Part shown: piece by piece, positions 1 through 64,000 of the stretch
Layout of the letters: the number at the start of each line of letters is the position of its first letter
Position numbering within the stretch: position 1 is the first letter of the stretch
Source of the DNA: a bacterium
GTDB taxonomy: Bacteria > UBP15 > UBA6099 > JAJRTR01
Assembly (NCBI GenBank): GCA_024278215.1
Contig: JAJRTR010000140.1
Location: 6,716 to 70,715, forward strand
Reading direction: 5' to 3'
DNA length: 64,000 nucleotides
Notes under the pieces: model-generated
Told to the model about the DNA's origin: nothing
Seen by the model: the letters and a program-made list of their open reading frames with translations, nothing else
The model's database searches: none
Position numbers and translations under genes: made by a program

Positions 1-26
1 ATATTTACCGCTTTTCACGGTTATTT

Positions 27-755
27 ATGAAAACTTTTAAAATAGCAGTGCTTCTTTTTTTTCTTTCAGCCGCTCTTACCTGCGTCCAGGCAACAGCAGG
101 AAAGAACGGTAGCGGAGCCTCCGAAAAACTATCCATCGAAACACTCAAGGCTGATCTCGGACTGACCGAAAATCAGGTTATATCCCTGCAAAACCTGTTT
201 AATGTTTTTTATCAGAAGAAAATCAGGCTCCTGAAGGAGATGCAGGACCTCGAGCCCCCTGCCGCTTTTGAGAAACAACAGGCAATGCAGAAAGAGTTTT
301 ACAACCGGCTGGGCAAGATACTCTCCGCCGGGCAGGTAGACAAATATAAAAAAGTTATGGGAATAAAAAAAGCCGGGACCGAGATCACGATTGACGAAAA
401 AAGTGATTCGAACGATTCGAGCAGTATACCGAGTGTAAAGCGATCAAAAGTATTTCCAAGTCTGCTTGCGTTGAAAAACCTGCTGTTTGACATCGAACTT
501 TCCGGTCTCCAGCGCGAAGCGATCGAAGAATTTTTCGCGGAGATCGAGAAGCAGGCCTCGCAAATGCAATATTGGGACCCGTCTTTCGACCCGGCGGACG
601 ACCCGAGTTTCGCCACACTTATTCAATCCAAACTCCTGTGGGTGCTCACAGAGAGCCAGTACCGGGAGTTCGCACTTCTCGCCCGGCAGAAAGACGAGAA
701 TCCGGGCGAAGTGCCTTCCGCCCCGGATTTCAACGACGACACACCGGATAACTGA
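27..755 (+). CDS. Secreted/periplasmic LTXXQ-motif protein (Spy/CpxP-like)
   Basis: Signal peptide MKTFKIAVLLFFLSAALTCVQA. Two LTxxQ-type motifs (LGLTENQVISL, VLTESQYREF) in a helical K/E/Q-rich protein. TGA stop. Confidence 0.6.
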   Translation: MKTFKIAVLLFFLSAALTCVQATAGKNGSGASEKLSIETLKADLGLTENQVISLQNLFNVFYQKKIRLLKEMQDLEPPAAFEKQQAMQKEFYNRLGKILSAGQVDKYKKVMGIKKAGTEITIDEKSDSNDSSSIPSVKRSKVFPSLLALKNLLFDIELSGLQREAIEEFFAEIEKQASQMQYWDPSFDPADDPSFATLIQSKLLWVLTESQYREFALLARQKDENPGEVPSAPDFNDDTPDN

Positions 756-785
756 CTCCCCGTGCTTCCGCGCCGGTATTGATTT

Positions 786-2102
786 TCATTTCACACTTAT
801 CTCCACCGGATGGTCGAGGATGTTCAGGTATTCGATTTCGTCGCCGCGCGCGTATTCCGGGCAGTTGTACATGATCGAGGTGAGCCGCCAGACTCCTTTT
901 GTGATTGTCTCCATCTTGCCGACATCGTAGCCGAGCGCGCCGAACTGGCCGGGTGTGTTCTCGGGCGGCTGAAGGGCGGTGATGTCGTCCATGTAGTAGA
1001 GCGACGGCACGGCCTCGAGTTCGCTGTCGAATTCAAGGCGGTTGATCCATGCGCCGCGCCTGCCTTCTTCCGTCCCATAGACCACCGACCACTTGTAGGG
1101 CGACAGGTCGAGGTTTTTCTCCGCTTCCGACATTACGCCGTCGAATACGACGCCGTCCGGATTGTTCTCGTTGATAAAAACTTTTCCACGCTGGTTTTCA
1201 TTGCCGTCGGTGATAACACGGAACTGGAACGACTCCGCCAGCAAGCCGATGTCGAAAGGCACCTGCACTTCTGTGGGGAACTCGAACGAGTCGCGGTAAA
1301 AGATGTTGTTGATAACCGATCCGGGACTCGCGATTTTCCAGAATATGACCATTTTATTATTGGTTCTGCGTATCACGCGCACCGGGCCATCGATATATGC
1401 AAGCAGGTCGCTCGTGAAATCGACTTCCGATTTTTCGATGGTGATTTTTACCATGCGGATTACGGTTTTCACGCGGATTTTCAGGCGGTCGACGGAATTT
1501 ATGCCGTTGCCGCCGCCTGCGGGGGTGATAGCGAGCGAGTCGAACCCGATGGGCGCTTCTTTGCCGAAAGAGATAATGTAATTCCAGGCGGTTACGGTGC
1601 GGGCATCTTCGGAGATCGAGACGTAGTCGACGTCCGAACGCGGTGGCGGGTTGTCGAAAGAGAAAGCGTAGAGATGTGCCGTCGCGCCGTTCAGCGGGTC
1701 GACGGCGGTGATCTCGGCGAATTTATTATATCCCGGCGGCCAGTAATCAGGCGCTGCCCGTGCGCCGAAATCCGATATCATTACTACAAGTTCGTCGTTC
1801 TTGTCGAAAAGGCCTTTGTCGACATCCTCAGATTTTTGCGGGCCGAACGGAAAAACCAGGTCGCCGTCCGGGCCACGCTCGTCTATCTGGAAAGGGACGG
1901 GGCGCATATTGCCGTCTGTGAAAGAATATACCCTGATGTTTTCATTATTTTCGCCGAGCAGGCTTTCGAGTTTTGCGCCTGCGATAATCACGGGATCGGC
2001 TACACGATCGATCCGCTTTTCCGCAGCGTGTGCCCTGGCGACTACTGTCAGCATTACGATAAATACAGTGAAGAGCTTATTTACAATATTATTAATCATC
2101 AT
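786..2102 (-). CDS. Secreted hypothetical protein (438 aa)
   Basis: Long ORF with N-terminal signal/anchor (LFTVFIVMLTVVARAHA). No family recognised by eye. The + strand ORF 810..2228 is its antisense shadow. TGA stop. Confidence 0.6.
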   Translation of the reverse strand: MMINNIVNKLFTVFIVMLTVVARAHAAEKRIDRVADPVIIAGAKLESLLGENNENIRVYSFTDGNMRPVPFQIDERGPDGDLVFPFGPQKSEDVDKGLFDKNDELVVMISDFGARAAPDYWPPGYNKFAEITAVDPLNGATAHLYAFSFDNPPPRSDVDYVSISEDARTVTAWNYIISFGKEAPIGFDSLAITPAGGGNGINSVDRLKIRVKTVIRMVKITIEKSEVDFTSDLLAYIDGPVRVIRRTNNKMVIFWKIASPGSVINNIFYRDSFEFPTEVQVPFDIGLLAESFQFRVITDGNENQRGKVFINENNPDGVVFDGVMSEAEKNLDLSPYKWSVVYGTEEGRRGAWINRLEFDSELEAVPSLYYMDDITALQPPENTPGQFGALGYDVGKMETITKGVWRLTSIMYNCPEYARGDEIEYLNILDHPVEISVK

Positions 2103-2265
2103 ATTCAGGCCCTTATCAGCACATCATTACATGTGAAAACGCGCAATGGGAGTAACACATATACCCCGATCGGGACAACATGCGCTATTTTAGACAATCG
2201 GGCTGCAAATATGAAGCAAAAGCAATAAAAAAGAGTGGAATTGTCGGAAAAAGAAGGAAGAAAAA

Positions 2266-3549
2266 TCAGGAAAATTCGGCAAGGAGAGTGCCGGCGGCGG
2301 TTTTGAGCCTGTCGATCTCGTGGCTTATCATAGCTGTGGCGGATTGCGCTGTTATTACCGATTTCGTCATACTGGTGATCTCATCGGCATAGTCAGTGTC
2401 CTGGAGACGTGATTGCGAGTCGGACATATTAGTTGTCTGGACACTGTTTTCATTAAGCATGCGCTGGAGTTCGTTTATCCTGGCACCGTCCTCGACCTGC
2501 CGGTTCGCCAGTTTCTGCAATGAAGAATCCAGGGAAGAAATCGACGCTTCAGCATCGGTCGCAGTGGAGACATTGGCGTTTATTCCCAGCGCGACCGAGT
2601 CGACTTCGTAGAAGCCGAGACTGTATTGCGCGTCGCTGTTTGTGTTGGGCGCAATCTGGATATTATCTTTATCCTGGGGTTCAACAGCCGGTTCGTTGAA
2701 AAAAATGCCGAAGGTGATGTCCAGCACCTGTTCGTTATCAATAATAATAGTCCATGATCCGGCTGCCGGGTTTGTAAGAGTGAAACTCTCTTCGTCCCAG
2801 CCACCCGCGCCGACATAGCCGCCCCAACCCGAGTAATCCACCTGTGTTGCACTGTCGACCGGCGCTCCCGAAACCGACTGCGCACCGCCGCCGCCCAGAT
2901 AAGTCTCCACTCCGCCGGGCGGATATGTGCTGTAAAGATATCCGAATGCTTCTGTTCCATCGGGAGAAACAAGATTCAGATCGGGAAAAGCCGCGAAACC
3001 GTCGTACCACGATGCATATATGTTTACAACTCCGCCGTTCTGGGCGGCCAGCGATGCTAAATCCACCGACATGCTTACCTGGCCGGGATGGGATGTATCA
3101 AATGGTCCTCCATAGCCCGGCACAGTCGCAAAATTGAGGTTAAAAACCTTCATGTTGTTGAATCTGGAGGCATCGTTTATCCTGTTTATTTCGTTGACCA
3201 GCGCGGTAGCCTCTTCCTGCATTTCACTGCGCTGCTTATCATTTAACGTAGCGCTATTTGCAGAACGCACGGCGAGGTCCCTTAATCTTACGAGGATGTC
3301 TCCGACTTTTTGCGTGGCAGAATCCCTCATCTGAAGAAAACTGAGGCCATCCTGGATATTGCGCTCGGCCATCGTCAGGCCGCTTTTTTCGGATTTTATG
3401 GTATTTATTATTCCATGAGCAGAGGGGTCCTGCCCCGCACGGGAAACTTTCTGTCCGGAGGAAAGTTTTTCCATCGCAGACGAAATCCGCCCACCGGCGG
3501 CGGTGAGGTTCCTGAAAAACTGACGTTCGTTTATGCTGCCGATTCTCAA
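2266..3549 (-). CDS. Flagellin-superfamily protein (FliC/FlgL-like) with a beta-rich non-flagellin central insert
   Basis: N-terminus RIGSINERQFFRNLTAAGGRISSAMEKLSSGQKVSRAGQDPSAHG fits the flagellin/FlgL N-domain. C-terminus RINELQRMLNEN...SRLQDTDYADEITSMTKSVITAQSATAMIS fits the flagellin C-domain. The family-typical MRI.. start comes from TTG at 3549, preceded by GAGAGAGA. The ORF track extends to ATG 3612. Confidence 0.75.
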   Translation of the reverse strand: MRIGSINERQFFRNLTAAGGRISSAMEKLSSGQKVSRAGQDPSAHGIINTIKSEKSGLTMAERNIQDGLSFLQMRDSATQKVGDILVRLRDLAVRSANSATLNDKQRSEMQEEATALVNEINRINDASRFNNMKVFNLNFATVPGYGGPFDTSHPGQVSMSVDLASLAAQNGGVVNIYASWYDGFAAFPDLNLVSPDGTEAFGYLYSTYPPGGVETYLGGGGAQSVSGAPVDSATQVDYSGWGGYVGAGGWDEESFTLTNPAAGSWTIIIDNEQVLDITFGIFFNEPAVEPQDKDNIQIAPNTNSDAQYSLGFYEVDSVALGINANVSTATDAEASISSLDSSLQKLANRQVEDGARINELQRMLNENSVQTTNMSDSQSRLQDTDYADEITSMTKSVITAQSATAMISHEIDRLKTAAGTLLAEFS

Positions 3550-3719
3550 ACGTTTTCTCTCTCTATGCGGTGTGTAATATAAGTAATGCATCGCCTGCGG
3601 CACTGCATGCAATGTCCATAGACGTAATAGTAGTTTTATGTTTTGGAAAATAGTTTTGATGCTGAAACGATGCGGGTGGCTTATGCCCGCAACGATAACA
3701 GATTTTCTCTCTACTGCAA

Positions 3720-3748
3720 ATATTATTAGAGAATCCGGTTTTTGTCAA
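3720..3748 (-). promoter_or_regulatory. Sigma70-type promoter candidate upstream of the flagellin-family gene
   Basis: Minus strand reads TTGACA - 17 nt - TAATAT, about 165 nt upstream of the TTG start. Confidence 0.5.
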
Positions 3749-3792
3749 TCGTTTTATTAATAATTTATTATTAAATATCCAGTCTAATATCG

Positions 3793-5964
3793 TCAAGAAT
3801 CTTTCTCGACGATGAAGCCGTAGTAGCGTCCCAGCCAGTATGGGAGCAGCCAGAATGTGCCGGCTTCCTCGCGCCGCGCGCCGCAACCCGTGTCGAGTTT
3901 GTATGGGTTTTCGTTCCATTTCATAACGGAACGCTCGTCGGGCGGAAGCGGTGTTTGGGCGAGGTTGTCGCCGTGTCTGCCAAGCGATGTCCTGAAGACG
4001 ACATCCGCGCGCTGGCTGTTTCGATGGTCCCACCAGATCAGGTCGAGCGATATTCTCTTCAACGTGAAAATCGCGCCGTTGATGTCGAAATCCGTGCCGT
4101 CAGGCATCACGGCGCCATATATGAAATTGAAGAGCGGGTTTCGCTCGGGCTGTTCGATTTTCCATGAACGAACGATGCTTTTGCGGTAATACTTGAGGAG
4201 GAAAGGATGCTGCTCATATTTCAAAAGCGGGTAGTAGGAGAGGAAAGCGAGTTCGTCGTCCGAGTGGTTTGCCATGCCGGGCTGATTATTTTTCTGTTTA
4301 ACCATATATTTCGCGTAATTGTGGTTTTTCGCGAGGTCGGTGTAAGCATCGGCGAACTTTTTGTCCCCTGTGATGTGGTAGGCGGTTTTCATGATGGAGA
4401 GTATCTCGAGCGCGTTGAGGTTGCGCTGGAAACGGAATTTAGTGTTAAGGTAGTGTGGGTTCCAGCGGCCCCAGGTGGTGGGTTCGCCGTCGGCGTCGAT
4501 GAGGAAGTAGTCGTTGTCGACGAGATAGCCTGCGATGAGACGCACTTTCTCGCGGATTTCCTCTTTTTCGGACTCGGTCGCGCACACGTCGTAGTATACG
4601 GAATAAGCGTAGAAGTGGCCGTCCATTTCATCGGAACTGGTGTCGCCCTTCCAGCGCCATTTGCCGTCGGAAGTGATGTGGTTCCATTCGCCGCCGCCGT
4701 GCGGATAGTCGGGTTCGGCGAACGAACGTGAGATGAAACCGGGTATCTCGTTCACCGTCTCGAGAAACATGAGTGCTTCGAGCGACTCGCGGGCGAATTT
4801 CTTCGCTTCCGGCGCGCCCGTCACCGCATAGCGGTAGCATTCGGCGGCGATATACATCGACGTCCATAGCCCGTCGTTGTCGTTGGTGTTGAGAAAAACC
4901 GAATCGAGATCGCCGGGGATTTCGAGCACGGAGTCCGATACGAGGCCGTGGCGAACATGGCGAAGCCGTGTTTTTTCTTCCATGCTCTCCGCCTTCTCCG
5001 CGAGCGTCATCATCCTGTATTCTATGCGCGACGCGCCTGCGGGAGTTCCCAGCCACGCGCCGCCGCCGGGCATTTCAATTATTGCTGTAACCCGGTCGTC
5101 GGGGATGTATTCGAGACCCTGGAGATACTGCCATTCTCCCGCATTGTAGCGCGCCGCGCCTATCGCCGTGCCCACCCACAGCAGGTCGCCGCCGCCCGCA
5201 AGGCACAGAACGTTTTCGTAGGGCAGTCCGCCGTTCTTTCCCGTAATATTCTTCCATTGCGTTTTCCTGTCGAACCTGCTGATGCCCTTCGATGTGGCGA
5301 CAAACAGGTAGCCGTCTTTGTCCACGAGCAAGTCGCGCACATTGTTGCTGATGAGGCCCGGAGCATTGTCGGCGTGTCGGTATGCCGTCACGGACCGCCC
5401 GTCATAGGATGCAAGCCCGTTGTTGAACCCGATCCACGCCTTACCGTCGGCATCCTTCGCCAGTGCCGTGACAGCGCTCGATCCGAACAGATCGATTCTT
5501 TCGTGCCTTCCGTCTTTAATCCAGAACAAACCTTTGGAAGTGCCGGCGAGAAACCCGCCGTTCCAGTCGATGAAGGAAGTGACATCGCGGTTGAACAACT
5601 GCTCGGCGGGCTCTGCCGCACCGGTTGATATACGAAACAGTCCGTCGAGCCCGGATACGATAAGTCCGTTTTCCGCACATTCGATCCGAGTGATGCCGGT
5701 CGAAACACCGGTCGCCGCCGATTTTTTCCATTCACTGCCGTCGAAATATACGATTCCCTCCTGCGTGCCCGCATATAAGGTTCCCCCGCACATGGCGAAA
5801 GTGTTTATTGCAGGCGAAGGCACTTTGCCCGCAAGCGGATACTTGTGCACGACTTTCTGCGGATACCTGCCGACTGCAACGGACTGCTTCGCGGCTATCG
5901 CTGCGGAAGCAGCCATCGTGATTAAAAGTAATGCGGTTAAGGATATTCTTTTTATCTGTTTCAT
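3793..5964 (-). CDS. Secreted protein: N-terminal beta-propeller-like repeats plus C-terminal alpha-helical (glycosidase-like barrel?) domain
   Basis: Signal peptide MKQIKRISLTALLLITMAASAAIA. Repeated G-x-GL/W motifs (GLFWIKDG, GLASYDG, GISRFD, WVGT) typical of propeller repeats. The C-terminal half is rich in W/Y/H. Function unassigned. Confidence 0.6.
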   Translation of the reverse strand: MKQIKRISLTALLLITMAASAAIAAKQSVAVGRYPQKVVHKYPLAGKVPSPAINTFAMCGGTLYAGTQEGIVYFDGSEWKKSAATGVSTGITRIECAENGLIVSGLDGLFRISTGAAEPAEQLFNRDVTSFIDWNGGFLAGTSKGLFWIKDGRHERIDLFGSSAVTALAKDADGKAWIGFNNGLASYDGRSVTAYRHADNAPGLISNNVRDLLVDKDGYLFVATSKGISRFDRKTQWKNITGKNGGLPYENVLCLAGGGDLLWVGTAIGAARYNAGEWQYLQGLEYIPDDRVTAIIEMPGGGAWLGTPAGASRIEYRMMTLAEKAESMEEKTRLRHVRHGLVSDSVLEIPGDLDSVFLNTNDNDGLWTSMYIAAECYRYAVTGAPEAKKFARESLEALMFLETVNEIPGFISRSFAEPDYPHGGGEWNHITSDGKWRWKGDTSSDEMDGHFYAYSVYYDVCATESEKEEIREKVRLIAGYLVDNDYFLIDADGEPTTWGRWNPHYLNTKFRFQRNLNALEILSIMKTAYHITGDKKFADAYTDLAKNHNYAKYMVKQKNNQPGMANHSDDELAFLSYYPLLKYEQHPFLLKYYRKSIVRSWKIEQPERNPLFNFIYGAVMPDGTDFDINGAIFTLKRISLDLIWWDHRNSQRADVVFRTSLGRHGDNLAQTPLPPDERSVMKWNENPYKLDTGCGARREEAGTFWLLPYWLGRYYGFIVEKDS

Positions 5965-6031
5965 ATTTGATTTCTCCGGAATGTCATGTGATATTGCAGA
6001 CCCATGCTCACAAGTTTATTGCGCACCGCCG

Positions 6032-7186
6032 TCAGCGTCTGCGTTCGCGCATCAGTTGCATAGCAATGACGAGTTTCTGTATCTCGCTGGTGCCTTCATA
6101 TATTTCCGTGATGCGGGCGTCGCGGAAGAATCGCTCGACGGGATAGTCCGTCATGTAGCCCATACCGCCGTGTATCTGGACCGCCTCGTAGGCGCAGAAG
6201 TTTACAGCCTTCGAGCAGAAAAGTTTTACCATCGCGGAATGTTTCGTCAGTTTCATGCCCCGGTCGGCCATCCACGCAGCGTGATAGACCATAAGGCGCG
6301 CGGCCTCGATCTGTGTCGCCATGTCGGCGAGTTTGAACTGAATAGCCTGTGTTTTGATAATCGGCTGCCCGAACTGAACGCGTTGTCGCGCGAAGTCCTG
6401 ACTGAGATGCAGACATCGTTGCGCCATGCCGACACAGCCCGCGCCCAGCCCGAGACGGCCGCGATTGAGCGTTTTCATCGCCACTACGAAGCCGGTGCCC
6501 TCGTTGCCCAGCATGTTTTCGGCCGGCACGCGCATGTCGTCGAAGATAAGCTCGGCGGTGCTCGAACCGCGAATGCCCATGTGTTTCTCGATGGTCCCGA
6601 CAGCGAAGCCGGGGAAGTCTTTCTCGACGATAAACGCCGATATGCCGCCACGACTGTCGGCGTTTTTTTCCACGTTGGCGTATACAACAATGATGTCTGC
6701 TTCTCCGCCGTTTGTGATCCATATTTTCGAACCGTTGATAATATATTCGTCGCCGACACGGCGGGCTTTTGTTTTTATCCCGGCGGCGTCCGAACCGGCT
6801 GTAGGTTCGGTGAGTGCGAACGCGCCCAGTTTTTTGCCGGTGGCAAGCGGCACGAGGTACTTCTTTTTCTGCTCTTCGGTGCCGCCGATGAACACCGACT
6901 GCGCGGCTATGCCGATATGCGCGCCGACAGCGGTGCACATTGTCGCCGACGAGTAGGCCAGTTCCTCGTTAAGAACGCAGTAGCCGAGTTCGCCCAGGCC
7001 CGTGCCGCCGTACTCGACAGGGAACGGTACGCCGAGCAGTCCGATCTCGCCGGCCTTTTTTATCGCTTCGCGTGGGAACATTTCTTCCTTGTCGATTTTG
7101 TCGGCTATCGGCTCGACATCTTTCTTCACGAAATCTTTCACGAGTTTCTGAAGTGAGATTATGTCCTCAGGCAACTGGAAATCCAT
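6032..7186 (-). CDS. Acyl-CoA dehydrogenase
   Basis: Family motifs GAFALTEPTAGSDAAG, IINGSKIWITNGG and QIHGGMGYMTDYPVERFFRDARITEIYEGTSEIQ. Start trimmed to ATG 7186 (MDFQLPEDI), preceded by GGGAGG. The ORF track runs to 7297. Confidence 0.9.
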   Translation of the reverse strand: MDFQLPEDIISLQKLVKDFVKKDVEPIADKIDKEEMFPREAIKKAGEIGLLGVPFPVEYGGTGLGELGYCVLNEELAYSSATMCTAVGAHIGIAAQSVFIGGTEEQKKKYLVPLATGKKLGAFALTEPTAGSDAAGIKTKARRVGDEYIINGSKIWITNGGEADIIVVYANVEKNADSRGGISAFIVEKDFPGFAVGTIEKHMGIRGSSTAELIFDDMRVPAENMLGNEGTGFVVAMKTLNRGRLGLGAGCVGMAQRCLHLSQDFARQRVQFGQPIIKTQAIQFKLADMATQIEAARLMVYHAAWMADRGMKLTKHSAMVKLFCSKAVNFCAYEAVQIHGGMGYMTDYPVERFFRDARITEIYEGTSEIQKLVIAMQLMRERRR

Positions 7187-7293
7187 AGGGGGGCCTCCCG
7201 GTGTTGGTTGTAATACTATTGATTCTGTTCGATAACGCAAATATAAAAGACACGCAATTTCAGATGTTATTCTATAGGTGAATCGCGACAGGA

Positions 7294-8208
7294 TCAAAGG
7301 AAATCGCGGGATACCATGACAAGCCGCTCGTTGAGCATGTTGAGCGCGACATCCGTCGCGTCGAGCGGATAGAGGGAAAGCGACTGTTTGTCGAGCAGGA
7401 TAGTGACCTTCGCTGGGAACTCGTCGTCGGCAAGCCAGAGGATATATTCGGCGGGCAGCCGGGGAAATATATTGAAGATAGCCGAAGCGTCGCCGCGGTC
7501 GGTTTTCTCGCCGCCGAGCGCCTGTGCGGATTCGAGGAAAAGCGCCGTGTCGTGTCCGAAAGTATCTTCGAGGTTCTGAGTTTCGATGCGGTGTTCACCT
7601 GTGAAAAAGTCGCGGCCCGGAAGCACATCGCGCGGTGCCGCCATGACGCCGGAAGGTTTGCCACCCGCACCTTTTGTCAGGTATACGAGACATAGAAACG
7701 GGGCGAACCTGTCCCACTCGCCGCCGTTGCCGCCCTGTTGCTTTTTGACGGTCGTGGATTCGACGTCCACTTCCCATGTGTCACAAAGGCTTTTTAAAAT
7801 GTAGCCTCCGTTGCCCGATGGCGTCGCCAGGGTGCGTTTGCAGACCTCGGCGCGGTCGCGTGTCTCGAGTTCGTCCCAGAGATGCAACACGGCCTTCGGC
7901 ATGTCGTGCTTGCAGGTGGTTTCTTTCTGCTCGCGCCGCCGCTCCTGCATCGAAAGAAAACCTTCACTAAACGGGTATGGACCTTTCCTGTAGTGTTCAC
8001 AGGGGAAGCTGCCGCAGTCGCGGTTGCAGTAGGAAATCTTTTTCTCCGAAGCGCATTCGAGAATAGTGCAGGCCATGCCGAAAAGGTCGAGCTGGGCGGC
8101 GATTTTCCGCTCACCGGCAAGCGACGTGCCGCTCCCGCACGAACTGCACAACCCCATCGTGTGCAGCCTGCACACCGCGCAATCTATTCCACATGCTCCC
8201 GTACCCAT
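7294..8208 (-). CDS. Cys-rich protein (DUF3795-like N-terminus, DUF3786-like C-terminus), possible Fe-S/metal binding
   Basis: About 12 Cys in the first 75 aa (CGIDCAVC...CSSCGSG...CTILEC...CNRDCGSFPCEH). The C-terminal ~200 aa resembles DUF3786 from memory only. Confidence 0.55.
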   Translation of the reverse strand: MGTGACGIDCAVCRLHTMGLCSSCGSGTSLAGERKIAAQLDLFGMACTILECASEKKISYCNRDCGSFPCEHYRKGPYPFSEGFLSMQERRREQKETTCKHDMPKAVLHLWDELETRDRAEVCKRTLATPSGNGGYILKSLCDTWEVDVESTTVKKQQGGNGGEWDRFAPFLCLVYLTKGAGGKPSGVMAAPRDVLPGRDFFTGEHRIETQNLEDTFGHDTALFLESAQALGGEKTDRGDASAIFNIFPRLPAEYILWLADDEFPAKVTILLDKQSLSLYPLDATDVALNMLNERLVMVSRDFL

Positions 8209-8490
8209 AGCGGTATTATATATGTTTTATTAAAATGAACCAAATACAATTTTCCAATATCCTGAACGGTTATGACCAATCATAATTTCAACCCAAAGAG
8301 TCCGCGGAGAGGGAGATAACAAATAAACTGAACTTGTGCGTTTTCATAAAAGGTAGTGCCATGTCAACAAAGAGAAGATGTAAGATGTGGTAGCGTAAAA
8401 ATAATAAAAGTGTAGGGCGGAGTCACCGTACCCCGCCTCAACTTGTGCCTGCACAAACCGTTTCCGCGAGAAATATGTTCAGACGGAGTT

Positions 8491-8510
8491 CAGAATTTTG
8501 CAATTGGCTC
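8491..8510. repeat. Solo right-end terminal repeat of the 179-bp foldback element
   Basis: CAGAATTTTGCAATTGGCTC is identical to the right end of the full copies. Upstream sequence is unrelated to the element interior. Confidence 0.7.
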
Positions 8511-8909
8511 TTTAGAAATAAACTTAAATTTTGAATCAGACCATATATCGTGGTAAAATATGTACAATAAGTTTATTGATCGAAAAGAATTCTCCGATGC
8601 TTGCATCGGTATTAAAAGAAACTATGTGTGCTGTGCTCGAACTGTTTTTTGGGGCACGGACAACAGCGTTGATGACGAATGCAGAAGCGGAATACTTTAT
8701 GAACTGAATAATGATTCCGGCGCAAAAGTGTTTGTTGCTATTAGGCAATCGGCGATTTAACACTATCGCACGCAAGTGTTAAAGACTTTGATGCACAATC
8801 ACGACCACAATAAGCAGCAGAATGGTAAGACCGGACTTTTTGCGCAGGAATCAATAATATACTAACCCTCTAACCTAATAGGGGAAATACGCTCGGAGAG
8901 GTGTTTCTG

Positions 8910-11357
8910 ATGAAAAAGACGGAGAATCGTGGAAAAGTATTAGCAGCATTACTGTTTGCTTTTGCGCTGGCGCTTGCCGGTTGCGGCGGTGGTGGCGGTG
9001 GAACTACAGCCACAACACCCGCTCCCACAGGCGGAAGCGCAGATAAAGTTGTAACCATTTCAGGAGATTTCAATGAAACCGCATCCCGTGTTGCAGGCCG
9101 CAGCGCCGCCGCCACAGCCAATGCCTCCGTCCTTGTATATGAGGCGGGAGATGCCGATAAGACACGGCTCAACTCCTCGAGCGACATGACCGATGCCGAC
9201 GGCAATTACACTGTGAGCATCGACTTCGGAACGAAAACGACAATGGACATAATCGTGGAACTGGTCGGGCAGAACCTGAAGGTGGCCGTGGACAACCTTA
9301 CAAGCGATAAAACAACGGTTAACGGGGACCCCGACACGACACGCAAAGCAAAAATATTCGATCTTATCCCGAGCGAAGCGCTTTCCGACATTTCGCTGCT
9401 CGACAATATTTTCGACAGTGAGAATGTTGATATTACAACAGCGCTGACCTCCTCGACACTCGCATCACAGTTTATGACCGACATGAAGACCGTGGTGAGC
9501 ACCTGCAACATTGCGACTTCTTCACTTTCCAATGACGATAAAACCTGCATAGCGGATAAAATCAACGACATAGCGGCAACGTCCAGTGCCGCCCAGGCAG
9601 TGAAAGACCTTGTGGAATCTCTCGAGGCAACGTACAGGGAAGAACTGGACCTTCCCGATCCGGCCGACTATTTCTCTGTCGCCGGCACATTCACCGGCGG
9701 CGCAAACCAGTCTGTGCTGGTCTACCAGGCAGGCGACACGGCGAAAACACAGTTGAACTCGCCTGGCGACATGACCGACGCGAATGGGAACTTCGACGTG
9801 CAAGTCTATGTCGGGAGCGGCAACACGATCGACATAATTATCGAGCTTGCCGGGCAAAACCTGAAAACAGCGGTGGATGATTTCGCCACGGACGTTTCCG
9901 GGCTGACCGGCGACGCGGGCTCGACGCGAAAGGCCGCCGTCTTCGACCTTGCTCCGGATAAACCGCTCGCGACAATTTCCATCATCGACGATATGTACGA
10001 CAACGAGAACTACGATATCTCATCAGTTATCACGAGCGCATCGCTCGCGGACTCATTCCTGTCCGACATCAGTTCCGTCATCAGCGTCTGCTCGCTTGCG
10101 GACGGTTCGCTGGACACATCGGAAAAAACCTGTGCGACGGGTGAACTCTCCTCTATCCTTTCGACAACAACAGCAGTAGACACGGTGAAAGATCTGATCG
10201 AGTCTATCGAGATAGCTTACAAGGTTGAACTGGGCACCGGCACCGACTACGAATACATGGCAAACACGGCCCGCAACGAAGACCGTGACGACCTCGAAGT
10301 CATTTACGAGATATTCTCGGACGGCCAGGTCAGCCTCAGTTCTCTTACCGAGACGGAAATACAGGAACTCGTATCGAAGATGCAGAGAGCTATCACCGCA
10401 TGGAAGAAAACATACGACACAACAGTTGGGAAACGCGTTGCGATAAAGGACGAATGCCTTGCGCTCCAGAAGGGCGAAACATTCGCCGACTCGACGGTGG
10501 AAAGCAAAATCGTATACTTGAAAAGCAATCTTGTTCAACTGATACAGGCCGACGCCGCCGCGCTGTCCACGCTGATTTCAGAAACAGACATGGGCAGCCT
10601 TATAAGCGGCTACGATGTAATACGCGGAGTGCTGATCGACTCGTTTGTCAACGATGCACAGGCGACAAGCGGCCAGGCGCTCGACGGTGTCGAGGGTCTG
10701 CTGCTGGTGGTGGCCGCGCTGGGCGCGTCGTCTGAAGACACTTCGTCGATGGGCGGCATCATGGACAACTGGGTAACCGAATGGGACAAGACTGATGTCG
10801 AGGCCGACCTGATGAACGGGCTCGCCCCGCTCGACATGGACGACTCCGACAAGACGGAAAACCTTATGCGCCTCGCCCATGATCTCCAGGCAGAACTCCC
10901 CGCGGACCCGACAGACGAGCAGATTCTCACTATTCTCAACAGGTATCTCACTACCGAAACCAGCACCGAAGCGCTCGCTCTTTATCATCAATACAAGGAC
11001 AACAACTGTGAATACGGCTACGAGTTGAACGGTCTCAACAGCATAACATTCACCGTCAACAACTCCGCCTGCCCCGGCAAGGAGGAGGTTATCCACCTCA
11101 TCGAAACGCATTATGAAAAAGGCACGCTTACGAAACTGCGCGCGGTGGTCGACGGCATCGAGGATTATCTTAAAGCGATTCCCACGACGGATGAGCTCGC
11201 CGTCGGAAGCGCGTTTTCAATCGCGCAGAATGTTCTCGACGACATGAAAGCAAGCGAAGCGAATAAAACCGAACTCAGCGCCGCGCTCAGTGCGGCGGGT
11301 GTCAAGCCGGAACTCTTCTGGCTCTACATGAACCTCGAACCATATATGAGCGAATGA
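8910..11357 (+). CDS. Lipoprotein with an internal ~170-aa tandem duplication
   Basis: Lipobox LALAGC followed by a Gly run. ATG 8910 is preceded by GGAGAGG. Two paralogous modules (VLVYEAGDADKTRLNSSSDMTDADGNY... and VLVYQAGDTAKTQLNSPGDMTDANGNF...). TGA stop followed by a terminator. Confidence 0.75.
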   Translation: MKKTENRGKVLAALLFAFALALAGCGGGGGGTTATTPAPTGGSADKVVTISGDFNETASRVAGRSAAATANASVLVYEAGDADKTRLNSSSDMTDADGNYTVSIDFGTKTTMDIIVELVGQNLKVAVDNLTSDKTTVNGDPDTTRKAKIFDLIPSEALSDISLLDNIFDSENVDITTALTSSTLASQFMTDMKTVVSTCNIATSSLSNDDKTCIADKINDIAATSSAAQAVKDLVESLEATYREELDLPDPADYFSVAGTFTGGANQSVLVYQAGDTAKTQLNSPGDMTDANGNFDVQVYVGSGNTIDIIIELAGQNLKTAVDDFATDVSGLTGDAGSTRKAAVFDLAPDKPLATISIIDDMYDNENYDISSVITSASLADSFLSDISSVISVCSLADGSLDTSEKTCATGELSSILSTTTAVDTVKDLIESIEIAYKVELGTGTDYEYMANTARNEDRDDLEVIYEIFSDGQVSLSSLTETEIQELVSKMQRAITAWKKTYDTTVGKRVAIKDECLALQKGETFADSTVESKIVYLKSNLVQLIQADAAALSTLISETDMGSLISGYDVIRGVLIDSFVNDAQATSGQALDGVEGLLLVVAALGASSEDTSSMGGIMDNWVTEWDKTDVEADLMNGLAPLDMDDSDKTENLMRLAHDLQAELPADPTDEQILTILNRYLTTETSTEALALYHQYKDNNCEYGYELNGLNSITFTVNNSACPGKEEVIHLIETHYEKGTLTKLRAVVDGIEDYLKAIPTTDELAVGSAFSIAQNVLDDMKASEANKTELSAALSAAGVKPELFWLYMNLEPYMSE

Positions 11358-11386
11358 CATCGGGCGCACGGAAAACGGACATTTAC

Positions 11387-11420
11387 AGAAGGGAGCTTTC
11401 ATTAGCTCCCTTCTTTGCTT
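11387..11420 (+). terminator. Rho-independent terminator after the lipoprotein gene
   Basis: AGAAGGGAGCT-TTCATT-AGCTCCCTTCT (11-bp perfect stem) followed by TTGCTT. Confidence 0.7.
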
Positions 11421-11465
11421 ATACTTAAGATTTATAGCATTGCAATTATCTCGGGAGACGCAATT

Positions 11466-12263
11466 TTGAGAATAACAGAAAGATTAGCTTATTGCCTTGT
11501 TTTCATTGCCGTTGTAGCCATTGCCTCAGCAGCAGGCGCGGCGGAGGGGCTGCCGGGATACACCGGTAAGTTCGATTTCGTGCATCCTGCCAGTATATGG
11601 GGCGACGGCATGCGCGTTGCAGTAATGACAGACAAAAACCTTGCCTTATACGAGGGCCAGGAACTGCCCGTAATACGCGACAAAGAGTTTATCGGTATGG
11701 TCTATATTACGGAAATCGGCATGCTTAACGCAATGGGCGAGTTCTACCCGCATAAACAGCTCACACTGATCAAGGGAACAGACAATATCGTCGTCCCGAA
11801 AAAAGACACGCTTCCCCGCTCACTGCCCACGCCCGGCACAGCACAGATAATATACTTTTCAAAATCACCCGCGAATCTCTGGGTTTTCATCGACGCGGGC
11901 ACACTCGACAGCCTCACGGAACGCACCGAAGGAAAAGCATTCCGCGACGGATTTTATGTCGGCAAATTCGAAATGGTTTTTGTCGGACGCCACTTCTCTT
12001 ACGGCAGGCTTATTCGCGAAGCTATCGTGCCGCTGGCGGTAGTCCAGGAACTGCGCATCGTGTTTCCCGACGTCATTGATAAACTCAAAAAAAGCGGCGG
12101 CAAGAATGTCGCGCCCAGCACATATCCGCCCGGCGTCAATCCGTTCAAAAGCAAAAACAAGGGGAAAAGCGGCAACACAAAAAAGAAGAAAAGTAAGTTC
12201 AAGGATAACAACGGCGGTGATAAAGAAAAAGAAAGCGGCAATATCCTCCTGAGTCCGTTTTGA
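11466..12263 (+). CDS. Secreted protein with a Lys-rich C-terminal tail
   Basis: TTG 11466 is preceded by GGGAGA and lies downstream of the terminator. Signal peptide LAYCLVFIAVVAIASAAGAAEG. C-terminus KSKNKGKSGNTKKKKSKFKDNNGGDKEKE. The ORF track starts at TTG 11415, inside the terminator. Confidence 0.55.
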   Translation: MRITERLAYCLVFIAVVAIASAAGAAEGLPGYTGKFDFVHPASIWGDGMRVAVMTDKNLALYEGQELPVIRDKEFIGMVYITEIGMLNAMGEFYPHKQLTLIKGTDNIVVPKKDTLPRSLPTPGTAQIIYFSKSPANLWVFIDAGTLDSLTERTEGKAFRDGFYVGKFEMVFVGRHFSYGRLIREAIVPLAVVQELRIVFPDVIDKLKKSGGKNVAPSTYPPGVNPFKSKNKGKSGNTKKKKSKFKDNNGGDKEKESGNILLSPF

Positions 12264-12264
12264 T

Positions 12265-13494
12265 TCACCGGGATTCGCACCACTTTTTTATTTCATCAGT
12301 GATGATCATGCCCTGTGAAAGGTCGATGGACTCCTGGAGCGCGGGCAGTTTGTCGAGCATGATGTTTGCAATTGCTCCCATGGTGCTGATGTCGCTGACA
12401 GATGAGTTGAACAACCCGGTTTTCGCGCCGTCCGCAAATGGTTTGAGTTCCCAGATATTGAAGAGATCGCTTCGTTTGCTTTTTTCGTCGGTTGTAGTCA
12501 TTTTATCAGGCTTCTCGAAGGAGTAAATATTTATTCCCCGCGTGGCGATTTTTATCGGACCGAGCCTGATGATCTCGGTTTTCATCTTCACACGTGCGCC
12601 GTTTTCATCTTCAGACAGAACGCGCGACCTTGTTATCTGCGGTATGCGCCGGGCATAGTCTTTGAAGTCTGTAAGTATCTTCCAGACATCAGTCTGTTTC
12701 TTATTCACAAGCACCGCGGCGGTTGCGATCTCCCGGACTCCGATGCGTGAGAGGAAGCCCACCCGACCGCCTTCAAGCAGTTTGAGCAAGTCGGCCTTGT
12801 CCATCCCTTTCCACATCAGCTCCGAGCCTGTGGGCGCGTAAGATAGTGGTTTGCCCTGTGCCTTCTCGACTATAGCTTTGACAAAAACGATTGCGCTCGA
12901 CAGATTTATCGCCATCACGGTGGCGGGCTGTCTGGCGAGCGCACCGCCGACAATCGGATTCACCGACGCCAGGTCGGATGTGATAGCGTATATCGCAACG
13001 GTTTTCTTACCGTCGGCCACGGGATACAGTTCCCAGTAGCCTTCGACGTTCTTCACGTCGCCTTCCACCCAGTGGATATTAGCGCGGCGGGGCGGCTCCA
13101 GATTATAGTGCAATGTGTATTTCGCCTTTATATTTATCAGACTCATTTTTAGAACGCTTATCTCGAACCGGACATCGACAGTGTTCCCGTCGCGCTTCAG
13201 TTCTTTAGTCAACATCGTATCGGGCATCAATGTCGAGTAGCCATTGAAATCGGTGACGACCTGCCAGAGTTTGTCCGGGGGCGCATCGGCAAGTATGCCT
13301 ATGCTGCACATCTCGATGCCGCCTTCTCCTACGGAATCCACGGATATGAGTTCGCCCTTTTCGAGTATGGTAGCGAGCACTTCCTTGTCCATGCCGCGCC
13401 ACGACGGTATGTTGTCGGGGATATCCAGCGCAAGCGCCACGACCGGCATCAACAGCATCAGGATAAATGCGGGAAACTGGATGGTTCTTTTCAT
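12265..13494 (-). CDS. Secreted protein with two SRPBCC (START/polyketide-cyclase-like) domains
   Basis: Signal peptide MKRTIQFPAFILMLLMPVVALA. Duplicated pattern (LWQVVTDFNGYSTLMP..., VWKILTDFKDYARRIP...) typical of SRPBCC ligand-binding domains. Confidence 0.65.
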   Translation of the reverse strand: MKRTIQFPAFILMLLMPVVALALDIPDNIPSWRGMDKEVLATILEKGELISVDSVGEGGIEMCSIGILADAPPDKLWQVVTDFNGYSTLMPDTMLTKELKRDGNTVDVRFEISVLKMSLINIKAKYTLHYNLEPPRRANIHWVEGDVKNVEGYWELYPVADGKKTVAIYAITSDLASVNPIVGGALARQPATVMAINLSSAIVFVKAIVEKAQGKPLSYAPTGSELMWKGMDKADLLKLLEGGRVGFLSRIGVREIATAAVLVNKKQTDVWKILTDFKDYARRIPQITRSRVLSEDENGARVKMKTEIIRLGPIKIATRGINIYSFEKPDKMTTTDEKSKRSDLFNIWELKPFADGAKTGLFNSSVSDISTMGAIANIMLDKLPALQESIDLSQGMIITDEIKKWCESR

Positions 13495-13678
13495 ATTTAT
13501 TCGGCCCCTTTTTGTTATTGCGGAAACTATACTCTCACATTACAGTTGAAGAAGGAAGGTGTCAAGAGATAATCTATACATGTAGCAGCGCTGAAATTGC
13601 AAAAAAATTGATTTGAAGTTACGATCTTAGTGGTGCTGACAGGTTATTATGGGACAACATGATATAGAATACATGTCA

Positions 13679-13857
13679 GAGCCAATTGCAATATTATGTT
13701 CGTAGCGAGGTCGAGCGAAATTATCCAGAGCAAGGAGGAGGTGTAAAATCCTCGCTGGCGTACTTGTAGAGTACGTCGAGAACGATTTTGTACCGACAAC
13801 GCAGCTATGGACAACCAGCAGCCAACCGCAGCAGAATCGTAATTTTGCAATTGGCTC
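13679..13857 (+). mobile_element. MITE-like foldback element, copy A (179 bp)
   Basis: Starts GAGCCAATTGCAATAT and ends ATTTTGCAATTGGCTC. Flanked by direct repeat GTCA/GTCA. About 90% identical by eye to copies at 24499, 26443 and 54043. No credible ORF. Confidence 0.85.
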
Positions 13858-13884
13858 GTCAGACAATGGAGCGGGTGGTTTAAT

Positions 13885-15333
13885 ATGGAACTGAGTCACG
13901 CTCACCTGCGCATCGGTGCGAGCGATGTGAAGAGCGATCTCAAACAGCGGATGATCAACAGGCTTCACTGGATACACGTGATGCGCTGGTTCGCGGTGGG
14001 CGTCGCATGTATCGCGATGCTTTCCGCGTGGTTTCTGTACAGGCTGCCGCTCCATTACGCCGCGCTTGCGTCTTCCGTACTGCTGCTTGCGATATTCAAT
14101 GTAACATTTACATACGCCGGGCGTCGTTTCGATCATGAAACCACGCCGATGTGGAAATTCAACCGCCTGATATATTCAGAAATATCTGTCGATTTCATAT
14201 TGCTCGCCTGCATGATTCACCTCACCGGCGGGATCAGCAATTTTTTCGCTTTCTATTACGTTCTGCATATCGTAATCGGCAACCTGCTCGTGCCGCGCAA
14301 GGTCGGCTATTTCATGGCGGCCATGGGCACATTGCTCGTCGGTGCAGTCGCCATTCTCGAAATGAAAGGTATCCTGCCTCATTATTCACTGGGTTCCTTC
14401 GCGCCCGACAACGCTTATGCCGAACCCGGCTATGTGTTCCACTACATGATCATTTTATCCGGACTGCTTTTCGCCATGTCTTATGTCGCATCTACTCTTT
14501 CCATGATGATTTACCGAAGGGAACGCTACCTGACCGAACTGAAAGAAAAACTCGAAGTATGGAACCGGCAGATGCGGCTTGCAAACGACCGTCTCATAGA
14601 GATCGACAGGACGAAAACGCAGTTTATGCGGCTGTCGGGGCACGAGATACGCTCGCCCCTGAGCGCGATGCTAAGTATAATGCGGACGATACTCGAGGGG
14701 TACGTCAAGGAAGAAGGGAAGATACTCGAGATGATCGGCCTGGCGAACCGGCGCGCGAACGAAGCGCTCGAGATCACTAATAAGCTCCTGCAACTCGCCC
14801 GCGAAAAAGGCAAAGACCTCGAACCCGAATCCTTCGACATGATCGCCGAAACTATAGCGGAGATCAAGGAAATCGGGCCGCTCGCCGAAAAACATTTTGT
14901 CAGTGTCGACCTCGAACCCCCGACCGCCGATTCGATACTCGTGCATGTAGACCGCGAAAGTTTTCGCCTGGCTGTTCAGAATCTTCTTTCAAACGCGATA
15001 ATATATTCGAACCCGGAAAGCAGGGTAACCGTGCATCTCGAAAAGTGGCATGACAAGGGCATGGTGATCATTGTCGACCGCGGTATCGGCATACCCGAGG
15101 AGTTCATGCCCGGCATCTACGACGAGTTCAGCCGCGCGCGCAACGCACGCAAACACGACCACTCGGGCACAGGGCTCGGCATGTCCATCACAAGGCAGGC
15201 GGCCGTCAACATCGGCGGCAGCATCACCGTCAGAAGCATTTCGCTTCAGGGAACTGTAGCCCGCCTCACGGTGCCGCTCAGGAAAAATGAATCGTCGGTC
15301 GACGACTCCGAAGCGCAACAGCAACTCGCATAA
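13885..15333 (+). CDS. Membrane sensor histidine kinase
   Basis: N-terminal TM helices. HisKA H-box (LSGHEIRSPLSAM). HATPase N, G1 and G2 boxes (NLLSNAIIYS, DRGIGIP, GTGLGMSI). TAA stop. Confidence 0.85.
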   Translation: MELSHAHLRIGASDVKSDLKQRMINRLHWIHVMRWFAVGVACIAMLSAWFLYRLPLHYAALASSVLLLAIFNVTFTYAGRRFDHETTPMWKFNRLIYSEISVDFILLACMIHLTGGISNFFAFYYVLHIVIGNLLVPRKVGYFMAAMGTLLVGAVAILEMKGILPHYSLGSFAPDNAYAEPGYVFHYMIILSGLLFAMSYVASTLSMMIYRRERYLTELKEKLEVWNRQMRLANDRLIEIDRTKTQFMRLSGHEIRSPLSAMLSIMRTILEGYVKEEGKILEMIGLANRRANEALEITNKLLQLAREKGKDLEPESFDMIAETIAEIKEIGPLAEKHFVSVDLEPPTADSILVHVDRESFRLAVQNLLSNAIIYSNPESRVTVHLEKWHDKGMVIIVDRGIGIPEEFMPGIYDEFSRARNARKHDHSGTGLGMSITRQAAVNIGGSITVRSISLQGTVARLTVPLRKNESSVDDSEAQQQLA

Positions 15334-15409
15334 CAGAAAAACCCGGACGGTTTTTCTTGAGAAGGCAAACCCTGCAACAGCAACTTAGACAAAGGACAGA
15401 AACAGATAC

Positions 15410-16834
15410 ATGCTTGAAAAAGTGGAAACGACAACAGACAGAACACTTATAAAAAATGTCGATCTTCTTGATGTGAAAAACGGTGATATAAGCAAGACTG
15501 TGAATGTGTTCGCATCGGGAGGAGTGATAGCGGATGTGGATGCCGCCCCCAAGCGGGAAGATTGCGATGTGATCGACGGGCAAGGCTATACGATGATCCC
15601 CGGCCTCATAAACTGCCACGCCCACATACTGAGTCCGTTTATATCCGAGCAGGACGGGCTGCCCGGCCTGTGGTCGTTGCACCAGATGCGCCTCAACATG
15701 GAGGCGACACTCGCGGCAGGCGTCGTCTGCGTGAGGGACCTGCTTGCGGTGATACATGTGATGAATCGAATGAGAGCGAAAATCGAATCCGGAAAAATCG
15801 CCGGCCCCGACATCGTGGCGGCAGGTCCGGTGCTGAGTTGTAAAGGCGGATACCCTGAGTTCATAACACCGTTGTACTTTCCTCTGTCGGCGATAGCCGG
15901 TCAACCGAAGTTGCATCTGCGCACAGTCAAAAAAGCCGTGGCCATGGTTCGCCATATCCACAAATGCGGCGCGGAAGTCGCAAAAGTCGGCTACACTTCA
16001 TTCACACGAGATTTCTTTTCAAAGAATAATATGCCGACAATATCCGACGAGGTTTTTGACGCTGTATGCAGCACCGCCCACAAACTCGATATGAAGGTGG
16101 CTGTGCATCACAACTGGGCGGACGATGTGCCGAAGATACTGCGCGCGGATATCGATTCGCTCGAACATGTCGTTTACGACCGGGAAATGAACGACCGGGA
16201 AATCGCCATGATCAAGGACAGCGGTGTGGTTGTTGTGCCGACTTTGACGATCTCGAACAGCATGGCGCGTCTCGAGGAAAAGAGAGGATTCCTGCACAGC
16301 GAACGCGCGAAAGAACGCTTCGACTATCATGCGCTGGAACATCTCCAGTGGATCGCCGATACGTGGCTCGACTTTAACGGGGAAAAATACGACAAGTCGT
16401 TCGGCTTCTGGCGCGCAAACAGAAAACATTCCGCTATAACAGAGCGAAACGCCACAAAACTGTACGAGGCGGGTGTGCCGCTGTGCGCCGGGACAGACCT
16501 GGGCGCGGTGGTCGCCTGGCCGGGTGAGCTTGCCGACGAAATAAAACGGCTCCACCACATCGGCATGACAAAGCTCGAAGCTATCCAGGCAGCTACAATA
16601 AATGCGGCGAAACTTGTCGGCCGGGAAAAGCTTCTCGGCTCCGTCGAAGTCGGAAAAAGGTCGGATGTCGTTCTCGTCGAAGGCAATCCGCTCGATGACC
16701 TCGACGCGCTCAAGAAGGTTCGCCTTGTGGGCCGGGGTGGCCGATGGTACAGGCCGCTGCACTCGGAAGTACCGGACTTCTGGCCCGGCTACAATGTGCT
16801 CTCCCACTACGACGAGTCGGAAGATACTCTTTAA
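15410..16834 (+). CDS. Amidohydrolase-family metal-dependent hydrolase
   Basis: GLINCHAHIL (HxH metal motif), later VAVHH and GTDLG, and C-terminal GSVEVGKRSDVVLVEGNPL typical of the amidohydrolase fold. Confidence 0.8.
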   Translation: MLEKVETTTDRTLIKNVDLLDVKNGDISKTVNVFASGGVIADVDAAPKREDCDVIDGQGYTMIPGLINCHAHILSPFISEQDGLPGLWSLHQMRLNMEATLAAGVVCVRDLLAVIHVMNRMRAKIESGKIAGPDIVAAGPVLSCKGGYPEFITPLYFPLSAIAGQPKLHLRTVKKAVAMVRHIHKCGAEVAKVGYTSFTRDFFSKNNMPTISDEVFDAVCSTAHKLDMKVAVHHNWADDVPKILRADIDSLEHVVYDREMNDREIAMIKDSGVVVVPTLTISNSMARLEEKRGFLHSERAKERFDYHALEHLQWIADTWLDFNGEKYDKSFGFWRANRKHSAITERNATKLYEAGVPLCAGTDLGAVVAWPGELADEIKRLHHIGMTKLEAIQAATINAAKLVGREKLLGSVEVGKRSDVVLVEGNPLDDLDALKKVRLVGRGGRWYRPLHSEVPDFWPGYNVLSHYDESEDTL

Positions 16835-16887
16835 GATACTCAACAATATTTTGCCGATAAGCAGCACGGTCGAAAGTGCAGGAATAA

Positions 16888-18123
16888 ATGAAAACTAAAA
16901 CCAATTCTTTTTTGGCCGTTTTGTTTTTTGTCGCCGCGGTTCTTTCAACACCAGCAATCAGCGCGCTTGAGGACGGCGGCAATCATGCGGTAATCAATAC
17001 TTATTCTGTTTCTGTCGAAGGAAAATGGATCGACGCATTCGGACAGGCTGCCGGGGCTGAGATCGAATCGGTAATGCAGGCAAACGGTTTCGTCACGGCT
17101 GGAGGCGAAGGCGACAAGGATAATATCGCTATTCTGTTTCGTGTTAAAGAAGCGGAATCGAAAAAGAAAGTTAATCCCAGCGGGATGCTTCTCGCCGGAG
17201 GTATTTCATCGGCGGTCGCCCTGGATGTACGCATCGAGGCGGAGATGACCGCCGAGATCGCGGGCCACAGTATTTTCAGCGAGAGCATAGTACATAGAAA
17301 CAGGCCGCGCGAGCTTTTCTCGGGCTGGATACGAAGCCGCGGCGTCAAAAAACACGCGATAGAAAACGCGGCGAAAAAACTTGCGGCGCGTTTGATCGGG
17401 AGCCTGTCCGGAGGCAACGTAAATCCTGTTGTTCCACCACGCTCAAACGCTGATCTTCTTACAGGCGACGGGGATATATGGCCTGTGTTCAGGGGTGGTC
17501 TCGCGGCGATAGCGATACATGAAGCAGGCCATACGATAAACGCGCGCCTGCTGGGTCATGACGTTGAATTTAAGGGGAACGACTCGCGAACATTTGTCGA
17601 CGGGCCTGATATGACGCTGGGCCTTTCCCTGTTTTTCGCGCACAGGACAGGCAAAGACATGTTGCTTCCCCTGTTGCCGGATGTCACCTACGATTTCAAC
17701 CCGGTGGAGACTTCCAAGGGCGACATCTCCTATGTCGACAAATACGGCCGGCCTGTTTCCGGCGGCAGTCGCGACAGCGCCCTGCTTTCATACTCGGGAA
17801 TACTCTTTCAGAACATGACAAACGAGTACATACTTACTAAACATCCACGGCTGATAGACGAGGACAGGCCATTCCTAAAGGGCATTGTTCTGATGAACTT
17901 TTTCCTGCCTGCTTTTTATACAGTGAAGGGCTACGACGATCCGAACAGCGATCTGCTGCGGCTGCAAAGCGCTCTCGGAGCGGACCGATGGAAGGTTAAT
18001 TCCATGGTTCTACTCCCCACCGCTATCGACTTTTACCGCTACTACCATCCGGAAAAAAAGAAGCTGCGCCGTTACTCCAGGATAGCAAAACTTATTCCAC
18101 TAATCGTATGCCTGTCCGAGTAG
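16888..18123 (+). CDS. Secreted/membrane protein with an HExxH zinc-protease motif (M50-like HEAGHxxxxxxxG)
   Basis: Signal peptide MKTKTNSFLAVLFFVAAVLSTPAISA. Motif IHEAGHTINARLLGHD. TAG stop directly followed by a strong hairpin. Confidence 0.55.
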   Translation: MKTKTNSFLAVLFFVAAVLSTPAISALEDGGNHAVINTYSVSVEGKWIDAFGQAAGAEIESVMQANGFVTAGGEGDKDNIAILFRVKEAESKKKVNPSGMLLAGGISSAVALDVRIEAEMTAEIAGHSIFSESIVHRNRPRELFSGWIRSRGVKKHAIENAAKKLAARLIGSLSGGNVNPVVPPRSNADLLTGDGDIWPVFRGGLAAIAIHEAGHTINARLLGHDVEFKGNDSRTFVDGPDMTLGLSLFFAHRTGKDMLLPLLPDVTYDFNPVETSKGDISYVDKYGRPVSGGSRDSALLSYSGILFQNMTNEYILTKHPRLIDEDRPFLKGIVLMNFFLPAFYTVKGYDDPNSDLLRLQSALGADRWKVNSMVLLPTAIDFYRYYHPEKKKLRRYSRIAKLIPLIVCLSE

Positions 18124-18136
18124 GAGGAAATAGAGA

Positions 18137-18205
18137 AAATAGGGACAGTTCCCATTTATTTTCCAGCTTAGTTGGTTAAGCAATAAATGGTAACTGTCCC
18201 TATTT
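18137..18205. terminator. Bidirectional terminator hairpin between convergent genes
   Basis: 24-nt arms AAATAGGGACAGTTCCCATTTATT / AATAAATGGTAACTGTCCCTATTT with one mismatch, followed by a T-rich run. Confidence 0.7.
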
Positions 18206-18224
18206 TTCCTGTTTTTCCTGTTTT

Positions 18225-19367
18225 TTATTTCTCCGGAACGGCGGGCGCGTTGTCATTGCTGATGAAATACTTGCTTTGCCTGCTGGGAATCACAAGCGTT
18301 TCGTCTGAATACTTGTTGTCGACAATTCTGATAATGCGATAAAAACCGTCGGCATAGGCAGGTGTGTCGACGAAGACGACAGGCGGCGCTCCGGCCTGCC
18401 GCACATCCTTGCTGCTGTCGTTCCCCGTTAATAATAAATCTATTCTCCGCGGCTTGAGCGCGTCGACAAGCGCTTCGGGCGTATCTTCATATCTTTGCGT
18501 AAAGAGGATTTTCAGCGGCGCGTCCCCGTGTTCCCCGAGTACGCCTTCGAGCCAGTTGATCCTGCCCGTTTCATCATCAGCGTCAAGGATATGCTCCGAC
18601 TGTGTATCCAGCGATACGAACAAATGACCGCCTAGCATGAAACTGTAATTCGCAGGTCCGAAACAGGCTTCCAGGTTATCATTCGCCGCATCTCCGAGGC
18701 CTGGCGCGACGAAAGTCGGCACATTTATTTTGTCGATGAAATCAAGAAATCTTTTTATTTCATCGGGGCGCGACCCGCTTGTGATGTTGCCTGTGATAAT
18801 GACAACAGCAGGATCAATCTTCGCGATATCCGATAACGTGCGGTCGAGTAGCAGTGTGTATTTTTTTGTTGTGTTCGCGTCGAGTTCGCGACCTACCTGC
18901 GGGTCGGATATGTAAAGTATGTTATAAGATTCGGGGAATTCCGCGACGACTTCGACAGCTCTGCGGCTGAGGTCGTCTCTTGTGCCTTTCGCGACATAAA
19001 GCCCATACAGGCCAGATTCGGTGTCCTGCGGTATCAAGGCTTTGTACCTGTAAGCCCTGATGTCGGCATCGGTTCCGCCCTTAACAGGCACTTTTGCGGG
19101 CAGCCTGTCTCTTGTCACGCCCGGCAGCATGATACGTTCGCCGGTCGGCTTCTCCAGGTAGACCCGCAGCGTGCAGGAGCACTTGTCGTGAATTGCGATA
19201 TCGAGGTCGACCGTTATGTAGTCGTTGGGTTTTACGATCTGGGGACGAGTGGATACGGGCTGCCTGATGAAGCCGAGTTCACCGCCCGGCCGGCGAGCGT
19301 CGCCGCGATCCACGCCGGTGAATATCACTGTTAAGCAACAAACGGCTATAATCGCGAATCTTCTCAT
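18225..19367 (-). CDS. Secreted calcineurin-like metallophosphoesterase homolog with degenerate metal motifs
   Basis: ATG 19367 (MRRFAIIAVCCLTVIF) is preceded by GGAG. MPE-like blocks ILYISDPQ, VVIITGNITSG, APGLGD and LLLTGND, with the canonical DxH/GD/GNH/GHxH ligands substituted. Confidence 0.55.
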   Translation of the reverse strand: MRRFAIIAVCCLTVIFTGVDRGDARRPGGELGFIRQPVSTRPQIVKPNDYITVDLDIAIHDKCSCTLRVYLEKPTGERIMLPGVTRDRLPAKVPVKGGTDADIRAYRYKALIPQDTESGLYGLYVAKGTRDDLSRRAVEVVAEFPESYNILYISDPQVGRELDANTTKKYTLLLDRTLSDIAKIDPAVVIITGNITSGSRPDEIKRFLDFIDKINVPTFVAPGLGDAANDNLEACFGPANYSFMLGGHLFVSLDTQSEHILDADDETGRINWLEGVLGEHGDAPLKILFTQRYEDTPEALVDALKPRRIDLLLTGNDSSKDVRQAGAPPVVFVDTPAYADGFYRIIRIVDNKYSDETLVIPSRQSKYFISNDNAPAVPEK

Positions 19368-19475
19368 GGAGGCTCCTGTCTGCGTATGGCAACAAGTGGA
19401 ATGACGCCATAAAATATTTATCTCCGTTACGCCGGGATCGTTGTCCGCAGGGGACAATCCGTACACCGTAACGTA

Positions 19476-21263
19476 TCAGTCGAACTGGCCCATGAGCGCC
19501 CTGAGGTTCTCCTGCGCGGTGATCAGGTTTTCCTGTTCCTTGAAGACATTATCGAGCTGAGAAAAGTAACTGTTGCGGTAGTTGTCGACCTCGAACTGCT
19601 GGACTCTGTCGTATTCCCTGAGTTTGCGAGTGATGTTAAGTCTCTTGTCATAGATATCGAGTATAGCCTTCTGCATGTCGAGCTTATCTTTTGTTTCTTT
19701 GTAATTACGAAAAGCCGTCCGGGCGTCGAGTTCTTCCTGCAGGATGAGATTCCGCAGTTCTTCACGGGATTCGTTGAGTTTCTCGAGTGTAACTTTATCT
19801 ATTCCCTTTCTCTGAGTGCTGTCGTAGAGGTTCCACACGACACCGGCGCTGAGTGAATAGTTGTGGTCCTGTCTGCTGGACGAAGTAGAGAGTGAGGCGG
19901 GCATGTTCATGTATTGCTCGACACCCATATCGAGACCGTAAGTCTGGTTTGAATTATTTATGGTGAAAGCCGCCGCCGTCCTGCGGTTTTCGAGGCCGAT
20001 ATTAGCGGTAAATATCGGTTTATAGTCCCATGCAAGCTGTTGGTAGGCTCGTTCGGATTCCCATACTTCGCCTTCGGTCAGTTGCACATCGTAGCTGTTT
20101 TTCACAGCAAGTTCGGCGACTTCCTCTTCAGTAAAATCGAACTCGGGCAGCTCGCCCACAAGTTTTACATCGTCGGCGATGGGCATGTCGATTATCTTCA
20201 TCAACTCATATTTCGTTTCGAGGGCGGAAAGTTCGAGGCGGCGGATACTGTCCTCCTCGTTGAGCACGTCGAGTTCGGCGGTGAGCACATCGAGGCGCGA
20301 TACATCCTGCGCGATCTCGAAGCGTTTTTTCTGCTGCCAGTGTCTTTTCTTGTATTCTTCGAGCAGTTTTTTTCTTTCATTCACCTGTTGTTGATTGAGC
20401 AGGAGTGTGAAGAAGTCCACCCTCACATCCCGGATGACTTCGCGCAGTTTCTGCTCGTAGTTGCTTATGGCGGTCCTGCGGACCTTTCTTATGCCGACCT
20501 GCGAGGACGGGTCGCGGCCCCACTCGATCAATCGGCGCGAATAGCGAAGCGACACTTTTGTGCCTGCTTTTGTGCGGTCGGAAGTCGTAGTTGACGAACT
20601 GAGCAGATCGTTGATTTCGTTAAGGCTGTCGACAAGGTCCTGGAGTTCCTGCACGTCGACGCCTGTGCCGGGGATAGTCTGGTTGGCGACACGCTCGAGT
20701 TTTCTTAAAGACTCAGCCCTGTAGTAGTCGCCCGAAGGCCTCAGGAACTGGCTGATGTCGATGCCGTACTGAGACGCAAGGGAAGAAACCTGGTCCATGT
20801 CGACACCAGCGAGTGCGGAAGCGTCGATCCCGGACGAGCTGCTGCCGCTGCTCGAGACGCCGAATCCTGCCGCTGCGTCCGGAGACGCCGTTGAAAGGAC
20901 AGCTTGCGGGTTGTGTGAATAATTACTCACGGTCTTGAGCACCGAGCCCTGCCCACGGTCGAAACCGGCGATGAAATCCAGGTGTGAGAAGAAGCGTGAC
21001 CGGTCGATCATCTCGTCGCCCTTGATAGCGTTCAATGCCGCGACACGTTTTTTGAGTTCGGGGTTGTTTTCGAGCGCGAGTTCTATGCACTTCTCCACCG
21101 TTAGAACCGTCGGTGGAGACGGCACCTTTTCGTCGAGTTCTTTGATTATCGCATCGACGCCCTCGAAATCCGCGCCGGCGCGTGCTGCGAAACACGCCAT
21201 AAGCAGCACGGTAATAACTATCGAAGTCATTTTTCTCATTATCGTTTTCATATCTACCGCCAT
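19476..21263 (-). CDS. TolC-family outer-membrane channel protein
   Basis: Signal peptide. LTVEKCIELALENNPELKK opening typical of OMP efflux proteins. Two long coiled-coil repeats. TGA stop. Confidence 0.75.
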   Translation of the reverse strand: MAVDMKTIMRKMTSIVITVLLMACFAARAGADFEGVDAIIKELDEKVPSPPTVLTVEKCIELALENNPELKKRVAALNAIKGDEMIDRSRFFSHLDFIAGFDRGQGSVLKTVSNYSHNPQAVLSTASPDAAAGFGVSSSGSSSSGIDASALAGVDMDQVSSLASQYGIDISQFLRPSGDYYRAESLRKLERVANQTIPGTGVDVQELQDLVDSLNEINDLLSSSTTTSDRTKAGTKVSLRYSRRLIEWGRDPSSQVGIRKVRRTAISNYEQKLREVIRDVRVDFFTLLLNQQQVNERKKLLEEYKKRHWQQKKRFEIAQDVSRLDVLTAELDVLNEEDSIRRLELSALETKYELMKIIDMPIADDVKLVGELPEFDFTEEEVAELAVKNSYDVQLTEGEVWESERAYQQLAWDYKPIFTANIGLENRRTAAAFTINNSNQTYGLDMGVEQYMNMPASLSTSSSRQDHNYSLSAGVVWNLYDSTQRKGIDKVTLEKLNESREELRNLILQEELDARTAFRNYKETKDKLDMQKAILDIYDKRLNITRKLREYDRVQQFEVDNYRNSYFSQLDNVFKEQENLITAQENLRALMGQFD

Positions 21264-21326
21264 ATCTGCTCCAAACGGATTCGTTTCGGCCTGCCGAAGC
21301 CCGGGCCGCCTTCAGGATACGTATAT

Positions 21327-22937
21327 TTATCTCCGGCTGACCCTGACAAGGATTATTGCAATAATGATCAGGAACCCCAGTAATGCCAGCACCATAAAGA
21401 TCGGTCCCTTGAGGTTTGTCTTGGCCTCGATTTTTACTCTCAAGTTCTTCTGGTCCGATTTTATCGTCGATCCCTCATATTCCGTGCTGCCTTCTATTCG
21501 CAACTCGAATTCACCGACCTCGACATCGTCGGGCGGCAGGATTGCGATCAGCACTTCCTGTTCTTTCCTCGGTTGTAGAGATTTGACTTCCTCGGGATCA
21601 AAATTCAGCTTCCACTCGTAGGGAAGTTCTTTTTCAAACCGGATATTCGACAGTTTCACAGTGCCGCTGTTTTTGATAGTCATCTTCGTGTTGATGGTTT
21701 CGCCGACTTTGATCTCGTAATAAAGCGTGTTGAGTGAAATCTCGAATTTCCCTGTGCCGCGGGGGGTCAGTTCGAGACGCTCGAATCCTATCTTCAGGGC
21801 CTTCAGGCCTTCTTCCTGAACAGCGCCGGGGTTGTCTTTTTCATATTCCTTAACAGTTTTAATCGCTTTTTCATCGCCGACAACCGCATAGAAAGGCACT
21901 GCTTTCTTCAGTTCCTTCGCGGGAAGCGTGTCGGGCACATTGACCTTGAGCGTCAGCGAGTGTTTGGTGATTCCGGGCGAGAATTTAACACGTGAAAGCT
22001 GGTTACCTTTATCCTGATATTTGTACTGGTATTTTTCGGGCAGATTAACCACTGCCAGCGTGAATGTCTTTTCGTTTTCCGCGAGTCTTTCAAGGTCGAT
22101 GCCGAAGTCCACCCAGGTCCCCAGCTGGCCTTCCTGCGCGAATTGCAGTGATGAAACCCTGACGATGTCCACAGTGGATTTCTTCACCAGGCGAATGTTG
22201 CGGATATCTTCCTGGTTGTGATATTTCAGGATCACACTGACTTCGTCCGCATTGCTGTTGAGTTTAAAATCAAGGTCCACGTTTTTTTTCAGCGGAAGCT
22301 TTTTTACTTTTATTTCAAAAGGATCACCGATGACAGTGGAGCCGACTTTGATCGAAACATACAGGTTTTCGATAGTGAGCAGGCCGGCTACATCTTCTTT
22401 CTTGATACCTGCCTCGGGCAGCCCCTCGCCGAGTCCTATCTTCGCAAGCTCCAGGTCCGAATCGTTTTTCAGCGTTAATGCCATGTGACGGTTGTTTTCT
22501 TCGTCGATATACTGGTATGCGTCGACAAGCGTTATATGGGTTGCATCCTGAAGGAATGAAAGAGCGGTTTTCGCGAGATCAATCTTTGCCTGCTCCAGTT
22601 TACGGGCCGAATTCTTCATTTCCGTATCGGCGTCGCTGACTTCCTTGCCCTTGACGACATCGAGGTTATACAATTCCTCGAGGTCCTTTAAATTCTTCTG
22701 GGCATCTTCGTAGAAGTCCTGCTCTGTCTGCAACGAGAGTTTTGCCTCATCGAGCCGGAGCAACTTCAACTGAGTTTCTTTACTTACCGCTGCTTTAGAA
22801 ACCGGCTCGACCGCGCCGCATGGAGTCCCCGACAATAACAAAACCACAATCGCGGCAATCATTAACAACGGTCGCGCTAATGCGCCTTTTTTTATGCTGT
22901 TCTTTTGAACATCAACTGCTCTTCTGAATGTTTTCAT
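21327..22937 (-). CDS. Envelope protein: N-terminal anchor, coiled coil, beta-sandwich repeats (NEW3/COG1470-like), C-terminal TM helix
   Basis: N-terminus ALARPLLMIAAIVVLLLSG. Heptad-rich region 60-130. C-terminus GPIFMVLALLGFLIIIAIILVRVSRR. First gene of a same-strand run with the TolC-like gene. Confidence 0.55.
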   Translation of the reverse strand: MKTFRRAVDVQKNSIKKGALARPLLMIAAIVVLLLSGTPCGAVEPVSKAAVSKETQLKLLRLDEAKLSLQTEQDFYEDAQKNLKDLEELYNLDVVKGKEVSDADTEMKNSARKLEQAKIDLAKTALSFLQDATHITLVDAYQYIDEENNRHMALTLKNDSDLELAKIGLGEGLPEAGIKKEDVAGLLTIENLYVSIKVGSTVIGDPFEIKVKKLPLKKNVDLDFKLNSNADEVSVILKYHNQEDIRNIRLVKKSTVDIVRVSSLQFAQEGQLGTWVDFGIDLERLAENEKTFTLAVVNLPEKYQYKYQDKGNQLSRVKFSPGITKHSLTLKVNVPDTLPAKELKKAVPFYAVVGDEKAIKTVKEYEKDNPGAVQEEGLKALKIGFERLELTPRGTGKFEISLNTLYYEIKVGETINTKMTIKNSGTVKLSNIRFEKELPYEWKLNFDPEEVKSLQPRKEQEVLIAILPPDDVEVGEFELRIEGSTEYEGSTIKSDQKNLRVKIEAKTNLKGPIFMVLALLGFLIIIAIILVRVSRR

Positions 22938-23066
22938 GGCATTTCCTCTTATAAACGCCGCATTCCCGCGACTGGATTTAAGATATTGGGAACCTGCTCC
23001 GGGCTAACGATAGTTGTGCAGCCCCGACCGCGCGCCCCCGTTCCCGCACCTCATACTTACATGGCT

Positions 23067-24131
23067 CTACGGCAACGCCAGCCTGCACCTGTCGCCGACT
23101 ACCATGTCGACGACCCGGGGCCTGCCTTTCGATTTCTCAATCACCACATTGCTGCCGATAAGGCTCGACTCGATCCTGGCGCTGACGCCGGATATCGTCG
23201 TGCTGTTCATCACGATGCTGTTTTCTATTTCACTGTTTTCTATTATTACATTCGTATCTATTGATGTATACGGTCCAACGTATGAATCGACTATTTCCGC
23301 GCCCCGCGCGATCACCACCGGTCCGCTGATCCTGCTGCGCACGACCCGCGCCCCCCTCGCGACAACTATCTCGCCGGCGAGCGAGCTTGCCTCGTCGACC
23401 CTGCCTCTTATCTCGCCCTTCACGTCATCGAGTATCGCCCTGTTGGCCTCGATCATGTCGGACTTCCGGCCCGTGTCTTTCCACCAGCCGTCTACGATAT
23501 GGTGCGTCACCTCGCAACCCATCCTGATCAACTGTGATATTGTATCCGTGATCTCGAGTTCGCCCCGTGCCGACGGTTCGATGCTTTTCGCCGCCTTGAA
23601 CACTTTCGGATTGAAGATATACACTCCGATCACGGCAAGATTCGACTTCGGTTTCCGGGGTTTCTCCTCTATGCTGACAATCTGCGGGCCTTTGACTTCC
23701 GCGACACCGAAATGCTGCGGTTCCGGCACTTCCTTGAGCATTATCGCGGCATCCTGCCCGCCCCTGCCGTATGCGTCGACAAGCCCCGTAAGACCCTTCT
23801 GGAGCAGGTTGTCGCCCAGATACAACAGGAATGTGTCGTCGCCGACAAAGTCTTCGGCGCAGAGCACCGCGTGGGCTATTCCTTTAGTCTCTGGCTGGTC
23901 TATATATGTAAACTTCATTCCCCGGTCGGCACCGTCTCCGAGCAGAGGTTCGATGTCCCCGCGGTTATCGCTCACCACGATGCCCAGTTCTTTTATGCCC
24001 ACTCCGGCAAACGCTTCGAACGCATAGTGTATCACCGGCTTATTAGCCACTGGTATCAGTTGTTTCGGAAGGGAATATGTAATCGGCCTCATTCGAGTGC
24101 CTTTACCGGCGCACAGTATCAGACCCTTCAT
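23067..24131 (-). CDS. Glucose-1-phosphate thymidylyltransferase, long form (nucleotidyltransferase + left-handed beta-helix)
   Basis: MKGLILCAGKGTRMRPITYSLPKQLIPVANKP signature. C-terminal hexapeptide-like repeats. TAG stop at the family-typical length (354 aa). Confidence 0.8.
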   Translation of the reverse strand: MKGLILCAGKGTRMRPITYSLPKQLIPVANKPVIHYAFEAFAGVGIKELGIVVSDNRGDIEPLLGDGADRGMKFTYIDQPETKGIAHAVLCAEDFVGDDTFLLYLGDNLLQKGLTGLVDAYGRGGQDAAIMLKEVPEPQHFGVAEVKGPQIVSIEEKPRKPKSNLAVIGVYIFNPKVFKAAKSIEPSARGELEITDTISQLIRMGCEVTHHIVDGWWKDTGRKSDMIEANRAILDDVKGEIRGRVDEASSLAGEIVVARGARVVRSRISGPVVIARGAEIVDSYVGPYTSIDTNVIIENSEIENSIVMNSTTISGVSARIESSLIGSNVVIEKSKGRPRVVDMVVGDRCRLALP

Positions 24132-24498
24132 TCAGAACCTCTTCTTCTGTTGCTCTATTTCCCGGCTTATTCCTCTTGAACAGTAAATCATGTGTTTTCG
24201 GCCTGTTCCGCCGTCAGAAATTTCGTACAAGTTTTAATCCATACATGTAGTATCTATTGCCCGACCTGCCATTACATATTGAAAATATATGGTTTAAATC
24301 TTCAGGTGGATGTCTCTATTCCATATCCGTATCCGTCATATTAGATCTGACACGACAGAAGTGTCGGAATTTCCGACCACCCGGTCAATAATGAATTGAA
24401 GTATATCTTTCATTTCGCTGTGTGTCAATGCAATATTTGGCCTAAATCAGGGATTTATACAGGCATTAGCAGCTCGCGATTGAAATGCCGCGCAAGAA

Positions 24499-24667
24499 GA
24501 GCCAATTGCAACATTATGTTCGTAGCGAGGTCGAGCGTAATTGTTCAGAGCAAGGCGGAGGTGTAAAATCCTCGCAGGCGTACTTGTAGAGTACGTCGAG
24601 GACGATTTTGAGCCGACAACGCAGCTATGGTGGCCCTAACGAGCAGAATTATCGTAATTCGTGGCTG
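24499..24667 (+). mobile_element. MITE-like foldback element, copy B (right end decayed)
   Basis: Left end GAGCCAATTGCAACAT and the interior match copy A. The right terminal repeat is degraded to AATTCGTGGCTG. Confidence 0.75.
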
Positions 24668-24822
24668 AACGAAAACCCTGAAAGGAAGAATTCATAAAAA
24701 GTGCAAACGAAGATATGTCACGCTCTTTCCAGTTATTATGGGATATGGGATGTAGATATCGTCTCGACTGTTGTTTGTGCTGTTTTTACTTTGATTCAGG
24801 CTGCTCATATTGTTGCAAATAT

Positions 24823-25530
24823 TCAATGGGCGCTAAGATCGTTCATCGCGTGCTCGACTATCTCATAATCTTCCGGCGTATCCACATCAAGCGAATAAAT
24901 ACGATCATATTCCACGAATCCGACATTCCTGCCGAGGTATACGTGTACGCCGGTACGCCCTTCCGTGGCGAACAGCACGGATGCGCGGACAGCCATTACA
25001 GCCCCGTCCAGCAGATAGAGGTCGGGCAGCAGTTGGCGGCGATAATCCCCGCACTCCATGAACGGTACGAGCGCGCCGTTCTCGTCTGCACGCTTCATCC
25101 ACTCCGGCCTCTGGTTTACCCTGAATGCCGACACGACGGAATCGTATTCTGAATTCACGAGTTTTTCAATAATTTCATCAATTGCGCCCGGTTTCCGCAC
25201 GGGGACATTTGTCTGCATCAACACCGCCACATCAGTCTTCACACCTTCCTGCGCCTCGAGGTGTCTCACAACATGACGGAGCGAATCCTCGATGGCGGCG
25301 GTATCGCCGGAAATATCTTCAGGCCGCCGGACGACCTCCGCCCCGAACTCACGCGCCACGGCTGCGATGTCGTCCGCGTCGGTGGATACTATCACCCTGT
25401 CGAGCTTCTCCGCCGCCCGCGCCGCCTCGATCACATAGCCTATCATCGGTTTGCCGTTTATCGGTTTTATATTTTTTCCCGGCAATCCTTTACTGCCGCC
25501 GCGCGCCGGTATGATTCCAACTATGTACAT
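24823..25530 (-). CDS. Acylneuraminate (CMP-sugar) cytidylyltransferase family protein
   Basis: IIPARGGSKGLPGKNIKPINGKPMIGY motif of CMP-NeuAc/CMP-Kdo-type synthetases. 235 aa. Confidence 0.8.
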   Translation of the reverse strand: MYIVGIIPARGGSKGLPGKNIKPINGKPMIGYVIEAARAAEKLDRVIVSTDADDIAAVAREFGAEVVRRPEDISGDTAAIEDSLRHVVRHLEAQEGVKTDVAVLMQTNVPVRKPGAIDEIIEKLVNSEYDSVVSAFRVNQRPEWMKRADENGALVPFMECGDYRRQLLPDLYLLDGAVMAVRASVLFATEGRTGVHVYLGRNVGFVEYDRIYSLDVDTPEDYEIVEHAMNDLSAH

Positions 25531-25545
25531 TTTCCCCTCTTCCTC

Positions 25546-25935
25546 TCATTCCGCCGTTATCCTGAGTGTCCTGCCGTCTTCACCGATATTTGTGAACAGG
25601 TCTATGGGCTTGCCCTTTTCCAGCATGCCGAGAATCTCTTCCAGACTCGATTCCGAACCTGGGATAGACGACTCTTTCGGGATGAACCTGAAAAACAGCC
25701 TCACCAGCGACATCGGTATGCGTATCGGTGTCAGGTTCTTGTACTTCCCGGACGATTTCCCTCTCATCTCGACACTCAGCCATCGCAGTTCTTCTTTGCT
25801 TTCTGCACAGGACGAACCTTTTTTCTCGGACTTGTCCAGAGCTTCAATCAGCCGCACACCCTGCTCGGGCGTTATATTGCCGTCCTTTATCATGTTCAGT
25901 ATCTCGAGTTTTTCCTCGCTGTCACTCATGTTCAT
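25546..25935 (-). CDS. SHOCT-like domain protein (partner of DUF2089)
   Basis: EEKLEILNMIKDGNITPEQGVRLIEAL motif. Sits immediately downstream of the DUF2089-like gene on the same strand. Confidence 0.55.
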   Translation of the reverse strand: MNMSDSEEKLEILNMIKDGNITPEQGVRLIEALDKSEKKGSSCAESKEELRWLSVEMRGKSSGKYKNLTPIRIPMSLVRLFFRFIPKESSIPGSESSLEEILGMLEKGKPIDLFTNIGEDGRTLRITAE

Positions 25936-26030
25936 ATCTCCCGCGTATCTGCATTTTTATGTTCAACGGCTAATTGTAACTATTCACAGAGGCTTTCGCT
26001 TCTGGTCTTTTGTGCCGGAAACAATCCCGG

Positions 26031-26402
26031 TCACAACTCCTCGAGCAGCATGGCGCCTTCGTCGGGAGTAAGGTCGCCCCTTTTTATTGAATCTATGATC
26101 TCGCGACGCCTTTTCCTGAGTGTCTCGGGGTCCGGTTTCCTGGCATTCGACAATTTTGCGATAACCAGGTCCAGCTTGTTCCTCACAGTAGGATAGGAAA
26201 GCCCAAGCCTTTTTTCCATTTCTTTTATGTTTCCGCGGCTGATCACAAACAGTTCCACAAAACGCGATTCTTCATCCGCCAGTGTCGAAAAAACACCGTG
26301 GCCGAATTCTCCTTCAATTGCAGTACCGCATTTCTTACATGTCAGCCTTGTTATCACCAGTTCGCTGTCGCAAACCGGACACTGGCTTACTGCCGGTTTC
26401 AT
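26031..26402 (-). CDS. DUF2089-like zinc-ribbon/HTH protein
   Basis: CPVCDSELVITRLTCKKCGT zinc ribbon, then SRGNIKEMEKRLGLSYPTVRNKL HTH, then a SHOCT-like tail (IKRGDLTPDEGAMLLEEL). ATG 26402 is preceded by GAGAGGA. Confidence 0.65.
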   Translation of the reverse strand: MKPAVSQCPVCDSELVITRLTCKKCGTAIEGEFGHGVFSTLADEESRFVELFVISRGNIKEMEKRLGLSYPTVRNKLDLVIAKLSNARKPDPETLRKRRREIIDSIKRGDLTPDEGAMLLEEL

Positions 26403-26442
26403 CTTTGTTATTGTCCTCTCTGTGGAAAATCCCAAGTCTATC

Positions 26443-26620
26443 GAGCCAATTGCAAAATTCTGATTCTGCTACGGTCGGCTGCTATTGTCCATAGCTGCGT
26501 TGTCGGCATAAAATCGTCCTCGACGTACTCTACAAGTACGCCTGCGAGGATTTTACACCTCCGCTTTGCTCTTAACAATTTCGCTCGACCTCGCTACGAA
26601 CATAATTTTGCAATTGGCTC
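26443..26620 (-). mobile_element. MITE-like foldback element, copy C (178 bp, inverted orientation)
   Basis: Perfect TIRs GAGCCAATTGCAAAAT / ATTTTGCAATTGGCTC. Flanked by direct repeat TATC/TATC. The reverse complement aligns to copies A and D. Confidence 0.85.
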
Positions 26621-26810
26621 TATCTTTCATTATTATAAAATTATTATTGAAATGTTTGATAAAATCAAAGGATAGTCTTCAAATAATCAACTGATCTCGT
26701 ATAAACATATTATGTCGGCCCACAGGAAATAATAATTATTTTAAAGATTGCATTGATATATTTCCGTAAAATACTAAAATATATATATAATTTTCAATTC
26801 CGGACTAAAT

Positions 26811-27242
26811 ATGACAGAACAACAGCAAAAGAGAAATGTGCTGGTCGTTGAAGATGACCACGATACAAACGAGATGATTTCAGATATTCTAAGCCGGGCA
26901 GGATATGCACCTCTTGCGGCCTTCAACGGGGAAACCGGGGTGAAGATCGCAAAGACTGAAAAACCCGACTTGATCCTCCTCGACCTGATGTTGCCGGATA
27001 TTGACGGACTTGAGGTATGCAGGCAACTCGCAGGTAACGAAAATACACGCTCCATTCCCATCATCGTTCTCACATGCAAAAAAGAATTATCCACCAAGCT
27101 GTCTTCATTTGTCGCAGGTGCAAAGCGTTTCCTCACCAAACCATTCGACGACAAAGAACTGTTGAACGAAATAAGCCGCACTCTGCGCCAGAAAAACATG
27201 CAGGCACATGACGGCAGCAACTTTATCGAACCACGTGACTAG
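26811..27242 (+). CDS. Single-domain response regulator (CheY-like receiver)
   Basis: VLVVEDD...DLILLDLMLPDIDG...TKP receiver motifs. TAG stop. Confidence 0.85.
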   Translation: MTEQQQKRNVLVVEDDHDTNEMISDILSRAGYAPLAAFNGETGVKIAKTEKPDLILLDLMLPDIDGLEVCRQLAGNENTRSIPIIVLTCKKELSTKLSSFVAGAKRFLTKPFDDKELLNEISRTLRQKNMQAHDGSNFIEPRD

Positions 27243-27340
27243 TTTGATTCCCGCCAGCTATCTTTTCTGTTCCTGATAATTCAAGCGTCAGACAAAAATC
27301 CGCATGTTCCAACGGCGCAGGTTTGTGTCGCCCGGCAGGG

Positions 27341-28033
27341 TTACTCTTCATCCACCGGATAGGAGAAATAGGCGGCCGCTTCGGTGTTGTTGGGATCGAG
27401 AATGAGGACAGACCAGAAGATGCTGTCGGCGGCCTCATAATCTTCCTGAGCTTCCTTGTTCAGGGCGAGTTCGGTGAGGAAAGAGACATCGGTGGGGAAG
27501 AGTGCGAGCATTTCTTTGACGAGTTTTTCGGCGGTTTCGTATTTTCCCTGCATTCTGAGCGAATAAGCAAGCCTCAGACTGGCGAGATAGTTGTTGTCGT
27601 CGGCGCTCAGCACCTGGTATGCAAGCTGTTCCACATCGCTGTATTTCTGCTGGGCAAGAAGGGGAAGCATGCAGCCGATTTTCGCTTCGAGCGATGCCGG
27701 CGCTGTTTTGATCACCGCCTTGTAGTAGTCGACCGATTCGTCATAAGACTTATTCAGGTAGTTGAGCCAGGCGAGACGCAGGTTGACTGTGTAGCCGTCG
27801 GAATAGAGTTCGTAGACAGGGTCCAGCGCGGCGATGGCTTCGTCGTAGTCGCCGTCCTTCTCGTAGTCATAGGAGTCGTAATACGCATTCTGTATGTCGG
27901 TTGCCGCGAGCTTCGTGTCTTGCGAACGGGTTACGCTGGAAGTTGTGAAGACAAGAAGTGCAGCGCCGAGCAGTATTGCGAGTCCGAAAAACTTCGAGTC
28001 GAATAATGTGTTTGTCTTTTGCGGTTGTTTCAT
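27341..28033 (-). CDS. Secreted TPR-repeat protein
   Basis: N-terminal anchor FFGLAILLGAALLVF. Repeated A-x-x-x-Y/A-x-x-A TPR pattern. RBS AGAGGGG. Confidence 0.7.
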   Translation of the reverse strand: MKQPQKTNTLFDSKFFGLAILLGAALLVFTTSSVTRSQDTKLAATDIQNAYYDSYDYEKDGDYDEAIAALDPVYELYSDGYTVNLRLAWLNYLNKSYDESVDYYKAVIKTAPASLEAKIGCMLPLLAQQKYSDVEQLAYQVLSADDNNYLASLRLAYSLRMQGKYETAEKLVKEMLALFPTDVSFLTELALNKEAQEDYEAADSIFWSVLILDPNNTEAAAYFSYPVDEE

Positions 28034-28143
28034 GATGTACCCCTCTTTCTTGTTGTGTTTGTCCGGCTTATGCGTTATTGAAAAACGTGCCGAATCGCGT
28101 TGATTCGCGCGAGTTTCAGTTGCTCAAAAATAACACGGAACAA

Positions 28144-29007
28144 TCAATTGAACGTATGCCCGAGCATGAGCGTGTAGCTTGTTGATGTGGCGGTGTTGTC
28201 GGAGCTGGTGTCGTCGAAACGTGTCCGGTTCGCGCCGAGCGTGAGACTGTATAGCTCGGATAGAGCATAGTTGAATTTCACACCGAAACCGCCCCTCAGG
28301 AGTTCCGCTTTGTTGCTGACAACAAAGCCGTCGTTGCCGACACTGAACGCCTGCTTGCCGACCCATCCTGAAACAGTTGTAGTAAGTTTGTCCCGGTAGA
28401 ACGTGAATGACTGCTCGGCGGAGAAATAATTCTGCTCGTGGAGATCGGCTTTCTTGGTAAGGTTGATAAGGTTTAACTGCGTAAGGGCATAAATGTTCCT
28501 TTTCGATTTCAGAGTCCGACCGGCCTTGTATGAAATCTGGAAGGCCATGAGGCTCGGCTCGAAATTGTTGTATGAAGAAACGTAGAGATCGAACTGCGAG
28601 TATCTGTCGGTGCGGCTGTAGTCCCCTGTGCCGCCGAACAGGGTGATCACGTTATATTCGTTGATGCTCGCGGTAACAAAATGACCGCCGAAGCGGGTTT
28701 TCTTTTCTTTTGTATAATTTGTGAGTACGAACGTGTAGTCGCGCTGGTCGTAGTCATAGCCCGACCAGTAGTCGATATTGGTGATGTCCATACCAAACTC
28801 ATAAGACCTGTTGTCGCCGATGCCGCGATAGAAATAGAAACCGGATGTTTCGGCGCTGTCCTTATAGATCGAATTGTCGTAGCTGATAGGCACAAGGTAG
28901 ATCATGCCGCTGGTTGTAGTTGTTGTGGTGGTATCCAGCGCGGCGGCGGGCATAGCGAAGAAAACAAGCGCTATGACCATGGCGATATTACTTGCGAATC
29001 TTTTCAT
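28144..29007 (-). CDS. Putative outer-membrane beta-barrel protein
   Basis: ATG 29007 (MKRFASNIAMVIALVFFAMPAAA) is preceded by AGGAGA. Alternating-hydrophobic, Y/G/S/T-rich sequence. The start overlaps the upstream gene by 20 nt. Confidence 0.55.
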   Translation of the reverse strand: MKRFASNIAMVIALVFFAMPAAALDTTTTTTTSGMIYLVPISYDNSIYKDSAETSGFYFYRGIGDNRSYEFGMDITNIDYWSGYDYDQRDYTFVLTNYTKEKKTRFGGHFVTASINEYNVITLFGGTGDYSRTDRYSQFDLYVSSYNNFEPSLMAFQISYKAGRTLKSKRNIYALTQLNLINLTKKADLHEQNYFSAEQSFTFYRDKLTTTVSGWVGKQAFSVGNDGFVVSNKAELLRGGFGVKFNYALSELYSLTLGANRTRFDDTSSDNTATSTSYTLMLGHTFN

Positions 29008-31210
29008 TCTCGTTTCTCCTGAATTCGTATTCGCCGGCGACGATTCTCTTGAAGCCGACCTGATCGTCGAGTTCGACATGTGTCTTTATGTCGACACCGA
29101 GCGTCTTCGACCTGACGCTGCCCTCGATAGTGTTTCTGCCGGTAAAGTGCAGGCGGCAATCGACGCGTGCGAGGTCGAACTTAAAGGAATTAAGGAAGAG
29201 GAAGAACTCCCTGCGCGGCCCCGTCACGACCGACCCCACCGGCAGGCGGTCACACCATGACATGTCGTTCATCTGCAGCAGCGGCAGCCTGGGCACTGCC
29301 ATGAATATGTGTTTCAGGTACTTGTCTGCGCCCTGTGTGTGATAGATATAGAAAGTGTCTTCATGCCTGCCGAAGTAGAGGCGGCCCCTGCCGGAATCGA
29401 AATAAAATGTTCCGTCCGGCGCCATCTTCACTTTCAGGCGTAGTTCATCTATCCTGCGACCTGCCCTGTACACATCATACACGAAACTGTCGTCGAGCAT
29501 AAACGACATCCTTGTTTCAATGCTTTTTTCAGGGTTAAGTGTCTCGATCTCTGTTTTTTCTTCAGGTAGTCCGTTGGCGAAAAACTTTTTGTCCTTGAGA
29601 TAATTCGAGAAAGTGAAGGGGATAGTAGCCGAGCCGACGCCCTCCGCGGCCTGCGCCTGAACGTGGATGTGCGGCTGCGGCGAGTAGCCCGAGTTGCCGC
29701 ATTTGCCCAGAAGCGCACCTTTCTCGACCCACTGTCCTTCGACAACCCTGATTGAATCGTGCGCGAAGTGCGATATCTCGACATAGAAAGCGCGCTCGTC
29801 CCTGATAATCACAAGGTTGCCCCATGTGTTGGACTTGTCGATCGTGCCGATGGGGTTGTCCGGCAGATTCGCGACGACCTTGACAACGCGCCCGCGGATG
29901 GGCGACAGAACGCTTTTCCTGTAAGCGTAGTAGTCCTCGAGTTCGCCGCCGCTGTCGCGACGGCTGCGACCGTCCGCGTCGACGATGATGAAATCATAAG
30001 CGTGGCGCCAGCTCCCCCTGTGTGTCCATTCTCCGTCGAAGCCCTGCCACACATGCCATTTGCCGGTGAACGGCAGCGCGATCGTCAATCCCGCGGCACC
30101 GAACCGCCGCGAGCCGGCGATAAAGTAATCCAGCGTTTCCTCCGGTGTCGATTTTATGTATCTCGCCACCATCGGATTGTGCACGACTCCCAGTACATAG
30201 ACGAATGACATCGTGATGAAGTTGAACGGGATCGTGAAGCCCGGTATTCCATAGTATGACCAGAAAACTTCCATCGCTTTGAGCAGCAACGTCGACACGA
30301 GAACCGCGACAATGGCAAGCGCGTAGCTCCTGACCGACGGCACGAGAAAGATGCCACCTATCGCCATTGCAATCAATATGTAATTGAAATGGAATATGTT
30401 CGAGAACGCCTGTTCGAACGAACCCGTGAGGCAGCCGGTCATGATCGTGCCTGTGTAATAGCCCACCACGGCGAGCATGAAAAGTATTCGCGAGCAGCAC
30501 AGTATTACCAGCGTAATCGCTATGCCGGGCAGAACATAGGGTAGAAGAAATATCGTACCCATCGACTTGAAGAAACCGGAGAGCCAGAGCGGCAGATACC
30601 ATTGCAGGCCTGATGTCCAGTGGCTGTAGAAACCGCCCGCAAAAAGGTTCGCGTAGTTGGACGACGCCAGATATGTGACGGACGCCACGATCGCGAAAGG
30701 CAGGCTGAGTATGGGCAGTTTGAAGTTGTAATAGAAAAAACTGTTGAGCATTATGGACAGCAGAAGTGTGAATATACCGGCTGTGATCACGATGAAAACA
30801 GTGAGCATGGAAAGCTTGAAAAGAAAACCGACGGCGAGCCCCGAAAGCAGCGGGTTGTATGTGTAGAAGCCGGAATTGAGAAAGGTTTCGTCCATGTTGA
30901 TAAGCTTTGCGAAGGCGTATGCGGCCATGACGGAGATGATCCCCGAAACGGCGATATTCGGATTGAAAAGTGTGATCAGGAAAAAGATAAGGCCGATTGG
31001 CGCGCTGTTGAAGAAGAGTATTTCCGAGTAGCTTTTTACGATGGCGGTCAGGTGGAGCGCGAGAGTCGAGTTGTTGAAACGTGCTGTGAGCGACGACAGG
31101 GTGGACTCGCCGCCCGGCGCGCCCGGCGAGAACCGGCCGGCTTCATTGTTCCCGTTTTGACCTGTTCCAGCCGGTGGCTCGAATGAAAGTTGACCCGGCG
31201 TTTGTGTCAT
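28988..31210 (-). CDS. Urea-transporter-family membrane domain fused to an M23 peptidase domain plus a C-terminal domain
   Basis: The multi-TM N-terminal half (ILFFNSAPIGLIFFLITLF...YTYNPLLSGLAVGF) resembles the UT family. M23 block HAYDFIIVD...GNLVIIRD...HFAHDS...GNSGYSPQPHIHVQ. Confidence 0.75.
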   Translation of the reverse strand: MTQTPGQLSFEPPAGTGQNGNNEAGRFSPGAPGGESTLSSLTARFNNSTLALHLTAIVKSYSEILFFNSAPIGLIFFLITLFNPNIAVSGIISVMAAYAFAKLINMDETFLNSGFYTYNPLLSGLAVGFLFKLSMLTVFIVITAGIFTLLLSIMLNSFFYYNFKLPILSLPFAIVASVTYLASSNYANLFAGGFYSHWTSGLQWYLPLWLSGFFKSMGTIFLLPYVLPGIAITLVILCCSRILFMLAVVGYYTGTIMTGCLTGSFEQAFSNIFHFNYILIAMAIGGIFLVPSVRSYALAIVAVLVSTLLLKAMEVFWSYYGIPGFTIPFNFITMSFVYVLGVVHNPMVARYIKSTPEETLDYFIAGSRRFGAAGLTIALPFTGKWHVWQGFDGEWTHRGSWRHAYDFIIVDADGRSRRDSGGELEDYYAYRKSVLSPIRGRVVKVVANLPDNPIGTIDKSNTWGNLVIIRDERAFYVEISHFAHDSIRVVEGQWVEKGALLGKCGNSGYSPQPHIHVQAQAAEGVGSATIPFTFSNYLKDKKFFANGLPEEKTEIETLNPEKSIETRMSFMLDDSFVYDVYRAGRRIDELRLKVKMAPDGTFYFDSGRGRLYFGRHEDTFYIYHTQGADKYLKHIFMAVPRLPLLQMNDMSWCDRLPVGSVVTGPRREFFLFLNSFKFDLARVDCRLHFTGRNTIEGSVRSKTLGVDIKTHVELDDQVGFKRIVAGEYEFRRNENEKIRK

Positions 31211-31355
31211 CGTTACTTACCTCTTATTTGTTGCTTTGAGTCGAAAAATTTTCAAAGTGAAAGCCGTAGCTTCCGGAGCCTGCGTTCGCAAGGTGGACCT
31301 TGGGAACGAGTGAAAAAAACAATCAAAGTGGGCGGGTGCGCCGTGCCTCGCCTTT

Positions 31356-31380
31356 ATCCCGCATATTTCACCAATGCGGG
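31356..31380. repeat. 24-25-nt hairpin motif, copy 1 (downstream flank of the PqqD/ATP-grasp/decarboxylase cassette)
   Basis: ATCCCGCATATTTCACCAATGCGGG. The stem is CCCGCAT/ATGCGGG. The only other copy I found is inverted, at 34483..34506. Confidence 0.6.
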
Positions 31381-31578
31381 CAAAAATCGGGAGAATGCCT
31401 GTAATACAAGGCGCGGCAAATGAGTGGTGAGGGAGCATACTGTCAGGTATGTGACCGATCCCGAATCGCCGCCGCAACGCGGTAGAACAGGCGTTATCGC
31501 GATTTTCCGGTTTTCTTTGTGAGAAATCCGGGTTATACATCTTGCGCATTTTAAAGTGTGACATGGCACTATCATTTC

Positions 31579-32931
31579 TCAGTCGAGAACCAGCCTTTCC
31601 GGCAGTCGTTCGCGGCGTTCGATGTCGGAGAGGTCTTCCGCCTCGCGTATAACGTCGACCTGACCGTCCTCGCCAATCAGCACCACGTTGGGCCTGTACT
31701 CGATGAACTGCATCCACTGCGTCACATTATACGCGCCGACCGGCGATATGATAAGGCGCACGCCTCGCTTTAGAGGCGGAAGTTGCACGCTTTCGTCGAT
31801 CACGTCGATGTTCATGCACATGGGTCCGTAGATGACCGAGTTTTCGTTGGGGCCGCTCACTTCGCGGTCCATCTCGATGTTGAACTTGTACCAGTTGGAT
31901 GTGAACAGGACATTTATGCCGCCGTCGATGATGTAGGAGCGTCGGCCGTCGGGCAGTCGTTTTGTCGCAATAACAGTGGATATCAGGTAGCCTGCTTCCT
32001 CGACCATTGCGCGGCCCGGTTCGAGAATAAGCTTCGGTGTGTCGCCCGGCCTGAGACTGTTGTAGAGCGCGTCTGTTATCCGCTCCGCGTACTCGTCGAT
32101 TGACGGTATCGCAATATCAGGCGGCAGGTAGATGCCTTTGAGCCGGTTTTTTGTGGGCAGCCCGCCGCCGATGTCCAGGTATTCGATTTCGTAGTTAAAC
32201 TTATCTTTAAGTTCATAAGAGAACCTGACCATCTTCTCGACTTCCACCGCGTATGCGTTCGGTTCCATAATGAAAGTGCCGATATGACAGTGGAGACCGC
32301 GGATTTTGAGGTGCCCACGCGAGTAGATTCTCTTAACGGCATCCATCGCCTGGCCGGAATCGAGGTTGAAGCCGAAACGCGACCACTGCGGTTTGATGCC
32401 GGTGTCCATGTTGAGGCGGATACCGATGCCGACCTGCCTGCCTTCCCCGGCGGCGATCTGCTCGAGGTCCGCGATCTCGTCGAGATGGTCCACGTGTATC
32501 ATCGCCCCCTCGCGCACAGCCGTTCTCAGCGCGGCCGGCGACTTGTGCGGCCCGTTGAAGATAATGTCCTCGCCCGCGATGCCCAGCTTGCGTGCCTTGT
32601 CGTATTCCATCCCCGAGACGACCTCGGCGATAGCGCCTTCCTGGTGCATCACGGCGCAGATGGCCGAGATGTAATTGGTTTTGTACGACCAGCCGAATGT
32701 GACATCCGGGTAGCGCGTCGAGAACGCGCCGCTCACCTCGCGGAACTTAGCCCGCAACGCCTTCTCGGAGAATACGAACAGGGGCGAGCCGTATTCTTTC
32801 GCCAGCTCGTCGACAGTCACCCCGTCGATCTCCGTACACACCCTCTTCATATACGCTGGACTGTTCCCATACTTGTTCATCAGGCCCGTGCGCAGCCTCT
32901 TTATTACCGGTTTTTCATACAGCATCTTCAT
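31579..32931 (-). CDS. Type III PLP-dependent decarboxylase (Orn/DAP/Arg decarboxylase family)
   Basis: PLP-lysine context WSYKTNY, plus GLHCHIGT, DIGGGLP, EPGRAMV and YGPMCMNID motifs. The start overlaps the ATP-grasp gene by 17 nt. Confidence 0.85.
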   Translation of the reverse strand: MKMLYEKPVIKRLRTGLMNKYGNSPAYMKRVCTEIDGVTVDELAKEYGSPLFVFSEKALRAKFREVSGAFSTRYPDVTFGWSYKTNYISAICAVMHQEGAIAEVVSGMEYDKARKLGIAGEDIIFNGPHKSPAALRTAVREGAMIHVDHLDEIADLEQIAAGEGRQVGIGIRLNMDTGIKPQWSRFGFNLDSGQAMDAVKRIYSRGHLKIRGLHCHIGTFIMEPNAYAVEVEKMVRFSYELKDKFNYEIEYLDIGGGLPTKNRLKGIYLPPDIAIPSIDEYAERITDALYNSLRPGDTPKLILEPGRAMVEEAGYLISTVIATKRLPDGRRSYIIDGGINVLFTSNWYKFNIEMDREVSGPNENSVIYGPMCMNIDVIDESVQLPPLKRGVRLIISPVGAYNVTQWMQFIEYRPNVVLIGEDGQVDVIREAEDLSDIERRERLPERLVLD

Positions 32932-33982
32932 GGCAGTATTCCCCCGTTGTGACTATTTCCTGAAATGGTTTCATGTCCGTAACAACTTCATAAGTGTACC
33001 TTACATAGAGCTTGCCCGACTCGTAGTCGCGTGCCTTCGGGATAGGCATATCAAACGCACTGCGCAACATGTTCGACGGGAGATTCACACCGACTCCTGT
33101 CGCGAAAAACGACCATGCGGGCAGCCTCGGGTTGATCTCGATCAGGTATACCTCACCGCTGTCGACCATGCACTCAAGCTCGAACGCGCCTTTCCACTTA
33201 TATTCGGAAATGAACTTCGCCGCCGCTTCGAGCATCTCCTCGTTCCTGATTGTCACGCCGGTCCATATCTTGCCGAGTGAAGTGACCCCCATCTTTTTTA
33301 TGCCGACCATGCCGAGATTTTCGCCCGTGCCGTCGCCCAGTCCGACAACATTAAGCTCTTCGCCTTTCACCATCTGCTGCACTATTATCGGGTAGCCCCA
33401 TTCGGCGACAATCGAGTTGTAGTAGCTCGCCGCCTGCATCGACGTGTACGCGCAATACGCTTTGTAGAACGCGCCCTTGATCATGACCGGATATCCGATT
33501 TCGTCCAGCGCGGACTGCAAGTCTTCGTGTGATGAAACAACTCTCGTGGCCGGGATTCTTATGCCGATGGTTTTCGCCACATCCTCGAGGCGGTCTTTGC
33601 CCCTGAGCCTGAACTGCTCCATAGTCGGCACGACCGTTTTTATACCCATATTTTCGAGTTCTTCGCCATATTTTGTGAAGAATGGCAGCTCGACATCGAG
33701 CGAAGGGATGACAAAATCCAGCCCGTATGTCGACTTGATATACGCGAGACGTTCCATGTAGGCGTCGCGCCCGCCGGACGGGTAAGGCATGATGTAGGAC
33801 TTGTCCATCAGCCAGTCCAGATATATGCCCGGCTCCATCGCGTCGTATGCGAGGCCGACGACTTTCACATTCAATTCACTGTCTTCCCGGAGCGACCTCG
33901 CCACCCCGACACCCGGGCCGGGATTGTCGACCGCGTTGATTCCCGTTACGCCGATAATCAGGTCTTTCACGCTGCACCTCAC
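32915..33982 (-). CDS. ATP-grasp ligase (carboxylate-amine/thiol ligase superfamily)
   Basis: GYPVMIKGAFY, PIIVQQMVKGEE, VYLIEINPRLPAW ATP-grasp blocks. The GTG start overlaps the PqqD-like stop (GTGA). Confidence 0.8.
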   Translation of the reverse strand: MRCSVKDLIIGVTGINAVDNPGPGVGVARSLREDSELNVKVVGLAYDAMEPGIYLDWLMDKSYIMPYPSGGRDAYMERLAYIKSTYGLDFVIPSLDVELPFFTKYGEELENMGIKTVVPTMEQFRLRGKDRLEDVAKTIGIRIPATRVVSSHEDLQSALDEIGYPVMIKGAFYKAYCAYTSMQAASYYNSIVAEWGYPIIVQQMVKGEELNVVGLGDGTGENLGMVGIKKMGVTSLGKIWTGVTIRNEEMLEAAAKFISEYKWKGAFELECMVDSGEVYLIEINPRLPAWSFFATGVGVNLPSNMLRSAFDMPIPKARDYESGKLYVRYTYEVVTDMKPFQEIVTTGEYCHEDAV

Positions 33983-34317
33983 AGTAGTTTGATGTATCTC
34001 AACTGGTCGACAAAGTCGGTCGCGTCGCGCTCCGCCTCATCTTTCTCAACGATAAAAAGTTCCGTCAGTCTCAGGGCTATCTCCTCCATCGTTTTTCTCT
34101 CCTTCAGCCCTTTCAGAACTTCGAGTCCCGTACTGTTGACGGTAAAACTCTCGCCGGTCGTCGGGTCGAACACGAAACCTTCTTCATTTATTGCCAGAAG
34201 ATACAGGCGTCCCATTTCTGCGCCTTCGACCACCGCCGCTCCCTCGCGGGGTTCCGCCGCGGGCAGGCCATTCTCCGGACCTGAAACCCGCCCGGTTTCC
34301 GATTCCATGTTATCCAT
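33979..34317 (-). CDS. PqqD-family (RiPP-recognition-element-like) small protein
   Basis: The core FVFDPTTGESFTVNSTGLEVLKGLKERKTMEEIALRLTELFIVEKDEAERDATDFVDQLRYIKLL fits the PqqD pattern. The G/E/A/P-rich 34-aa N-terminal extension may not be translated (alternative ATG at 34215). Confidence 0.65.
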   Translation of the reverse strand: MDNMESETGRVSGPENGLPAAEPREGAAVVEGAEMGRLYLLAINEEGFVFDPTTGESFTVNSTGLEVLKGLKERKTMEEIALRLTELFIVEKDEAERDATDFVDQLRYIKLL

Positions 34318-34325
34318 TTGTTTCG

Positions 34326-34451
34326 TCAGCGTACTTGCGTCCCGAGGAGTACGAGCGATCCGCAGATAAAATGCAGGTTCGCGTTCGTGAAGTGCGGATC
34401 AGCATCTTCCGGCACCGATATTGCCGCCGCCGTCAATAATAATGTGTCCAT
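34326..34451 (-). CDS. Candidate 41-aa ORF just upstream of the PqqD-like gene (speculative)
   Basis: Hand translation gives MDTLLLTAAAISVPEDADPHFTNANLHFICGSLVLLGTQVR, ending 8 nt before the PqqD-like ATG. No clear RBS. Below the ORF-track length cutoff. Confidence 0.2.
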   Translation of the reverse strand: MDTLLLTAAAISVPEDADPHFTNANLHFICGSLVLLGTQVR

Positions 34452-34482
34452 GTTGACCGCGCACCGGTGGATCGGCACTTAA

Positions 34483-34506
34483 CCCGCATTGGTAAAATAT
34501 GCGGAT
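34483..34506. repeat. 24-nt hairpin motif, copy 2 (upstream flank of the cassette, inverted)
   Basis: CCCGCATTGGTAAAATATGCGGAT is the reverse complement of ATCCGCATATTTTACCAATGCGGG. It differs from copy 1 by one indel and one mismatch. Confidence 0.6.
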
Positions 34507-34729
34507 TGATGCTTTTGTACAGGACGTTTCCGCCGCCCCTTCCCGTAAGATTTAAAAATTCATCCGCAAATTTTTATTGTGCACTCGAATGAATTGTTGC
34601 AAACAAAAAACCTGTGGCCTATTCATGTGAGGATTCAAGCGAATGATTATATTCATATCCTATATGATACGAATATCTGCTGAAAAGTTAAATCAAATCT
34701 GTGTGATGTTGGTCACAACGAAATCCGGG

Positions 34730-36127
34730 TTAGCCGCTTACGGCGCGATAAGGACCCGCGCATCTTCCGGGACTGTCGCCCGGAAGATGGGGCATAATCA
34801 CAACCTCGCCGCCCAGGCCACCGGAGACAGGTTCAGTGATCCGGCAGACGACCAACTTACCCATAAGTTCATCGTCACCTTCCGCGTATATGCGCAAATA
34901 ATTTCTCGTCAGACCTGTGAGCAGGCCGTTTTTGCCGTCGCGGCGTTTCTCGAAAAGGACTTCCAACTCCCTGCCGATGAAACGCGCCCGGAATCTCGCC
35001 GCCAGTTCCCCGCGCAAAGCCCTCATTCTCAAGCTACGGTTCTTTTTGATTTCCTCCTGCACCTGACCGGGCATCTCCGCCGCCGTCGTGCCCGGTCTCT
35101 TCGAGTATCGAAATACGTGCATGTAACCCAGCGAAAGTCTGTCAGCAAGTTTATATGTTTCATCGAACGCCGCTTCTGTTTCGCCCGGAAAGCCTACTAT
35201 CACATCCGCGCCCACATTGACATCCGGGAACATGTCCCGTAGCCGCAACACCGTTGTCGCGAACTCGTCCGCAGTGTAGTCGCGTTTCATGGCCCTGAGT
35301 ATCCCGTCGTCTCCGCTCTGGAGTGAAATGTGGAAGTGGTCGCAGAGTTTGTCCCTCACGGCATCGAGTGTCTCGAACAGTTCTTCGCTGAATTCTTTCG
35401 GGTCTATGGAACTTAGCCTGATGCGGGAGAGCCCCTCGACTTCATATAAGCGGCGCAGCAGCGCTGCAAGTGTTGTGCGCGGCTCGAGGTCAAGCCCGTA
35501 ACGCCCGATATGGATACCGACGACCACGACTTCCCTGTAGCCGTTGGCGGCGAAACGCTCGGCCTGGGCGATCACTTCGCCAGTCGGCGCGCTCCGGCTC
35601 CTGCCCCTCGCGTACGGTACGATGCAATAAGAACAGCGCTTGTTGCAGCCTTCGTGTATGCGCAGGAACGCTTTCGTGTAATTCGCGAACGAGTCGACCG
35701 GCGCCGGCCTGAACTCGCGTTCATCGAAAATGTCGGGGACCGCCGGCATCGGCACAGGTCCCGACTCATTGCTTACGAGTTGCTCCAGCATGTTCGGGAT
35801 TTCCTCTTTTCGCGCGCTTCCGACGACGAGGTCCAGCCCCGGAAGCTCCCGCCGCACATCTTCCGGATGTGTCTGCGGATAGCAGCCCGCGACAACGACG
35901 CGCACCCCCGGGCACCGCTCCTTGTGCTTGAGCGCGCGCCTGACCATCTGGCGTGCCTGGTGGTCGGTCTTTCCGGTCACCGAGCACGTGTTCACAACGT
36001 AAACATCCGCCTCTTCACGAAAAGGCACTGTTGTGTAGCCCGACCGCTCGAACGCTTCCCTTATCGCTTCACTGTCCACCTGATTGAGCTTGCAGCCAAG
36101 TGTGTATATCGCAACTTTTTTTGTCAT
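34730..36127 (-). CDS. mtaB: MiaB/MtaB-family radical-SAM tRNA methylthiotransferase
   Basis: N-terminal KVAIYTLGCKLNQVDSE...VYVVNTCSVT. Radical-SAM CNKRCSYC. C-terminal TRAM-like GRELEVLFEK...GKLVVCRITE. Confidence 0.8.
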   Translation of the reverse strand: MTKKVAIYTLGCKLNQVDSEAIREAFERSGYTTVPFREEADVYVVNTCSVTGKTDHQARQMVRRALKHKERCPGVRVVVAGCYPQTHPEDVRRELPGLDLVVGSARKEEIPNMLEQLVSNESGPVPMPAVPDIFDEREFRPAPVDSFANYTKAFLRIHEGCNKRCSYCIVPYARGRSRSAPTGEVIAQAERFAANGYREVVVVGIHIGRYGLDLEPRTTLAALLRRLYEVEGLSRIRLSSIDPKEFSEELFETLDAVRDKLCDHFHISLQSGDDGILRAMKRDYTADEFATTVLRLRDMFPDVNVGADVIVGFPGETEAAFDETYKLADRLSLGYMHVFRYSKRPGTTAAEMPGQVQEEIKKNRSLRMRALRGELAARFRARFIGRELEVLFEKRRDGKNGLLTGLTRNYLRIYAEGDDELMGKLVVCRITEPVSGGLGGEVVIMPHLPGDSPGRCAGPYRAVSG

Positions 36128-36291
36128 TATACAACAACCTTTTTTCTGAAAAACACCGGTCTTACTGAAGAAGGCACAGCCTATGAAGAAACAAGAAACG
36201 ATGACCTGCGTCGATGCAGACTTTGCACAGAACCTGCACGCATTTTATCGCACAGGATCATTCAGGTAAAGAGATCGCTTGAAGAGAAACA

Positions 36292-36307
36292 GAGCCAATT
36301 GCAAATA
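36292..36307. repeat. Solo left-end terminal repeat of the foldback element
   Basis: GAGCCAATTGCAAATA matches the first 14 nt of the TIR, then diverges. Confidence 0.55.
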
Positions 36308-36396
36308 AAGAATAATATTCACAGGATTACTCCTTGCGTCTTTTTCATCATTGGCGCGACGCAAGTTACCGATACGGAAATATTTTTTCATACTTA

Positions 36397-36425
36397 TTGA
36401 CACCTGGCGATATTATGTATATTCT
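36397..36425 (+). promoter_or_regulatory. Sigma70-type promoter candidate for the Rrf2-led redox locus
   Basis: TTGACA - 17 nt - TATTCT, about 80 nt upstream of the Rrf2 start. Confidence 0.5.
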
Positions 36426-36428
36426 GGA

Positions 36429-36457
36429 ATAAAGACCAGTGAAGCGATGGTCTTTAT
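36429..36457. promoter_or_regulatory. Perfect 10-bp inverted repeat (candidate operator / 5' hairpin)
   Basis: ATAAAGACCA - 9 nt - TGGTCTTTAT, immediately downstream of the -10 element. Confidence 0.45.
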
Positions 36458-36502
36458 GGTCACCATGGCAACTATAACTACAATAGGGGCGGAGAAGACA
36501 CT

Positions 36503-36922
36503 TTGAGGATAAAAACCAGGGTCAGATACGCAGTCAGGCTTATGGCGGATATTATGATTCATGGTAAAGAAAACAATGTGCCTCTCAAAGATGTCGCCGA
36601 GCGCCAGAACCTCTCCAAAAGATACCTTTCCCATCTTGCAATCCACTTGAAAAATGCGCAGCTTCTCAAGAGCGTGTGGGGTATGAACGGTGGCTACAAG
36701 CTCGGGCGGCACGCATCCGAAATCAGGATAATCGACATTATGGAAGCAGTCGACGGACCTGTGAATATTATTGATTGCATATCCGACCCCACCTGCTGCG
36801 AAAGGCATGATTACTGCGAATGCCTGGAAGTATGGAAAGATATAAACAATGGTATCACGTCGACACTCAAGAGATATACGCTGGAGGATCTTGCCTGTGT
36901 TCCTGCTGTAGTGCAGGAGTAG
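36503..36922 (+). CDS. Rrf2-family transcriptional regulator (Cys-cluster type)
   Basis: RVRYAVRLMADI...LKDVAERQNLSKRYLSHL wHTH. Cys cluster DCISDPTCCERHDYCEC. TTG start, TAG stop. Confidence 0.85.
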   Translation: MRIKTRVRYAVRLMADIMIHGKENNVPLKDVAERQNLSKRYLSHLAIHLKNAQLLKSVWGMNGGYKLGRHASEIRIIDIMEAVDGPVNIIDCISDPTCCERHDYCECLEVWKDINNGITSTLKRYTLEDLACVPAVVQE

Positions 36923-37020
36923 CACGGCTTGAAATATGTTGTTCCAGGGACGCGAGTCGGGAATTGGATAGAAATTCCCGGCATGTTCCTATCCACCAAA
37001 AACCCAAAGGAGGCGGGCAA

Positions 37021-37569
37021 ATGTCCATTGCAGCTTTTACAAAGCCTGTAGAGACAAAAGTAGGAAGTACAAAAGTAAAGCTTCTTCGTGAAGACCTTAC
37101 TGCGCTTAAGGTAGACGCGTTTGTCTACTATGCGAGAGAGAACCTTGATATCGGGACGGGATACGGCACGGCGATCCAGATGCGGGGCGGGCTGGAGGTT
37201 AAAAAAGAGCTTGAGAAAATCGGGAGCATCAGGATGGGCGAGTGTGTCATTACAACCGCCGGCATGATGAACTGTGAGCATATTATTCATGTCTGCGGCC
37301 CCAAGTTTCTTGAACCCGACATCGAGAAAAAACTCCGCACCTGCATGGAAAATGTACTGAAGACGGCAAAGAAAAACGGACTGAAGACGCTGGCCCTGCC
37401 GCCCATGGGGACAGGATTCTACGGTGTGCCACTGCCTGTTTGCGTCAGCGTGATGATTGACACCATTACGCAGCATATCCGGGGCGGCACGACTCTCGAG
37501 GAAATCATCATTTGTGTCGTCGACAAGCGTGACTTCAACGCTTTTAAAGAAAAAGTCGCAAATCTCTGA
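37021..37569 (+). CDS. Macro-domain protein (ADP-ribose binding/hydrolase family)
   Basis: ATG 37021 is preceded by AAAGGAGG. LTALKVDAFVYYAREN, VITTAGMMNCEHIIHVCGP and LALPPMGTGFYGVP match macro-domain blocks. Confidence 0.8.
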   Translation: MSIAAFTKPVETKVGSTKVKLLREDLTALKVDAFVYYARENLDIGTGYGTAIQMRGGLEVKKELEKIGSIRMGECVITTAGMMNCEHIIHVCGPKFLEPDIEKKLRTCMENVLKTAKKNGLKTLALPPMGTGFYGVPLPVCVSVMIDTITQHIRGGTTLEEIIICVVDKRDFNAFKEKVANL

Positions 37570-37590
37570 GAAAAGGAGCATCAAGAAATT

Positions 37591-38337
37591 ATGGGAAATG
37601 AAATCAATCCGCTTGTAGAGTTCGCTGTACATCAACTCCACTGGGTTCTGTTGTTTATGGGCACGGTGTACGCTTTCAAGATCAGATGGATACTGAAGCA
37701 TCCGGCGGGTAAGGACCGACAGGCGCCCACCGGCGAAGCGAACCAGACCTCGAAGTCCGGCGCATGGTATTCCCTCTTCAGCATCGCCATGCCCTGGACC
37801 CTGAACAGTTATCGGGAAAAACCTATGATGTACGTGCAGTTTGTTATTTTTCATATATGTGTGGCGATGTCCATCACTATGACGATTGTCTTTTCATACA
37901 GGCCGGTGTGGCTGTCGGCCCCTGCCACTATCGCAGTGATTCAGGTGATATATGCCGCCGGTTTCATCGTAGGCCTGTACCGGCTGGCGCGCCGGGTTTT
38001 CTCACCGGTGATGCGCATGATAAGTTCGCCGGACGATTACTTCTCAATGGCGCTCCTCGTAGTGTGGGTGGGGTTCAGCTTCCTAGTGATCGGCCAGGCA
38101 CCGGCGTTCGCGGTGGCCATCGGCCAGCTCGACGCGTCGCAGGTCGCCAGTACTCAACTGAATGAAATACCGCTGATCGCTTATTATTTTCTGACGGCCT
38201 TCTTCCTCATCTATGTGCCGTTCAGCAAAATATCGCACTATATTTTTTATCCTTTCACCCGCTGGCATTTCGGCCAGACGATGGGGCACAGGGGTATCTA
38301 CCCGCTCAAGAGAATTGATAAGATGAAAGCAAGATGA
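37591..38337 (+). CDS. NarI/DsrM/HmcE-like membrane cytochrome b subunit
   Basis: Five or six TM helices, conserved His in helices, and the family motif VPFSKISHYIFYPF. 21 nt after the macro gene and 37 nt before the HdrD-like gene. Confidence 0.7.
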   Translation: MGNEINPLVEFAVHQLHWVLLFMGTVYAFKIRWILKHPAGKDRQAPTGEANQTSKSGAWYSLFSIAMPWTLNSYREKPMMYVQFVIFHICVAMSITMTIVFSYRPVWLSAPATIAVIQVIYAAGFIVGLYRLARRVFSPVMRMISSPDDYFSMALLVVWVGFSFLVIGQAPAFAVAIGQLDASQVASTQLNEIPLIAYYFLTAFFLIYVPFSKISHYIFYPFTRWHFGQTMGHRGIYPLKRIDKMKAR

Positions 38338-38374
38338 CCCGCGCTGTGCGCGAGAAACAATTAAGGAGACGGCA

Positions 38375-40120
38375 ATGGGAAAAACAAGATCATATAAAGC
38401 ACAAAAAGTTGTAGACCTGATGAAAGCTAAAACAAAGAGCCGGCAAATTATGTTGTCCCTGGAGTCCTGCGTAAAGTGCGGACAGTGCATCGACCAGTGC
38501 CACTATGTGCTGGCGAACCCGGACGACCCGACCTTCGCACCGCCCTACAAGGCGGACAAGTTGCGCAAGTTCTTCAAGGCGCACGAGGACTGGACCGGCA
38601 AGGTCATCCCCTGGTGGGTCGGCGCGAGAAGCATCTACACCGACGAGGAACTCGAGGAACTAAAAGATGTCGTGTTCGGCAAATGCACTGGATGCCGCCG
38701 ATGTTCCCTCGTATGCCCTATGGGTGTGGACATGGCCACGTTCAACGGCATGGCCCGCAATCTTCTCTATTCCGTCGGCATCATGCCCGAGGGCGTGTGG
38801 GCGGTGGCCAAAGACCAGTGGGAGATCGGCAACCAGATGGGTGTACTCAAGGAAGACTACCTGGATACACTCGAGTGGATGGAAGAAGAACTACAGTCCA
38901 AACACAACGACCCGAGCATAAAAATACCGATAGATAAAAAAGGCGCTGACATAATGTACACCATCAACCCGCGCGAAGCGAAGTACGACCCGCGCTCTAT
39001 AGCGGATGCCGCCGAGATATTTCATTTCGCCGGCGCCGACTGGTGTATGCCCAGCGAAGGCTGGGACATGACGAACTTCGGGCTGTTTGTGGGAGACCCG
39101 TCGCTGGGTGCCGCCGCATCAAGCAGGCTGTATACAGCAGCCCAGGAACTGGGGGTCAATAAGGTCGTCATCTCCGAGTGCGGACACGGCTACAGGTCCA
39201 CCAAATGCGAAGGGCCCAACTGGGCAAAGATGGACCTTGATTTCCCCATGGAAAGTTCCGTCATAACGATGCTCGACTACATCAAGCAGGGTAAAATAAA
39301 AGTTGACAAATCGAAGAACTCCGAAAAAGTCACATATCACGATTCCTGCAATTTCGCACGCAGCTGCGGCATGACCGAGGAGCCTCGCGAAGTGCTGAGC
39401 CTCGTATGCTCGGACATCCAGGAGATGTATCCCAACCGGCAGTGGAACTACTGCTGCACAGGCGGCGGCGGTGCGATGTCCATGTCGGAATACGCGCCCA
39501 TGCGTCTGAAATCCGCCAAGATCAAGGCGGAACAGCTCAGGGCCACCGGTGCGAAGATCGTCGTCACTTCCTGCCACAACTGCGTGGACGGCCTCACCGA
39601 CCTCATCAAGCATTATAACCTCGACATGAAGGTGACACAGCTTGTAAACCTCGTCGCAAACGCGCTTGTCGTGCCGGCGTCGAAAATGCCGAAGGTTATG
39701 AAAGAAGTCTCTATGCCTCTGGCCGGTAAAAAGATTCTTGTCATCGACGACGAACCGGATGTAAGAATATTCCTCACCAAAATATTCAAAGAGAACGGCT
39801 GTGAGGTTTTTGAAGCGCCGGATGCCAATCAGGGAATGAGGATTATCAGGGACAAGAACCCGGACCTCGTGTCTCTCGATATGATCCTGCCCCACAAAAC
39901 CGGTGAAAAACTGTATTGGGAACTTCGCAAAGACGAGAAATACAAAAAGCTCCCGGTTGTTATCGTTTCAGGCTATACGAAGATTGATGATCCGAAGATA
40001 GATTTCGACGCATTCCTGGAAGATAAGGGTATTCCCGCTCCCCAGGGCTTTGTGGAAAAACCGATTCATCCGGATGTGCTGATCGAGACAATATCGGGTG
40101 TGCTGCTCGAAAAGGTTTGA
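38375..40120 (+). CDS. HdrD/DsrK/HmcF-like Fe-S (CCG-domain) oxidoreductase fused to a C-terminal response-regulator receiver domain
   Basis: Two ferredoxin motifs (CVKCGQCIDQC, CTGCRRCSLVCP). CCG-type Cys motifs (ECGHGYRS, YHDSCNFARSCG, CCTGGGG, TSCHNC). Then KKILVIDDEPD...DLVSLDMILP...VEKPI receiver. Confidence 0.85.
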   Translation: MGKTRSYKAQKVVDLMKAKTKSRQIMLSLESCVKCGQCIDQCHYVLANPDDPTFAPPYKADKLRKFFKAHEDWTGKVIPWWVGARSIYTDEELEELKDVVFGKCTGCRRCSLVCPMGVDMATFNGMARNLLYSVGIMPEGVWAVAKDQWEIGNQMGVLKEDYLDTLEWMEEELQSKHNDPSIKIPIDKKGADIMYTINPREAKYDPRSIADAAEIFHFAGADWCMPSEGWDMTNFGLFVGDPSLGAAASSRLYTAAQELGVNKVVISECGHGYRSTKCEGPNWAKMDLDFPMESSVITMLDYIKQGKIKVDKSKNSEKVTYHDSCNFARSCGMTEEPREVLSLVCSDIQEMYPNRQWNYCCTGGGGAMSMSEYAPMRLKSAKIKAEQLRATGAKIVVTSCHNCVDGLTDLIKHYNLDMKVTQLVNLVANALVVPASKMPKVMKEVSMPLAGKKILVIDDEPDVRIFLTKIFKENGCEVFEAPDANQGMRIIRDKNPDLVSLDMILPHKTGEKLYWELRKDEKYKKLPVVIVSGYTKIDDPKIDFDAFLEDKGIPAPQGFVEKPIHPDVLIETISGVLLEKV

Positions 40121-40252
40121 CTTTACAATGTTCGTGAAATAATGACCGCGTGGAAGAATGGGGCCGGGCACTGGAGTAATAACGTAATTATTCGGAAATG
40201 GCTGAGACACTGGATTCGTGTGTCGGCGCCCATTGTAACCCGGAGGTGAAGA

Positions 40253-41725
40253 ATGGCAACTGAAACTCTGGCGGAAAACGGCACAGGTAAACTTGATGTC
40301 CACGAACTTGTTTGTGAAAGACTCTTCGACGAGGTGCCCTGCTATATCTCGATCCAGGACCGCGATTTCCGGATAGTCGAGGCAAACAGTAAGTTTGAAA
40401 AAGAATTCGGCAAACGCATCGGCGAGTTCTGCTACAAGGTATACAAGGGCACGGACCACGTGTGCCCCGACTGCCCTATAGAAGTGACATTCAGCGACGG
40501 CAGGGAGCAGACGCGGGAAATTGTCATATTCGACCGCAAGGGCCTGCCCCGCGACATGCTGGTCGTCACAAAACCTCTTCGCGACAACATCGGCAACATC
40601 GTTTGCGTCATGGAAATGTTCACCGACATCACCGTGACCAAAGAACTCCAGAAACGACTCAAAGACAGCCTGACACGTTATCACACTCTGTTCGACAGAG
40701 TGCCGTGTTTCGTTTCCGTGCAGGACCGCGACTTCAGGATCATGGAAGCAAACCAGATGTTCGAGGACAGCTTCGGAGAGCGGCGCGGCGAGTTGTGCTA
40801 CAAAGTCTACAAGCAACGGGACGAGCGTTGCGAGGAATGCCCGGTCGCTAAAACATTCGAGGACGACCGTGTGCACAGCAGCTAGGAAGTCCTCATCACC
40901 GGCGACGGCAGTCAGATGAATGTCATGGTTTACACGTCGCCTATAAAGGATAACAGCGGGAACACTGTGGCGGTTATGGAAATGCTCACCGACATAACGC
41001 AGGTCCGCAAACTTCAGGAGGAACTCGCGCGTGTGGGCAAACTGGTAGCCAGCGCGGCCCACGGCGCCAAAAACGTGATAGACGGCCTGCGCGGCGGCGT
41101 TTATGTGCTCAACATCGGCCTGCGCGACGGAGACCAGGAAAGTATAGACACCGGCTGGGACATGGTCAAAAGAAACGTGGACCGCGTTTCCGCTATGGTC
41201 ATGGACATGCTCTACTGTGCGAAGGAGAGAACCCCGCGCCGACTGGCGGTCTCTGTGCCGGAGATCGCCCGCGAGGTGATCGAACTCTACAGCAAACGCG
41301 CCAAAGACCGCAATGTGACACTGTCGGGCGAAATAGACGATGTCGAAACTATCACGGCGGACCCTAAAGATATTCACTCCATGCTGGCCAACCTGGTGAC
41401 AAATGCCATAGACGCCTGCGGAGAAGTCGAGGACACCGAACGCGAGTTCAACGTTACATTAAGGGTTTTTCAGGATGATGATAAGATCATTATTGAAGTC
41501 GAGGACAACGGGATCGGCATTGGCGACGAAGCAAAAAAGAAACTGTTCAACGTCTTCTACTCGACCAAAGGCGCGTTCGGCACCGGGTTCGGCCTGCTGG
41601 TGTCGCACAAAGTCGCCACGGAACACGGCGGCGAGATATCCGTTTCTTCGGAAAGAAACAAAGGCGCTAAATTTATTGTAAAGCTGCCTTCGAGTAATAC
41701 TCTGGACCCCGAAGCCGGGGAATAA
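40253..41725 (+). pseudogene. Cytoplasmic double-PAS (Cys-rich) histidine kinase interrupted by one in-frame TAG (40883..40885): pseudogene or read-through gene
   Basis: ORFs 40253..40885 and 40916..41725 share one frame. The sequence across the stop (FEDDRVHSS*EVLITGDGSQMNVMVYTSPIKDNSGNTVAVMEMLTDIT) aligns with the first PAS module (FSDGREQTREIVIFDRKGLPRDMLVVTKPLRDNIGNIVCVMEMFTDIT). The downstream part has an H-box (ASAAHGAKN) and HATPase (DNGIGI, GTGFGL). Confidence 0.7.
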
Positions 41726-41811
41726 CTTGCATCTGCGCCCACGCAACGACTGCGTGGTGACACACGCTATATTGTTTCGCGACGATATAAATAATATTAA
41801 AAGGGGAAAAC

Positions 41812-42216
41812 ATGAAAAAGATACTTGTGGTGGACGACGAGAAAGACATCCGGATATTCCTGAAGAAACTCATGGAGGAGAACGGATACAGCGTATCATG
41901 CGCGACAGACGGAGAATAGGCGCTTTCGTGCATATCGAGTGAAAAACCGGACCTGATAACACTGGACATGTCCATGCCCAACAAATCGGGAATCAGGTTC
42001 TACCGGGAATTGCGCGACCATGCGGAAACCGCCACGATCCCTGTCATAGTAGTCACAGGCATCACCGGCCAGGGCGGTTCCGACGACACGGAACGGTTCC
42101 TGAAAACAAGAGGAAGCATCCCGCCGCCCGAAGCGTTCGTGCCGAAGCCGATTGATGAACGCGAACTCATAGACACTGTCGGCAAACTGTTGAACAAAGA
42201 AAAAGCGGCGTTCTGA
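41812..42216 (+). pseudogene. Stand-alone receiver-domain response regulator interrupted by one in-frame TAG (41917..41919): pseudogene or read-through gene
   Basis: ATG 41812 is preceded by AAGGGGA. MKKILVVDDEKDIRIFLKKLMEENGYSVSCATDGE*ALSCISSEKPDLITLDMSMPNKSG... stays in one frame to TGA 42216. It is a paralog of the receiver fused to the HdrD-like protein. Confidence 0.7.
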
Positions 42217-42217
42217 C

Positions 42218-42703
42218 GTGAAGTTTTCAACCAAAGCAAGATATGCTGTCAGGCTGATGATAGACATTGCCGAACACAGCGTGGATACCCAGCCTGTGCA
42301 GATAAAAGAAATATCTGCCAGGCAGGGTATATCCGAGCGCTATCTCGGGCAACTCGTTATTTCATTAAAAAACAAAGGACTCATCCGCGGAATCAGCGGC
42401 AAAAGCGGCGGCTATCTCCTTGCGAAACAACCAGCGAATATCAGAATCAGCGACATCATCGAGACGATGATCGGACAGATAAATGTTGTTGATTGCGTGC
42501 GAAATCCCGACGCATGCGACAAGACCGGTTTTTGTGAGATGAGAAAAATTTATTCGCTTGTGAACGACCGCATACTCGAGACGCTCGCAGGTTTCACACT
42601 GGCGGCAGTAGTCGAGTCGAGAAAAAACGCCCCGCCTCATACGGATTCGTGCACTGGTTGTGAAAAATGCTCCGTTCGAGACCTTTGCAGCACCAGCTTC
42701 TGA
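42218..42703 (+). CDS. Rrf2-family regulator with an extra C-terminal Cys motif
   Basis: GTG start 1 nt after the receiver stop. KARYAVRLMIDI wHTH. Cluster motif DCVRNPDACDKTGFC plus tail CTGCEKCSVRDLC. Confidence 0.8.
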   Translation: MKFSTKARYAVRLMIDIAEHSVDTQPVQIKEISARQGISERYLGQLVISLKNKGLIRGISGKSGGYLLAKQPANIRISDIIETMIGQINVVDCVRNPDACDKTGFCEMRKIYSLVNDRILETLAGFTLAAVVESRKNAPPHTDSCTGCEKCSVRDLCSTSF

Positions 42704-42776
42704 GCTTACTTAACTCTCCCGGCGACATACATAGCGGCTGAACGAAAACTTGTATTGTTGTTTGTTTTATATAACT

Positions 42777-43640
42777 TCAGACAGTGCAGCAGGTGCGGAT
42801 GAATGAAAGCTGGTCCCATTGCGCGAGCTCGTCGGCGACAGCGCGGGCTGTTTTCTCGTTTTCGCAGAGCCCGAAGATTGTCGAGCCGCTACCTGTCATG
42901 CGTGCCGCGGCGCAGCCCTCGTCCAGGAGCCGCCGCCTGATCTCGACAAGTTGCGGATACTTCGCGAAGACCACATCCTCGAATGAATTATAGAGAAGTG
43001 CGCATATATAACCGAAGTCGCCCTGTTCTATCTTTGAGGCGAGTTCCTTTTCGTCGATCTCTTTATCGCCTTTATAGTCTTTTATCCATTTATACGCTTC
43101 GCCTGTGGAAACGGCGGTTTCCGGTTTGGCGAGCACCAGCCAGAGAGGTTCGGAAAAAGGAGGAAGCTGCGAGAGTTCCGCGCCGCGCCCACGGCCAATG
43201 GCCGAACCGCCCGCGATAAAGAATGGTACGTCCGTGCCCACTTTCGCGCCTATCTCGCGCATCCGGTCATCACTCATGCCCAGGTCGAACATACGGTTCG
43301 TTCCGACAATCACGGAAGCGGCGTTGCTGCTGCCGCCGGCGAGTCCCGATCCGAGTGGTATCTCTTTCTCGAGCGAAATCTCGACAGGTTGTTCCAGTTC
43401 GGCGGCGGCTTTCATAGCTTCGTAAGCCTGTATGCACAGGTTGCGCTTTCCGAACGGAATGGTAGTGTCGTGGCTGCGCAGTACACAGTATTCGTTTTTC
43501 GACTTTTCGATAATTATCTCGTCGGCGAGGTCGATTGTGTGCAGCCAGGTGAGAACATTGTGATACCCGTCAGGGCGCTTTCCCTTGATATCGAGGAAAA
43601 GATTTATTTTTGCGGGGGAAGTGAGTACTATTCTGTTCAA
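42777..43640 (-). CDS. ispE: 4-diphosphocytidyl-2-C-methyl-D-erythritol kinase
   Basis: PAKINLFLDIKGKRPDGYHNV and GHMP motif IPLGSGLAGGSSNAAS. Start trimmed to TTG 43640 just after the upstream TPR gene stop. The ORF track runs to 43736. Confidence 0.8.
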   Translation of the reverse strand: MNRIVLTSPAKINLFLDIKGKRPDGYHNVLTWLHTIDLADEIIIEKSKNEYCVLRSHDTTIPFGKRNLCIQAYEAMKAAAELEQPVEISLEKEIPLGSGLAGGSSNAASVIVGTNRMFDLGMSDDRMREIGAKVGTDVPFFIAGGSAIGRGRGAELSQLPPFSEPLWLVLAKPETAVSTGEAYKWIKDYKGDKEIDEKELASKIEQGDFGYICALLYNSFEDVVFAKYPQLVEIRRRLLDEGCAAARMTGSGSTIFGLCENEKTARAVADELAQWDQLSFIRTCCTV

Positions 43641-43644
43641 TTTT

Positions 43645-44334
43645 TTATGCGCTTTCTGCGAATTGGATAAATCTGCGAGCGACGGAGTCGTCGGGATCGA
43701 TACGCAGAGCCCTGTTGAACGCCGCCGCCGCCTCATCCATCATGCCGCGTGTAAAGTAGGCGATGCCGAGATTTCTGAATGCCTTTGCCGAATCGGGTAT
43801 GAGCCTTGCGGCTTCTTCCCAGTGTGAGATGGAACTGTCCAGATCGTTCATGGCGCGTTTGCCGAAAGCGACGCCGAGACTATAGTGAAAACGGTAGTTT
43901 TCCGGGTCCTGCGTCAGTGCCGATTGCAGAAGGTCGATGGCCTCGGTGTATCGTTGTTGTGCTATGTACATGCGCCCGAGCTGTGAAAGGTAATGCAGGT
44001 TGGCCGGGTCGCCGCGCAGGGCGGTTTCCATGCAGGGAACAGCTTTCTCGAGGTCGCCTCTCTCGTAGCAGACGTCCGCCAGCAGGCCCAGGGCTTCGAG
44101 CCAGTCGGGGTCGAGCTCCAGCGCGCGAGACAGTTTTTCTTCCGCCTCGGCCAGGCGGCCTTCCCTGTAGGCCATCTCGCCAAGTGATTTGTACGGATAG
44201 GGAAACGCGGCGTCTTCGTTCAGAGCGTTGTTGAACTCGCGCGCGGCGTTTTCCATGTCGCCGTCGCGTTCATAGCGGATGCCGAGGTTGTAGTGATGCG
44301 TCGCCCTGTCATGTGCGTTGTTGCCGTTTGTCAT
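43645..44334 (-). CDS. TPR-repeat protein
   Basis: ATG 44334 (MTNGNNAHDRATHHYNLG), after the pyrF stop. Repeated TPR units (AAREFNNAL, AEEKLSRALELDP, AVPCMETALRGDP ...). Confidence 0.7.
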   Translation of the reverse strand: MTNGNNAHDRATHHYNLGIRYERDGDMENAAREFNNALNEDAAFPYPYKSLGEMAYREGRLAEAEEKLSRALELDPDWLEALGLLADVCYERGDLEKAVPCMETALRGDPANLHYLSQLGRMYIAQQRYTEAIDLLQSALTQDPENYRFHYSLGVAFGKRAMNDLDSSISHWEEAARLIPDSAKAFRNLGIAYFTRGMMDEAAAAFNRALRIDPDDSVARRFIQFAESA

Positions 44335-44351
44335 ATTGGTTTTATCTTTTA

Positions 44352-45104
44352 TTATCCAAGCTCGTCGATAAGGCGTTTCATCGCCGCGGGCGGGTCGTCG
44401 GCACCGGTTATCGGTCTGCCGATAACGATATAGCTCGCGCCCCTGTCGAATGCTTCCCGGGGTGTGACAACGCGCTTCTGGTCGCCCTTTGCCGCCCATG
44501 CGGGCCGTATGCCGGGTGTGACGATAATGAAATCGTCAGGAAAATACTCGCGAAGCATGGCGAGCTCCAGCGCGGAAGCCACGACCCCGTGCAGCCCGGC
44601 GCGCCCGGCGACCATCGCAAGATTTCGGACAAGTTTCGGTATCGAATGCCCTATCTGCAAGTCTTCGCGCAGGGTGTCTTCGTCGATACTTGTAAGGATT
44701 GTTACGCCGAGCAACTTCAGTTCGGAGCCGGAGACATCCACAGCCTCGCGCGCGCGGTTCATCATTTCGTAGCCACCCATAGTGTGCAGGGTGGTCAGGC
44801 TTACCGGGCCTGCCGCAGTGATCGAGTCCACCGATCTGCCTACCGTGTTCGGGATGTCGTGGAGCTTCAAGTCTAGGAAAACATTTTTCCCGGCCGCCGC
44901 CAGCATGTCCAGCGTCCGGCTGCCGTCACGTATAAAAAGTTCGAGACCGACCTTGTAATATGTCACGAGACCGCCCAGCAACTCGACCATCTTTGCCGCG
45001 TGATCGTAGCCCGGTAGATCGAGCGCGACTATTACGCGATCCTTCCTGTTTCCCATTTTCGCATTCATAGGCCGCATTTTAACATCCGCCGCTTCTTTAT
45101 TCAA
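44352..45104 (-). CDS. pyrF: Orotidine-5'-phosphate decarboxylase
   Basis: VIVALDLP, YKVGLELF, FLDLKLHDIPNTV and IVIGRPIT motifs. The exact start is uncertain (TTG 45104 or the ATG codons at 45077/45056). Confidence 0.85.
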   Translation of the reverse strand: MNKEAADVKMRPMNAKMGNRKDRVIVALDLPGYDHAAKMVELLGGLVTYYKVGLELFIRDGSRTLDMLAAAGKNVFLDLKLHDIPNTVGRSVDSITAAGPVSLTTLHTMGGYEMMNRAREAVDVSGSELKLLGVTILTSIDEDTLREDLQIGHSIPKLVRNLAMVAGRAGLHGVVASALELAMLREYFPDDFIIVTPGIRPAWAAKGDQKRVVTPREAFDRGASYIVIGRPITGADDPPAAMKRLIDELG

Positions 45105-45217
45105 TCTTTCAGATGCCGGTGTCTCTTCATGGACTTTTCCCAGAAAAATATGTCCGTGTTGCTTGTGCTGTGTTGTTAATGTAATCTCGGATTATAATAT
45201 GGAATGGAGTACATGCC

Positions 45218-47500
45218 ATGTTACAGATAAGACGTTTTTTGTCTCTAATAATAGTTATGCTGGTGCTGCATGGCGCTTCCGCATTGTGCAAACCGGTTCG
45301 AGTCGAAATGCTGCGTGCCGCAGGTAACCTCGACGCAGGGTACAGGGACGGTAACCTCGTGTTGCAGATACAGTTGAAAAACTACTCCGCGACGACCGCC
45401 GCTGTCGTTGTCGACGCAGAGTTGCGAGACCCCCACGGCGGCACCATTACCGCGACGGCAACTAGGTCGTTCGAACTGCCTGCGGGCGCCGCAAAGTCTT
45501 TCACGATGAAAAAGGTAGTCGAAAGACCGGCGAAATGGACTGCCGAAACTCCAGCCCTGTATTCACTTACACTCAGGCTTACTGTCGACGGCAAACTTGA
45601 GTCAACGGTGCGCCGTAAAGTCGCTTTCCGCAAAATCGAAGTGGACGGCGTGTCGCTGATCGTCAACGGCGTACATGTGAAACCACGCGGGGTTGATCTG
45701 CGACAGATTCCCGTCGTGCGCGACGGGACGCTCGCCGGCGAAGACCTGGCGCGGGACATCCGCATGATGAAAAAAGCCAATATCAACACTGTGCGGACTT
45801 CGCACTATCCGCCGCCTCCCGAGTTTCTCGAACTTTGTGACCGCTACGGATTATATGTCGTCGGCGAGATGTCTTTCGGCTCCGGCGACGAACTGCTCCG
45901 CTTTCCAAACTTCCGGCCACTGCCCGAAAAACGGGTTCGTGCGACTTACACGCACGTCATATTCGGCAGCGACGGCATCGTGGACGAAGACCGTACACCT
46001 CAGCCGGAGTTCTACGAAGTCAAAAAAACATACACGCCGCTCTTCATTACAGACAGGGAAATCGCCGTGCGGCCCGGTCAGGCGAAGATCACAATCAATC
46101 TCGAAAACCGCTATGATTTCACGAACCTGCACGGCATGAAATATTACTGGAAACTGCTCCGTGACTACGACGAGATAAACAACGGAACGGGCCAATACGG
46201 ATGGATACCGCCCCACGCGACAGGCACGCAGACACTGGACCTCGACTTCCCGGCGCGTGTATATATCGGCTCGGTTTATGTGTTGCGTATCGTCACCTAC
46301 GACAGCGGCGGCGTCAACACTGATGTCACGCAGCTCAGGCTCGTTCCGAAAATCGACATCGGCGCGGCGTTGACATTCGACAAAGAATACTCGATAAGCC
46401 CGATGCCGCCGCCCGCCCGCGCGAAGATTGCGAACAATATGAAGGCCACCCGCGAATTGCGCATTTCTCTCAATGTTTATCGCAAAGACAGGCTGATCGC
46501 CGAAAAGCAATTGGACTTTGCCGCCGCGCCCGGTGCGGGAAACACGATACGATTTGAAAACTGGTGGAAACAGATGCCCGTGCTGCCCATGTACGGCGAG
46601 ATCAGCGCGGAACTCGACGTGTGCGCGAAAGACGGATACTGTGCTGTCGCCACAGCAGTCTATCACCAGGCGCGGAAACTGAAAATATTCCGCAAAGAAT
46701 CCTACGTGATTGTACGCAACGAATCGTTCGATGTGCGACTGGACACACGCACCGGACTCATTTACGCATTCAGGGCAGGCGATATGTTCGACCGGATAAG
46801 CGGCCCCGAATTGAACGCATGGAGACCGCCGCACGTTGTCGAGCTGACGCCGCCGTCATTCGAGTCATACCCGATGTTCCCGCTGCACGAAGACCTCGAA
46901 CCGAAAGCTGAAGGTTTTTCCATCAAACAGCACACCGACGAATCGGTCGTCATCGAATCTCGTGTGCGATACGCCGATGCTGACAACCCGTCGGGCTATT
47001 TTATTGTCAATTACAAATATAACATCCTTTGTTCGGGCGAAGTGGACGTCGAGTACGTAATCGAACCTGCAATCGGCGAACAGAAGCTGCTCGAACTCGG
47101 CGTGCGGTTCCGGTTCCCGCCATACTACGACAAGCTCACCGTCACAGGCCGCGGTCCCGACACATACCCGCATTCTATCAAAGGCACGGAAACATCATTC
47201 CTCGGAAAAATGCGGCTGATAGCCGGCGCGAGTTGGTTCGAGTCGAACAAAACAGAAGTGTCGAGAGTCGATCTTGACGGCGGAAAAACAAAAATCCGGT
47301 TCGAGCCGGGCGCACCCGACAAAAAGCGCGACAGCAACACGCGTGCCGATCACAACAGCGAAGAAACCATACTTTATTTCAATCCGTGGGTGCAGAGCCC
47401 GACGATGGCGAAAAGCGAGCGGCGGCCCGGATACGCGATTGTCGTTCGTGACGGCGAAAAGTTCCACGGCGAGATCAAAGTCCGGTTTCTTGTGGATTGA
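45218..47500 (+). CDS. Secreted GH2 (LacZ-like) homolog lacking the sugar-binding N-domain and the catalytic core of the TIM barrel
   Basis: Signal peptide. WTAETPALYSLTL, FRKIEVDG..LIVNG..V..RGV, ANINTVRTSHYPPPPEFLELCDRYGLYVVGE and DRTPQPEFYEVKK align with LacZ landmarks. Only about 105 aa separate RGV.. from DRTP (about 240 in LacZ). Confidence 0.65.
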   Translation: MLQIRRFLSLIIVMLVLHGASALCKPVRVEMLRAAGNLDAGYRDGNLVLQIQLKNYSATTAAVVVDAELRDPHGGTITATATRSFELPAGAAKSFTMKKVVERPAKWTAETPALYSLTLRLTVDGKLESTVRRKVAFRKIEVDGVSLIVNGVHVKPRGVDLRQIPVVRDGTLAGEDLARDIRMMKKANINTVRTSHYPPPPEFLELCDRYGLYVVGEMSFGSGDELLRFPNFRPLPEKRVRATYTHVIFGSDGIVDEDRTPQPEFYEVKKTYTPLFITDREIAVRPGQAKITINLENRYDFTNLHGMKYYWKLLRDYDEINNGTGQYGWIPPHATGTQTLDLDFPARVYIGSVYVLRIVTYDSGGVNTDVTQLRLVPKIDIGAALTFDKEYSISPMPPPARAKIANNMKATRELRISLNVYRKDRLIAEKQLDFAAAPGAGNTIRFENWWKQMPVLPMYGEISAELDVCAKDGYCAVATAVYHQARKLKIFRKESYVIVRNESFDVRLDTRTGLIYAFRAGDMFDRISGPELNAWRPPHVVELTPPSFESYPMFPLHEDLEPKAEGFSIKQHTDESVVIESRVRYADADNPSGYFIVNYKYNILCSGEVDVEYVIEPAIGEQKLLELGVRFRFPPYYDKLTVTGRGPDTYPHSIKGTETSFLGKMRLIAGASWFESNKTEVSRVDLDGGKTKIRFEPGAPDKKRDSNTRADHNSEETILYFNPWVQSPTMAKSERRPGYAIVVRDGEKFHGEIKVRFLVD

Positions 47501-47622
47501 AGCGCCACGGGACAAGCAGAATATCGAAATATCTCACGTTCACTTCCACTGTAGGTTTTCCGACAAACACGGTTGTTGAGATTGCACGGGAAAAAAACTT
47601 GACGTTTAAAATGTTTTCCCTT

Positions 47623-47650
47623 TTGCATCGGCGGGTAAATCATATATAAT
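47623..47650 (+). promoter_or_regulatory. Sigma70-type promoter candidate
   Basis: TTGCAT - 16 nt - TATAAT, about 40 nt upstream of ORF 47689. Confidence 0.5.
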
Positions 47651-47688
47651 AGAGCCTGTTGTAATGTTATGTTTGTCGCGAAAACCCC

Positions 47689-48843
47689 GTGATTATCGTT
47701 TTGGCGCGTAGACGCGGGATCACTTATATGTTAAGAATATACCATAATTCATCCGGACATCGCCCGGACGAGTGGAGGCTTTTGGGAAAGGGCGTCTTCC
47801 GCATATTGAAACAGTCTGCAATATCCATAGCGATAGTTTTGTGTGTCTTGATTCCAGCCGCGCACGCTATGATCCCTTCGGAAGTCGAGGGAGTCTCGCT
47901 CATTCTAGGCCGGGATGAAGACACGCTCGTTATGGAGATGACGGAGCAACGCGACCCGCGTGTTTCACGCTACGGCGTGCAGCAACGGATCGTCATCGAC
48001 TTCCAGGAAACTGAAGCGGCCTATTCGCTCAAGCGGCTGATCGAAGGCAAACGCGGCGGCTGCGTCGAAAAGTTCGAGGTGCAGGAGTTCGAACGCACCG
48101 GTGTGATCGACCCTGTTTTCGCGCCGTCATATAAGAAAAACATCAAATCCACTCTGCTTGTCGCCTACATCGAAAGAGGTGTGGACGTGGACATGGAAGT
48201 GACGGGCAACCTGATTACGGCTCGCTTCTATCGTATTGACGAAGCATACAAACAAAACAGGCCCGCTCCCGTAAATGAACTCCTGGACATTTCGTTCGAC
48301 AAACAGGGCGATACAGAATTTCTCGGTTTCGAGACGAGCTACGGCGACCTGCCGGAACTTTATGAAACCAGGGACCCCTACAGGATACTCATCACTTACA
48401 GGAATACACACTTGAGCGAAAAAGTTGAAAACCAGAGATACAGATACATGGAAACGCCGGGTCTGTATCGCATTGAAATATTCGGCACAGGCAGTCTGCC
48501 CGATCCATACCCCGGCATCGACAACGCCGGCCAATACCACTTTGTCGGCATATCCTCGCCGCTCGCCGTGACCGAGTACGAGGACCGTATCCGCGGCCTG
48601 CAGAGCAACGAGGTCGCCATTGCGATATTTCCGGCAAGGAATGTCGAATACTCGATCGTCCGCCGCCACGGCAAGAATTTCGAGATCGCTTTTAAGAAAC
48701 GCTACAAGTTTGCCGAGGACCAGCAACTGAAAATGAAGGAAGCCTGCCGCGTATTCACCGACAAAAAACCTGAAGAATCCACCGGTTACTATGATGTTGA
48801 AGACGAGCATGGCCGCACCATAGATTTCCTCTCCGGCGAATAA
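47689..48843 (+). CDS. Hypothetical envelope protein (384 aa)
   Basis: Long ORF with a hydrophobic segment AISIAIVLCVLIPAAHA. No family recognised. Start (GTG 47689 or ATG 47728) uncertain. Confidence 0.55.
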   Translation: MIIVLARRRGITYMLRIYHNSSGHRPDEWRLLGKGVFRILKQSAISIAIVLCVLIPAAHAMIPSEVEGVSLILGRDEDTLVMEMTEQRDPRVSRYGVQQRIVIDFQETEAAYSLKRLIEGKRGGCVEKFEVQEFERTGVIDPVFAPSYKKNIKSTLLVAYIERGVDVDMEVTGNLITARFYRIDEAYKQNRPAPVNELLDISFDKQGDTEFLGFETSYGDLPELYETRDPYRILITYRNTHLSEKVENQRYRYMETPGLYRIEIFGTGSLPDPYPGIDNAGQYHFVGISSPLAVTEYEDRIRGLQSNEVAIAIFPARNVEYSIVRRHGKNFEIAFKKRYKFAEDQQLKMKEACRVFTDKKPEESTGYYDVEDEHGRTIDFLSGE

Positions 48844-48860
48844 CAAAATCCGATAAAAAC

Positions 48861-49121
48861 ATGGGGGCACTAAGAATAGAATTTGAAGGAGCGGTATATC
48901 ACATTGCTGCAAGAGGCAACCATCGTGAGCATATTTACCGCGATGCAATGGATAGACAAAGATTTATCGCGCTCATGCAGAGATATAAGGAACGCTATTC
49001 CGTAAATATCTACGCGTATGTTCTGATGGACAATCATTATCAAATGGTCATCGAAACCCCGCTTGGGAATCTGACGAAATTCATGCTTGGACTCCAGTCG
49101 CATTACACAAATTACCGGTAA
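48861..49121 (+). pseudogene. Truncated IS200/RAYT-type Y1 (HUH) transposase remnant
   Basis: IEFEGAVYHIAARGNHREHIYRDAMDRQRFIALM...VNIYAYVLMDNHYQMVIETPLGNLTKFM matches the N-terminal ~85 aa of REP-associated tyrosine transposases. The HUH motif is altered (HYQ) and the catalytic-Tyr region is absent. Confidence 0.65.
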
Positions 49122-49191
49122 CTAACAGGCTAAAGTATCACTATAATTCCTATGCACGTCTCGTGCGTGTCTCGCCGGAATCCTCTTCTCG

Positions 49192-51060
49192 TCAATCACC
49201 GCGAAACGCATCTGCTATCGCAAGCAGGATAAAAGCGGGAAAGGCTTTCATGCGGGCTATACGCGCGGGATCGTTCAGCAATCGCCACATCCACTCCAGG
49301 CCGATCTTCTGCAACAGCTCCGGAGCACGGCGAACATCACCGGCTAAAACGTCGAACGACCCGCCCACCCCAATAAATACCGATGCGTTTATCTTATCTT
49401 TGTTGTCCCTTATCCAGCGCTCCTGCAGCGGGAAACCCATGCCGACGAGAACTGCGTGCGGCCTGGAATCATTGATTTTCTTTATTACGACATCGGGGTC
49501 TACGTCTTTAAGGTAGCCGTGATGCACGCCCGCAATCAGTGGCCTGTCCGGGTGTTCGCTCAATCTCTTTTCCACTTTTTCGATAACTTCGGGTTTTGCC
49601 CCGATGAGAAACAGCCTGAAGCCCTGTCGCCGTGATTGCTCCATCAGGTGAGTCATCAAGTCGATGCCGGTCACAGGTTCGATCCGCCGCCGGTATTTCA
49701 AAAGCGCCGTTATTCGCGGGCCGACACCGTCGGGTGTGTTCACCGCATCTCCGGTCAACAGTTCCATACATTCTTTATCATGCCGCGCACGCATGATTAT
49801 TTCCGTGTTCACGGTCACCAGATGCAGCTTTGTCTGTGTCTGGGCCGCATACATGATCTTTCGCAGTGTGCCGTAGAAGCCGAGGCGGCAAAGCGGAATC
49901 CCAAGGATGTTGAACGTGGACGACGTGCCTGTTTCCTTCAGGGTCCGGCTCAACCCCGCGAGTGAAGATTTCACTATTTCAATATTATTCGACGTAAGCT
50001 CTTTGAGTCTCCGTATCGAGTCCGCCCTGCCGTCGCCCATCAGTTCCTTTATCATTTTTGTGACTTCCAGCGGTGTCGCGTGCGCCGGATTCGGCACGAG
50101 AGGCTGCCCGCACGATTTCGCGAACGCGGTAACTTTCGGGTCATAAGGAAGTGCGACAAACGGCACCCCGGCGAGCGTGGAAAGCACGAGCGAGTGGAGC
50201 CTCATTCCGATCATTACATCAATCCTGCACAAGTATTGAATCATTTCACGGGCCGAGAGAGGACTGCCCTTCATCTCACCTGCAATTATCACGTTCATAT
50301 CCGGCGCGGAGCGTCTCATGTCTTCGGCGAACCTGTTCATCGGGGCAACGTCCTGGTCGCCGTCACAGACGAAAAGATGCGGCTCGACTTCATATTCTTC
50401 AGTGAGCCTCAACGCGCAGCCCTGGATGACGCCGCTGATGTGTTCGAGTCGGTCTGTCGGTCTCAGCGAAACACCGATACGTAATATGCGCTTACCTGAT
50501 TTTTCCGATATTCCGGTCAGTTTATCCTGTGTTGTTTTATGTTGTACGTCGCGCCCTAGAAGGAAAACGATATCCGCCGTTTTTTTGACTTTTGCCGCGT
50601 CCGCTCCGATCTCGTCGAGCAATCGAAGCGACATCTCGTCGCGCACTGTCATTCTTTCGCACTGCCCGACCGCACGCGCCACCAGCTTCGCCGACCACTT
50701 CCTGTTGATAGGCCCGATACCCTGCGAGAGCATATACACGGGCCGCCGCCCGAATAGCCGCGCGGCACCGAGCAGAAAACTATAAAACAGATTGTTCTTT
50801 ATACCTGTGGCGTCCTGAAGCAACCCGCCGCCGGGTGCCACCACCACATCACACCACTGCACCGCCGAGATTATCGCCAAGGGGTTCATCTTGTCTACTT
50901 CTCGAACATTATGCCGCTTTTTCGTTTCACCGGAGTTAGCCGTCAACACTCGAAAATCAGGCATGTCGAATTCACTCTGAGCCCATTCGAGAAACGACTC
51001 GAGTATCGCCTCGTCCCCGAGGTTGTTTTGTCCGAAATATCCGATTACAAATATATTCAT
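49192..51060 (-). CDS. Fusion: polysaccharide pyruvyl transferase (CsaB-like) + WecG/TagA/CpsF-family (GT26) glycosyltransferase
   Basis: N-terminus MNIFVIGYFGQNNLGDEAILES (CsaB type). C-terminus VNTPDGVGP...FLIGAKPEV...LVGMGFPLQERW...GVGGSFDVLAGDVRRAP...GLEWMWRL (GT26 type). Confidence 0.75.
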   Translation of the reverse strand: MNIFVIGYFGQNNLGDEAILESFLEWAQSEFDMPDFRVLTANSGETKKRHNVREVDKMNPLAIISAVQWCDVVVAPGGGLLQDATGIKNNLFYSFLLGAARLFGRRPVYMLSQGIGPINRKWSAKLVARAVGQCERMTVRDEMSLRLLDEIGADAAKVKKTADIVFLLGRDVQHKTTQDKLTGISEKSGKRILRIGVSLRPTDRLEHISGVIQGCALRLTEEYEVEPHLFVCDGDQDVAPMNRFAEDMRRSAPDMNVIIAGEMKGSPLSAREMIQYLCRIDVMIGMRLHSLVLSTLAGVPFVALPYDPKVTAFAKSCGQPLVPNPAHATPLEVTKMIKELMGDGRADSIRRLKELTSNNIEIVKSSLAGLSRTLKETGTSSTFNILGIPLCRLGFYGTLRKIMYAAQTQTKLHLVTVNTEIIMRARHDKECMELLTGDAVNTPDGVGPRITALLKYRRRIEPVTGIDLMTHLMEQSRRQGFRLFLIGAKPEVIEKVEKRLSEHPDRPLIAGVHHGYLKDVDPDVVIKKINDSRPHAVLVGMGFPLQERWIRDNKDKINASVFIGVGGSFDVLAGDVRRAPELLQKIGLEWMWRLLNDPARIARMKAFPAFILLAIADAFRGD

Positions 51061-51189
51061 ATCAATTTATTGTCCGGTCGAATATAGTACTTGTTCATTG
51101 CCGGTGCCGCAAGTACATGTTAATGGTCGCTTCTCAATAATATCCCGAAATCGAGTGTTTTTATGTAAAAAAACAGAATTCATCAGGAC

Positions 51190-51223
51190 GACATTCCAAC
51201 AAAGGAATGTCTTTTTATTTTTT
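51190..51223 (+). terminator. Orphan rho-independent terminator-like hairpin in a divergent intergenic region
   Basis: GACATTCC-AACAAA-GGAATGTC followed by TTTTTATTTTTT. No annotated + strand gene ends here. Confidence 0.45.
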
Positions 51224-51358
51224 GCCGGGGTATCTTTTGAGGTGAGAAGTCACCGCAGGCGTACTTGTTTTGATTATCCCATCTATTTTTCATTTATCAT
51301 TTAACCGATTGAAAATCAATGATATAATTTTTTCTCGTTGTGAAAAGGAGATCCGCCT

Positions 51359-53032
51359 GTGAAAAAAATAATATTTGTGATGTGCGCGGCGCTCACGCTA
51401 TGTGCTGCGAAATTCGCCTTTGGCGCCGAATGCGACCCTGCGGCGGCGGCGAAAATCTACCCCTATCCTCAGAAGGCCTGCCTCGGCGCGCCTGTCGCGC
51501 TTCCCGACAACATCGAAATAAGATTCATCACGGGAACCGATCTGCCCGGCGACATATACGAACGTTACACAGGCTGGCTCGGCGACTATGGTGTCCGGCA
51601 GTCGGATACGTCCGGCAGCGTGTTGCTTTTCACACCCTGCGCGCCAAAACACAAAAGTGAGTTCCGGCAGGAAGGCTACGAGATCGAGATCTCCGCGTCG
51701 CCATTTCGCATCAGGGTATCGGCCGCTGCGGAAACGGGTTTCCTCTACGCGCTTTTCACCCTCCAGGATATGACCGATGAAAACGGAATGATATATACCG
51801 GCACAGTTGAAGACTGGCCCGTGTTCTACTATCGTGGAGTGCTCGAGGGCGGATACAGTGTCTGGGGGCACAAGCAGCGTCTGGACGTTGTAAAGTGGAT
51901 AGGCCGCATGAAGATGAATATTTTCATGTACGGCCCGAAAGAAGGCTACTACTATCGCCGCAGGTGGCGCGAACCATTCTCCGAGGAAGCGCTTGCGGAA
52001 TTCAAGGAATACATCGACGCGTGCCGCAGGAACCGGGTGGCTTTCAACCTGGCGCTCTCGCCCGCTCTGTCCATCGAACACTCGAATCCGAATGAAATCA
52101 AGTTGCTTATCGACAAATACCGTCAGATACAGGAGTTGGGTGTAAACCAGTTTTCCATATTTTTCGACGATGTTCTGCCGATTCTCGCGCACGAGTCCGA
52201 CCGCACAGTCTACCACCACATCGCCGAGGCGGAAGCAGACGTAACCAACAAGGTGCTGGCCGGACTGAGAGAGAAAGACCCGACCGCGCGCCTCGCATTC
52301 TGTCCGCGCCAGTACTGGGGCTGGTATCCCACGAAGTATATCGCCATCCTGCGCGCAAAACTCGACCCCTCCATATCCATCGGCTGGACGGGAGAACAGA
52401 TCGTCTCAAAAAAAGTTACTGTCGGTGATGTCGAGAATTTCATAAATGTATGGGGCCGCCGTCCTGCTATCGGTGAGAATTATTCTCCTTTCGGCCCACT
52501 CCGCAACAGGGAACCCGGCATAAGCAAACTGTTCAACAGTTATCTTAACAATCCCTACGCTTTCGCCGACGATGACGAAGCGCAACTCTCGAAATTCATC
52601 GACGCAACTATCGGCGATTTCGCGTGGAATCCATACGCTTACGATCCGGACCGCTCGATGCTCCAGGGCACACGGCAACTGGCGAAAACTGAAAAAGAAA
52701 AGGACGCGCTCGTGCTGGCGCTCGCGCTCGACAAAGAACCCGACATCGTTTCCGGGTTCCTGACGGAACTCCAGCAGCTTGCCGCAGGTGTCGAAAACGG
52801 AGACAACGGCGCAGCCGGAATAATCGTTAAAAAGATTGAAAGCGCCGGTCTTACAAACGGCTTCCCGAGGAAAACGGTCAACCCGATGCTGGTCGAGCAA
52901 CTGAAACCTTTCTATGAGAATGCCGAGAAAAAGATTTCGACCGCATACAGTGCCGCAAAGGCGATCAGCGCGGGCGACGACAGTGCGGAGAAAGTCGACG
53001 CGCTGAAATCCGCTTTGCAAAAAGGGAAATAA
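51359..53032 (+). CDS. GH84-family beta-N-acetylglucosaminidase (O-GlcNAcase-like), secreted
   Basis: GTG start after AAAGGAG. Signal peptide. YYRGVLEGGYSVWGHKQRLDVVKWIGRMKMNIFMYGPKEGYYYRRRWREPF and the catalytic-pair context SIFFDDV. Confidence 0.7.
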   Translation: MKKIIFVMCAALTLCAAKFAFGAECDPAAAAKIYPYPQKACLGAPVALPDNIEIRFITGTDLPGDIYERYTGWLGDYGVRQSDTSGSVLLFTPCAPKHKSEFRQEGYEIEISASPFRIRVSAAAETGFLYALFTLQDMTDENGMIYTGTVEDWPVFYYRGVLEGGYSVWGHKQRLDVVKWIGRMKMNIFMYGPKEGYYYRRRWREPFSEEALAEFKEYIDACRRNRVAFNLALSPALSIEHSNPNEIKLLIDKYRQIQELGVNQFSIFFDDVLPILAHESDRTVYHHIAEAEADVTNKVLAGLREKDPTARLAFCPRQYWGWYPTKYIAILRAKLDPSISIGWTGEQIVSKKVTVGDVENFINVWGRRPAIGENYSPFGPLRNREPGISKLFNSYLNNPYAFADDDEAQLSKFIDATIGDFAWNPYAYDPDRSMLQGTRQLAKTEKEKDALVLALALDKEPDIVSGFLTELQQLAAGVENGDNGAAGIIVKKIESAGLTNGFPRKTVNPMLVEQLKPFYENAEKKISTAYSAAKAISAGDDSAEKVDALKSALQKGK

Positions 53033-53046
53033 AAAAACACCGAAAG

Positions 53047-54030
53047 TTGAGTCACATGTTGATAATTAAAAGAGAAAATATTTTTGTAATTTTAACGATG
53101 ATAATCGGGCTGGCCGCCGCCGCGCGCCCGGCAGCCGCGCAGGTGATGCCCGACGACATATTCGACAATTGCCCGGAGGCTTTCGGCGACACGCTCAACG
53201 ATGTGCCCCCGGATATTCACAGCGTCGAGATCACGCCCGCAGCACCGGCACCCGGCGAAACGGTGACCGTCAGGGCGCAAATAATGACCGACAAATGGCT
53301 GACCGTTTATAAGGTTGAAAACGCCGTACTCACTTATATCGCCGGAGAAGCCGCCGCGCCGGTGGATGTCGAAATGAAACTTGCGGAACCCGGCAATTGG
53401 ATATGGGAAGCACAAATCCCCGGACAGCCCGAAGGCACTGTAGTCAAGTATGGAATCACAGCTCATGACGGCACGGGCAACGCGGTCGTGCAGCTTATCG
53501 AAACAGCGGGTTTCGAGCCGGGCCGCTTCACAGATGTGCTGGCCGACAAAGAGAACAAAGATATCGAAGGTTCGCTCGACCTGCTGGGACTTGCGATGAT
53601 GTCCGACGGAGAGAATTATTACTATTGCGAGGAATTCAGAACGCAGTTCAAATGGGCCACCTTCCGGGGTGCGGCGATCACCGGCGTCGGCTTCTATCCA
53701 CAGGATGTACGTGTCATTCCGGCCCATAGCATCACCGAAAACACTAACGCCTTCATAGGCTATGTCCCGGCTATCGGCATCAAGTCGATTATCGGCCTGA
53801 ATAATCTGAAAAACATAACCCAGGGCATCCCTGTTTCCATCAAAGTCAAGGGGAATAAAGTGTGTGGCAGGACGAAAATATCGGACCTCACGGACAAACC
53901 TGAACGCGGGCTGAAGATGTTCGCCGCCACTGCTGCTTACGACTTCAACGGCACTGGCAAACTCAATCTCAGCGACTCGACGCCTTATGCTATTGTGTAC
54001 TTCAAAGCAAATAAGTATATTGTGAAATAA
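53047..54030 (+). CDS. Secreted hypothetical protein (327 aa)
   Basis: Signal peptide FVILTMIIGLAAAARPAAAQ. Beta-rich. No family recognised. TAA stop 12 nt before MITE copy D. Confidence 0.55.
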   Translation: MSHMLIIKRENIFVILTMIIGLAAAARPAAAQVMPDDIFDNCPEAFGDTLNDVPPDIHSVEITPAAPAPGETVTVRAQIMTDKWLTVYKVENAVLTYIAGEAAAPVDVEMKLAEPGNWIWEAQIPGQPEGTVVKYGITAHDGTGNAVVQLIETAGFEPGRFTDVLADKENKDIEGSLDLLGLAMMSDGENYYYCEEFRTQFKWATFRGAAITGVGFYPQDVRVIPAHSITENTNAFIGYVPAIGIKSIIGLNNLKNITQGIPVSIKVKGNKVCGRTKISDLTDKPERGLKMFAATAAYDFNGTGKLNLSDSTPYAIVYFKANKYIVK

Positions 54031-54042
54031 CGGCAACCATTC

Positions 54043-54220
54043 GAGCCAATTGCAAAATCATGTTCGTAGCGAGGTCGAGCTAAATTGTTCAGAGCAAGGC
54101 GGATGTGTAAAATCCTCGCAGACGTACTTGTAGAGTACGTCGAGGACGATTTTATGCCGACAACGCAGCTATGGACAATAGCAGCCGACCGCAGCAGAAT
54201 CAGAATTTTGAAATTGGCTC
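54043..54220 (+). mobile_element. MITE-like foldback element, copy D (178 bp)
   Basis: GAGCCAATTGCAAAAT ... ATTTTGAAATTGGCTC. Flanked by direct repeat ATTC/ATTC. Lies between two + strand genes. Confidence 0.85.
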
Positions 54221-54290
54221 ATTCACAAAGGTGATTAACGTAATTGTTTGCAACTGTTTATCCTCCCGGCAGAGGCAACGAGGTGATACG

Positions 54291-55076
54291 ATGGCATACG
54301 AAGATATTATCTACGAAAAAAATGGTGGAAAAGCAAAAATTACGATCAACAGGCCGGAGGTCTTCAACTCGTTCCGCACGCAGACAATCGAGGAGATGAC
54401 CGCTGCGATGCAGGACGCCGCGGACGACGGCACAATCGGCGTGATCGTCGTCGCTGGCGAGGGTGGCAAAGCGTTCTGCGCAGGTGGCGACATCACCGAG
54501 ATGCGCGACCTCACACCCGCGGACGGTCGCAGGTTTGTCATGAAACTTTTCAATCTTTTCTCGCTCATCCGCAGTGCGCCGAAACCTGTTATAGCCGCGA
54601 TCGACGGCTACTGCCTCGGCGGCGGCAACGAGATAAATGTCGTTTGTGATCTCTCTATAGCAACAGAAAGTTCGAAGATCGGACAGGTGGGGCCGACCGT
54701 GGGCAGCACCCCCGTGCTCGCAGGCACTCAAATGCTTCCACGCCTCGTCGGCGACAAGAAGGCGAAGGAAATAATCTTCCTCTGCAAACGCTATACTGCG
54801 CGGGAAGCGAAAGATATGGGCTGGATAAACGAAGTCGCACCGGACGGCGAACTCGACCGCGTCGTGGACGAATGGTGCGACCGCATACTCGAGATGAGCC
54901 CTCAATCGATCCGCATCTCGAAAATTTCACTCAATTTCGAGAGCGACCACCTTCATGCCTCATACATGCACGGCATCGAAATGCTCTGCAACACCTACGG
55001 CAGCGACGAACTCAAGGAAGGGATGAACGCTTTCCTCGAAAAACGCAAACCGGATTTCAGCCGATTCAGAAAGTAA
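54291..55076 (+). CDS. Crotonase-superfamily enzyme (MenB/BadI-like enoyl-CoA hydratase/hydrolase)
   Basis: ATG 54291 after GAGGTGA. MAYEDIIYEKNGGKAKITINRPEVFNSF...GKAFCAGGD...IDGYCLGGGNE. The ORF-track N-terminal extension runs into the MITE. Confidence 0.8.
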   Translation: MAYEDIIYEKNGGKAKITINRPEVFNSFRTQTIEEMTAAMQDAADDGTIGVIVVAGEGGKAFCAGGDITEMRDLTPADGRRFVMKLFNLFSLIRSAPKPVIAAIDGYCLGGGNEINVVCDLSIATESSKIGQVGPTVGSTPVLAGTQMLPRLVGDKKAKEIIFLCKRYTAREAKDMGWINEVAPDGELDRVVDEWCDRILEMSPQSIRISKISLNFESDHLHASYMHGIEMLCNTYGSDELKEGMNAFLEKRKPDFSRFRK

Positions 55077-55115
55077 GCGAATGAAGAAGTGTTCCGTCTC
55101 ACTGGAGGTTGCTGA

Positions 55116-56201
55116 ATGGCGACAATAAGAAAAACCGGGCAGGCCGACCGGGCGAAAAACGGCGTTATCGTCATACTTATACTGGGAACATTGTTGATGC
55201 TGGGCGATTTTGTATATACGACACTTGATGATGCCGGCGAATTCAAGATACTCGAAACACACTCGAACCTCGATTGCAATGTGGTAAAGGGCGTGCTGAG
55301 TTCCGAAGATATAACTATCGACCGGCAGACCGGCATGGCCTTCGTTTCGTCGGGCATCAGGGGTCTCGGTCTCGATAAAGGCGGCGCGATCATCGGGTAC
55401 GATCTGAATGCGAAGTCGCTGAAACCGGTAAATTTGACGAGTGATTTCAAAGAAGAATTTTATCCACACGGAATAGGACTGTATAAGGGTGCGGGCGGAG
55501 CCGCATCTCTGTTCGTAATCAACCATCGCAGCGAAAAAGATTATGTGGAAATATTCGACTACGCCGGCTCGAAACTCGTCCACAGACGGTCTGTAAGCAA
55601 TGTTCTCATGTACAGTCCGAACGATATTATCCCGGTGGGACGCGACAGTTTTTATGTGACAAACGACCACGGCTATCGTTCTTTCAGGGGACAGATTCTG
55701 GAGGATCTGCTTAAACTGGCGAAGTCGTATGTTCTCTATTTCGACGGCGATAAGTTAAGAATTGTCGCGCGCGGCTTGAGCTTCGCCAACGGGATAAATC
55801 TCAGCCCCGACGGAAAAACAGTGTATGTTTCGGAAGTCATCGGAAAACAGATAAGTGTTTTCGACCGCGATGTAAAAACCGGAGCTCTCGCATTGAAAAA
55901 CACAATATATTGCGGAACCGGTGTTGATAATATAGACGTTGCGGAAGACGGCAGCCTGTGGGTCGGCGCTCATGCGAAACTGCTCACGTTTGCAAAACAC
56001 GCAAAAAACCAGAAATTGCCGGCACCCTCACAAGTACTGCACATCACCATGAAAAACGGCAAATATTCAGTCGATGAAGTCTATCTGGATGATGGCAGCA
56101 CGCTGTCCGCCTCCAGCGTCGCCGCGGCATACAAAAATGAAGTTCTCATCGGCGGCGTCTTCGCTCCGCGTTTTCTTGTGTGTGAAAAGAAGATGCAATA
56201 G
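55116..56201 (+). CDS. Paraoxonase/arylesterase-like six-bladed beta-propeller protein (membrane-anchored)
   Basis: N-terminal anchor VIVILILGTLLMLG. PON-like blocks SSEDITI, FYPHGIGLY, FYVTNDH, ANGINLSPDGKTVYVSE and DNIDVAEDGSLWVG. TAG stop. Confidence 0.65.
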   Translation: MATIRKTGQADRAKNGVIVILILGTLLMLGDFVYTTLDDAGEFKILETHSNLDCNVVKGVLSSEDITIDRQTGMAFVSSGIRGLGLDKGGAIIGYDLNAKSLKPVNLTSDFKEEFYPHGIGLYKGAGGAASLFVINHRSEKDYVEIFDYAGSKLVHRRSVSNVLMYSPNDIIPVGRDSFYVTNDHGYRSFRGQILEDLLKLAKSYVLYFDGDKLRIVARGLSFANGINLSPDGKTVYVSEVIGKQISVFDRDVKTGALALKNTIYCGTGVDNIDVAEDGSLWVGAHAKLLTFAKHAKNQKLPAPSQVLHITMKNGKYSVDEVYLDDGSTLSASSVAAAYKNEVLIGGVFAPRFLVCEKKMQ

Positions 56202-56238
56202 GCAACAATGTAAGATACGATATATTGTATCTAAACTG

Positions 56239-56725
56239 GAGCCAGTTGCAAAATTATGATTCTGCTTGATAAGCATTCTGTTATTCTGGGAAAGATTATG
56301 GGTAGGATTGCAAAACATCCAATTATAAAGCACGGGCAAAATGGCTGATGAAGTTTGTGATTCGGTTAACAAAACAGGACACACCTTAGGGATCACAATA
56401 AAGAGAGAAAGGATGTAATTGATGGGATATCTGGTGTAGTATGACACTAAAAGCAAAGATATTGTTTTCTTCGTCTTTAATCATTATTTGTGTTTTGGTA
56501 ACACTTTAGCCATGTGAAGCTGCACCTTGAAAACCTAACATGAAAAGGAATGGAAGGCATTGGGGTCAGACCTAGAATTATGCACAGAGCGGAAGTGTAA
56601 GGGGCAGAACGTGAATTGTAAAATTTGAGAATAGTTTATTGGCTCGGAATAGTTTTGTTCACGTCGGCTATTTGATCCTGTTGTCTTTCGACCTCTCGCT
56701 ACAAACATAATTTTGCAATTGGCTC
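56239..56725 (-). mobile_element. 487-bp variant sharing both ends of the foldback element (copy E, composite/nested)
   Basis: Left ~28 nt (GAGCCAGTTGCAAAATTATGATTCTGCT) and right ~38 nt (...CGACCTCTCGCTACAAACATAATTTTGCAATTGGCTC) match copy C. The AT-rich interior is unrelated and contains an extra TIR-like TTTATTGGCTC at 56635..56645. Confidence 0.7.
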
Positions 56726-56802
56726 GGTGTGGCGGGAGTGTTTTTTCGCGCGCTCTCAACCTTCGAATATCAGACTTGCAAAAGTTGGTGGTTTTTAAGG
56801 AA

Positions 56803-59619
56803 CTACTTGACGTTCCTGATGCTTTCCGGGGTGTAGGGTTCGTATTCGTCGACGTTGCGCATGAGGTTCCATAGTGGTTCCGGGACAGTGGCGGGAGATG
56901 CTTCGATGACGATTTCGCCTTCTCCGGATTGATTTTCCGATGTAATGCGCCTGTCGGATTTTTCATGCCCGGTCGCCGGTTTCTTACTGGTTCGGGGCGT
57001 GTCGGCAACTGTTTTGCCTGATACAAACGGCTGGACGGCCATTGTATTCTCGAAGTCGGGCAGGTCGAGTTTTAATTGAGCGAGCGCTTTTTTCGCTTCC
57101 GATTTTTTACTGTAGTAGCCGAGAACGACATGGGTGATTTTCAAGCTTCCGATTTTTTCGATGTAAAGGGAAGGCGAGTAGCCAAGGTCCTGAAGAATGG
57201 CTACGGTTTTATCGGCATTTTTTTCATCGGCGTAGCTTCCGGCGGCGAGGATGAATTTCGGTTTGTCCGCGGCTGCAACTTTCTGTGGTTTTTCCTTCGA
57301 TATTGTTATCTCATTCTGTGCTTTTGCAGTTGGTTTTGTCTCTTCAGGAAGTTTCTGATTGTCGTCGATGAGATTGCCCGGCGCTCTGGACAGCAGGGTG
57401 TCGGGTTTCTTCTCGAATGGAGCGAATTTGTCCGCCGGCTTTTCCCTGCCCGGTATGTAGGGTTTCTGGTATGGGGGTTTCAAGTCGTCTTCGCCGAGGA
57501 GTTCAAATCGTGCGATGAGCGCGGCAGCTTCGGCCCGGTTGATTGTTTTCGCCGGTTTGAAAGTTTTGTCGGGATAACCACCCATCAGCGGCTGTCCGTC
57601 GAGAGGCGCCATGCCGCGGGAAGCAAGGTACACGGCGGCTTTTTCACGGGTGTTCAGTCCTTCGATGTCGGAGAAAAGGCCGTCGAGGTTCTGGTTCACC
57701 GGAAGTTGCGCGCCGGCGGATTTAAACAGGGTCAGGATCGCCTCGAGGCGCGACACAGGCCCCTGCATCATCAGCCTGTCAAGGAAATCGACGTTCAGTC
57801 CGATTATGGACATATTTTTTTTCAGCGCGTCGATCTGCTGCATCTTTTCGCCGGGCGGCAGATTCATCAGTCTCGTGAAGTCCATGGAAGTGTTGAGAAC
57901 TGTAACATAGTCCTCGATCTCGATGGGCGACAGGTCTTCGTGCTGGAGTTTCAGCCTCAGTTTGTATTTGCCCGAGCCGACACCCGCTTTGTCCAGCAGG
58001 TCGCGATTGACGACCAGCCGCTTTGCACCGGACCGTTCGTAAGTGCCGTCTTCGAGCATGATCGGCCGTCCGATTTCCGGCGACAGCAGCCACAGTTCCG
58101 CTTTCACTGAATACGGGGTTTTAAAGTATACCATTATCGGATCGGCGAACCGGGCGTAAACTTTCGACAGGAAAACGAGACTGTAAAATTCGGATCGCGA
58201 GGCGGTCTGCTCAGGTTTGAAAAGATCGTTCTCCGCGAATGGAAAGAATCCTTTCTTTGCTATGGATTCGACGTAATTCCTGGACCAGTGGTTCTTCAGG
58301 TCGCTGAAGGCCGTCACAGGCGCCTGGGGTATCATTATGATTTTCGGATCGACCTTGAAGTCGGCCACGATGGTTGTTTCTTTCACCGGTTCAGTTACAG
58401 TCGAATCCCCTTCTGTCCGGGACGCGGCGTTATCGGCATACTCGATGTCGCTGCCGCCGGAAGCGTCCGGGCGGGAGGGCTCGGGAGCCGGTTTTGCAAC
58501 AACCGGTTCCGGGGCGGGTGGTTTTTTCAGATCGGATTCTGTTGACGGGAGTTTGTCCTCGTAGACGCTTTTTTCTATTGTATCGACAAGCGCTCCGGTG
58601 TCGGGTTCCTCTTCTTCCGGGATGTATGATTCGCGCCATTTCGCTTTCTCGTCGGGCTTGTAGGAGACGGAAATATTTATCGCCGAATCTAAGGTGTCGT
58701 TGTATGTCAGTGAACCCAGCGCCGCATTATATTGGTCCGTGACATAGCTGACCCCCATCTGTCCGTACTGATCATCGTTGATTCGCGTAAATTCGCTGTC
58801 TTTCTGGTAGCCGTTTCTTACCGAGATATTCCTGTCGCGGAACCTGTATTCGGCCCCGAGGTACAGGAGATTGTTGCTGGAACTGCCCTCCGCGCCACCG
58901 CGGTCCACAGTGTACAATTTATAACCGCCGTAAATGTCGATCCAGTCGCGGAGCGGATAACGTATACCCAGGTTGAAAATGCGCGGCAGTGTGACTTTTC
59001 TGTCACCGAGAGTGGTAGAAATCTCGCTGGCGGTTGAAATAATATTCTGGATGGAAAGCGCGGCATGAGCGCCGTTGTTCAGTAGCTGGAAACCGCCTGC
59101 ATCCACGCTGAAGCCCGAACCGTCGTCACTCGCTATTGTCTGTACCTGTGTCAAGCCCGGCGGCGAAGAAAATCTGAACGCTGAAATATTTACGCCGATA
59201 TGATATTTGCTTCCTCCCGGAACCGGGGTGCTGTAGGTGATCATATCACGCGACGCGCCCGACTGGTCGTCAGAGATCAGGCTGTACGCTTTTCCTCCCG
59301 ACGCATAGGATAAAATGAAATACTTATAATCATCATCTGTGTTATAGTTGTTCAGCAGACTTGATTTCGAATTCGAGCTATAGTTGCCGAAAGCGAAAGA
59401 ATACCTTGTGGACTGAATATATTTTACGTATGCGGGATTGACCAGATAAGCGAAAGCATCATTCTGTGAACCGACGCTCAGGCCGCCGAGAGATATCGAC
59501 ACCGGCCCGGCGCCGTAGAGATGGTAGGCCTCGAATTCGGCGCGTGCGTTTCGCGCACAGAGTGAAACCACAACTGCCGCCATTGCAGCAACCATGAGCA
59601 GTTTTGCTGCCTGTTTCAC
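56803..59619 (-). CDS. Outer-membrane tether: N-terminal beta-barrel-like domain, Pro/Glu linker, SLH domains, SPOR domain
   Basis: GTG 59619 (VKQAAKLLMVAAMAAVVVSLCARNARA) after GAGG. The ORF track runs to 59670. SLH: FSDLKNHWSRNYVESIAKKGFF...FKPEQTASRSEF and FSDIEGLNTREKAAVYLASRG...YPDKTFKPAKTINRAEAAALIARF. SPOR: FILAAGSYADEKNADKTVAILQDLGY...VVLGYYSKKSEAKKALAQL. Confidence 0.75.
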   Translation of the reverse strand: MKQAAKLLMVAAMAAVVVSLCARNARAEFEAYHLYGAGPVSISLGGLSVGSQNDAFAYLVNPAYVKYIQSTRYSFAFGNYSSNSKSSLLNNYNTDDDYKYFILSYASGGKAYSLISDDQSGASRDMITYSTPVPGGSKYHIGVNISAFRFSSPPGLTQVQTIASDDGSGFSVDAGGFQLLNNGAHAALSIQNIISTASEISTTLGDRKVTLPRIFNLGIRYPLRDWIDIYGGYKLYTVDRGGAEGSSSNNLLYLGAEYRFRDRNISVRNGYQKDSEFTRINDDQYGQMGVSYVTDQYNAALGSLTYNDTLDSAINISVSYKPDEKAKWRESYIPEEEEPDTGALVDTIEKSVYEDKLPSTESDLKKPPAPEPVVAKPAPEPSRPDASGGSDIEYADNAASRTEGDSTVTEPVKETTIVADFKVDPKIIMIPQAPVTAFSDLKNHWSRNYVESIAKKGFFPFAENDLFKPEQTASRSEFYSLVFLSKVYARFADPIMVYFKTPYSVKAELWLLSPEIGRPIMLEDGTYERSGAKRLVVNRDLLDKAGVGSGKYKLRLKLQHEDLSPIEIEDYVTVLNTSMDFTRLMNLPPGEKMQQIDALKKNMSIIGLNVDFLDRLMMQGPVSRLEAILTLFKSAGAQLPVNQNLDGLFSDIEGLNTREKAAVYLASRGMAPLDGQPLMGGYPDKTFKPAKTINRAEAAALIARFELLGEDDLKPPYQKPYIPGREKPADKFAPFEKKPDTLLSRAPGNLIDDNQKLPEETKPTAKAQNEITISKEKPQKVAAADKPKFILAAGSYADEKNADKTVAILQDLGYSPSLYIEKIGSLKITHVVLGYYSKKSEAKKALAQLKLDLPDFENTMAVQPFVSGKTVADTPRTSKKPATGHEKSDRRITSENQSGEGEIVIEASPATVPEPLWNLMRNVDEYEPYTPESIRNVK

Positions 59620-59791
59620 CCGGCTAACCTCGAGAATGATCTGCAAAAAAACAAAACACCTGCCTGACACGGGGACCCGTTTCCGTCATTATGTTCACGC
59701 TTCGAACAGAGTGTTGCAAGCGGCTCTATATAAAATAATGTCCATGAAAAACAGTTTCTGTTTACATATATGATGCACTTTATTAAATAAT

Positions 59792-59863
59792 TGAACTTGT
59801 GCATTATGTTTTCAGCAACTGAACAAAACAAAACATAATCTTCTTTCAAAATGCACAAGTTCA
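59792..59863. repeat. 72-bp foldback (13-nt arms) sharing a 16-nt end motif with 8324..8339
   Basis: TGAACTTGTGCAT ... ATGCACAAGTTCA with an inner repeat ATTATGTTTT/AAAACATAAT. The outer motif TAAACTGAACTTGTGC recurs at 8324..8339. Lies between the argS stop and the SLH gene start. Confidence 0.55.
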
Positions 59864-59879
59864 GTTTAGTAATTGTATT

Positions 59880-61568
59880 TTACATCGACTCCGGCGCGGT
59901 GATGCCCAGAAGGCTCAGGCCGTTTGCGAACACCGTCTGAACCGCCGCGCAGAGAGCGAGCCGTGCGGATGAAAGGGCCTTATCTTTGTCCGACACTACC
60001 CTGTGACCGTGGTAGAAGGCGTGAAAATCGCCTGCGAGTTCCGTCAGGAAAGTTATAATCCTGTGCGGTTCCCTTGCGAGGCAGCATGTCTGGACCTCCC
60101 AGGGGAAGTTGGCGAGTTTACTCATCAGGGCGAGTTCCCGGGGAGTCTCGAGCAGCGCGAGATCCGCGCCGGTGGCGACCTCGACTCCCTCTTCCCCTGC
60201 TTTTTGCAGCAGGCTGCATATTCGCGCATGAGCATATTGCAGATAAAACATAGGATTCTTCTCCGAGCGTTCTTTCGCCAGTTCGATGTCGAAGTCGAGG
60301 TGGCTTTCCTTTGTGCGCATCAGGAAGAAGAAGCGAGCGGCGTCGCAGCCCACTTCATCCACCAGGTCGGAGAGTGTCACAAGGTTTCCCGCGCGTTTCG
60401 ACATGCGCACGAAGTCGCCGCTCTTTTTGAAACGCACAAGTTGCACGACAGCGATTTCGAGCTTATCAGGGTCGATGCCCAGTGCCTCCATAGCAGATTT
60501 CATGCGGGCGATGTAGCCGTGGTGGTCCGCGCCCCATATATCTATGACTATGTCGAAGCCGCGATCGAATTTATTCTTGTGATACGCTATGTCCGAAAGG
60601 AAATACGTAGATGCGCCGCCGGATTTTTTCAACACCCTGTCCTGCGTGTAGCGATACTTGCTTGTGGCGAACCAGAGCGCGCCTTCGTCTTCATAGAGCG
60701 CGCCTTTTTCTTTCAGTGTTTTCAGCACGTCCTCCACGAGGTCGGCATCGTAAAGTTCGTGCTCGCCGAACCAGCGGTCGAAGGCGACACCGAATTTTTT
60801 CAGCGATTCGTCCTGCTCGTCGAGCACCCTTTTTATCGTGTAATCGGCCATCAGTTTCCGGCGTTCGTCGTCGTCCTTTTTCAGCAGCGAATCGCCGTAT
60901 TCTTTTTTCAACTCGAGCGCGTAGGTTTTTATATATTCGCCCTGGTATCCGGCCTGGTCAAGCTGAACGTCCTGTCCGAGCGCCTCCTTGTAACGAAGGT
61001 CGACACTGATCGCGAGATTTTTTATCTGGTTGCCGATATCGTTAACATAATATTCGCGCACGGTCTCATAGCCGCAGGCCTCGAGCAGGCGGGCGATAGT
61101 GTCGCCGATAGCAGCGATGCGGCCATGCCCCACCGAGAGCGGCCCCGTCGGGTTCGCGCTCACAAATTCAACCTGCACTTTCTTACCTTTGCCGATGTCC
61201 GATTTGCCATAATCGGCACCGGCGTCGCGCACTTCCTCGATGATTCCGCGCAGAGTGTCAGGTGCCACTGTTAAATTTATAAAACCTGGCCCGGCAATTT
61301 CCGCTTTCCCGATAATCGCCGATTCCGCAAGCCCGCCCACTATCTTTCCCGCTATTTCTCCCGGTGTTCTTTTTAGCGGCTTAGCCAGTGTCAGAGACAG
61401 ATTCGTAGCAAAATCACCGTGGTCTTTGCTGCGTGGAATCTCCAGCGGCACATCCTGCCACCTGTCGATACCGGTGTTCTCGAAACCGCAACTTACGACC
61501 GCCTCGTATATTATTCTTTTTACTTTGTCCGCCAGCATAAAACCATTCTCCGAATCTATATTTAACAC
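59880..61568 (-). CDS. argS: Arginine--tRNA ligase
   Basis: Class I motifs SANPTGPLSVGHGR (HIGH-like) and RMSKRAGN (KMSK). DALR-type C-terminus. Confidence 0.9.
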   Translation of the reverse strand: MLNIDSENGFMLADKVKRIIYEAVVSCGFENTGIDRWQDVPLEIPRSKDHGDFATNLSLTLAKPLKRTPGEIAGKIVGGLAESAIIGKAEIAGPGFINLTVAPDTLRGIIEEVRDAGADYGKSDIGKGKKVQVEFVSANPTGPLSVGHGRIAAIGDTIARLLEACGYETVREYYVNDIGNQIKNLAISVDLRYKEALGQDVQLDQAGYQGEYIKTYALELKKEYGDSLLKKDDDERRKLMADYTIKRVLDEQDESLKKFGVAFDRWFGEHELYDADLVEDVLKTLKEKGALYEDEGALWFATSKYRYTQDRVLKKSGGASTYFLSDIAYHKNKFDRGFDIVIDIWGADHHGYIARMKSAMEALGIDPDKLEIAVVQLVRFKKSGDFVRMSKRAGNLVTLSDLVDEVGCDAARFFFLMRTKESHLDFDIELAKERSEKNPMFYLQYAHARICSLLQKAGEEGVEVATGADLALLETPRELALMSKLANFPWEVQTCCLAREPHRIITFLTELAGDFHAFYHGHRVVSDKDKALSSARLALCAAVQTVFANGLSLLGITAPESM

Positions 61569-61808
61569 TTGTCCGAATAAGCTTTCATTCTTACATATAT
61601 TGTTTGTATTATCAATAGGCTATTGAGGACAATACCGGATGCTGAGTGGCCGGACGCCCTCATCCCGAAAACCATCCCCGACATGCCTCCCTGCCCAGGG
61701 GTTGCGAAGAAATAAGATGAAAATCAGACACGCAATTGTATCATTGTAAACAAGGGAGCCTGGAATACCGCACTTTCTTTTTGATCGCGGCTTTGCCGGG
61801 CCGGGCGT

Positions 61809-62684
61809 CTATCCCCAGGGTTTGAACCACACGAGGTAATAATAGATCACCGGCAACACAAAGAGGAAACTGTCGATGCGGTCGAGGAACCCACCGTGTG
61901 AACCCAGCAGAGTGCCCGAGTCCTTGACGCCCAGCTCGCGTTTGAAGGCCGACTCGACAAGGTCGCCGATCTGGCCGAAGATGCTGGCGACTATTCCCAG
62001 CAGCACAGCATGCCCGAACGGAATTTTTATGAAGATACCGACGATCACAAACAGGAAAGTGGCATAAGCAATGCCGCCGAGGCAGCCCTCGAACGTTTTC
62101 TTGGGGCTCAGCTCAGGAAAAATCCTGTTCCTGCCGAAAAATTTGCCTGCGAAATACGCACCCACATCCGAACCCCACGCGCCGGCCATCGGCAGGAACA
62201 GTACCAGCCGATTCTGAACAGCGCTGTCGGGGAACTGCGTGTCGGCGATGCCCATGATCAGGAACATGAAACTTCCGAAAGCACCGATATAGAGGCTGCC
62301 GAAAACAGTGGACGCGAGGTCCACCATACCGTATCTCTCATGTCTCTGCACTATCTGCCAGAACTGGATCACAAGAATGATAAATACATATATGGTGACG
62401 ACAGTGCCGATGTTGCCGCTGCTGTTGCGGAATATCTCGAACTGCGGGAACTTGCTCAGATAGGCAACAAGGATGAACGACAGTCCGAAGATAATGCCGA
62501 CGTAGGTCATCGGCTTGATCTTTTTTATTTGTATCAGTCTGTAGTATTCCCACATCCCAATAGCACCACCTGCCATTATCGCTACGAATAGCATCCAGTC
62601 GCCGATCACCAGCGTCAAAACAGCGCAAAACGCCAGCACCAGTCCCATGATAACTTTTTCTCTCATTTTTTTCTGTCCGTTCAA
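61809..62684 (-). CDS. cdsA: Phosphatidate cytidylyltransferase
   Basis: Multi-TM. Signature SPKKTFEGCLGG...SAFKRELGVKDSGTLLGSHGGFLDRIDS. Confidence 0.85.
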   Translation of the reverse strand: MNGQKKMREKVIMGLVLAFCAVLTLVIGDWMLFVAIMAGGAIGMWEYYRLIQIKKIKPMTYVGIIFGLSFILVAYLSKFPQFEIFRNSSGNIGTVVTIYVFIILVIQFWQIVQRHERYGMVDLASTVFGSLYIGAFGSFMFLIMGIADTQFPDSAVQNRLVLFLPMAGAWGSDVGAYFAGKFFGRNRIFPELSPKKTFEGCLGGIAYATFLFVIVGIFIKIPFGHAVLLGIVASIFGQIGDLVESAFKRELGVKDSGTLLGSHGGFLDRIDSFLFVLPVIYYYLVWFKPWG

Positions 62685-62834
62685 TGATTTGACTGTACTA
62701 TTTTACACTCTTCGGGGAAATATTTGTAGCGTAATACGGAAATCGGTTTTGCGCAACATGAAGACCCGGCGGAATGAAGAGACTCGGACAACAAAATACT
62801 TAAGTATATGCAACAACAAATGATAGAATCATTC

Positions 62835-62862
62835 TTGAATCACCTGCCGAATGAGTTATAAT
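62835..62862 (+). promoter_or_regulatory. Sigma70-type promoter candidate for trxA
   Basis: TTGAAT - 16 nt - TATAAT, about 95 nt upstream of the trxA ATG. Confidence 0.55.
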
Positions 62863-62958
62863 GATGAATTGCTTCTTACTATTTTTCGGTCTTTTTGAAT
62901 CAGAAAGTTGTTTAATGTATCTAAATACACAGCAAGAGGATAAGAGGAGGTTTCATCA

Positions 62959-63279
62959 ATGTCTGGATTAGCAGTTAACGCAGAAAATTTCGAAGCGGAA
63001 GTATTAAAGGCAGATGTTCCGGTCGTAGTGGATTTCTACGCGGACTGGTGCGGCCCCTGCAAGATGATGGCGCCGGTGCTCGACCAGCTTTCGGAAACAC
63101 TTGCGGGCAAAGCGAAAATCGCCAAGATGGATGTGGATTCCAACCAGCAACTCGCCGGCAACTACGGCATCAGCAGCATACCGTGTCTCATCCTTTTTAA
63201 AGACGGCAAGGACCAGGACAGACTCGTCGGCTTCAGGCCCGCACCGGATATACAAAAATGGATCGAGAAATATATCTGA
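62959..63279 (+). CDS. trxA: Thioredoxin
   Basis: VVVDFYADWCGPCKMMAP active site. 106 aa. RBS AAGAGGAGG. Confidence 0.9.
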   Translation: MSGLAVNAENFEAEVLKADVPVVVDFYADWCGPCKMMAPVLDQLSETLAGKAKIAKMDVDSNQQLAGNYGISSIPCLILFKDGKDQDRLVGFRPAPDIQKWIEKYI

Positions 63280-63303
63280 TCCTGTCGGCAGGGAGATAGC
63301 ACC

Positions 63304-63555
63304 ATGCACGATCATGACTTACTGGATTGCTCGAAAATCCTCGAAGGGCTTTCCGATTATATCGACGGAGATGCCGCGCCTGAAATATGCAGGCAGATTA
63401 AAGCCCATCTCGAGGGATGCAGCGATTGCGACAATTTCGTCGAGACAGTGAAAAAAGTCGTGATCATGTACCGTAGCGAAAAAGAGACAATGACGGAGGA
63501 GGCCAGGATGAAGCTGCACAAAATCCTGGAAGAACAATGCAGGGACAGAATGTAA
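63304..63555 (+). CDS. Small cytoplasmic zinc-finger (zf-HC2/ZAS, RsrA-like) anti-sigma-type protein
   Basis: CSKILEGLSDYIDGDAAPEICRQIKAHLEGCSDC contains the H-x3-C-x2-C ZAS motif. No TM segment. 83 aa. Confidence 0.7.
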   Translation: MHDHDLLDCSKILEGLSDYIDGDAAPEICRQIKAHLEGCSDCDNFVETVKKVVIMYRSEKETMTEEARMKLHKILEEQCRDRM

Positions 63556-63710
63556 AGGAAAAAGATGAACAGCGACCGGGCATAAAGTGGGAGTGCCGCA
63601 AGCACAATGTCGAGATAAAAGGCGATAATCCGCACTGCCCCAGCCCGAAAGTTCACTGCAAATTCAGGACATCGTGCCTTGTCTTCCACAAGTCAATGCT
63701 CGACGACTGA
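63537..63710 (+). CDS. Candidate 57-aa Cys/His-rich ORF overlapping the end of the ZAS gene
   Basis: Hand translation gives MQGQNVKEKDEQRPGIKWECRKHNVEIKGDNPHCPSPKVHCKFRTSCLVFHKSMLDD (4 Cys, 5 His). GGAAG lies 4 nt before the ATG. It ends 40 nt before a strong terminator. Below the ORF-track cutoff. Confidence 0.35.
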   Translation: MQGQNVKEKDEQRPGIKWECRKHNVEIKGDNPHCPSPKVHCKFRTSCLVFHKSMLDD

Positions 63711-63749
63711 CTCTGAGCAGCAACTATCAACAGTATTGAAGCATACATG

Positions 63750-63784
63750 GGAAACGTCCGATACGGGCGTTTCCTTTGTTTTTG
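63750..63784 (+). terminator. Rho-independent terminator of the trxA operon
   Basis: GGAAACGTCCG-ATA-CGGGCGTTTCC followed by TTTGTTTTTG. Confidence 0.7.
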
Positions 63785-63925
63785 TGAGCGTTTACGCGTG
63801 TACCCGAAAACACAGTGGCCCCCGGAAACAAACAGGAGAGTTCCGAATAGCATCCTGAACAGCAGATTTTCGTTCAGCCCGCAATATTTAACAATACCCG
63901 GCCGGAGGATATAATGAATGCCTGA

Positions 63926-64000
63926 GAGCCAAATGCAAAAAAGCACGTCGAGGACGATTTTATGCCGACAACACAGCTATGGACAATTGCAGCCGACCGC
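63926..64000 (+). mobile_element. Foldback element copy F: internally deleted, truncated by the window end
   Basis: GAGCCAAATGCAAAAAA joins directly to GCACGTCGAGGACGATTTTATGCCGACAACACAGCTATGGACAATTGCAGCCGACCGC, which is the right half of the element. About 85 nt of the left interior is missing. Confidence 0.7.

Follow-up and report, generated by a model that had tools for sequence, protein, structure and literature searches.

The 64-kb stretch of bacterial DNA analysed here (the window, taken at its full length) carries, in the intervals between its genes, a family of short repeats comprising three intact copies of ~178 bp, three damaged or variant copies and four relics. Genes found beside the intact copies include one for a histidine kinase (copy A), a DUF2089 operon (copy C) and an enoyl-CoA hydratase gene with its ATG at 54291, copy D lying between the latter and a gene for a 327-aa protein that ends with a stop at 54030. 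The members of the family, with their terminal inverted repeats (TIRs) and target-site duplications (TSDs), are as follows.

8490..8510 (+): solo right end of 21 nt that equals the family right end (CAGAATTTTGCAATTGGCTC), within a 690-bp intergenic region
13679..13857 (+): copy A, intact MITE, 179 bp; TSD GTCA at 13675-13678 and 13858-13861; left TIR with one mismatch
24499..24667, end approximate (+): copy B; 93-95% identity to the other copies over its first 132 nt; decay of the right arm and its TIR leaves the TSD unreadable
26443..26620 (-): copy C, intact MITE, 178 bp; both TIRs perfect; TSD TATC at 26439-26442 and 26621-26624
36292..36305 (+): relic of a solo end, 14-nt exact match (GAGCCAATTGCAAA)
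47652..47681 (+): relic of a decayed left end (GAGCCTGTTGTAATGTTATGTTTGTCGCGA), with 24/30 matches to that of variant E
51239..51268 (+): internal fragment, matching the middle of the left arm at 25/30 positions
54043..54220 (+): copy D, intact MITE, 178 bp; TSD ATTC at 54039-54042 and 54221-54224
56239..56725 (-): variant E, 487 bp; family left end (38 nt) and right end (28 nt); no TSD
63926..64000 (+): copy F; left TIR (two mismatches) fused directly to the right arm, with an internal deletion of ~75 nt; runs past the end of the window, TSD unreadable

All of the copies listed in a preliminary description of this DNA were present, at or within 1-2 nt of the coordinates given there, and its estimate that they are about 90% or more identical agrees with the pairwise identities of 89.9-95.5% that we measured among copies A, B, C and D. 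Their occurrence in both orientations and their intergenic location were likewise borne out. Because the copies differ from one another and have unique flanks, they are not artefacts of assembly, an alternative that the same description had raised. The smaller traces required some revision. The solo end near 8.5 kb was present with an extent of 21 nt, the one at 36292 was also found but its match spans 14 nt only, the internal fragment was recovered with the wider limits given above, and the decayed left end beginning at 47652 had been missing from the list altogether. The 487-bp copy does share the ends of the family, but its interior is unrelated.

Three genes lie directly downstream of copy C on the minus strand (24823-26435), encoding a DUF2089 protein (zinc ribbon and HTH), a SHOCT-like DUF2089-C protein and a cytidylyltransferase. 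The long plus-strand ORFs that overlie them (24715-25152 and 25261-26196) are probably spurious.

Terminal repeats, target duplications and secondary structure

The 16-nt TIR that had been proposed for the element, GAGCCAATTGCAAAAT, was matched 12 times in the window at ≤2 mismatches, compared with an expectation of 0.09, the mean of 100 dinucleotide shuffles, none of which reached 12. It is free of mismatches in copy C and carries 0-1 per end in copies A and D. Perfect 4-bp direct repeats, different at each of the three intact copies as first described, could be read directly from the sequence (GTCA, TATC and ATTC for copies A, C and D, respectively), the junctions of copy A reading gtca/GAGCC...GGCTC/gtca. 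The chance that three out of three copies would have perfect 4-bp flanks is ~6e-8.

Computational folding, which had been suggested as a check on the foldback, gave one long hairpin with a minimum free energy of -73.2 kcal/mol (z = -8.5), and the opposite strand gave -66.7 kcal/mol (z = -7.5). The left arm is ~70% identical to the reverse complement of the right arm along its whole length, while shuffled interiors averaged 55% and did not exceed 63%; the element is therefore a foldback over its whole length and not merely a pair of TIRs. The frame that reads through it specifies a peptide of 60 aa with no homologue among 5.8 billion predicted proteins, in keeping with the earlier view that the element has no credible ORF and that the recurring peptide is an artefact of the repeat.

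Variant E is built differently. Its interior (56279-56685; ~420 bp) has 38% GC vs 52% for the window and is single-copy, it contains no ORF and matches no IS, no Rfam family and nothing in the rest of the window, and the flanks of the variant (ACTG vs GGTG) form no TSD. The interior could represent a deleted parent IS, captured DNA or two solo ends; as a candidate for the first of these it was set aside, having neither tblastx nor blastn similarity to any IS of the clade described below. Because variant E shares only its 28-38-nt ends with the family, it suggests that what mobility requires is contained in the outermost ~40 nt at either tip.

Insertion sequences with the same ends

No transposase with matching ends had been seen in the window, and tblastn with the partner transposase described here found none in the 64 kb. 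We searched for the partner by scanning metagenome contigs with the 20-mer end of the element, which retrieved 21 loci. One of them, L020, contains a 1429-bp IS that terminates exactly in the 20-mer; its two ends are GAGGTAATTTCAAAAT, an imperfect inverted copy, and GAGCCAATTGCAAAAT. This IS encodes a 370-aa ORF with DUF772 and DDE_Tnp_1 (plus DDE_Tnp_1_6) domains, and its downstream (3') end equals the right end of the MITE over 21 nt (TCAGAATTTTGCAATTGGCTC). The same IS is inserted a second time at L050, where it is flanked by a perfect 4-bp TSD (ACTA). A further IS of 1426 bp at L048, whose transposase is 84% identical to that of L020, has the ends GAGCCAATTGCAAAATTC and GAGCCGATTGCAAAATTC; the first 17 nt of GAGCCAATTGCAAAATTC are identical to the left end of the MITE, and its TSD is consistent over the 3 nt available. 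Among the ISs examined, none matched the MITE beyond 17-23 nt at the tips. The search of public metagenomes for a longer element with the same TIRs, proposed in the preliminary description, thus yielded transposase-bearing ISs but no further copies of the MITE among the 21 loci.

Eleven to 12 of the 21 metagenome loci were discarded as chance matches immediately preceding the start codon (ATG) of a gag ORF like that of plant retroelements (L003, L006, L010-L013, L016-L018, L021 and L022). Three further loci share another, unrelated context, and L002, L014 and L019 have the end and no transposase. A genome collection scanned with the 20-mer end returned at least one locus, a solo end in a Nitrospirae MAG (L001) that is unrelated to the window; viral contigs scanned for the end gave no match, and the plasmid collection gave no DNA match to the MITE. 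In the Nitrospirae MAG (JADFXO010000013.1, 4800-4966), the 21-nt copy of the IS end has no second end and adjoins two hairpin repeats of the type ATTCCCGC...GCGGGAAT, which may represent a further family of small repeats in this MAG.

Comparison of the L020 transposase with plasmid genes that carry the annotation 'IS1182 family transposase' gave 42-48% identity across 99% of its length; among these genes is the 'IS1182-like element ISUnCu17 family transposase' of Aeromonas caviae plasmids. The best NCBIfam model was IS1182, but the score of 109 bits fell short of the 270-bit cut-off, so that the family label is taken from the annotation of these 42-48% identical homologues. The clade numbers at least 7,997 database proteins at E ≤ 1e-30, most of them on IS-sized contigs of ~1.3-2 kb, and its transposases are short (~365-375 aa) with DUF772 and DDE_Tnp_1 domains. 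Although the members examined range from 42 to 100% identity to one another, the ends of these elements of 1416-1483 bp (9 distinct ISs, 21 loci) all read GAG[CG]CNNTTGCAAAA, a motif of 15 nt. Within the TIRs, the self-complementary hexamer TTGCAA is invariant across the whole IS clade (loci L020-L052). This hexamer resembles a -35 box 7 nt from the tip, and at the left end of copy C (26608-26636) it is paired with a flanking TATTAT at 17-nt spacing.

For the entire IS1182 family, the direct repeats recorded in ISfinder span 2-60 bp (PMC7335449). Perfect 4-bp TSDs were present at five insertions of the clade, namely those of ISUnCu17 (ATGA) and of the Comamonas pBHB element (TGGT) and those at L028 (CAAT), L039 (TATA) and L050 (ACTA). 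L020, L026, L040 and several IS copies on short metagenome contigs have no perfect TSD; on such contigs, mismatched flanks are an expected effect of assembling a multi-copy IS. The window element shares with this clade the TIR sequence, the length of the TSD and the lack of a target consensus, and we therefore group it there. Its likeness to the ISUnCu17-type ISs (A. caviae pKAM643_2, Comamonas pBHB, Acinetobacter plasmids, L020/L050 and L048) consists in the common terminal motif and in 4-bp TSDs of variable sequence, whereas the MITE is only ~178 bp long, has no transposase gene and has a full-length foldback as its interior, which is unmatched beyond the tips. The literature searched contained no mention of ISUnCu17.

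Probable mobilization by an IS1182-like transposase

The explanation that we favour, with a probability of about 0.85, makes the element a MITE dependent on an IS1182-family DDE transposase supplied in trans, an enzyme that would recognise the GAGCCAATTGCAAAAT tips and cut the target with a 4-bp stagger. The MITE would be a non-coding foldback of ~178 bp in which nothing of an IS is left but the sites for binding and cleavage at its termini. A transposase of the short clade that includes ISUnCu17, acting in trans now or formerly, would bind the GAGCCAATTGCAAAAT termini; the element would then be excised or copied and inserted into DNA cut with a 4-bp stagger, at sites of no strict sequence, and repair of these cuts would produce the differing 4-bp direct repeats. 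We infer that the mobilising enzyme is that of the IS1182-like clade because of TIR identity, TSD length and the clade-wide conservation of the TIR motif. The parent IS is presumably located in another part of this genome or no longer present. A non-autonomous MITE moved by a DDE transposase that makes 4-bp TSDs is what had been proposed at the outset, and the ISs with identical tips do encode a DDE enzyme and have 4-bp TSDs. The partner then suggested, an IS5-group or IS701-like enzyme, was close at the level of the superfamily (DDE_Tnp_1), but the evidence points to IS1182, which is related to IS5.

Both IS5-group and IS701 elements also make 4-bp TSDs, and the MITE may have been moved by one of these families (IS5 group proper or IS701), with its TIR likeness to the IS1182 clade arising by convergence. 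This would accord with the fact that no parent IS was found and that the match to known ISs is confined to the tips. Convergence has, however, to contend with a 15-nt motif that recurs in every clade member examined and with two members that have 17-21 identical nt in common with the MITE at their very tips. IS5 ends in GGAAGGTGCGAA and targets YTAR, and neither the end nor the target applies to the MITE. We regard such an origin as distinctly unlikely.

Distribution among relatives and history of the family

In the protein database, the hydratase gene of the window is represented only from the window's own contig of 72.6 kb. The closest other contigs, L023 and L024, encode a hydratase 88% identical in protein, are ~74% identical in their coding DNA and are syntenic with the window over five genes; neither has an element at the syntenic positions of copies D and E. 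Altogether, ~41 kb of distinct DNA from relatives (L023, L024 and L044-L047) contained no copy and no TIR-like motif. At the density of the window ~4 copies would be expected in ~41 kb, and the family is therefore lineage-specific. The comparison with relatives had been proposed as a search for empty sites, and it did show the syntenic D and E positions to be free of the element, but a base-exact empty site with a single ATTC for copy D was not obtained, the intergenic DNA of L023 and L024 being too diverged to align.

These results bear on a reading of the element as a gene for a structured non-coding RNA or as a regulatory RNA leader, in which the hairpin is under selection and the TIRs and TSDs are incidental in appearance. 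Such a reading could draw on the very stable fold predicted for both strands and on the arrangement of the three intact copies, each of which presents the same end to a start codon 28-70 nt downstream. Against it stand flanking 4-bp repeats that differ at each site and tips that are the same as those of transposase-bearing ISs, and these two features already largely refute it. The relatives lack a copy at the syntenic sites and throughout their ~41 kb, and about half of the places in the window hold decayed or truncated copies. Rfam gave no match across the window at its gathering thresholds, nor in the surroundings of copies D and E at E ≤ 1, and neither a tRNA nor any other Rfam family was detected in the 64 kb. 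Across the three intact copies, a comparison of low power, none of the 66 predicted pairs was compensated, while 10 were broken on one side and 5 showed wobble changes. The preliminary description had preferred a transposon to an RNA gene and had named conserved syntenic positions with compensatory changes as the sign of the latter; its preference is upheld, and no such conservation was seen for D and E in L023 and L024. Overall, we consider an RNA gene highly improbable. Membership of the element among palindromic repeats of the REP/BIME type, dispersed by a Y1 (RAYT) transposase, is barely credible, for all its imperfectly palindromic form and a GTAG tetranucleotide near its left end (TTCGTAGCGAGG), given that REPs are 20-40 nt long and have no TIRs of this kind and no target duplications, whereas 4-bp TSDs flank three of three intact copies here and the tips equal those of DDE-transposase ISs, and that neither a RAYT nor the Y1/RAYT remnant reported earlier was located in the window by tblastn with an approximate E. 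coli RAYT query, a crude probe, or by comparison of 16 small ORFs with Pfam.

The description of the MITE family as apparently active was not supported: the intact copies differ by 4.5-10%, around half of the traces are decayed and the window contains no transposase of this kind. Given this divergence among the copies, the expansion of the family in this lineage is probably not recent. The observations fit a family that expanded once the lineage had split from the sampled relatives and has since decayed.

Position relative to genes

The right end of the element lies 28 nt upstream of the start codon of the histidine kinase gene at copy A (13858-13885), ~40 nt upstream of that of the DUF2089 operon at copy C (26402-26442) and 70 nt upstream of that of the enoyl-CoA hydratase gene at copy D (54221-54291). 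Copy B departs from this pattern. A bias in orientation towards gene starts was considered and set aside, three of the three intact copies fitting it and copy B not, and these numbers are too small to serve as evidence. Because its right end is so near to the start codons, the native promoter or 5' UTR of the three genes must include the element, and the right arm contains a weak, outward-facing promoter-like match (TGGACA-17/18-CAGAAT). It is nevertheless unlikely that the MITE has been co-opted as a portable promoter or 5'-leader module.

Relation to known elements and significance

Dense families of intergenic imperfect palindromes of ~100-180 bp, inserted in both orientations, include ERIC/IRU of the enterobacteria and Correia/NEMIS of Neisseria, and these repeats can be co-transcribed with neighbouring genes. 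The window element resembles them in general form, and no similarity of sequence is claimed; they have other ends and other TSDs (TA for Correia), and their presumed transposases are different or unknown. A nearer parallel is provided by the IS1182-family MITEs of Methanosarcina, for which ISMac2 is the partner and which have been described as 160 bp long, present in 14 copies and flanked by 4-bp direct repeats (PMC3852290). The ISMac2-derived MITEs of Methanosarcina acetivorans are likewise short (160-169 bp), multi-copy and non-coding, with TIRs; an IS1182-family partner has been assigned to them, and one of their two families has 4-bp direct repeats (PMC3852290). They differ from the window element in their archaeal host and in the length of their TIRs, 25-26 nt vs ~16-20 nt (PMC3852290). 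The two were likened by description and not by sequence, and we claim no relationship between them.

With IS1182-type MITEs with 4-bp repeats already described, the element is of an ordinary kind among the junk-DNA elements of bacteria, and knowledge of transposition itself is unchanged by it. What it adds is a previously unlisted MITE family in an uncultivated bacterium, together with a definition of the ends, GAG[CG]CNNTTGCAAAA, and of the 4-bp TSD for a very large and little-described clade of short IS1182-family transposases. The family also accounts for spurious ORFs and for the breaks that repeats cause in assemblies of such genomes, and the element marks recent insertions that are usable for strain typing.

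Follow-up and report, generated by a model that had tools for sequence, protein, structure and literature searches.

A PqqD-like protein, an ATP-grasp ligase and a PLP decarboxylase form the enzyme core of a widespread gene cassette predicted to span the cell envelope

We analyzed a 64,000-nucleotide stretch of bacterial DNA (hereafter the window), in which an earlier note had singled out a minus-strand trio of PqqD-like, ATP-grasp and PLP-decarboxylase genes. We find that the trio does not stand alone: it supplies the cytoplasmic enzymes at the core of a widespread cassette of six genes, which is predicted to span the cell envelope (Table 1). Structure prediction suggests that the PqqD-family protein binds the decarboxylase's own N-terminal tail rather than a separate peptide, and our preferred reading, a serious possibility that we hold tentatively, is a pathway that ligates first and decarboxylates afterwards, with the RRE protein serving as an assembly adaptor. 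The earlier view that the trio matches no described system is borne out by full-text paper searches, some aimed at the cassette itself, which found no description of it; the cassette is apparently undescribed.

Table 1. Features of the cassette in the window
Feature	Position	Strand	Basis
PqqD-family (RRE-type) protein, 78 aa	33979..34215	-	Pfam PF05402 and homologue starts
ATP-grasp carboxylate-amine ligase, 351 aa	32915..33970	-	ATP-grasp Pfam models, GAGGTG ribosome site
Alanine-racemase-fold PLP decarboxylase, 450 aa, FigC/FslC-like, not LysA	31579..32931	-	Profile matches, residues
Decarboxylase N-terminal tail, residues 1-32	32836..32931	-	Predicted PqqD docking site
UT::M23 membrane protein, 740 aa	28988..31210	-	Pfam UT and Peptidase_M23
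Putative outer-membrane beta-barrel protein, signal peptide	28144..29007	-	Sequence pattern, homologues downstream
TPR protein, N-terminal membrane anchor or signal sequence	27341..28033	-	TPR Pfam models
REP-like hairpin repeat copy	31359..31380	.	Genome-wide repeat; partner copy 34483-34504

All three open reading frames of the trio exist as claimed (33979-34317, 32915-33982 and 31579-32931), as does the 17-nt overlap between the end of the ATP-grasp gene and the start of the decarboxylase gene. The PqqD-like frame is a real gene, but its product is probably 78 residues long instead of 112: because homologues begin at the residue aligned to M35 (median family length 78 aa), the start is most likely at 34215, and the 34 N-terminal codons that extend to 34317 are probably untranslated. 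Similarly, the letters GTGA, thought to be shared by the PqqD stop and the ATP-grasp start, are present at 33979-33982, but the ATP-grasp gene most likely begins at GTG 33970. A GAGGTG ribosome site overlies the PqqD stop codon just before this GTG, and the database record of the window's ATP-grasp protein is likewise 351 residues long. With that start the supposed GTGA overlap is probably an 8-nt spacer, and the coupling of the two genes is tight even so.

Co-occurrence of the trio, which the earlier note had proposed as a check, holds across genomes. The order PqqD, ATP-grasp, decarboxylase, UT::M23 is kept across many phyla, in 80 loci from genomes and 80 from metagenomes, an arrangement far beyond chance. 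The genome-locus hosts include Aquificota, Calditrichota, Ignavibacteria, Verrucomicrobiota, Planctomycetota, Gemmatimonadota, Desulfobacterota, Thermotogota, Thiomargarita and others, and the metagenome loci take in more diverged subfamilies with the gene order still kept. UT::M23, a fusion of a urea-transporter-like channel and an M23 peptidase, lies downstream in 68 of the 80 genome loci and, where the metagenome loci are long enough to show it, in most of those as well; the claim that no protease or transporter is adjacent was thus mistaken, since this fusion is the very next gene in the window. The cassette usually also includes, after UT::M23, an outer-membrane barrel protein (homologues downstream in 44 of 80 loci) and a TPR protein, the latter representing the sole further gene family common to many loci (49 loci). 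Median spacing across loci is 10 nt from PqqD to ATP-grasp, -4 nt from ATP-grasp to decarboxylase, and 25 nt from decarboxylase to the first aligned base of UT::M23. This last gap is unusually long in the window (368 nt) and holds a REP-like hairpin repeat, which is not cassette-specific, as the genome carries about 192 copies. The cassette RRE protein occurs in at least 587 species. Within the window's own phylum, a single genome of the 13 carries the cassette, as would be expected of an accessory trait. The cassette is strongly conserved but has a patchy distribution over diderm phyla, from hot-spring Aquificota to soil Verrucomicrobiota, which suggests a transferable trait with one defined product.

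The assignment of the decarboxylase holds in profile searches. Orn_Arg_deC_N (E 7e-34) and Orn_DAP_Arg_deC both match, the two Pfam domains exceed their cut-offs (PF02784, 117.7 bits; PF00278, 48.7 bits), and the full catalytic set of an alanine-racemase-fold PLP decarboxylase is in place. The PLP lysine K84 (SYKTNY), H216, GGG 255-257, E304 and R307 (EPGR 304-307), and C372 are invariant in 63 family members, so the motifs from which the enzyme had been judged active are both present and conserved. We considered and rejected a LysA identity. The LysA model TIGR01048 gives 235.9 bits, below its cut-off of 297.9, while a true lysA elsewhere in the genome exceeds that cut-off at 431.8 bits. Moreover, alignment to 1TWI places C372-M373-N374 at the DAP-binding CES motif and T344 at the specificity-helix arginine of DAP decarboxylases (DAPDC), and both replacements are invariant in the family; in LysA, the CES loop and this arginine form the binding site for the distal L-centre of DAP.

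Among solved structures, FigC/FslC is nearest to the decarboxylase (204 bits, versus 148 for M. jannaschii LysA); the FslC/FigC model NF041039 gives 230.4 bits against a cut-off of 500, and BtrK is a detectable homologue (89 bits). FigC, SbnH, AcsE, MccE and BtrK all decarboxylate pre-ligated substrates and fall in one clade with DAP decarboxylases (PMC7857480). The trio had been likened to BtrI/BtrJ/BtrK; the ligate-then-decarboxylate part of that logic fits the FigC-type homology, but the carrier part is not supported. The citrate-binding residues H357 and R387 of FigC (PMC7857480) align to I375 and Q405 in the window's enzyme. At the far end of the pocket, T344, W347, Y348, M373, N374, Q405 and Q408 are invariant and I375 is at least 90% conserved; this invariant, uncharged lining argues that the substrate is neither free diaminopimelate nor a citryl-amino acid.

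Several ATP-grasp Pfam models match the ligase, as the earlier assignment required. Its best NCBIfam match, "carbamoyl phosphate synthase-like", lies far below cut-off, and a Foldseek search with its AlphaFold model (pLDDT 91) returned 2PN1 (function unknown) as the best solved match, then biotin carboxylases, CPS and PurT. The enzyme belongs to the CPSase/biotin-carboxylase-like subgroup, and the fold search yielded generic ATP-grasp enzymes only, with no functionally characterised close relative. MdnB/MdnC-type ligases of graspetide (microviridin-type) pathways are absent among the top Foldseek matches listed, and there is no adjacent precursor. Database names include "carbamoyl-phosphate synthase large subunit". 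The ligase is 54-69% identical to homologues across many phyla; alignment columns are on average 69% identical in the ligase family and 70% in that of the decarboxylase, which points to one fixed substrate.

The small protein proved PqqD-like, as had been supposed, in a Pfam profile search (PF05402, E 4e-12, 46.7 bits against a cut-off of 23.4). Its best NCBIfam match is a lasso B1-type PqqD at 40.9 bits, below the cut-off of 70; a second lasso B1 model gives 18.5 bits against 80. Only G13, F16, G21 and F68 are invariant in the family, the C-termini vary, and the alignment contains no conserved residue for carrier-type covalent attachment, which speaks against PqqD as a carrier, one of the earlier ideas. 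The alternative idea of a free peptide is not supported either. No conserved small ORF or precursor gene lies near the cassette (no family is shared by more than 6 of the 80 loci), and an upstream 41-aa ORF in the window has no homologue in those loci. A free precursor peptide is probably not the cargo of PqqD.

What accompanies PqqD instead is a conserved stretch of 23-32 residues at the N-terminus of the decarboxylase, bearing a lasso-leader-like [YWF]xxPx[ILMVF] motif; alignments of the enzyme with FigC and M. jannaschii LysA leave its first ~21-28 residues unmatched. In the window the tail reads Y5-E-K-P8-V-I10 and N19-K20-x-G22. P8 and N19 are invariant, and Y5, E6, K20, G22 and R32 are at least 90% conserved, with K20 not retained in distant tail-bearing subfamilies (NTFG, NPF, NHFG, NSFG). 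The motif is found in 122 of 122 decarboxylases paired with PqqD, and a tail HMM run across the whole genome matches this decarboxylase alone (E 3.7e-17; next best 0.3). The sole fusion protein found, an 871-aa ATP-grasp::decarboxylase polypeptide (P0138), keeps the motif in its linker and would speak for coupling of the two enzymes, but it could be an assembly or gene-calling artefact.

Prediction of a PqqD-decarboxylase complex gave an ipSAE of 0.64 (median of three runs), versus 0.00 for the best control. In calibration, 58 of 80 solved complexes reached the mark applied here, as did 2 of 110 mismatched pairs; these rates are rough in our case, because we supplied our own alignments. The runs share at least 84% of contacts, with partner pLDDT of at least 82, and place decarboxylase residues 2-13 and 15 against PqqD residues 22-30, 50-56 and 61-72. 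The pair may score well because it resembles solved lasso B1-leader complexes, in which case the value reports likeness, not binding.

The UT::M23 protein comprises a urea-transporter-like channel (residues ~55-368), an M23 zinc peptidase (~375-560) and an open beta-barrel domain (~567-736). The channel matches PF03253 (E 4.5e-62, 210.3 bits against a cut-off of 25) and dvUT (3K3F, 76 bits), but scores 113 bits against the 274.6 required by the NCBIfam equivalog urea_trans_yut, so it is a family member with urea transport as a candidate function. Both the paired FN motifs and the Ser/Thr-x-P-F motifs at its centre are retained, and it has lost one of two pore-helix signature residues: E187 of dvUT becomes T219 here and Ala in the family consensus, with dvUT GEVMFQDN aligning to GTIFLLPY. 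Known UT pores are narrow, and the urea-channel family lets through small, planar solutes of the amide type, urea among them. Peptidase_M23 matches the second domain (E 1.8e-9, 38.1 bits against a cut-off of 28.7), whose fold resembles DipM (Z 14.2, rmsd 5.1 Å, 138 aligned), EnpA (Z 14.0, rmsd 2.7 Å, 125 aligned) and LytM (Z about 14). H53, D62, H137, H170 and H172 (A5 numbering) are invariant and are the likely zinc/catalytic ligands; from the UT topology, the domain is predicted to face the cytoplasm. We know of no role for such a pairing of a urea-channel fold with a zinc peptidase predicted to face the cytoplasm. The C-terminal domain matches lipoprotein and lipid-binding barrels (Z 6-9). 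The barrel gene overlaps the end of UT::M23 by 20 nt; its product has no match in a Pfam search, and its translation from M25 shows MKRFASNIAMVIALVFFAMPAAA. The TPR protein matches TPR Pfam models and has a hydrophobic N-terminus. A TPR protein together with an outer-membrane barrel recalls synthase-dependent polymer export.

Under the preferred assembly-adaptor reading, the ATP-grasp enzyme would use ATP to join a carboxylate to an amine, as its family chemistry suggests, one partner being an amino acid that keeps its alpha-amino and alpha-carboxyl groups free. The FigC-like enzyme would then strip the alpha-carboxyl from the ligated product to leave an amine or amide, a step suggested by homology and active-site residues. 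PqqD is predicted to grip the [YWF]xxPx[ILMVF] tail of the decarboxylase in the usual RRE manner, and this docking most likely keeps ligase and decarboxylase together. Judging by the conserved gene order, the urea-channel-like protein, the outer-membrane barrel and the TPR protein may handle the product or a precursor.

The same docking prediction lends itself to a RiPP-like pathway of lasso logic, in which PqqD presents a leader, the M23 domain takes over from B2 as leader peptidase and an ATP-grasp amide or isopeptide bond replaces that made by the cyclase. The substrate would be either the tail of the decarboxylase or a precursor peptide encoded at an unlinked site. The lasso B1-type best match of PqqD, the tail motif that equals the lasso leader motif YxxPxL, a predicted binding mode that is that of an RRE with its leader, tail conservation past the docking motif (N19, K20, G22) and an active-looking peptidase, predicted to be cytoplasmic and fused to a channel, all fit this proposal. 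We nevertheless think it unlikely. Neither the 80 loci, searched for a conserved small ORF in or near the cassette, nor the genome, scanned for another tail-like sequence, provides a precursor; RiPP enzymes are seldom 60-70% identical between phyla; and K20 is lost in the distant subfamilies. A peptide backbone provides no free alpha-amino acid of the kind that a PLP decarboxylase requires, and the retention of every catalytic residue marks the decarboxylase as a working enzyme rather than a disposable precursor. Improbable, in our estimate, is carrier-linked iterative chemistry by analogy with BtrI/BtrJ/BtrK, in which the side chain of an amino acid such as Glu or Asp would be ligated to an amine on the decarboxylase tail and decarboxylated while tethered; the cycle might repeat to give an oligo- or polyamide that M23 cuts and that exits via channel, TPR protein and barrel. 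BtrK is a homologue and BtrJ is an ATP-grasp enzyme (PMC7857480). The uncharged pocket is as expected for an amide-linked chain, the channel family passes amide-type solutes, and the TPR-barrel pair resembles the polymer-export machinery mentioned above; but PqqD has no conserved attachment residue, and conservation of the tail lysine does not extend to the distant subfamilies. A related scheme makes the decarboxylase a full-size enzyme with its own leader, the RRE-gripped tail acting as a tethering arm for repeated ligation and decarboxylation to an unbranched oligo- or polyamide, with M23 release and export through the UT pore and the TPR/barrel pair. We regard this as a long shot; if true, it would reveal a hitherto unknown kind of secreted biopolymer and would put both the RRE and the UT fold to a new use.

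Cell-wall peptide chemistry would draw on the same enzymes differently, with the decarboxylase acting on the free D-centre of a meso-diaminopimelate that is amide-bound at its L-centre, for instance in a murein-derived peptide, and with the ATP-grasp enzyme and M23 domain building or trimming a murein-type peptide. The enzyme does sit within the DAP decarboxylase clade, M23 is a murein peptidase family, and neutral residues stand where LysA binds the charged L-centre of DAP (CES to CMN, Arg to T344), which a blocked L-centre would explain. However, UT topology predicts a cytoplasmic M23 domain, the cassette contains no Mur-ligase or murein-recycling genes, the RRE protein is left without a role, and the decarboxylase is nearer FigC than LysA; we rate this proposal as distinctly improbable. 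Finally, the trio could be a LysA paralogue and a carbamoyl-phosphate-synthase-like enzyme of primary metabolism beside a small gene by chance. Database names such as "carbamoyl-phosphate synthase large subunit" and the 236-bit lysA match speak for such a pair, but both profile matches fall under curated cut-offs, a true lysA (432 bits) lies elsewhere, the DAP-binding residues are missing, the 160 loci share a fixed gene order and the cassette is found in one of 13 own-phylum genomes. That explanation, whose failure the earlier note's proposal depended on, is barely credible.

Among known systems, the FslA/FslC (FigA/FigC) rhizoferrin route and the related SbnH and AcsE steps in the synthesis of NIS siderophores resemble the cassette in coupling ATP-dependent ligation of an acid to an amino acid with decarboxylation by a DAPDC-clade enzyme. 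The rhizoferrin and NIS routes, however, use an IucA/IucC-type NIS synthetase where the cassette uses ATP-grasp, and they lack the PqqD partner, UT::M23, barrel and TPR protein; FigC has its citrate ligands H357 and R387 and nothing aligned to the tail, whereas the cassette enzyme has I375, Q405 and the tail. BtrI/BtrJ/BtrK share with the cassette an ATP-grasp enzyme, a DAPDC-clade decarboxylase, a small protein (~80-90 aa) and post-ligation decarboxylation, but there the small protein, BtrI, is an acyl carrier protein bearing a phosphopantetheine thiol, while the cassette's small protein has a PqqD/RRE fold predicted to bind the tail non-covalently. Urea transporters (dvUT, UT-A, UT-B) have the full UT domain in common with the cassette protein; unlike them, it is fused to M23 and an open beta-barrel and has one degenerate pore-helix signature, and it comes without urease or urea-metabolism genes.

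RRE/PqqD domains serve as a universal marker of ribosomal peptide natural-product clusters. The cassette RRE seems instead to recognise a motif that forms part of an enzyme, and genome-mining tools would misfile such loci as precursor-less RiPP clusters. The nearest parallel is the lasso B1 (RRE) protein and its leader, whose motif is YxxPxL (PMC10368454): the cassette PqqD is likewise lasso B1-like, its predicted bound motif is [YWF]xxPx[ILMVF], and we infer from the model that PqqD residues 22-30 and 50-72 correspond to the beta-3 strand and helix groove of RRE-leader binding. The cassette differs from a lasso system in that the B1 models score under their cut-offs and the conserved cassette genes include no B2 or C homologue; in place of a B2 transglutaminase-type protease and an asparagine-synthetase-like cyclase it has an M23 domain and an ATP-grasp enzyme. 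Moreover, the lasso leader belongs to a short precursor, whereas the "leader" of the cassette forms the N-terminal end of an enzyme that is full-size and catalytically intact. If the predicted docking is true, it would be a naturally occurring case of a whole enzyme recruited in the manner of a leader.

We found the three open reading frames proposed by the earlier note on the minus strand of the window, with junction sequences as it had described them, and profile searches bore out its family assignments: PqqD for the small protein (PF05402, E 4e-12), ATP-grasp, by way of several models, for the 355-aa protein, and the Orn/DAP/Arg decarboxylase family, with both of its domains, for the 450-aa protein. 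Two of the proposed starts had to be revised. For the PqqD gene, 34215 is the most likely start, as homologues of its product commence at the position corresponding to M35 and the family has a median length of 78 aa. The ATP-grasp gene, previously given a start overlapping the PqqD stop (GTGA), most likely starts at the GTG at 33970, since a GAGGTG ribosome site that overlaps the PqqD stop codon lies directly upstream and the database record of this same protein is 351 aa long.

Close relatives of the ATP-grasp protein (54-69% identity) occur across many phyla, in no fewer than 587 species representatives. The gene order PqqD, ATP-grasp, decarboxylase is kept in the 80 genome loci that we fetched, so that the trio does recur as a unit; in these loci a urea-transporter::M23 peptidase fusion (UT::M23) comes after the decarboxylase, and is usually followed by homologues of the window's outer-membrane barrel and then of its TPR protein. 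This order is also kept in 80 further loci taken from metagenomes, more diverged subfamilies among them, as long as the contig extends that far. Median spacings across loci are 10 nt (PqqD/ATP-grasp), -4 nt (ATP-grasp/decarboxylase) and 25 nt (decarboxylase/UT::M23); the last of these gaps measures an unusual 368 nt in the window. Within the window's own phylum the cassette is present in one of 13 species, and its behaviour is that of an accessory, transferable unit. NCBIfam holds no model for any cassette member, and scanning 27000-36500 against Rfam brought up nothing with an E-value of 0.1 or lower. A full-text literature search, with most subscription journals outside its coverage, returned no description of the cassette, in agreement with the earlier view that the trio is not a recognised system.

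Coordinates of the cassette and of neighbouring features in the window
Feature	Position	Strand	Remark
PqqD protein	33979-34215	minus	revised start
ATP-grasp protein	32915-33970	minus	revised GTG start
PLP decarboxylase	31579-32931	minus
Decarboxylase tail	32836-32931	minus	residues 1-32
UT::M23 fusion	28988-31210
Open beta-barrel domain	28988-29520		residues ~567-736 of UT::M23
Outer-membrane barrel	28144-29007
TPR protein	27341-28033
MtaB radical-SAM gene	34730-36127		upstream; rejected as member
41-aa ORF	34326-34451		rejected as precursor
Hairpin copy	34483-34504		flank of trio
Hairpin copy	31359-31380		other flank of trio
DUF2089 zinc-ribbon/HTH protein	26031-26435	minus	downstream
Two nucleotidyltransferase genes (CTP_transf_3, NTP_transferase)	23067-25530	minus	downstream

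Several neighbours do not belong to this unit. The upstream MtaB gene encodes a housekeeping tRNA methylthiotransferase (424 bits, above the cut-off) and lies near the cassette in just one of 80 loci, and we therefore exclude it. The DUF2089 gene and both nucleotidyltransferase genes are not conserved alongside the cassette elsewhere. A pair of hairpins brackets the trio, one of them inside the 368-nt gap; the underlying motif, CCGCATATTTCACCAATGCGG (21-22 nt), has about 192 copies across the 4.5 Mb of the genome (86 forward and 106 reverse), against none in a reversed control, so the bracketing is not a feature of the cassette. The motif is a REP-like dispersed repeat family located in intergenic gaps.

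At its N-terminus the decarboxylase is extended by a tail of roughly 23-32 residues, which stays unaligned in comparisons with both FigC and LysA. Two tail residues, P8 and N19, are invariant, with Y5, E6, K20, G22 and R32 nearly so. The opening stretch, Y5-E-K-P8-V-I10, fits the YxxPxL motif of lasso leaders (PMC10368454), and the broader pattern [YWF]xxPx[ILMVF] is found in all 122 PqqD-paired decarboxylases. A profile of the tail, searched against the whole genome, matched the cassette decarboxylase alone. A metagenome scan seeded with a tail-less decarboxylase, meant to reveal the gene context of tail-less relatives, brought up only tail-bearing cassette members. In a diverged subfamily (metagenome loci L120, L144, L156, L157 and L160) the tail reads LPYSPPTITRHLSGQNSAANRN, with YxxPxI retained and the NKFG element lost.

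We predicted the complex of the PqqD protein with the full-length decarboxylase and obtained an ipSAE of 0.64 against 0.00 for the best control, a pass that may stem from likeness to solved lasso complexes and is no proof of binding. The mark was reached by 58 of 80 solved complexes and by 2 of 110 mismatched pairs, a calibration that is rough here, where our own alignments were used. Contacts agreed between runs to at least 84%, with a partner pLDDT of at least 82. The predicted interface joins tail residues 2-13 and 15 to PqqD residues 22-30, 50-56 and 61-72, and its PqqD side would correspond to the groove of beta-3 strand and helix in which RREs bind leaders. Covariation between the tail aromatic (Y/W/F) and PqqD columns could be judged from no more than 11 cases with W and 4 with F, which seem to be clade-bound. 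Elsewhere in the genome, at locus L174 (contig C175:28572-31772; ORFs 1477-1770 and 404-1480, minus strand), another PqqD gene, of the classical kind (59 bits), is followed immediately by the gene of a radical-SAM/SPASM enzyme and preceded by a 150-aa ORF that matched nothing in Pfam; this is a canonical RiPP-type pair, unrelated to the cassette.

The predicted structure of the ATP-grasp protein is confident (pLDDT 91). Its nearest structures in a fold search are 2PN1, of unknown function, followed by biotin carboxylases, CPS and PurT, none of which is functionally informative or tells of substrates. A metagenome representative found through the decarboxylase search, P0138 (871 aa), fuses an ATP-grasp homologue (34% identity) to a decarboxylase homologue (43%) through a low-complexity linker of about 55 residues, with the tail motif AYVRPSI just ahead of the decarboxylase domain. 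This single record, the sole ATP-grasp::decarboxylase fusion seen, supports joint action of ligase and decarboxylase; a search for ATP-grasp fusions among longer proteins gave just one unrelated 709-aa protein.

Of the downstream proteins, the barrel carries a signal peptide and the TPR protein an N-terminal anchor. The UT domain of the fusion keeps the paired signature motifs of its family, with one pore-helix signature degenerate. The last ~170 residues of the fusion form a confidently modelled open beta-barrel domain without a Pfam match; because its likeness to the Parabacteroides lipoprotein 4FVS and to lipid-binding barrels (vitellogenin/ApoB, LolA-like) is only moderate (Z 6-9), we draw no function from it.

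Taken together, we tentatively favour a pathway in which a substrate would be ligated by the ATP-grasp enzyme and then decarboxylated to give an amine or amide. The RRE protein would serve as an adaptor on a leader borne by the decarboxylase itself, and the product or its precursor would be handled by the envelope-spanning set of UT::M23, barrel and TPR proteins. A pathway that modifies a peptide, or the tail, by lasso-like logic would also draw on the leader motif, and we consider it unlikely: no conserved small ORF was found near the cassette in the 80 genome loci, and the 41-aa ORF, which lies 110 nt rather than 8 nt upstream of the corrected PqqD start, has no homologue in them.

Carrier-linked, iterative synthesis appears quite improbable, and the PqqD protein has no conserved residue able to carry a covalent load. 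Still less do we expect a murein-peptide pathway. The M23 domain has a typical structure (Z ~14), and its metal and catalytic residues are invariant; since it follows the UT domain with no further membrane helix in between, and the flanking charges fit a C-terminus in the cytoplasm, it is probably cytoplasmic, given what is generally known of UT topology. A primary-metabolism reading of the trio is excluded. The decarboxylase falls below the lysA cut-off, and the true lysA lies elsewhere in the genome.

For the favoured ligation-decarboxylation pathway, the closest solved relative of the decarboxylase is the N-citrylornithine decarboxylase FigC/FslC (204 bits, versus 148 for M. jannaschii LysA). 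The catalytic set of the cassette decarboxylase is complete and invariant in the family, so that the enzyme looks active, as the earlier note had held. At the positions reading the far end of the substrate it is unlike both enzymes: the DAP-binding CES loop of LysA is replaced by CMN and the DAPDC arginine by T344, while the FigC citrate ligands H357 and R387 become I375 and Q405. These residues are mostly invariant across phyla (I375 at least 90% conserved), and the substrate is thus, as judged from conservation, a fixed one, probably with an uncharged distal part such as an amide-linked one. FigC, SbnH, AcsE, MccE and BtrK, which all take substrates that have been ligated beforehand, fall into one clade with the DAP decarboxylases, and the unassigned members of this clade have been argued to belong to specialised metabolism (PMC7857480).

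Follow-up and report, generated by a model that had tools for sequence, protein, structure and literature searches.

The locus analyzed here raises the question of whether a compact run of genes for redox and signaling proteins forms one functional unit, and whether the phosphorelay that it seems to encode can still work. Within the window (the whole 64,000-nucleotide stretch of DNA), it consists of seven plus-strand open reading frames separated by 98, 21, 37, 132, 86, and 1 nt, coordinates and spacings that match exactly those given in an earlier note on this DNA. Six of the seven domain assignments made in that note were borne out by Pfam, the exception being the membrane protein, which had no Pfam match.

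The arrangement is far from unique to this contig. Relatives of the cassette were found in ∼400 species-level genomes from more than 10 phyla; the best matches were all metagenome-assembled genomes, and no cultured host was found among the best 160 loci. In a set of 154 loci, in which some contigs appear twice, drawn from Acidobacteriota, Zixibacteria, Ignavibacteria, Gemmatimonadota, Planctomycetota, Desulfobacterota, Calditrichota, and other phyla, the core order of macro protein, membrane protein, receiver-fused Fe-S protein, and Cys-PAS kinase was kept in ∼98–100% of evaluable loci. Per evaluable locus, the membrane protein gene was present in 141 of 141, the macro gene in 135 of 136 (in the same position), and the kinase gene in 135 of 138; next came a receiver gene on the same strand in 94 of 124. 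With well over 100 independent genomes showing it, this order is beyond chance. The concern that it might be conserved in no relative is decisively answered by one of the nearest relatives, L162, which has the identical seven-gene order with an Rrf2 gene at each end, and the kinase and receiver, previously regarded as insertions specific to this locus, belong to a core (kinase) or frequent (receiver) part of the cassette. Literature searches found no characterized example, in agreement with the earlier note. The cassette is thus widespread and uncharacterized, and is carried mostly by uncultured bacteria, hundreds of them.

At the center of the cassette is a 581-aa cytoplasmic protein (positions 38375–40120, + strand) in which Pfam recognizes Fer4, one CCG, and a C-terminal Response_reg domain, so the proposed fusion of a DsrK-like protein to a receiver is real. 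Its NCBIfam matches were HmcF (E = 1e-99, 334 bits), TmcB (1e-94, 318 bits), and DsrK (4e-79, 266 bits), all below the equivalog cut-offs. All eight cysteines of its two ferredoxin-type 4-Cys motifs are invariant, as are the five of its single CCG motif (C325...C360C361...C400xxC403) and the xECGH cysteine (SEC269GH). This is the same pattern that the literature gives as defining for DsrK, HmcF, and TmcB, namely a single CCG motif plus the xECGH cysteine, and it supports placement of the protein in the HmcF/TmcB/DsrK type, as had been suggested. The protein is 60–84% identical over its full length to more than 390 relatives. Invariant D458, D459, D502, and K562 mark its receiver as competent, and an AF2 model (pLDDT 75.9) gave Foldseek matches to receivers and to the CCG protein LutA.

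The 248-aa protein encoded just upstream (37591–38337, +), with ∼5 transmembrane helices, is less easily placed. The Pfam Nitrate_red_gam domain was absent even at E ≤ 10, so the earlier assignment as a NarI-type cytochrome does not hold at the level of Pfam, but kinship with the superfamily does: NCBIfam returned HmcE (3e-10), TmcC (4e-8), and DsrM (4e-5), the family profile had NarI as its sole PDB match (E = 0.002), pairing FH88 with H56 of NarI, and hhalign against PF02665-positive DsrM-like proteins gave 88% probability (E = 3e-6). These weak but significant profile matches indicate that the protein is a distant homolog of NarI and DsrM. Its only invariant histidines are H88 and H216, the latter within a PFSKISHY motif corresponding to the C-terminal His motif of NarI and DsrM, and they would suffice for a single heme toward the cytoplasmic side. 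With two invariant histidines rather than four, electron input from quinol is unproven, and the description of the module as quinol-linked, which would fit the di-heme DsrM, goes too far for a protein with the capacity for one heme.

Three known systems offer comparisons. In the Desulfovibrio vulgaris Hildenborough hmc operon, as the earlier note had stated and the literature confirms, HmcE and HmcF are followed by the Rrf1 response regulator and Rrf2, which control expression. Like it, the cassette joins a NarI-related cytochrome b of the membrane to a GlpC/CCG-type Fe-S protein of the cytoplasm, with a response regulator and Rrf2 coming after, and its top NCBIfam matches are HmcF and HmcE. 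However, it lacks the HmcA–D periplasmic or quinone-interacting subunits, fuses a receiver to the Fe-S subunit, counts genes for a macro protein and for a Cys-PAS kinase of its own among its core, has only two invariant histidines in its membrane protein, scores far under the equivalog cut-offs (334 versus 750 bits for HmcF and 40 versus 275 for HmcE), and occurs mainly in bacteria other than the classical sulfate reducers. Likeness to the Tmc complex is seen in the single CCG motif and (T/G)ECGH cysteine of TmcB, in TmcB and TmcC as second-best NCBIfam matches, and in both receivers of the cassette, whose best match is the DVU0259 family model; TmcA cytochrome c3 and TmcD are absent, and the receivers score 81 and 107 bits, below the model's cut-off of 160. 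We take the DVU0258–0260 signaling genes to be neighbors of TmcB/TmcC; a literature search for a paper on these genes found none. Finally, DsrMK (of DsrMKJOP) and HdrED each pair a b-type cytochrome in the membrane with a subunit in the cytoplasm that holds two [4Fe-4S] clusters plus, for thiol/disulfide chemistry, a single noncubane CCG cluster, and the Fe-S protein of the cassette has the same motif pattern. DsrMK is a demonstrated menadiol:DsrC-trisulfide oxidoreductase. In contrast to the cassette, which conserves one His pair, DsrM is di-heme with His/His ligation; the window has no dsrC, dsrAB, or dsrJOP genes, the DsrK score (266 bits) is below the cut-off of 400, and a receiver fusion has not been described for DsrK.

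The signaling genes follow. The first (40253–41725, +) encodes a cytoplasmic histidine kinase in which Pfam finds two PAS domains and HATPase_c. Its phospho-His H270, N box, and G boxes do not vary; the closest kinase shares 62% identity with it, and relatives are intact at 476–496 aa. The two Cys-rich PAS modules noted earlier are confirmed, with four conserved cysteines in each (C60, C71, and C74 invariant and C30 80% conserved in PAS 1; all four invariant in PAS 2). Cytoplasmic PAS domains of OrpR (D. vulgaris) and NreB (staphylococci and bacilli), with 3–4 conserved cysteines, hold an Fe-S cluster and report redox, O2, or sulfide. The cassette kinase resembles these in its cysteines, but its spacing is C-x29-C-x10-C-x2-C rather than the C-x8-C-x3-C of OrpR, it has two tandem modules, and its cofactor is putative. 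The second gene (41812–42216, +; 134 codons) encodes a stand-alone DVU0259/DivK-like receiver (Pfam Response_reg). That it best matches the same family as the fused receiver supports its description as a paralogue. Helix α1 is the kinase-specificity helix of receivers, and in this helix fused and free receivers were more similar within a genome than between genomes (0.536 versus 0.473, z = 5.6), whereas the other receiver segments, with z from −0.3 to 1.5, served as controls that argue against, but do not exclude, a purely phylogenetic effect in this set of related genomes. The co-variation is consistent with one shared kinase.

In this copy, both relay genes are interrupted by an in-frame TAG codon. 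The codon in the kinase gene (40883–40885, +) falls at an alignment column where 72 of 72 homologues have Glu, with GAG in L162 and the other nearest relative, L001; that in the stand-alone receiver gene (DGE*AL; 41917–41919, +) occupies a column with Glu in 38 of 66 and Gln in 13 of 66, and reads CAG in L001. Both were overlooked when the genes were earlier taken to be intact. Read as ordinary ORFs, the kinase splits into 210 and 269 aa and the receiver into a 35-aa stub and 82 aa. No relative has a stop at either site, and a scan of the window genes for further in-frame stops with coding sequence on both sides found none. The TAG codons are probably nonsense mutations (GAG, CAG, or AAG to TAG), and recent ones, because every other invariant residue of the two genes is kept save one. 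Because both genes have nonsense codons, the phosphorelay proposed earlier would not work as written in this window; most likely, the signaling arm of this copy is inactive, while the macro, membrane, and Fe-S–receiver proteins are intact.

Were both amber codons translated instead (through a suppressor tRNA, pyrrolysine, or context-dependent read-through), the relay would be functional here. Such translation would fit the occurrence of two stops, both TAG, in partner genes of one relay that make up 624 of the ~17,400 codons examined, at sites where Glu, Gln, or Lys is tolerated or needed, as well as the retention of the invariant residues. Nevertheless, we regard it as unlikely: TAG terminates 6 of the 43 window genes, one of them (the first Rrf2 gene) in the same operon; no tRNA or pyl-type gene was found within the window; the absence of stops from relatives means that they are no family feature; pyrrolysine in place of an invariant Glu is chemically implausible; and a second hit in a pathway is expected once the first renders it neutral. 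It strikes us as very unlikely that the codons arose as errors of sequencing or assembly, or as minority alleles that entered the consensus, with the real population intact. Although the source is apparently a 72.6-kb metagenomic contig and both changes would be single G/C/A-to-T substitutions on the same strand, substitution errors seldom survive consensus, and genes across the 64 kb are otherwise free of such stops. Moreover, the public gene call for this contig starts the kinase at a downstream ATG (the 269-aa P0058), and the TAG is therefore in the deposited sequence.

Taking recent nonsense mutation as the preferred reading, we propose, with about even confidence, that the cassette encodes a thiol/disulfide redox module of the membrane, akin to Hmc, Tmc, and Dsr and controlled by phosphorylation, and that its signaling arm was recently inactivated here. 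The membrane protein, which probably holds one b heme close to the cytoplasmic face, would anchor the Fe-S subunit and exchange electrons with it, and the noncubane CCG cluster and xECGH cysteine of that subunit would carry out thiol/disulfide-type chemistry on some cytoplasmic substrate. The kinase may detect redox state or an oxidant through metal or Fe-S sites ligated by the cysteines of its two PAS domains and phosphorylate the enzyme-fused receiver, thereby switching activity or docking, with the free receiver competing as a sink or second output. As far as the sequence goes, control could run from the kinase to the enzyme or from the redox state of the enzyme to the receiver. Alternatively, the membrane and Fe-S–receiver proteins might serve as the sensing input of the signaling system instead of as a metabolic enzyme, such that the redox state of a heme/Fe-S chain (set by the membrane or quinone pool, or by a gas at the single heme) alters phosphate uptake or loss by the fused receiver and shifts kinase phosphate to the free receiver as the real output. 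The invariant histidines left for one cytoplasmic-side heme only, compared with the di-heme quinol oxidase DsrM, would suit a sensor, as would the lack of a DNA-binding response regulator and the α1 specificity common to both receivers, as for competitors for one kinase. In addition, ∼13–16 related loci have a second, canonical DsrM (PF02665) and DsrK-like (319 bits) pair directly after the cassette, which could be the regulated enzyme. Most loci, this window included, have no such pair, however, and the five CCG cysteines and xECGH, being invariant across phyla, speak for chemistry that has been kept and against a degenerate sensor, so we hold the sensor role to be possible but doubtful.

The thiol/disulfide module leaves a place for the 182-aa macro-domain protein (37021–37569, +; Pfam Macro 2.5e-22), which would bind rather than hydrolyze an ADP-ribose-type ligand tied to the same process; this role is a guess. 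Its top PDB matches were PARP14 macro 1, TTHA0132, and MacroD2. Tyr stands in place of the catalytic Asn of the NAAN motif (YYAREN; Y37 97% conserved), and the glycine-rich phosphate-binding loops are kept. Rrf2-family regulators flank the locus. The first (36503–36922, +; 139 aa, TTG start, TAG stop; Pfam Rrf2 1e-33) has a C-x5-CC-x5-C-x-C cluster and scores above the NCBIfam cut-off for rrf2_super and below those for IscR, CymR, and NsrR; the second (42218–42703, +; 161 aa, GTG start; Pfam Rrf2 5e-34) has an IscR-type C-x6-C-x5-C motif and, in addition, a CxxCxxC...C tail at its C terminus. Among related loci, 29 of 125 have an Rrf2 gene upstream of the cassette, and 2 of 121, namely L001 and L162, have one downstream. 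The flanking genes, described earlier as bracketing the locus at both ends, are thus accessory and outside the conserved unit; where present, these regulators, as Fe-S proteins, would set transcription. A role in stress repair can also be drawn from these proteins: the macro protein would recognize the nucleotide moiety of an oxidized or ADP-ribose/ADP-linked thiol (a CoA-type disulfide or ADP-ribosylated cysteine), and the CCG enzyme, controlled by Rrf2 and the kinase, would reduce the sulfur bond. The macro gene is linked as tightly as the enzyme genes, its product keeps phosphate-binding loops without the catalytic Asn, and the Fe-S-type Cys motifs of Rrf2 together with an AhpC/Redoxin neighbor in L162 suggest redox stress. 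Yet this support is purely contextual, the macro protein has a single conserved cysteine (C165, 91%), and Rrf2 genes accompany only about a quarter of loci; repair as the main function seems quite improbable.

Upstream of the first Rrf2 gene, the promoter noted earlier is present as a sigma-70-like pattern match (TTGACA-17-TATTCT; 36397–36425, +) with 10 of 12 positions matching. It is the top-scoring plus-strand site of the region, where promoter-like sites are not rare (12 found versus 6.3 ± 2.8 in shuffles). Just 3′ of its −10 hexamer lies the palindrome of the earlier note, a perfect 10-nt inverted repeat with a 9-nt spacer (36429–36457), whose arms are ATAAAGACCA (36429–36438) and TGGTCTTTAT (36448–36457). 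The repeat is not conserved in related loci; at zero mismatches it is unique in the window, and it is a candidate Rrf2 operator.

The seven forward-strand reading frames between 36397 and 42703 contain, judging from their sequence relationships, a genuine variant of the Hmc/Tmc/Dsr kind of redox module, one that is uncharacterised and strongly conserved. An Rrf2-family regulator gene (Rrf2a, 36503-36922) is followed by genes for a macro-domain protein (37021-37569), a membrane protein distantly related to NarI, HmcE, TmcC, and DsrM (37591-38337), an iron-sulfur protein of 581 aa with a C-terminal receiver (Fe-S::receiver, 38375-40120), a kinase (40253-41725), a stand-alone (free) receiver (41812-42216), and a second Rrf2-family regulator (Rrf2b, 42218-42703). 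We refer to the five genes from macro to free receiver as the cassette. The gaps of 98, 21, 37, 132, 86, and 1 nt are as the earlier note gave them, and Pfam returned the domains that it had named for six of the seven genes: Rrf2 twice, Macro, Fer4, CCG, and Response_reg in a single protein, two PAS domains with HATPase_c, and a lone Response_reg. The leader sequence TTGACA-17-TATTCT (36397-36425), taken there to be one good promoter, is the top forward-strand match in the region, but such matches are not rare and are only about twice as frequent as in shuffled sequence. The perfect 10-nt repeat described as a palindrome was also recovered, in the form of an inverted repeat with a 9-nt spacer (36429-36457) that is unique in the window, and no conserved counterpart was found in related loci. 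No riboswitch or other known RNA was detected in the leader and gaps (Rfam, E ≤ 1). A reading of the Rrf2a-macro spacer (36923-37020) also revealed a perfect stem of 8 bp (CGGGAATT...AATTCCCG) that encloses a loop of 7 nt and is not followed by a T-run.

Against the NCBIfam models, the N-terminal 435 residues of the Fe-S::receiver protein scored 334 bits for HmcF (1e-99; equivalog cut-off, 750 bits), 318 bits for TmcB (cut-off, 735 bits), and 266 bits for DsrK (cut-off, 400 bits). Each score is below its cut-off, and on this basis the protein is a relative of all three and an orthologue of none. A recent study describes as common to DsrK, HmcF, and TmcB two ferredoxin-type cluster motifs, one five-cysteine CCG motif (CXnCCGXnCX2C, for a noncubane cluster), and a (T/G)ECGH cysteine that is the remnant of a second CCG motif. 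In the window's protein, CxxCxxCxxxC occurs twice (C32/C35/C38/C42 and C104/C107/C110/C114; invariant in 81 and 36 sequences, with Pfam Fer4_8 and Fer4_9 matching), and the CCG element reads C325-x34-C360C361-T-G-x37-C400-x2-C403, with the first G replaced by T and every cysteine invariant (36-81 sequences); Pfam places a single CCG domain at residues 319-403. S267-E268-C269-G270-H271 is likewise invariant (36-81 sequences), Ser replacing the Thr or Gly of the described motif. The phospho-acceptor set of the fused receiver is complete (D458, D459, D502, and K562; 97-100% conserved), and the structural neighbours of an AlphaFold model (pLDDT 75.9) were receivers and LutA, a CCG protein.

The membrane protein had been read as a cytochrome b of the NarI/DsrM/HmcE type, but it has no Pfam match at all, Nitrate_red_gam (PF02665) being absent even at E ≤ 10. 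Its matches to NCBIfam models were weak but significant (HmcE, 3e-10; TmcC, 4e-8; DsrM, 4e-5). When a profile of 22 family members was compared with the PDB, NarI was the sole match (E = 0.002), with FH88 aligned to NarI H56, and hhalign against PF02665-positive DsrM-like proteins of the same loci (88% probability, E = 3e-6) aligned PFSKISH216 to P(L)THMSH. DsrM carries two hemes, both with His/His ligation, for which it has four conserved histidines. The only invariant histidines in the cassette's membrane protein are H88 and H216 (76 and 22 sequences). It has no histidine where NarI H66 and H187 would align, and the retained pair presumably corresponds, by NarI homology, to the heme adjoining the cytoplasmic subunit. 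Because H88 and H216 alone are invariant, this family can probably ligate at most one bis-His heme. With the distal-heme ligands missing and one heme at most, the "quinol-linked" part of the earlier reading is therefore not established, although at the level of domains that reading was largely right; the hypothesis of a "quinol:disulfide oxidoreductase" activity is weakened by the heme-ligand count.

The kinase is cytoplasmic, its sequence having no hydrophobic segment, and conserved cysteines are found in both PAS 1 (C30, C60, C71, and C74) and PAS 2 (C152, C182, C193, and C196). In OrpR and NreB, which are redox, O2, or sulfide sensors, PAS domains bind Fe-S through three or four cysteines. 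The HATPase_c domain (1e-24) has intact ATP-binding boxes; H270, N380, N384, D418, G420, and G422 do not vary, G443/G445/G447 are conserved at 97-98%, and Pfam HisKA was not detected. In the free receiver, D8, D9, D52, and K112 are conserved at 97-100%, and for both receivers the best NCBI model was the "DVU0259 family" receiver, at scores below its cut-off. Helix α1 is the main kinase-specificity determinant of a receiver. Among 63 loci with both receivers, similarity in α1 was 0.536 within a genome vs 0.473 across genomes (z = 5.6), and z ranged from -0.3 to 1.5 for four control segments, the within-genome excess thus being confined to α1. Because the two receivers covary within a genome in α1 only, sequence comparison supports the sharing of one kinase by the fused and free receivers.

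When one genome per species was scanned, the fused protein had 392 relatives. The top 80 of these matched over the full length including the receiver (60-78% identity) and represented Acidobacteriota, Zixibacteria, Ignavibacteria, Planctomycetota, Desulfobacterota, Gemmatimonadota, Calditrichota, Myxococcota, and others. From an Ignavibacteria seed, a second scan returned 407 relatives, with 73-80% identity between phyla. Neither the best 80 of 392 nor the best 80 of 407 included a cultured host; all were MAGs. The cassette is frequent among Acidobacteriota, Zixibacteria, Ignavibacteria, Gemmatimonadota, and Planctomycetota of soil, sediment, and groundwater, phyla whose redox physiology is mostly inferred from genomes, and deposited annotations of the fused-protein relatives read only "response regulator" or "Fe-S oxidoreductase/CheY-like". 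Identity of the fusion across phyla is 60-90%, and the window's own Fe-S::receiver protein has relatives at 60-84% in many phyla, whereas ArgS of the window reaches no more than 54% identity to any species representative in the genome collection, where the host lineage has little representation; the best ArgS match, "bacterium" MAG263, carries the cassette too (locus L020). Because the fused protein is far more conserved than ArgS, the cassette appears to be under very strong constraint, horizontally moved, or both.

Gene order was counted over the loci evaluable for each gene, some contigs having been fetched twice. On this basis, the membrane protein gene lies upstream of Fe-S::receiver in 141 of 141 loci, macro upstream of the membrane protein in 135 of 136, and the kinase downstream of Fe-S::receiver in 135 of 138; the free receiver is downstream on the same strand in 94 of 124. 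Rrf2 genes are found upstream in 29 of 125 loci and downstream in 2 of 121, and independent ORF clustering agrees with this pattern. One related locus (L162, NCBI JBDRIQ010000434.1) has the window's exact order of Rrf2, macro, membrane protein, Fe-S::receiver, kinase (484 aa), receiver (134 aa), and Rrf2, with all genes intact. In other loci, the upstream Rrf2 position is taken by an excisionase/BldC-type HTH protein of ∼256 aa (13 loci; e.g., L072, 3937-4704) or by an ArsC-like::sigma-54 activator (8 loci; e.g., L071, 2390-4126). Directly after the cassette, ∼13-16 of the first 82 loci have a second, canonical pair of DsrM-like (PF02665-positive) and DsrK-like (319 bits vs a cut-off of 400) genes, as in L013 (9891-12424) and L003 (9680-12186); the hosts are many Acidobacteriota and some other lineages, and the pair is absent from the window.

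The macro protein scores well above the Pfam cut-off (79.5 vs 22 bits) and conserves the glycine-rich phosphate-binding loops (G47, G49, G56, G57, and G132-F-Y-G135), its closest solved structures being PARP14 macro 1, TTHA0132, and MacroD2. The Asn of the NAAN motif is catalytic in MacroD-type hydrolases. In the alignment with TTHA0132, VNAAN is opposite VYYAR, so that the NAAN motif reads YYAR(EN), Y37 is present in 97% of 71 sequences, and the protein falls below the cut-off of every NCBIfam macro equivalog; it is more likely, we infer, to bind a ligand than to hydrolyse one. A macro homologue in another genome (L073, ∼4858-5250) has an in-frame TAA aligned to residue 54 (Q*RGG), possibly as a pseudogene or an assembly error. 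Both Rrf2 proteins exceed the Pfam and TIGR00738 cut-offs and fall short of those for IscR, NsrR, and other equivalogs. Their translations show Fe-S-type clusters of three cysteines, past which Rrf2b carries an extra Cys-rich tail in its last ∼25 residues (CTGCEKCSVRDLC); the orthologue in L162 has no CxxCxxC part.

In the relay genes (kinase and free receiver), two in-frame TAG codons had been overlooked, one in the kinase (40883-40885) and one in the free receiver (41917-41919). At the kinase site, 72 of 72 aligned homologues have Glu, and at the receiver site 38 homologues have Glu and 13 have Gln. The corresponding kinase codon is GAG in two related loci (L001 and L162) and the receiver codon is CAG in L001, each one substitution away from TAG. 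In a mechanical ORF list, the kinase is split into frames of 210 and 269 aa and the free receiver is represented by an 82-aa downstream fragment alone, its upstream part being missing because the stub is 35 codons long. When coding signal was sought on both sides of every stop of the window in six frames, the two relay sites were the only true interruptions; the TGA at 25548 was considered and rejected, as two neighbouring genes share one frame there.

Genome-wide recoding of TAG is ruled out by the 6 of 43 window genes that end in it, including Rrf2a and cdsA, the latter at its usual C-terminus. A recoding trait of the cassette family is ruled out as well, none of 82 relative loci having a stop at either site. 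Stops aside, the two genes retain all family-invariant residues except one. The simplest reading is that both codons are recent nonsense mutations in two partner genes of one relay. We consider it improbable that they are instead read through or suppressed: no tRNA gene was found in the window, and no pyrrolysine gene was present among the ∼40 window ORFs scanned against Pfam or NCBIfam. That the codons are an assembly artefact we hold to be very improbable. A closer strain with the ancestral codon was found neither by exact-protein look-up of the Fe-S protein nor by metagenome scans in which the T of TAG was replaced by N, and the sequence of the nearest relative, which is 84% identical (L161), stops 84 codons into the kinase. 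On the nonsense-mutation reading, the window's relay arm is most likely dead or dependent on amber suppression; one might speculate that re-initiation at ATG 40916 yields the 269-aa fragment as a sensor-less kinase core. For annotation of this genome, the message is that amber codons disrupt the relay genes and that automatic gene calling yields fragments. The family is of moderate to high interest, and the window's copy, with its interrupted relay, of less.

Because a receiver is fused to an enzyme-type subunit and accompanied by a kinase, with no DNA-binding response regulator, the gene content points to the Fe-S protein itself as the probable target of phosphorylation. In the scheme that we propose, the Cys-PAS kinase would sense redox state or an oxidant and phosphorylate the receiver of a thiol/disulfide oxidoreductase that is anchored in the membrane and has one heme and a CCG cluster; the free receiver would act as a phosphate sink or second output, the macro protein as an accessory that binds a nucleotide ligand, and Rrf2 as an optional layer of transcriptional control. 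"Gating" of the redox protein by the phosphorelay is, in this sense, hypothetical. The main rival inverts the logic and makes the heme/Fe-S protein the sensory input, an alternative that the missing distal heme and the extra DsrMK pair in some genomes favour; however, the catalytic cysteines are wholly retained, and we judge this inversion unlikely while giving it some weight. Returning to the Fe-S protein as target, we suggest, at somewhat less than an even chance, that the receiver acts directly, as a phospho-switch, on a catalytic Fe-S subunit of the Hdr/Dsr type, and would thus be a new response-regulator output class, within a self-contained, horizontally spread redox-signalling/chemistry module (macro, one-heme membrane anchor, CCG::receiver, Fe-S-PAS kinase, and receiver) of hundreds of uncultured soil and sediment bacteria in more than 10 phyla.

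The cassette shares with HmcEF, TmcBC, and the DsrMK module a NarI-type membrane protein and an Fe-S subunit that has one CCG motif plus the xECGH cysteine, and with HmcEF and its rrf1/rrf2 genes also the association with a receiver and Rrf2. Unlike these systems, it is without periplasmic or NrfD-type subunits, has the receiver fused to the catalytic subunit, counts kinase and macro among its core genes, and resides mostly in hosts other than sulfate reducers; it has one conserved His pair where DsrM is di-heme, and all of its scores lie below equivalog cut-offs. We would thus expect it to work like a DsrMK/HmcEF-type module while being, by those scores, the orthologue of no named one. Hmc, Tmc, Dsr, and Hdr modules are regarded as constitutive respiratory wiring regulated by transcription, and a receiver on the CCG subunit suggests that membrane-linked thiol/disulfide chemistry is controlled post-translationally, by phosphorylation. 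The compact set of five genes also brings together a macro domain and Fe-S redox chemistry, a combination for which we know of no rationale. Searches of open-access papers and preprints gave no relevant description of the fusion, the cassette, DVU0258-0260, or receiver::GlpC outputs.

Three further features were observed elsewhere in the window. On the reverse strand, a 739-aa protein (28988-31210) unusually joins a urea-transporter (UT) membrane domain to Peptidase_M23, and consecutive genes at 31579-34317 encode a PqqD-like protein, an ATP-grasp enzyme, and an Orn/DAP-type PLP decarboxylase, which may form a small peptide-modification or polyamine-type cluster. On the forward strand, a GH2-like protein of 760 aa (45218-47500) has the flanking GH2 domains and matches only profile positions 2-80 of 302 of Pfam Glyco_hydro_2_C, the catalytic TIM barrel; it could have undergone an internal deletion or be a non-catalytic derivative.

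Follow-up and report, generated by a model that had tools for sequence, protein, structure and literature searches.

A DsrK/HmcF-class iron-sulfur subunit fused to a receiver domain, encoded in a conserved cassette with a cysteine-rich histidine kinase

Gene content of the locus

The window, the 64-kb stretch of DNA analysed here, encodes a 581-residue protein, designated K::REC, that joins an iron-sulfur catalytic subunit of the DsrK/HmcF class to a C-terminal receiver domain. Its gene runs without interruption, and 6 nt before the start codon lies an AAGGAG ribosome-binding site. The initial annotation, which described a single open reading frame with two ferredoxin motifs, was borne out by both the reading frame and Pfam. 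The gene lies in an operon with the following features.

36503..36922, + strand: first gene of the operon, an Rrf2-family (IscR/NsrR-like) regulator (Pfam Rrf2, 116.5 bits; NCBIfam rrf2_super, 117, cut-off 73.3)
37021..37569, + strand: Macro-domain protein, about 182 residues (Pfam Macro, 78.6 bits)
37591..38337, + strand: HmcE/TmcC/DsrM-like integral membrane subunit, 248 residues, about five hydrophobic segments (weak NCBIfam matches)
38375..40120, + strand: K::REC, Fe-S catalytic subunit with C-terminal receiver
38468..38716, + strand: two CX2CX2CX3C ferredoxin-type motifs of K::REC (Pfam Fer4_8/Fer4_17, residues 29-119)
39176..39187, + strand: ECGH motif of K::REC, E268-C269-G270-H271, invariant in 75/75 family members
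39329..39583, + strand: single complete CCG domain of K::REC (Pfam CCG, residues 319-403 in one stretch, 39.9 bits, cut-off 20.6)
39680..39724, + strand: variable linker between catalytic domain and receiver, about residues 436-450 (pLDDT below 50 at residues 437-445)
39725..40108, + strand: CheY-like receiver of K::REC, residues 451-578 (Pfam Response_reg, residues 454-573, 61.4 bits, cut-off 30.2)
40253..41725, + strand: cytoplasmic PAS-PAS histidine kinase, 490 codons (Pfam PAS_4/PAS_8, HATPase_c)
41812..42216, + strand: free single-domain receiver, paralogous to that of K::REC (best NCBIfam match DVU0259_DivK, 107.1 bits, cut-off 160)
42218..42703, + strand: another Rrf2-family regulator, its C-terminal tail rich in Cys (Pfam Rrf2, 117.8 bits; also NCBIfam)

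A promoter scan found a sigma70-like match at 36397-36425, ahead of the first Rrf2 gene, and the second Rrf2 gene closes the operon, the next gene being convergent. When the window's proteins were used in tblastn searches to locate the cassette genes elsewhere, 80 loci were found with the conserved order of a variable redox-type regulator, the Macro protein, the HmcE-like membrane subunit, K::REC, a Cys-rich double-PAS histidine kinase and the paralogous single-domain receiver. The five genes from Macro to free receiver form an essentially invariant cassette. An Rrf2 gene stands ahead of it in many of these loci, and one locus (L001) also has an Rrf2 gene at the position of the window's second. 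No gene for a periplasmic multiheme cytochrome c or for NrfCD-like subunits occurs in the window operon or in the cassette core at the 80 loci. The core cassette also holds no DNA-binding response regulator, which leaves the kinase with K::REC as its only output linked to an enzyme.

The Macro gene, for which the mechanical reading frame begins at 36820, probably starts at the ATG at 37021, which is preceded by AAAGGAGG; its homologues are 182-187 residues long, and in nearly all 80 loci the gene precedes that of the membrane subunit. In the family consensus V.YA replaces the usual NAAN, and the G.GFYG motif is kept. The membrane subunit is encoded directly upstream of K::REC in every locus, in agreement with the DsrM-like partner proposed at the outset. 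It matches the NCBIfam models for HmcE (3.3e-10), TmcC (4e-8) and DsrM (4e-5) at 40, 33 and 23 bits, far under their cut-offs, and hhalign aligned it with a DsrM-like paralogue at a probability of 72%, K213 falling opposite a His of the paralogue. H88 and H216 are its only invariant histidines, suggesting that it would bind at most one bis-His heme. It is presumed to be the quinone-interacting partner of K::REC.

The iron-sulfur subunit

The ferredoxin-type motifs of K::REC are C32-x2-C35-x2-C38-x3-C42 and C104-x2-C107-x2-C110-x3-C114, and their eight cysteines are invariant in 75/75 family members; two [4Fe-4S] clusters are expected at these positions. Cys269, preceded by a serine in the sequence S-E-C-G-H, stands isolated from the CCG motif, which consists of C325...C360-C361...C400-x2-C403 and reads CCT instead of CCG. 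C325, C360, C361 and C400 are present in all 75 members and C403 in 73, the other two having Asp; the central motif is CCT in 69/75 and CCG in 4/75. A noncubane [4Fe-4S] catalytic cluster is predicted to sit at this domain. The initial annotation had counted CCG-type motifs in the plural; one complete motif holds up, and what lies beside it is the isolated Cys269, not a second motif.

In PMC10861901, DsrK, HmcF and TmcB are defined as a class by one complete five-Cys CCG motif (CXnCCGXmCX2C), where HdrD and HdrB have two, and a catalytic role is proposed for the cysteine of their T/GECGH motif. K::REC has the two ferredoxin motifs, the single CCG motif and the ECGH cysteine of this class, and its identity as a DsrK/HmcF-class protein is well supported. 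HdrD was rejected as an identity, the CCG match being a single stretch and the first motif being reduced to the ECGH cysteine plus C278/C331. The best NCBIfam matches are HmcF (334, cut-off 750), TmcB (317.6, cut-off 735) and DsrK (266.4, cut-off 400); the scores fall under every equivalog cut-off, which places K::REC in a separate clade within the DsrK/HmcF/TmcB class. A PDB sequence search with K::REC matched receivers and EtfD alone and returned no DsrK structure, and the AF2 model of the whole protein was mediocre (pLDDT 69.7, with the Fe-S loops below 50).

The fused receiver

Between family members, the linker that leads from the catalytic domain to the receiver varies in length from 12 to 35 residues; its column conservation is 0.36 versus 0.81 for the catalytic domain. 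The receiver itself is modelled by AF2 as a canonical (beta-alpha)5 fold, b1-a1 through b5-a5, that Foldseek aligns with RR468, Spo0F, DivK and CheY at TM 0.87-0.88. Its pocket comprises the acidic pair D458/D459 (conserved in 72/75 and 69/75), the phospho-acceptor D502 (69/69), S532 (Ser or Thr in 69/69), the aromatic switch F559 (73/73) and K562-P563 (69/69). The claim of a complete CheY-like receiver thus stands, and the Asp/Lys pocket, proposed earlier as the point on which that claim might fail, is intact on alignment and conserved family-wide; the domain is a genuine receiver and, judged by these residues, probably phosphorylatable. Its best NCBIfam match is DVU0259_DivK (NF045717), at 80.6 bits against a cut-off of 160.

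Canonical receivers have 22 residues between the beta4 Ser/Thr and the conserved Lys. The window's fused receiver has 30, and aligning it with a canonical receiver puts the 8 extra residues ahead of the K-P motif. An insertion at this place, shared by both receivers of the window, had been noted in the initial annotation; it is real, and it is specific to a subclade that includes the window and Acidobacteria, with 15/69 fused receivers having the long form and most having a spacing of 23. The receiver is 28-75% identical between loci and the enzyme part 69-80% identical across phyla, so that the receiver diverges much faster. By pairwise identities, it looks as if it had been swapped between subclades or were free-running, a pattern that would suit an accessory with loose coupling no less than a tightly coupled allosteric switch.

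Distribution of the fusion

More than 120 full-length homologues of K::REC were found at 66-84% identity, and the full-length fusion recurs in more than 200 independent protein clusters drawn from NCBI, JGI, ENA and Logan assemblies. At least 518 species genomes, spread over at least 12 phylum-level groups, encode it, and all the matches listed come from metagenome-assembled genomes. Every full-length family member among the matches listed (about 54% identity or more) carries the fused receiver. The initial annotation had named an assembly or frameshift error as what could undo the fusion. Under this reading a DsrK-like gene would have been run together with a receiver gene beside it, and nothing was found in its favour. 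The same full-length architecture appears in independent clusters, in those many species genomes and in hundreds of independent assemblies, and such an artefact is effectively ruled out, its residual probability being negligible.

Databases label the architecture merely as "response regulator" or "Fe-S oxidoreductase/CheY-like". In the literature searched, sulfur-cycle papers included, no description of the fusion was found, and it appears to be undescribed though widespread in databases. It may be among the "dsrM2/dsrK2" paralogues already published.

The kinase and the stand-alone receiver

A kinase with the phospho-His H270 adjoins K::REC in every locus, and its family invariants also include two groups of cysteines, C60/C71/C74 and C152/C182/C193/C196. 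The free receiver is 45% identical to the fused one (58/130, BLASTP E = 7e-34), where an estimate by eye had given roughly 50%. Within genomes, the alpha1 helices of the two receivers co-vary at 0.52, compared with 0.483 +/- 0.014 for shuffled pairings, a value reached in 11/2000 shuffles; the rest of the receiver domain outside alpha1 showed no such within-genome excess. The suggestion that one kinase serves both receivers gains support from this co-variation and from the strict synteny of about 80 loci.

Both genes are interrupted in this window by an in-frame TAG, which the initial annotation did not mention. That of the kinase, at 40883-40885, replaces a Glu present in 78/78 homologues, and that of the free receiver, at 41917-41919, occupies a position at which homologues have E (43) or Q (17). 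The genes are otherwise intact and keep their conserved motifs. The contig of the closest relative stops short of the kinase gene. Reassignment of TAG across the genome, as pyrrolysine or as another sense codon, was considered and is unlikely, because the in-frame codons fall at Glu or Glu/Gln positions and other genes of the window end normally on TAG. Pseudogene formation, error or read-through may account for the two codons. Interruption of both genes by amber codons means that the circuit may be broken in this window.

Links to dsr genes and an unfused sister clade

In 11/80 loci at least one of dsrAB, dsrC, dsrD, dsrN, sat or dsrO lies within 8 kb of the cassette, and in one of them (L034) dsrC is immediately upstream. 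Most of the 80 loci have no dsr gene within 8 kb, the 64-kb window has no dsrC or dsrAB gene, and dsrC is not part of the cassette itself; the DsrO-like genes found near cassettes belong to separate dsr clusters. An unfused sister clade (the P0127 family, 41% identity) occurs in dsrC-M'-K' operons of Zixibacteria, Aminicenantes and others, where M' and K' denote the membrane and Fe-S subunits, and its DsrC has the redox-active C-x10-C-V end. This clade has the same HmcF-like catalytic domain and a membrane subunit of the same type, sharing the PDD.F and K-I-x-H motifs. It has no receiver, kinase or Macro gene, and dsrC occupies the place that Macro holds in the fused cassette. A further relative, P0125, carries a DsrC-like domain at its C-terminus in place of the receiver. 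We rejected this as proof that the C-terminal slot holds the substrate; the domain has no redox cysteines and is kept as a hint only.

Receiver genes also occur beside other members of the enzyme class. They follow a second DsrK-like paralogue in L027 and L079 (from the open reading frame listing) and in L053 (from tblastn only), and in Desulfovibrio the receiver gene rrf1 follows hmcF.

Proposed function and alternatives

In dissimilatory sulfite and sulfate reduction, the final electron transfer, which conserves energy, is the work of DsrMK-type modules. The enzyme-receiver fusion recurs in at least 518 species from many phyla, with dsr genes near 11/80 loci, and this speaks for direct action of a two-component system on the complex. 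Phosphorylation may control the chemistry of K::REC, or K::REC may instead feed the signalling pathway, and the reading we prefer, at a probability of roughly 0.45, is that K::REC is a subunit of a DsrMK-type quinol:(DsrC-type) di/trisulfide oxidoreductase that is gated post-translationally by the adjacent two-component system. K::REC would be the cytoplasmic catalytic subunit of a two-subunit membrane redox module of the DsrMK/HmcEF type, made up of a membrane b-type subunit and an Fe-S subunit that holds one noncubane CCG cluster besides its two [4Fe-4S] clusters. Through this module electrons would pass between the menaquinone pool and a di- or trisulfide on a protein, for which a DsrC-type carrier is the likeliest candidate. 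The soluble kinase would sense the redox or sulfur status of the cytoplasm through its Cys-rich PAS domains and phosphorylate both the fused receiver and its free paralogue. Once phosphorylated, the fused receiver would turn the enzyme on or off, whether by docking and undocking near the active site on the flexible linker or by dimerisation, putting electron flow under post-translational control in addition to transcriptional control by the flanking Rrf2-type regulators. Against gating, the flexible linker of 12-35 residues offers no structural clue. The preferred reading is further weakened by the NCBIfam scores under every cut-off, by the membrane partner's two invariant histidines, by the lack of dsrC and dsrAB in the window and of dsr genes near most loci, by the fast divergence of the receiver and by the amber codons in this window.

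Signals might also flow in the opposite direction. The membrane and Fe-S subunits would then be the input, equilibrating the menaquinone pool with the Cys clusters of the kinase PAS domains in an enzymatic version of ArcB-type quinone sensing. The fused receiver would serve chiefly to keep the reductase on its substrate kinase, as a docking handle or feedback element, and the real output would be the free receiver. Among the kinase, the Macro protein and the free receiver, invariant Cys clusters are found only in the PAS domains (C60/C71-x2-C74 and C152/C182/C193-x2-C196); the Macro protein has a single Cys, conserved at 90%, and the receivers have none. The cassette itself also lacks dsrC. 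The high conservation of the catalytic domain across phyla would be expected if much of its surface were engaged, and receivers dock on kinases through alpha1, the helix that co-varies between the two receivers. However, a mere tether would have no need of the fully conserved phospho-acceptor pocket, the cysteines of the PAS domains might just as well ligate a metal or an Fe-S cluster, in the sister clade the enzyme is clearly paired with DsrC, and the association with dsr genes favours a metabolic substrate; we regard this direction of signalling as unlikely, while giving it some weight.

Two further explanations would leave the activity of the enzyme untouched by the receiver. Single-domain phosphate sinks of the DivK/CheY type are well known, and the fused receiver might only compete with the free one for phosphoryl groups or localise the kinase to the membrane, as would suit a locus that always has one kinase and two paralogous receivers, one of them fast-evolving and on a linker of variable length. 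Retention of the covalent fusion across so many species, and in every full-length member listed, argues instead for direct functional coupling, and receivers are genetically tied to other DsrK paralogues too, so that a sink or anchor seems improbable. In this genome alone, the signalling arm might be decaying, with the kinase and the free receiver as pseudogenes and the fused receiver as a vestige on a constitutive enzyme. The replacement of an invariant Glu in the kinase, the TAG at an E/Q position in the free receiver and the use of TAG as an ordinary stop elsewhere in the window all point that way, but both genes are otherwise fully intact and the fused receiver retains every pocket residue. 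The two codons, about 1 kb apart, are first-position changes (GAG to TAG in the kinase, GAG or CAG to TAG in the receiver) that may reflect errors of sequencing or consensus, variation between strains, or read-through, and decay is, on balance, quite unlikely. Under the preferred reading, gating of the enzyme by phosphorylation, D502 of the fused receiver is a concrete, testable handle on such regulation.

Relation to known systems

K::REC shares its ferredoxin motifs, single CCG motif and (T/G/S)ECGH cysteine with the HdrED-like HmcF/HmcE, TmcB/TmcC and DsrK/DsrM systems of sulfate reducers, and, as in those systems, a membrane subunit is encoded next to it, here a putative member of the NarI superfamily by a weak match. 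It differs from HmcF, TmcB and DsrK in its fused C-terminal receiver, in CCT for CCG and in scores well below their cut-offs. Its membrane partner, with only two invariant histidines, may bind one heme where DsrM binds two. Compared with Hmc, Tmc and DsrMKJOP, the cassette lacks cytochrome c and NrfCD-like subunits and adds the Macro protein, the kinase and a second receiver. A parallel in gene order is the tail of the hmc operon of Nitratidesulfovibrio (Desulfovibrio) vulgaris, hmcE-hmcF-rrf1-rrf2, which encodes a membrane subunit, an Fe-S subunit, the CheY-like receiver Rrf1 and an Rrf2 regulator. The window's M'-K::REC-(kinase)-REC-Rrf2 arrangement resembles it, as does the same ending in L001, whereas the window has one receiver covalently fused, a kinase present and a Macro gene added.

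Proteins of the CheB, PleD, RpfG and RssB type are familiar examples of a phosphorylatable receiver covalently joined to an enzyme domain, with a kinase encoded nearby that serves it. K::REC differs from these in the C-terminal place of its receiver and in its output, an Fe-S redox subunit with several clusters that belongs to a membrane complex. Such a subunit would join the known output domains of response regulators. The literature searched contained no description of an Fe-S redox subunit as an output class. In ArcB/RegB-type kinases the redox state of the quinone pool is coupled to a two-component system through cysteines of the sensor kinase. There the quinone acts directly on the kinase, whereas here a dedicated Fe-S enzyme would, hypothetically, mediate.

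The fusion could explain why receiver genes such as rrf1 and DVU0259-like genes lie beside hmc, tmc and dsrK paralogues. More broadly, and quite tentatively, it could be a Rosetta stone, indicating that DivK/Rrf1-like receivers bind DsrK/HmcF/TmcB-type subunits directly and that respiratory disulfide/trisulfide-reductase complexes either are gated by two-component phosphorylation or act as enzymatic sensors of the quinone pool that set the redox state of Cys-rich PAS kinases. If true, this would account for the long-standing puzzle of rrf1 in the hmc operon and for the receivers beside tmc and the dsrM2K2 paralogues, and newly discovered facultative lineages that carry dsr genes would gain a means of switching sulfur respiration rapidly. 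The DivK-like DVU0259, located beside the tmc operon, represents the best-matching NCBIfam family (NF045717) for both the fused and the free receiver, neither of which is a member, and compared with it the beta4-to-beta5 segment is longer in the window's receiver subclade.

A DsrK/HmcF-class subunit ending in a receiver domain

The gene for K::REC, an Fe-S subunit with a C-terminal receiver, proved to be the single uninterrupted 581-aa ORF described in the initial annotation, and Pfam placed its domains as follows.

38375..40120, +, K::REC ORF, 581 codons in one open frame, preceded by a good ribosome-binding site
Residues 29-119, ferredoxin-type 4Fe-4S motifs
Residues 319-403, one CCG domain
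Residues 454-573, Response_reg (61.4 bits, cut-off 30.2)

The ferredoxin cysteines are C32/35/38/42 and C104/107/110/114, and the others are C269 (in S-E-C-G-H), C278, C325, C331, C360-C361 and C400-x2-C403, a pattern of two ferredoxin motifs and a single complete CCG motif, with the "ECGH" cysteine standing apart; the two ferredoxin motifs first proposed therefore stand, but the plural CCG motifs do not. Two CCG motifs characterize HdrD and HdrB, whereas DsrK, HmcF and TmcB have one, plus a conserved T/GECGH cysteine (PMC10861901, a study of DsrMKJOP). By its motifs K::REC fits the DsrK/HmcF/TmcB class, not HdrD/HdrB. The best NCBIfam matches agree with that placement (HmcF, 334 bits; TmcB, 318; DsrK, 266), all of them far under the equivalog cut-offs.

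An alignment of 20 homologues and a wider one of 75 family members both showed the full phospho-acceptor pocket, upholding the claim of a complete CheY-like receiver.

Conservation of K::REC receiver pocket residues
D458, 72/75
D459, 69/75
D502, 69/69
T/S532, 69/69
Y/F559, 73/73
K562-P563, 69/69

An AlphaFold2 model of K::REC was moderate overall (pLDDT 69.7), with the receiver predicted as a canonical (beta-alpha)5 fold that superposes (TM-score ~0.87) on RR468, Spo0F, DivK and CheY. The fused receiver does resemble the stand-alone receiver at 41812, at a measured 45% identity rather than the "roughly 50%" estimated by eye. The reported insertion before the KP motif is real in the window, where the beta4 Ser/Thr and the Lys are spaced 30 residues apart, 8 more than in a canonical receiver, but it is not family-wide: among fused receivers the long spacing is limited to the window/Acidobacteria subclade (15/69). 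In most fused receivers the spacing is 23, and in free receivers 25 or 30-31.

Distribution of the fusion

A protein search with K::REC returned more than 120 full-length homologues (66-84% identity) from NCBI, JGI, ENA and Logan assemblies, with CCG and Response_reg in each one listed, under names that were merely "response regulator" or "Fe-S oxidoreductase/CheY-like". About 120 further matches came from a second search, with a 54%-identical family member as query, and in data with one genome per species the fusion is found in at least 518 stretches. The best 80 of these were MAGs without exception and included Acidobacteriota, Zixibacteria, Ignavibacteria/Kapaibacteria, Planctomycetota, Thermodesulfobacteriota, Myxococcota, Gemmatimonadota, Calditrichota, LCP-89, Poribacteria, Abyssobacteria and others. 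An assembly artefact, the possibility raised against the fusion at the outset, is ruled out by these numbers, and the fusion is neither artefact nor rare. Among the best 150 matches in a 50%-identity clustered library, a single full-length representative was fused (P0121, 54% identical); the full-length relatives ranking after it were unfused, at ≤43% identity.

In full-text literature searches and a targeted reading of the main comparative papers on dsr, neither the fusion nor its cassette was found described; the fusion may be among the published "dsrM2/dsrK2" paralogues. What appears new is the partner domain, undescribed on a DsrK-class subunit or, equally, on a response regulator. The fusion is widespread, yet known from uncultured organisms only.

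A conserved five-gene cassette

Gene order was determined by tblastn of the window's proteins against 80 loci from other genomes (L001-L080), and wherever the contig extends it is the same as in the window:

37021-37569, Macro-domain protein, ~182 aa, the universal first cassette gene (L001-L080)
37591-38337, HmcE-like membrane subunit (M')
38375-40120, +, K::REC
40253-41725, +, PAS-PAS histidine kinase
41812-42216, +, single-domain (free) receiver

The Macro family consensus has V.YA where the NAAN motif is usual, so the protein may bind ligand instead of hydrolysing. The membrane subunit has just two invariant His, H88 and H216, and its conserved K213 aligns with a second His of a DsrM-like paralogue; from these residues perhaps one heme b is predicted, versus two in DsrM or NarI.

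The regulator preceding the cassette belongs, by lineage, to one of three unrelated types: Rrf2, an HTH protein of excisionase type whose middle is Cys-rich and whose receiver-like C-terminus lacks the acidic pair, or an activator of ArsC/LMW-PTP-PAS-sigma54 layout. This variety was seen at L030, L032, L039, L043, L044, L063 and others, and also at L023, L062, L066, L068, L070 and L077. Rrf2 genes flank the window's cassette on both sides. The first is preceded by a promoter-like site; the downstream one (42218-42703) extends past the usual Rrf2 domain in a Cys-rich C-terminal tail (C-x2-C-x2-C-x6-C). No DNA-binding response regulator was found within the core cassette in the 80 loci.

Association with dissimilatory sulfur metabolism

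In 11/80 loci, dsrA/dsrB, dsrC, dsrD, dsrN, sat or dsrO lie ≤8 kb from the cassette, with NCBIfam scores above cut-off for DsrA (580 bits), Sat (477), DsrO (310) and DsrC (122); L034 has the order dsrA-dsrB-...-dsrN-...-dsrC-Macro-M'-K::REC-kinase. No dsr genes were found within the window's 64 kb. The nearest unfused clade, the P0127 family (~41% identity), is found in Zixibacteria, Aminicenantes and others in compact dsrC-M'-K' (HmcF-like) operons with a convergent cysteine desulfurase:

L082, 6031-8353
L083, 6032-8350
L084, 6155-8353

In these operons dsrC occupies the slot taken by the Macro gene in the fused cassette, and its product retains the redox-active C-x10-C-V end. An ADP-ribosylglycohydrolase gene lies near the L083 operon. 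Another relative, P0125 (549 aa, 43% identical, from the 50% representative library), carries a fused DsrC-like domain with neither redox cysteine at its C-terminus, in the position of the receiver.

A second DsrM-like/DsrK-like pair lies downstream of the cassette in 11 of the 80 loci. In three loci this second pair is distant (28-31% identity; K subunit ~540 aa with GECGH), and a single-domain receiver of the cassette's subtype comes after its DsrK-like gene:

L027, 6304-9478 (ORFs read directly)
L079, 11585-13682, - (ORFs read directly)
L053, ~13587-15700 (tblastn only)

This arrangement echoes the end of the Desulfovibrio hmc operon, hmcE-hmcF-rrf1-rrf2, where Rrf1 is a CheY-like receiver with an effect on hmc regulation. 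The best NCBIfam model for both fused and free receivers is DVU0259 (DivK-like), each scoring under its cut-off. Given these parallels, the covalent fusion looks like a Rosetta-stone case in which this enzyme class interacts directly with this receiver class.

Signalling partners and proposed function

The kinase is soluble, with H-box His H270 and invariant PAS cysteines C60 and C71-x2-C74, and, in the second PAS, C152, C182 and C193-x2-C196, a pattern reminiscent of sensor PAS domains of the Fe-S or redox-disulfide kind. The suggestion that one kinase serves both receivers is modestly supported by synteny and by helix alpha1, the kinase-docking helix, in which within-genome identity between fused and free receivers is 0.52, versus 0.483 ± 0.014 with partners shuffled (attained in 11/2000 shuffles). 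The receiver outside alpha1, a control for relatedness, showed no excess (0.377 versus 0.378 after shuffling).

The best-supported reading, to which we give a probability of about 0.45, is that M'-K::REC would be a DsrMK-type quinol:(DsrC-type) di/trisulfide oxidoreductase, its catalytic subunit switched through phosphorylation by the Cys-rich PAS kinase, with the free receiver as a putative second branch or sink. It seems unlikely that the enzyme instead passes quinone-pool redox information to the kinase cysteines, with the fused receiver as a tether, and less likely still that the fused receiver is a phosphate sink only. Decay of the signalling arm in the window's genome, a doubtful explanation, would account for an in-frame TAG in the kinase (40883-40885), where 78/78 homologues have Glu, and another in the free receiver (41917-41919), at a site occupied by Glu (43) or Gln (17) in homologues; however, both genes are intact apart from a single TAG each. 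TAG is the normal terminator of other window genes, and the two amber codons may represent error, strain variation, read-through or early pseudogenization.

Uneven divergence among cassette components

Identity between loci was strikingly uneven by component.

Identity of cassette components across the 80 loci (tblastn)
Catalytic domain, 69-80%
Fused receiver, 28-75%
Kinase, 39-58%
Macro protein, 36-62%
Membrane subunit, 39-60%

Fused receivers of the L022-L080 subclade are only 38.6% identical to those of L001-L021 plus the window, a level no higher than that between either group and the free receivers. The catalytic domains of the two subclades share ~70% identity, a contrast that points to receiver replacement, gene conversion or very rapid divergence.

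Long stop-free antisense ORFs overlie the window's kinase (39968-41377, -, 469 aa) and Macro/membrane genes (36811-37854, -, 347 aa); similar ORFs were found again in 29 loci and are most likely a codon-composition effect.
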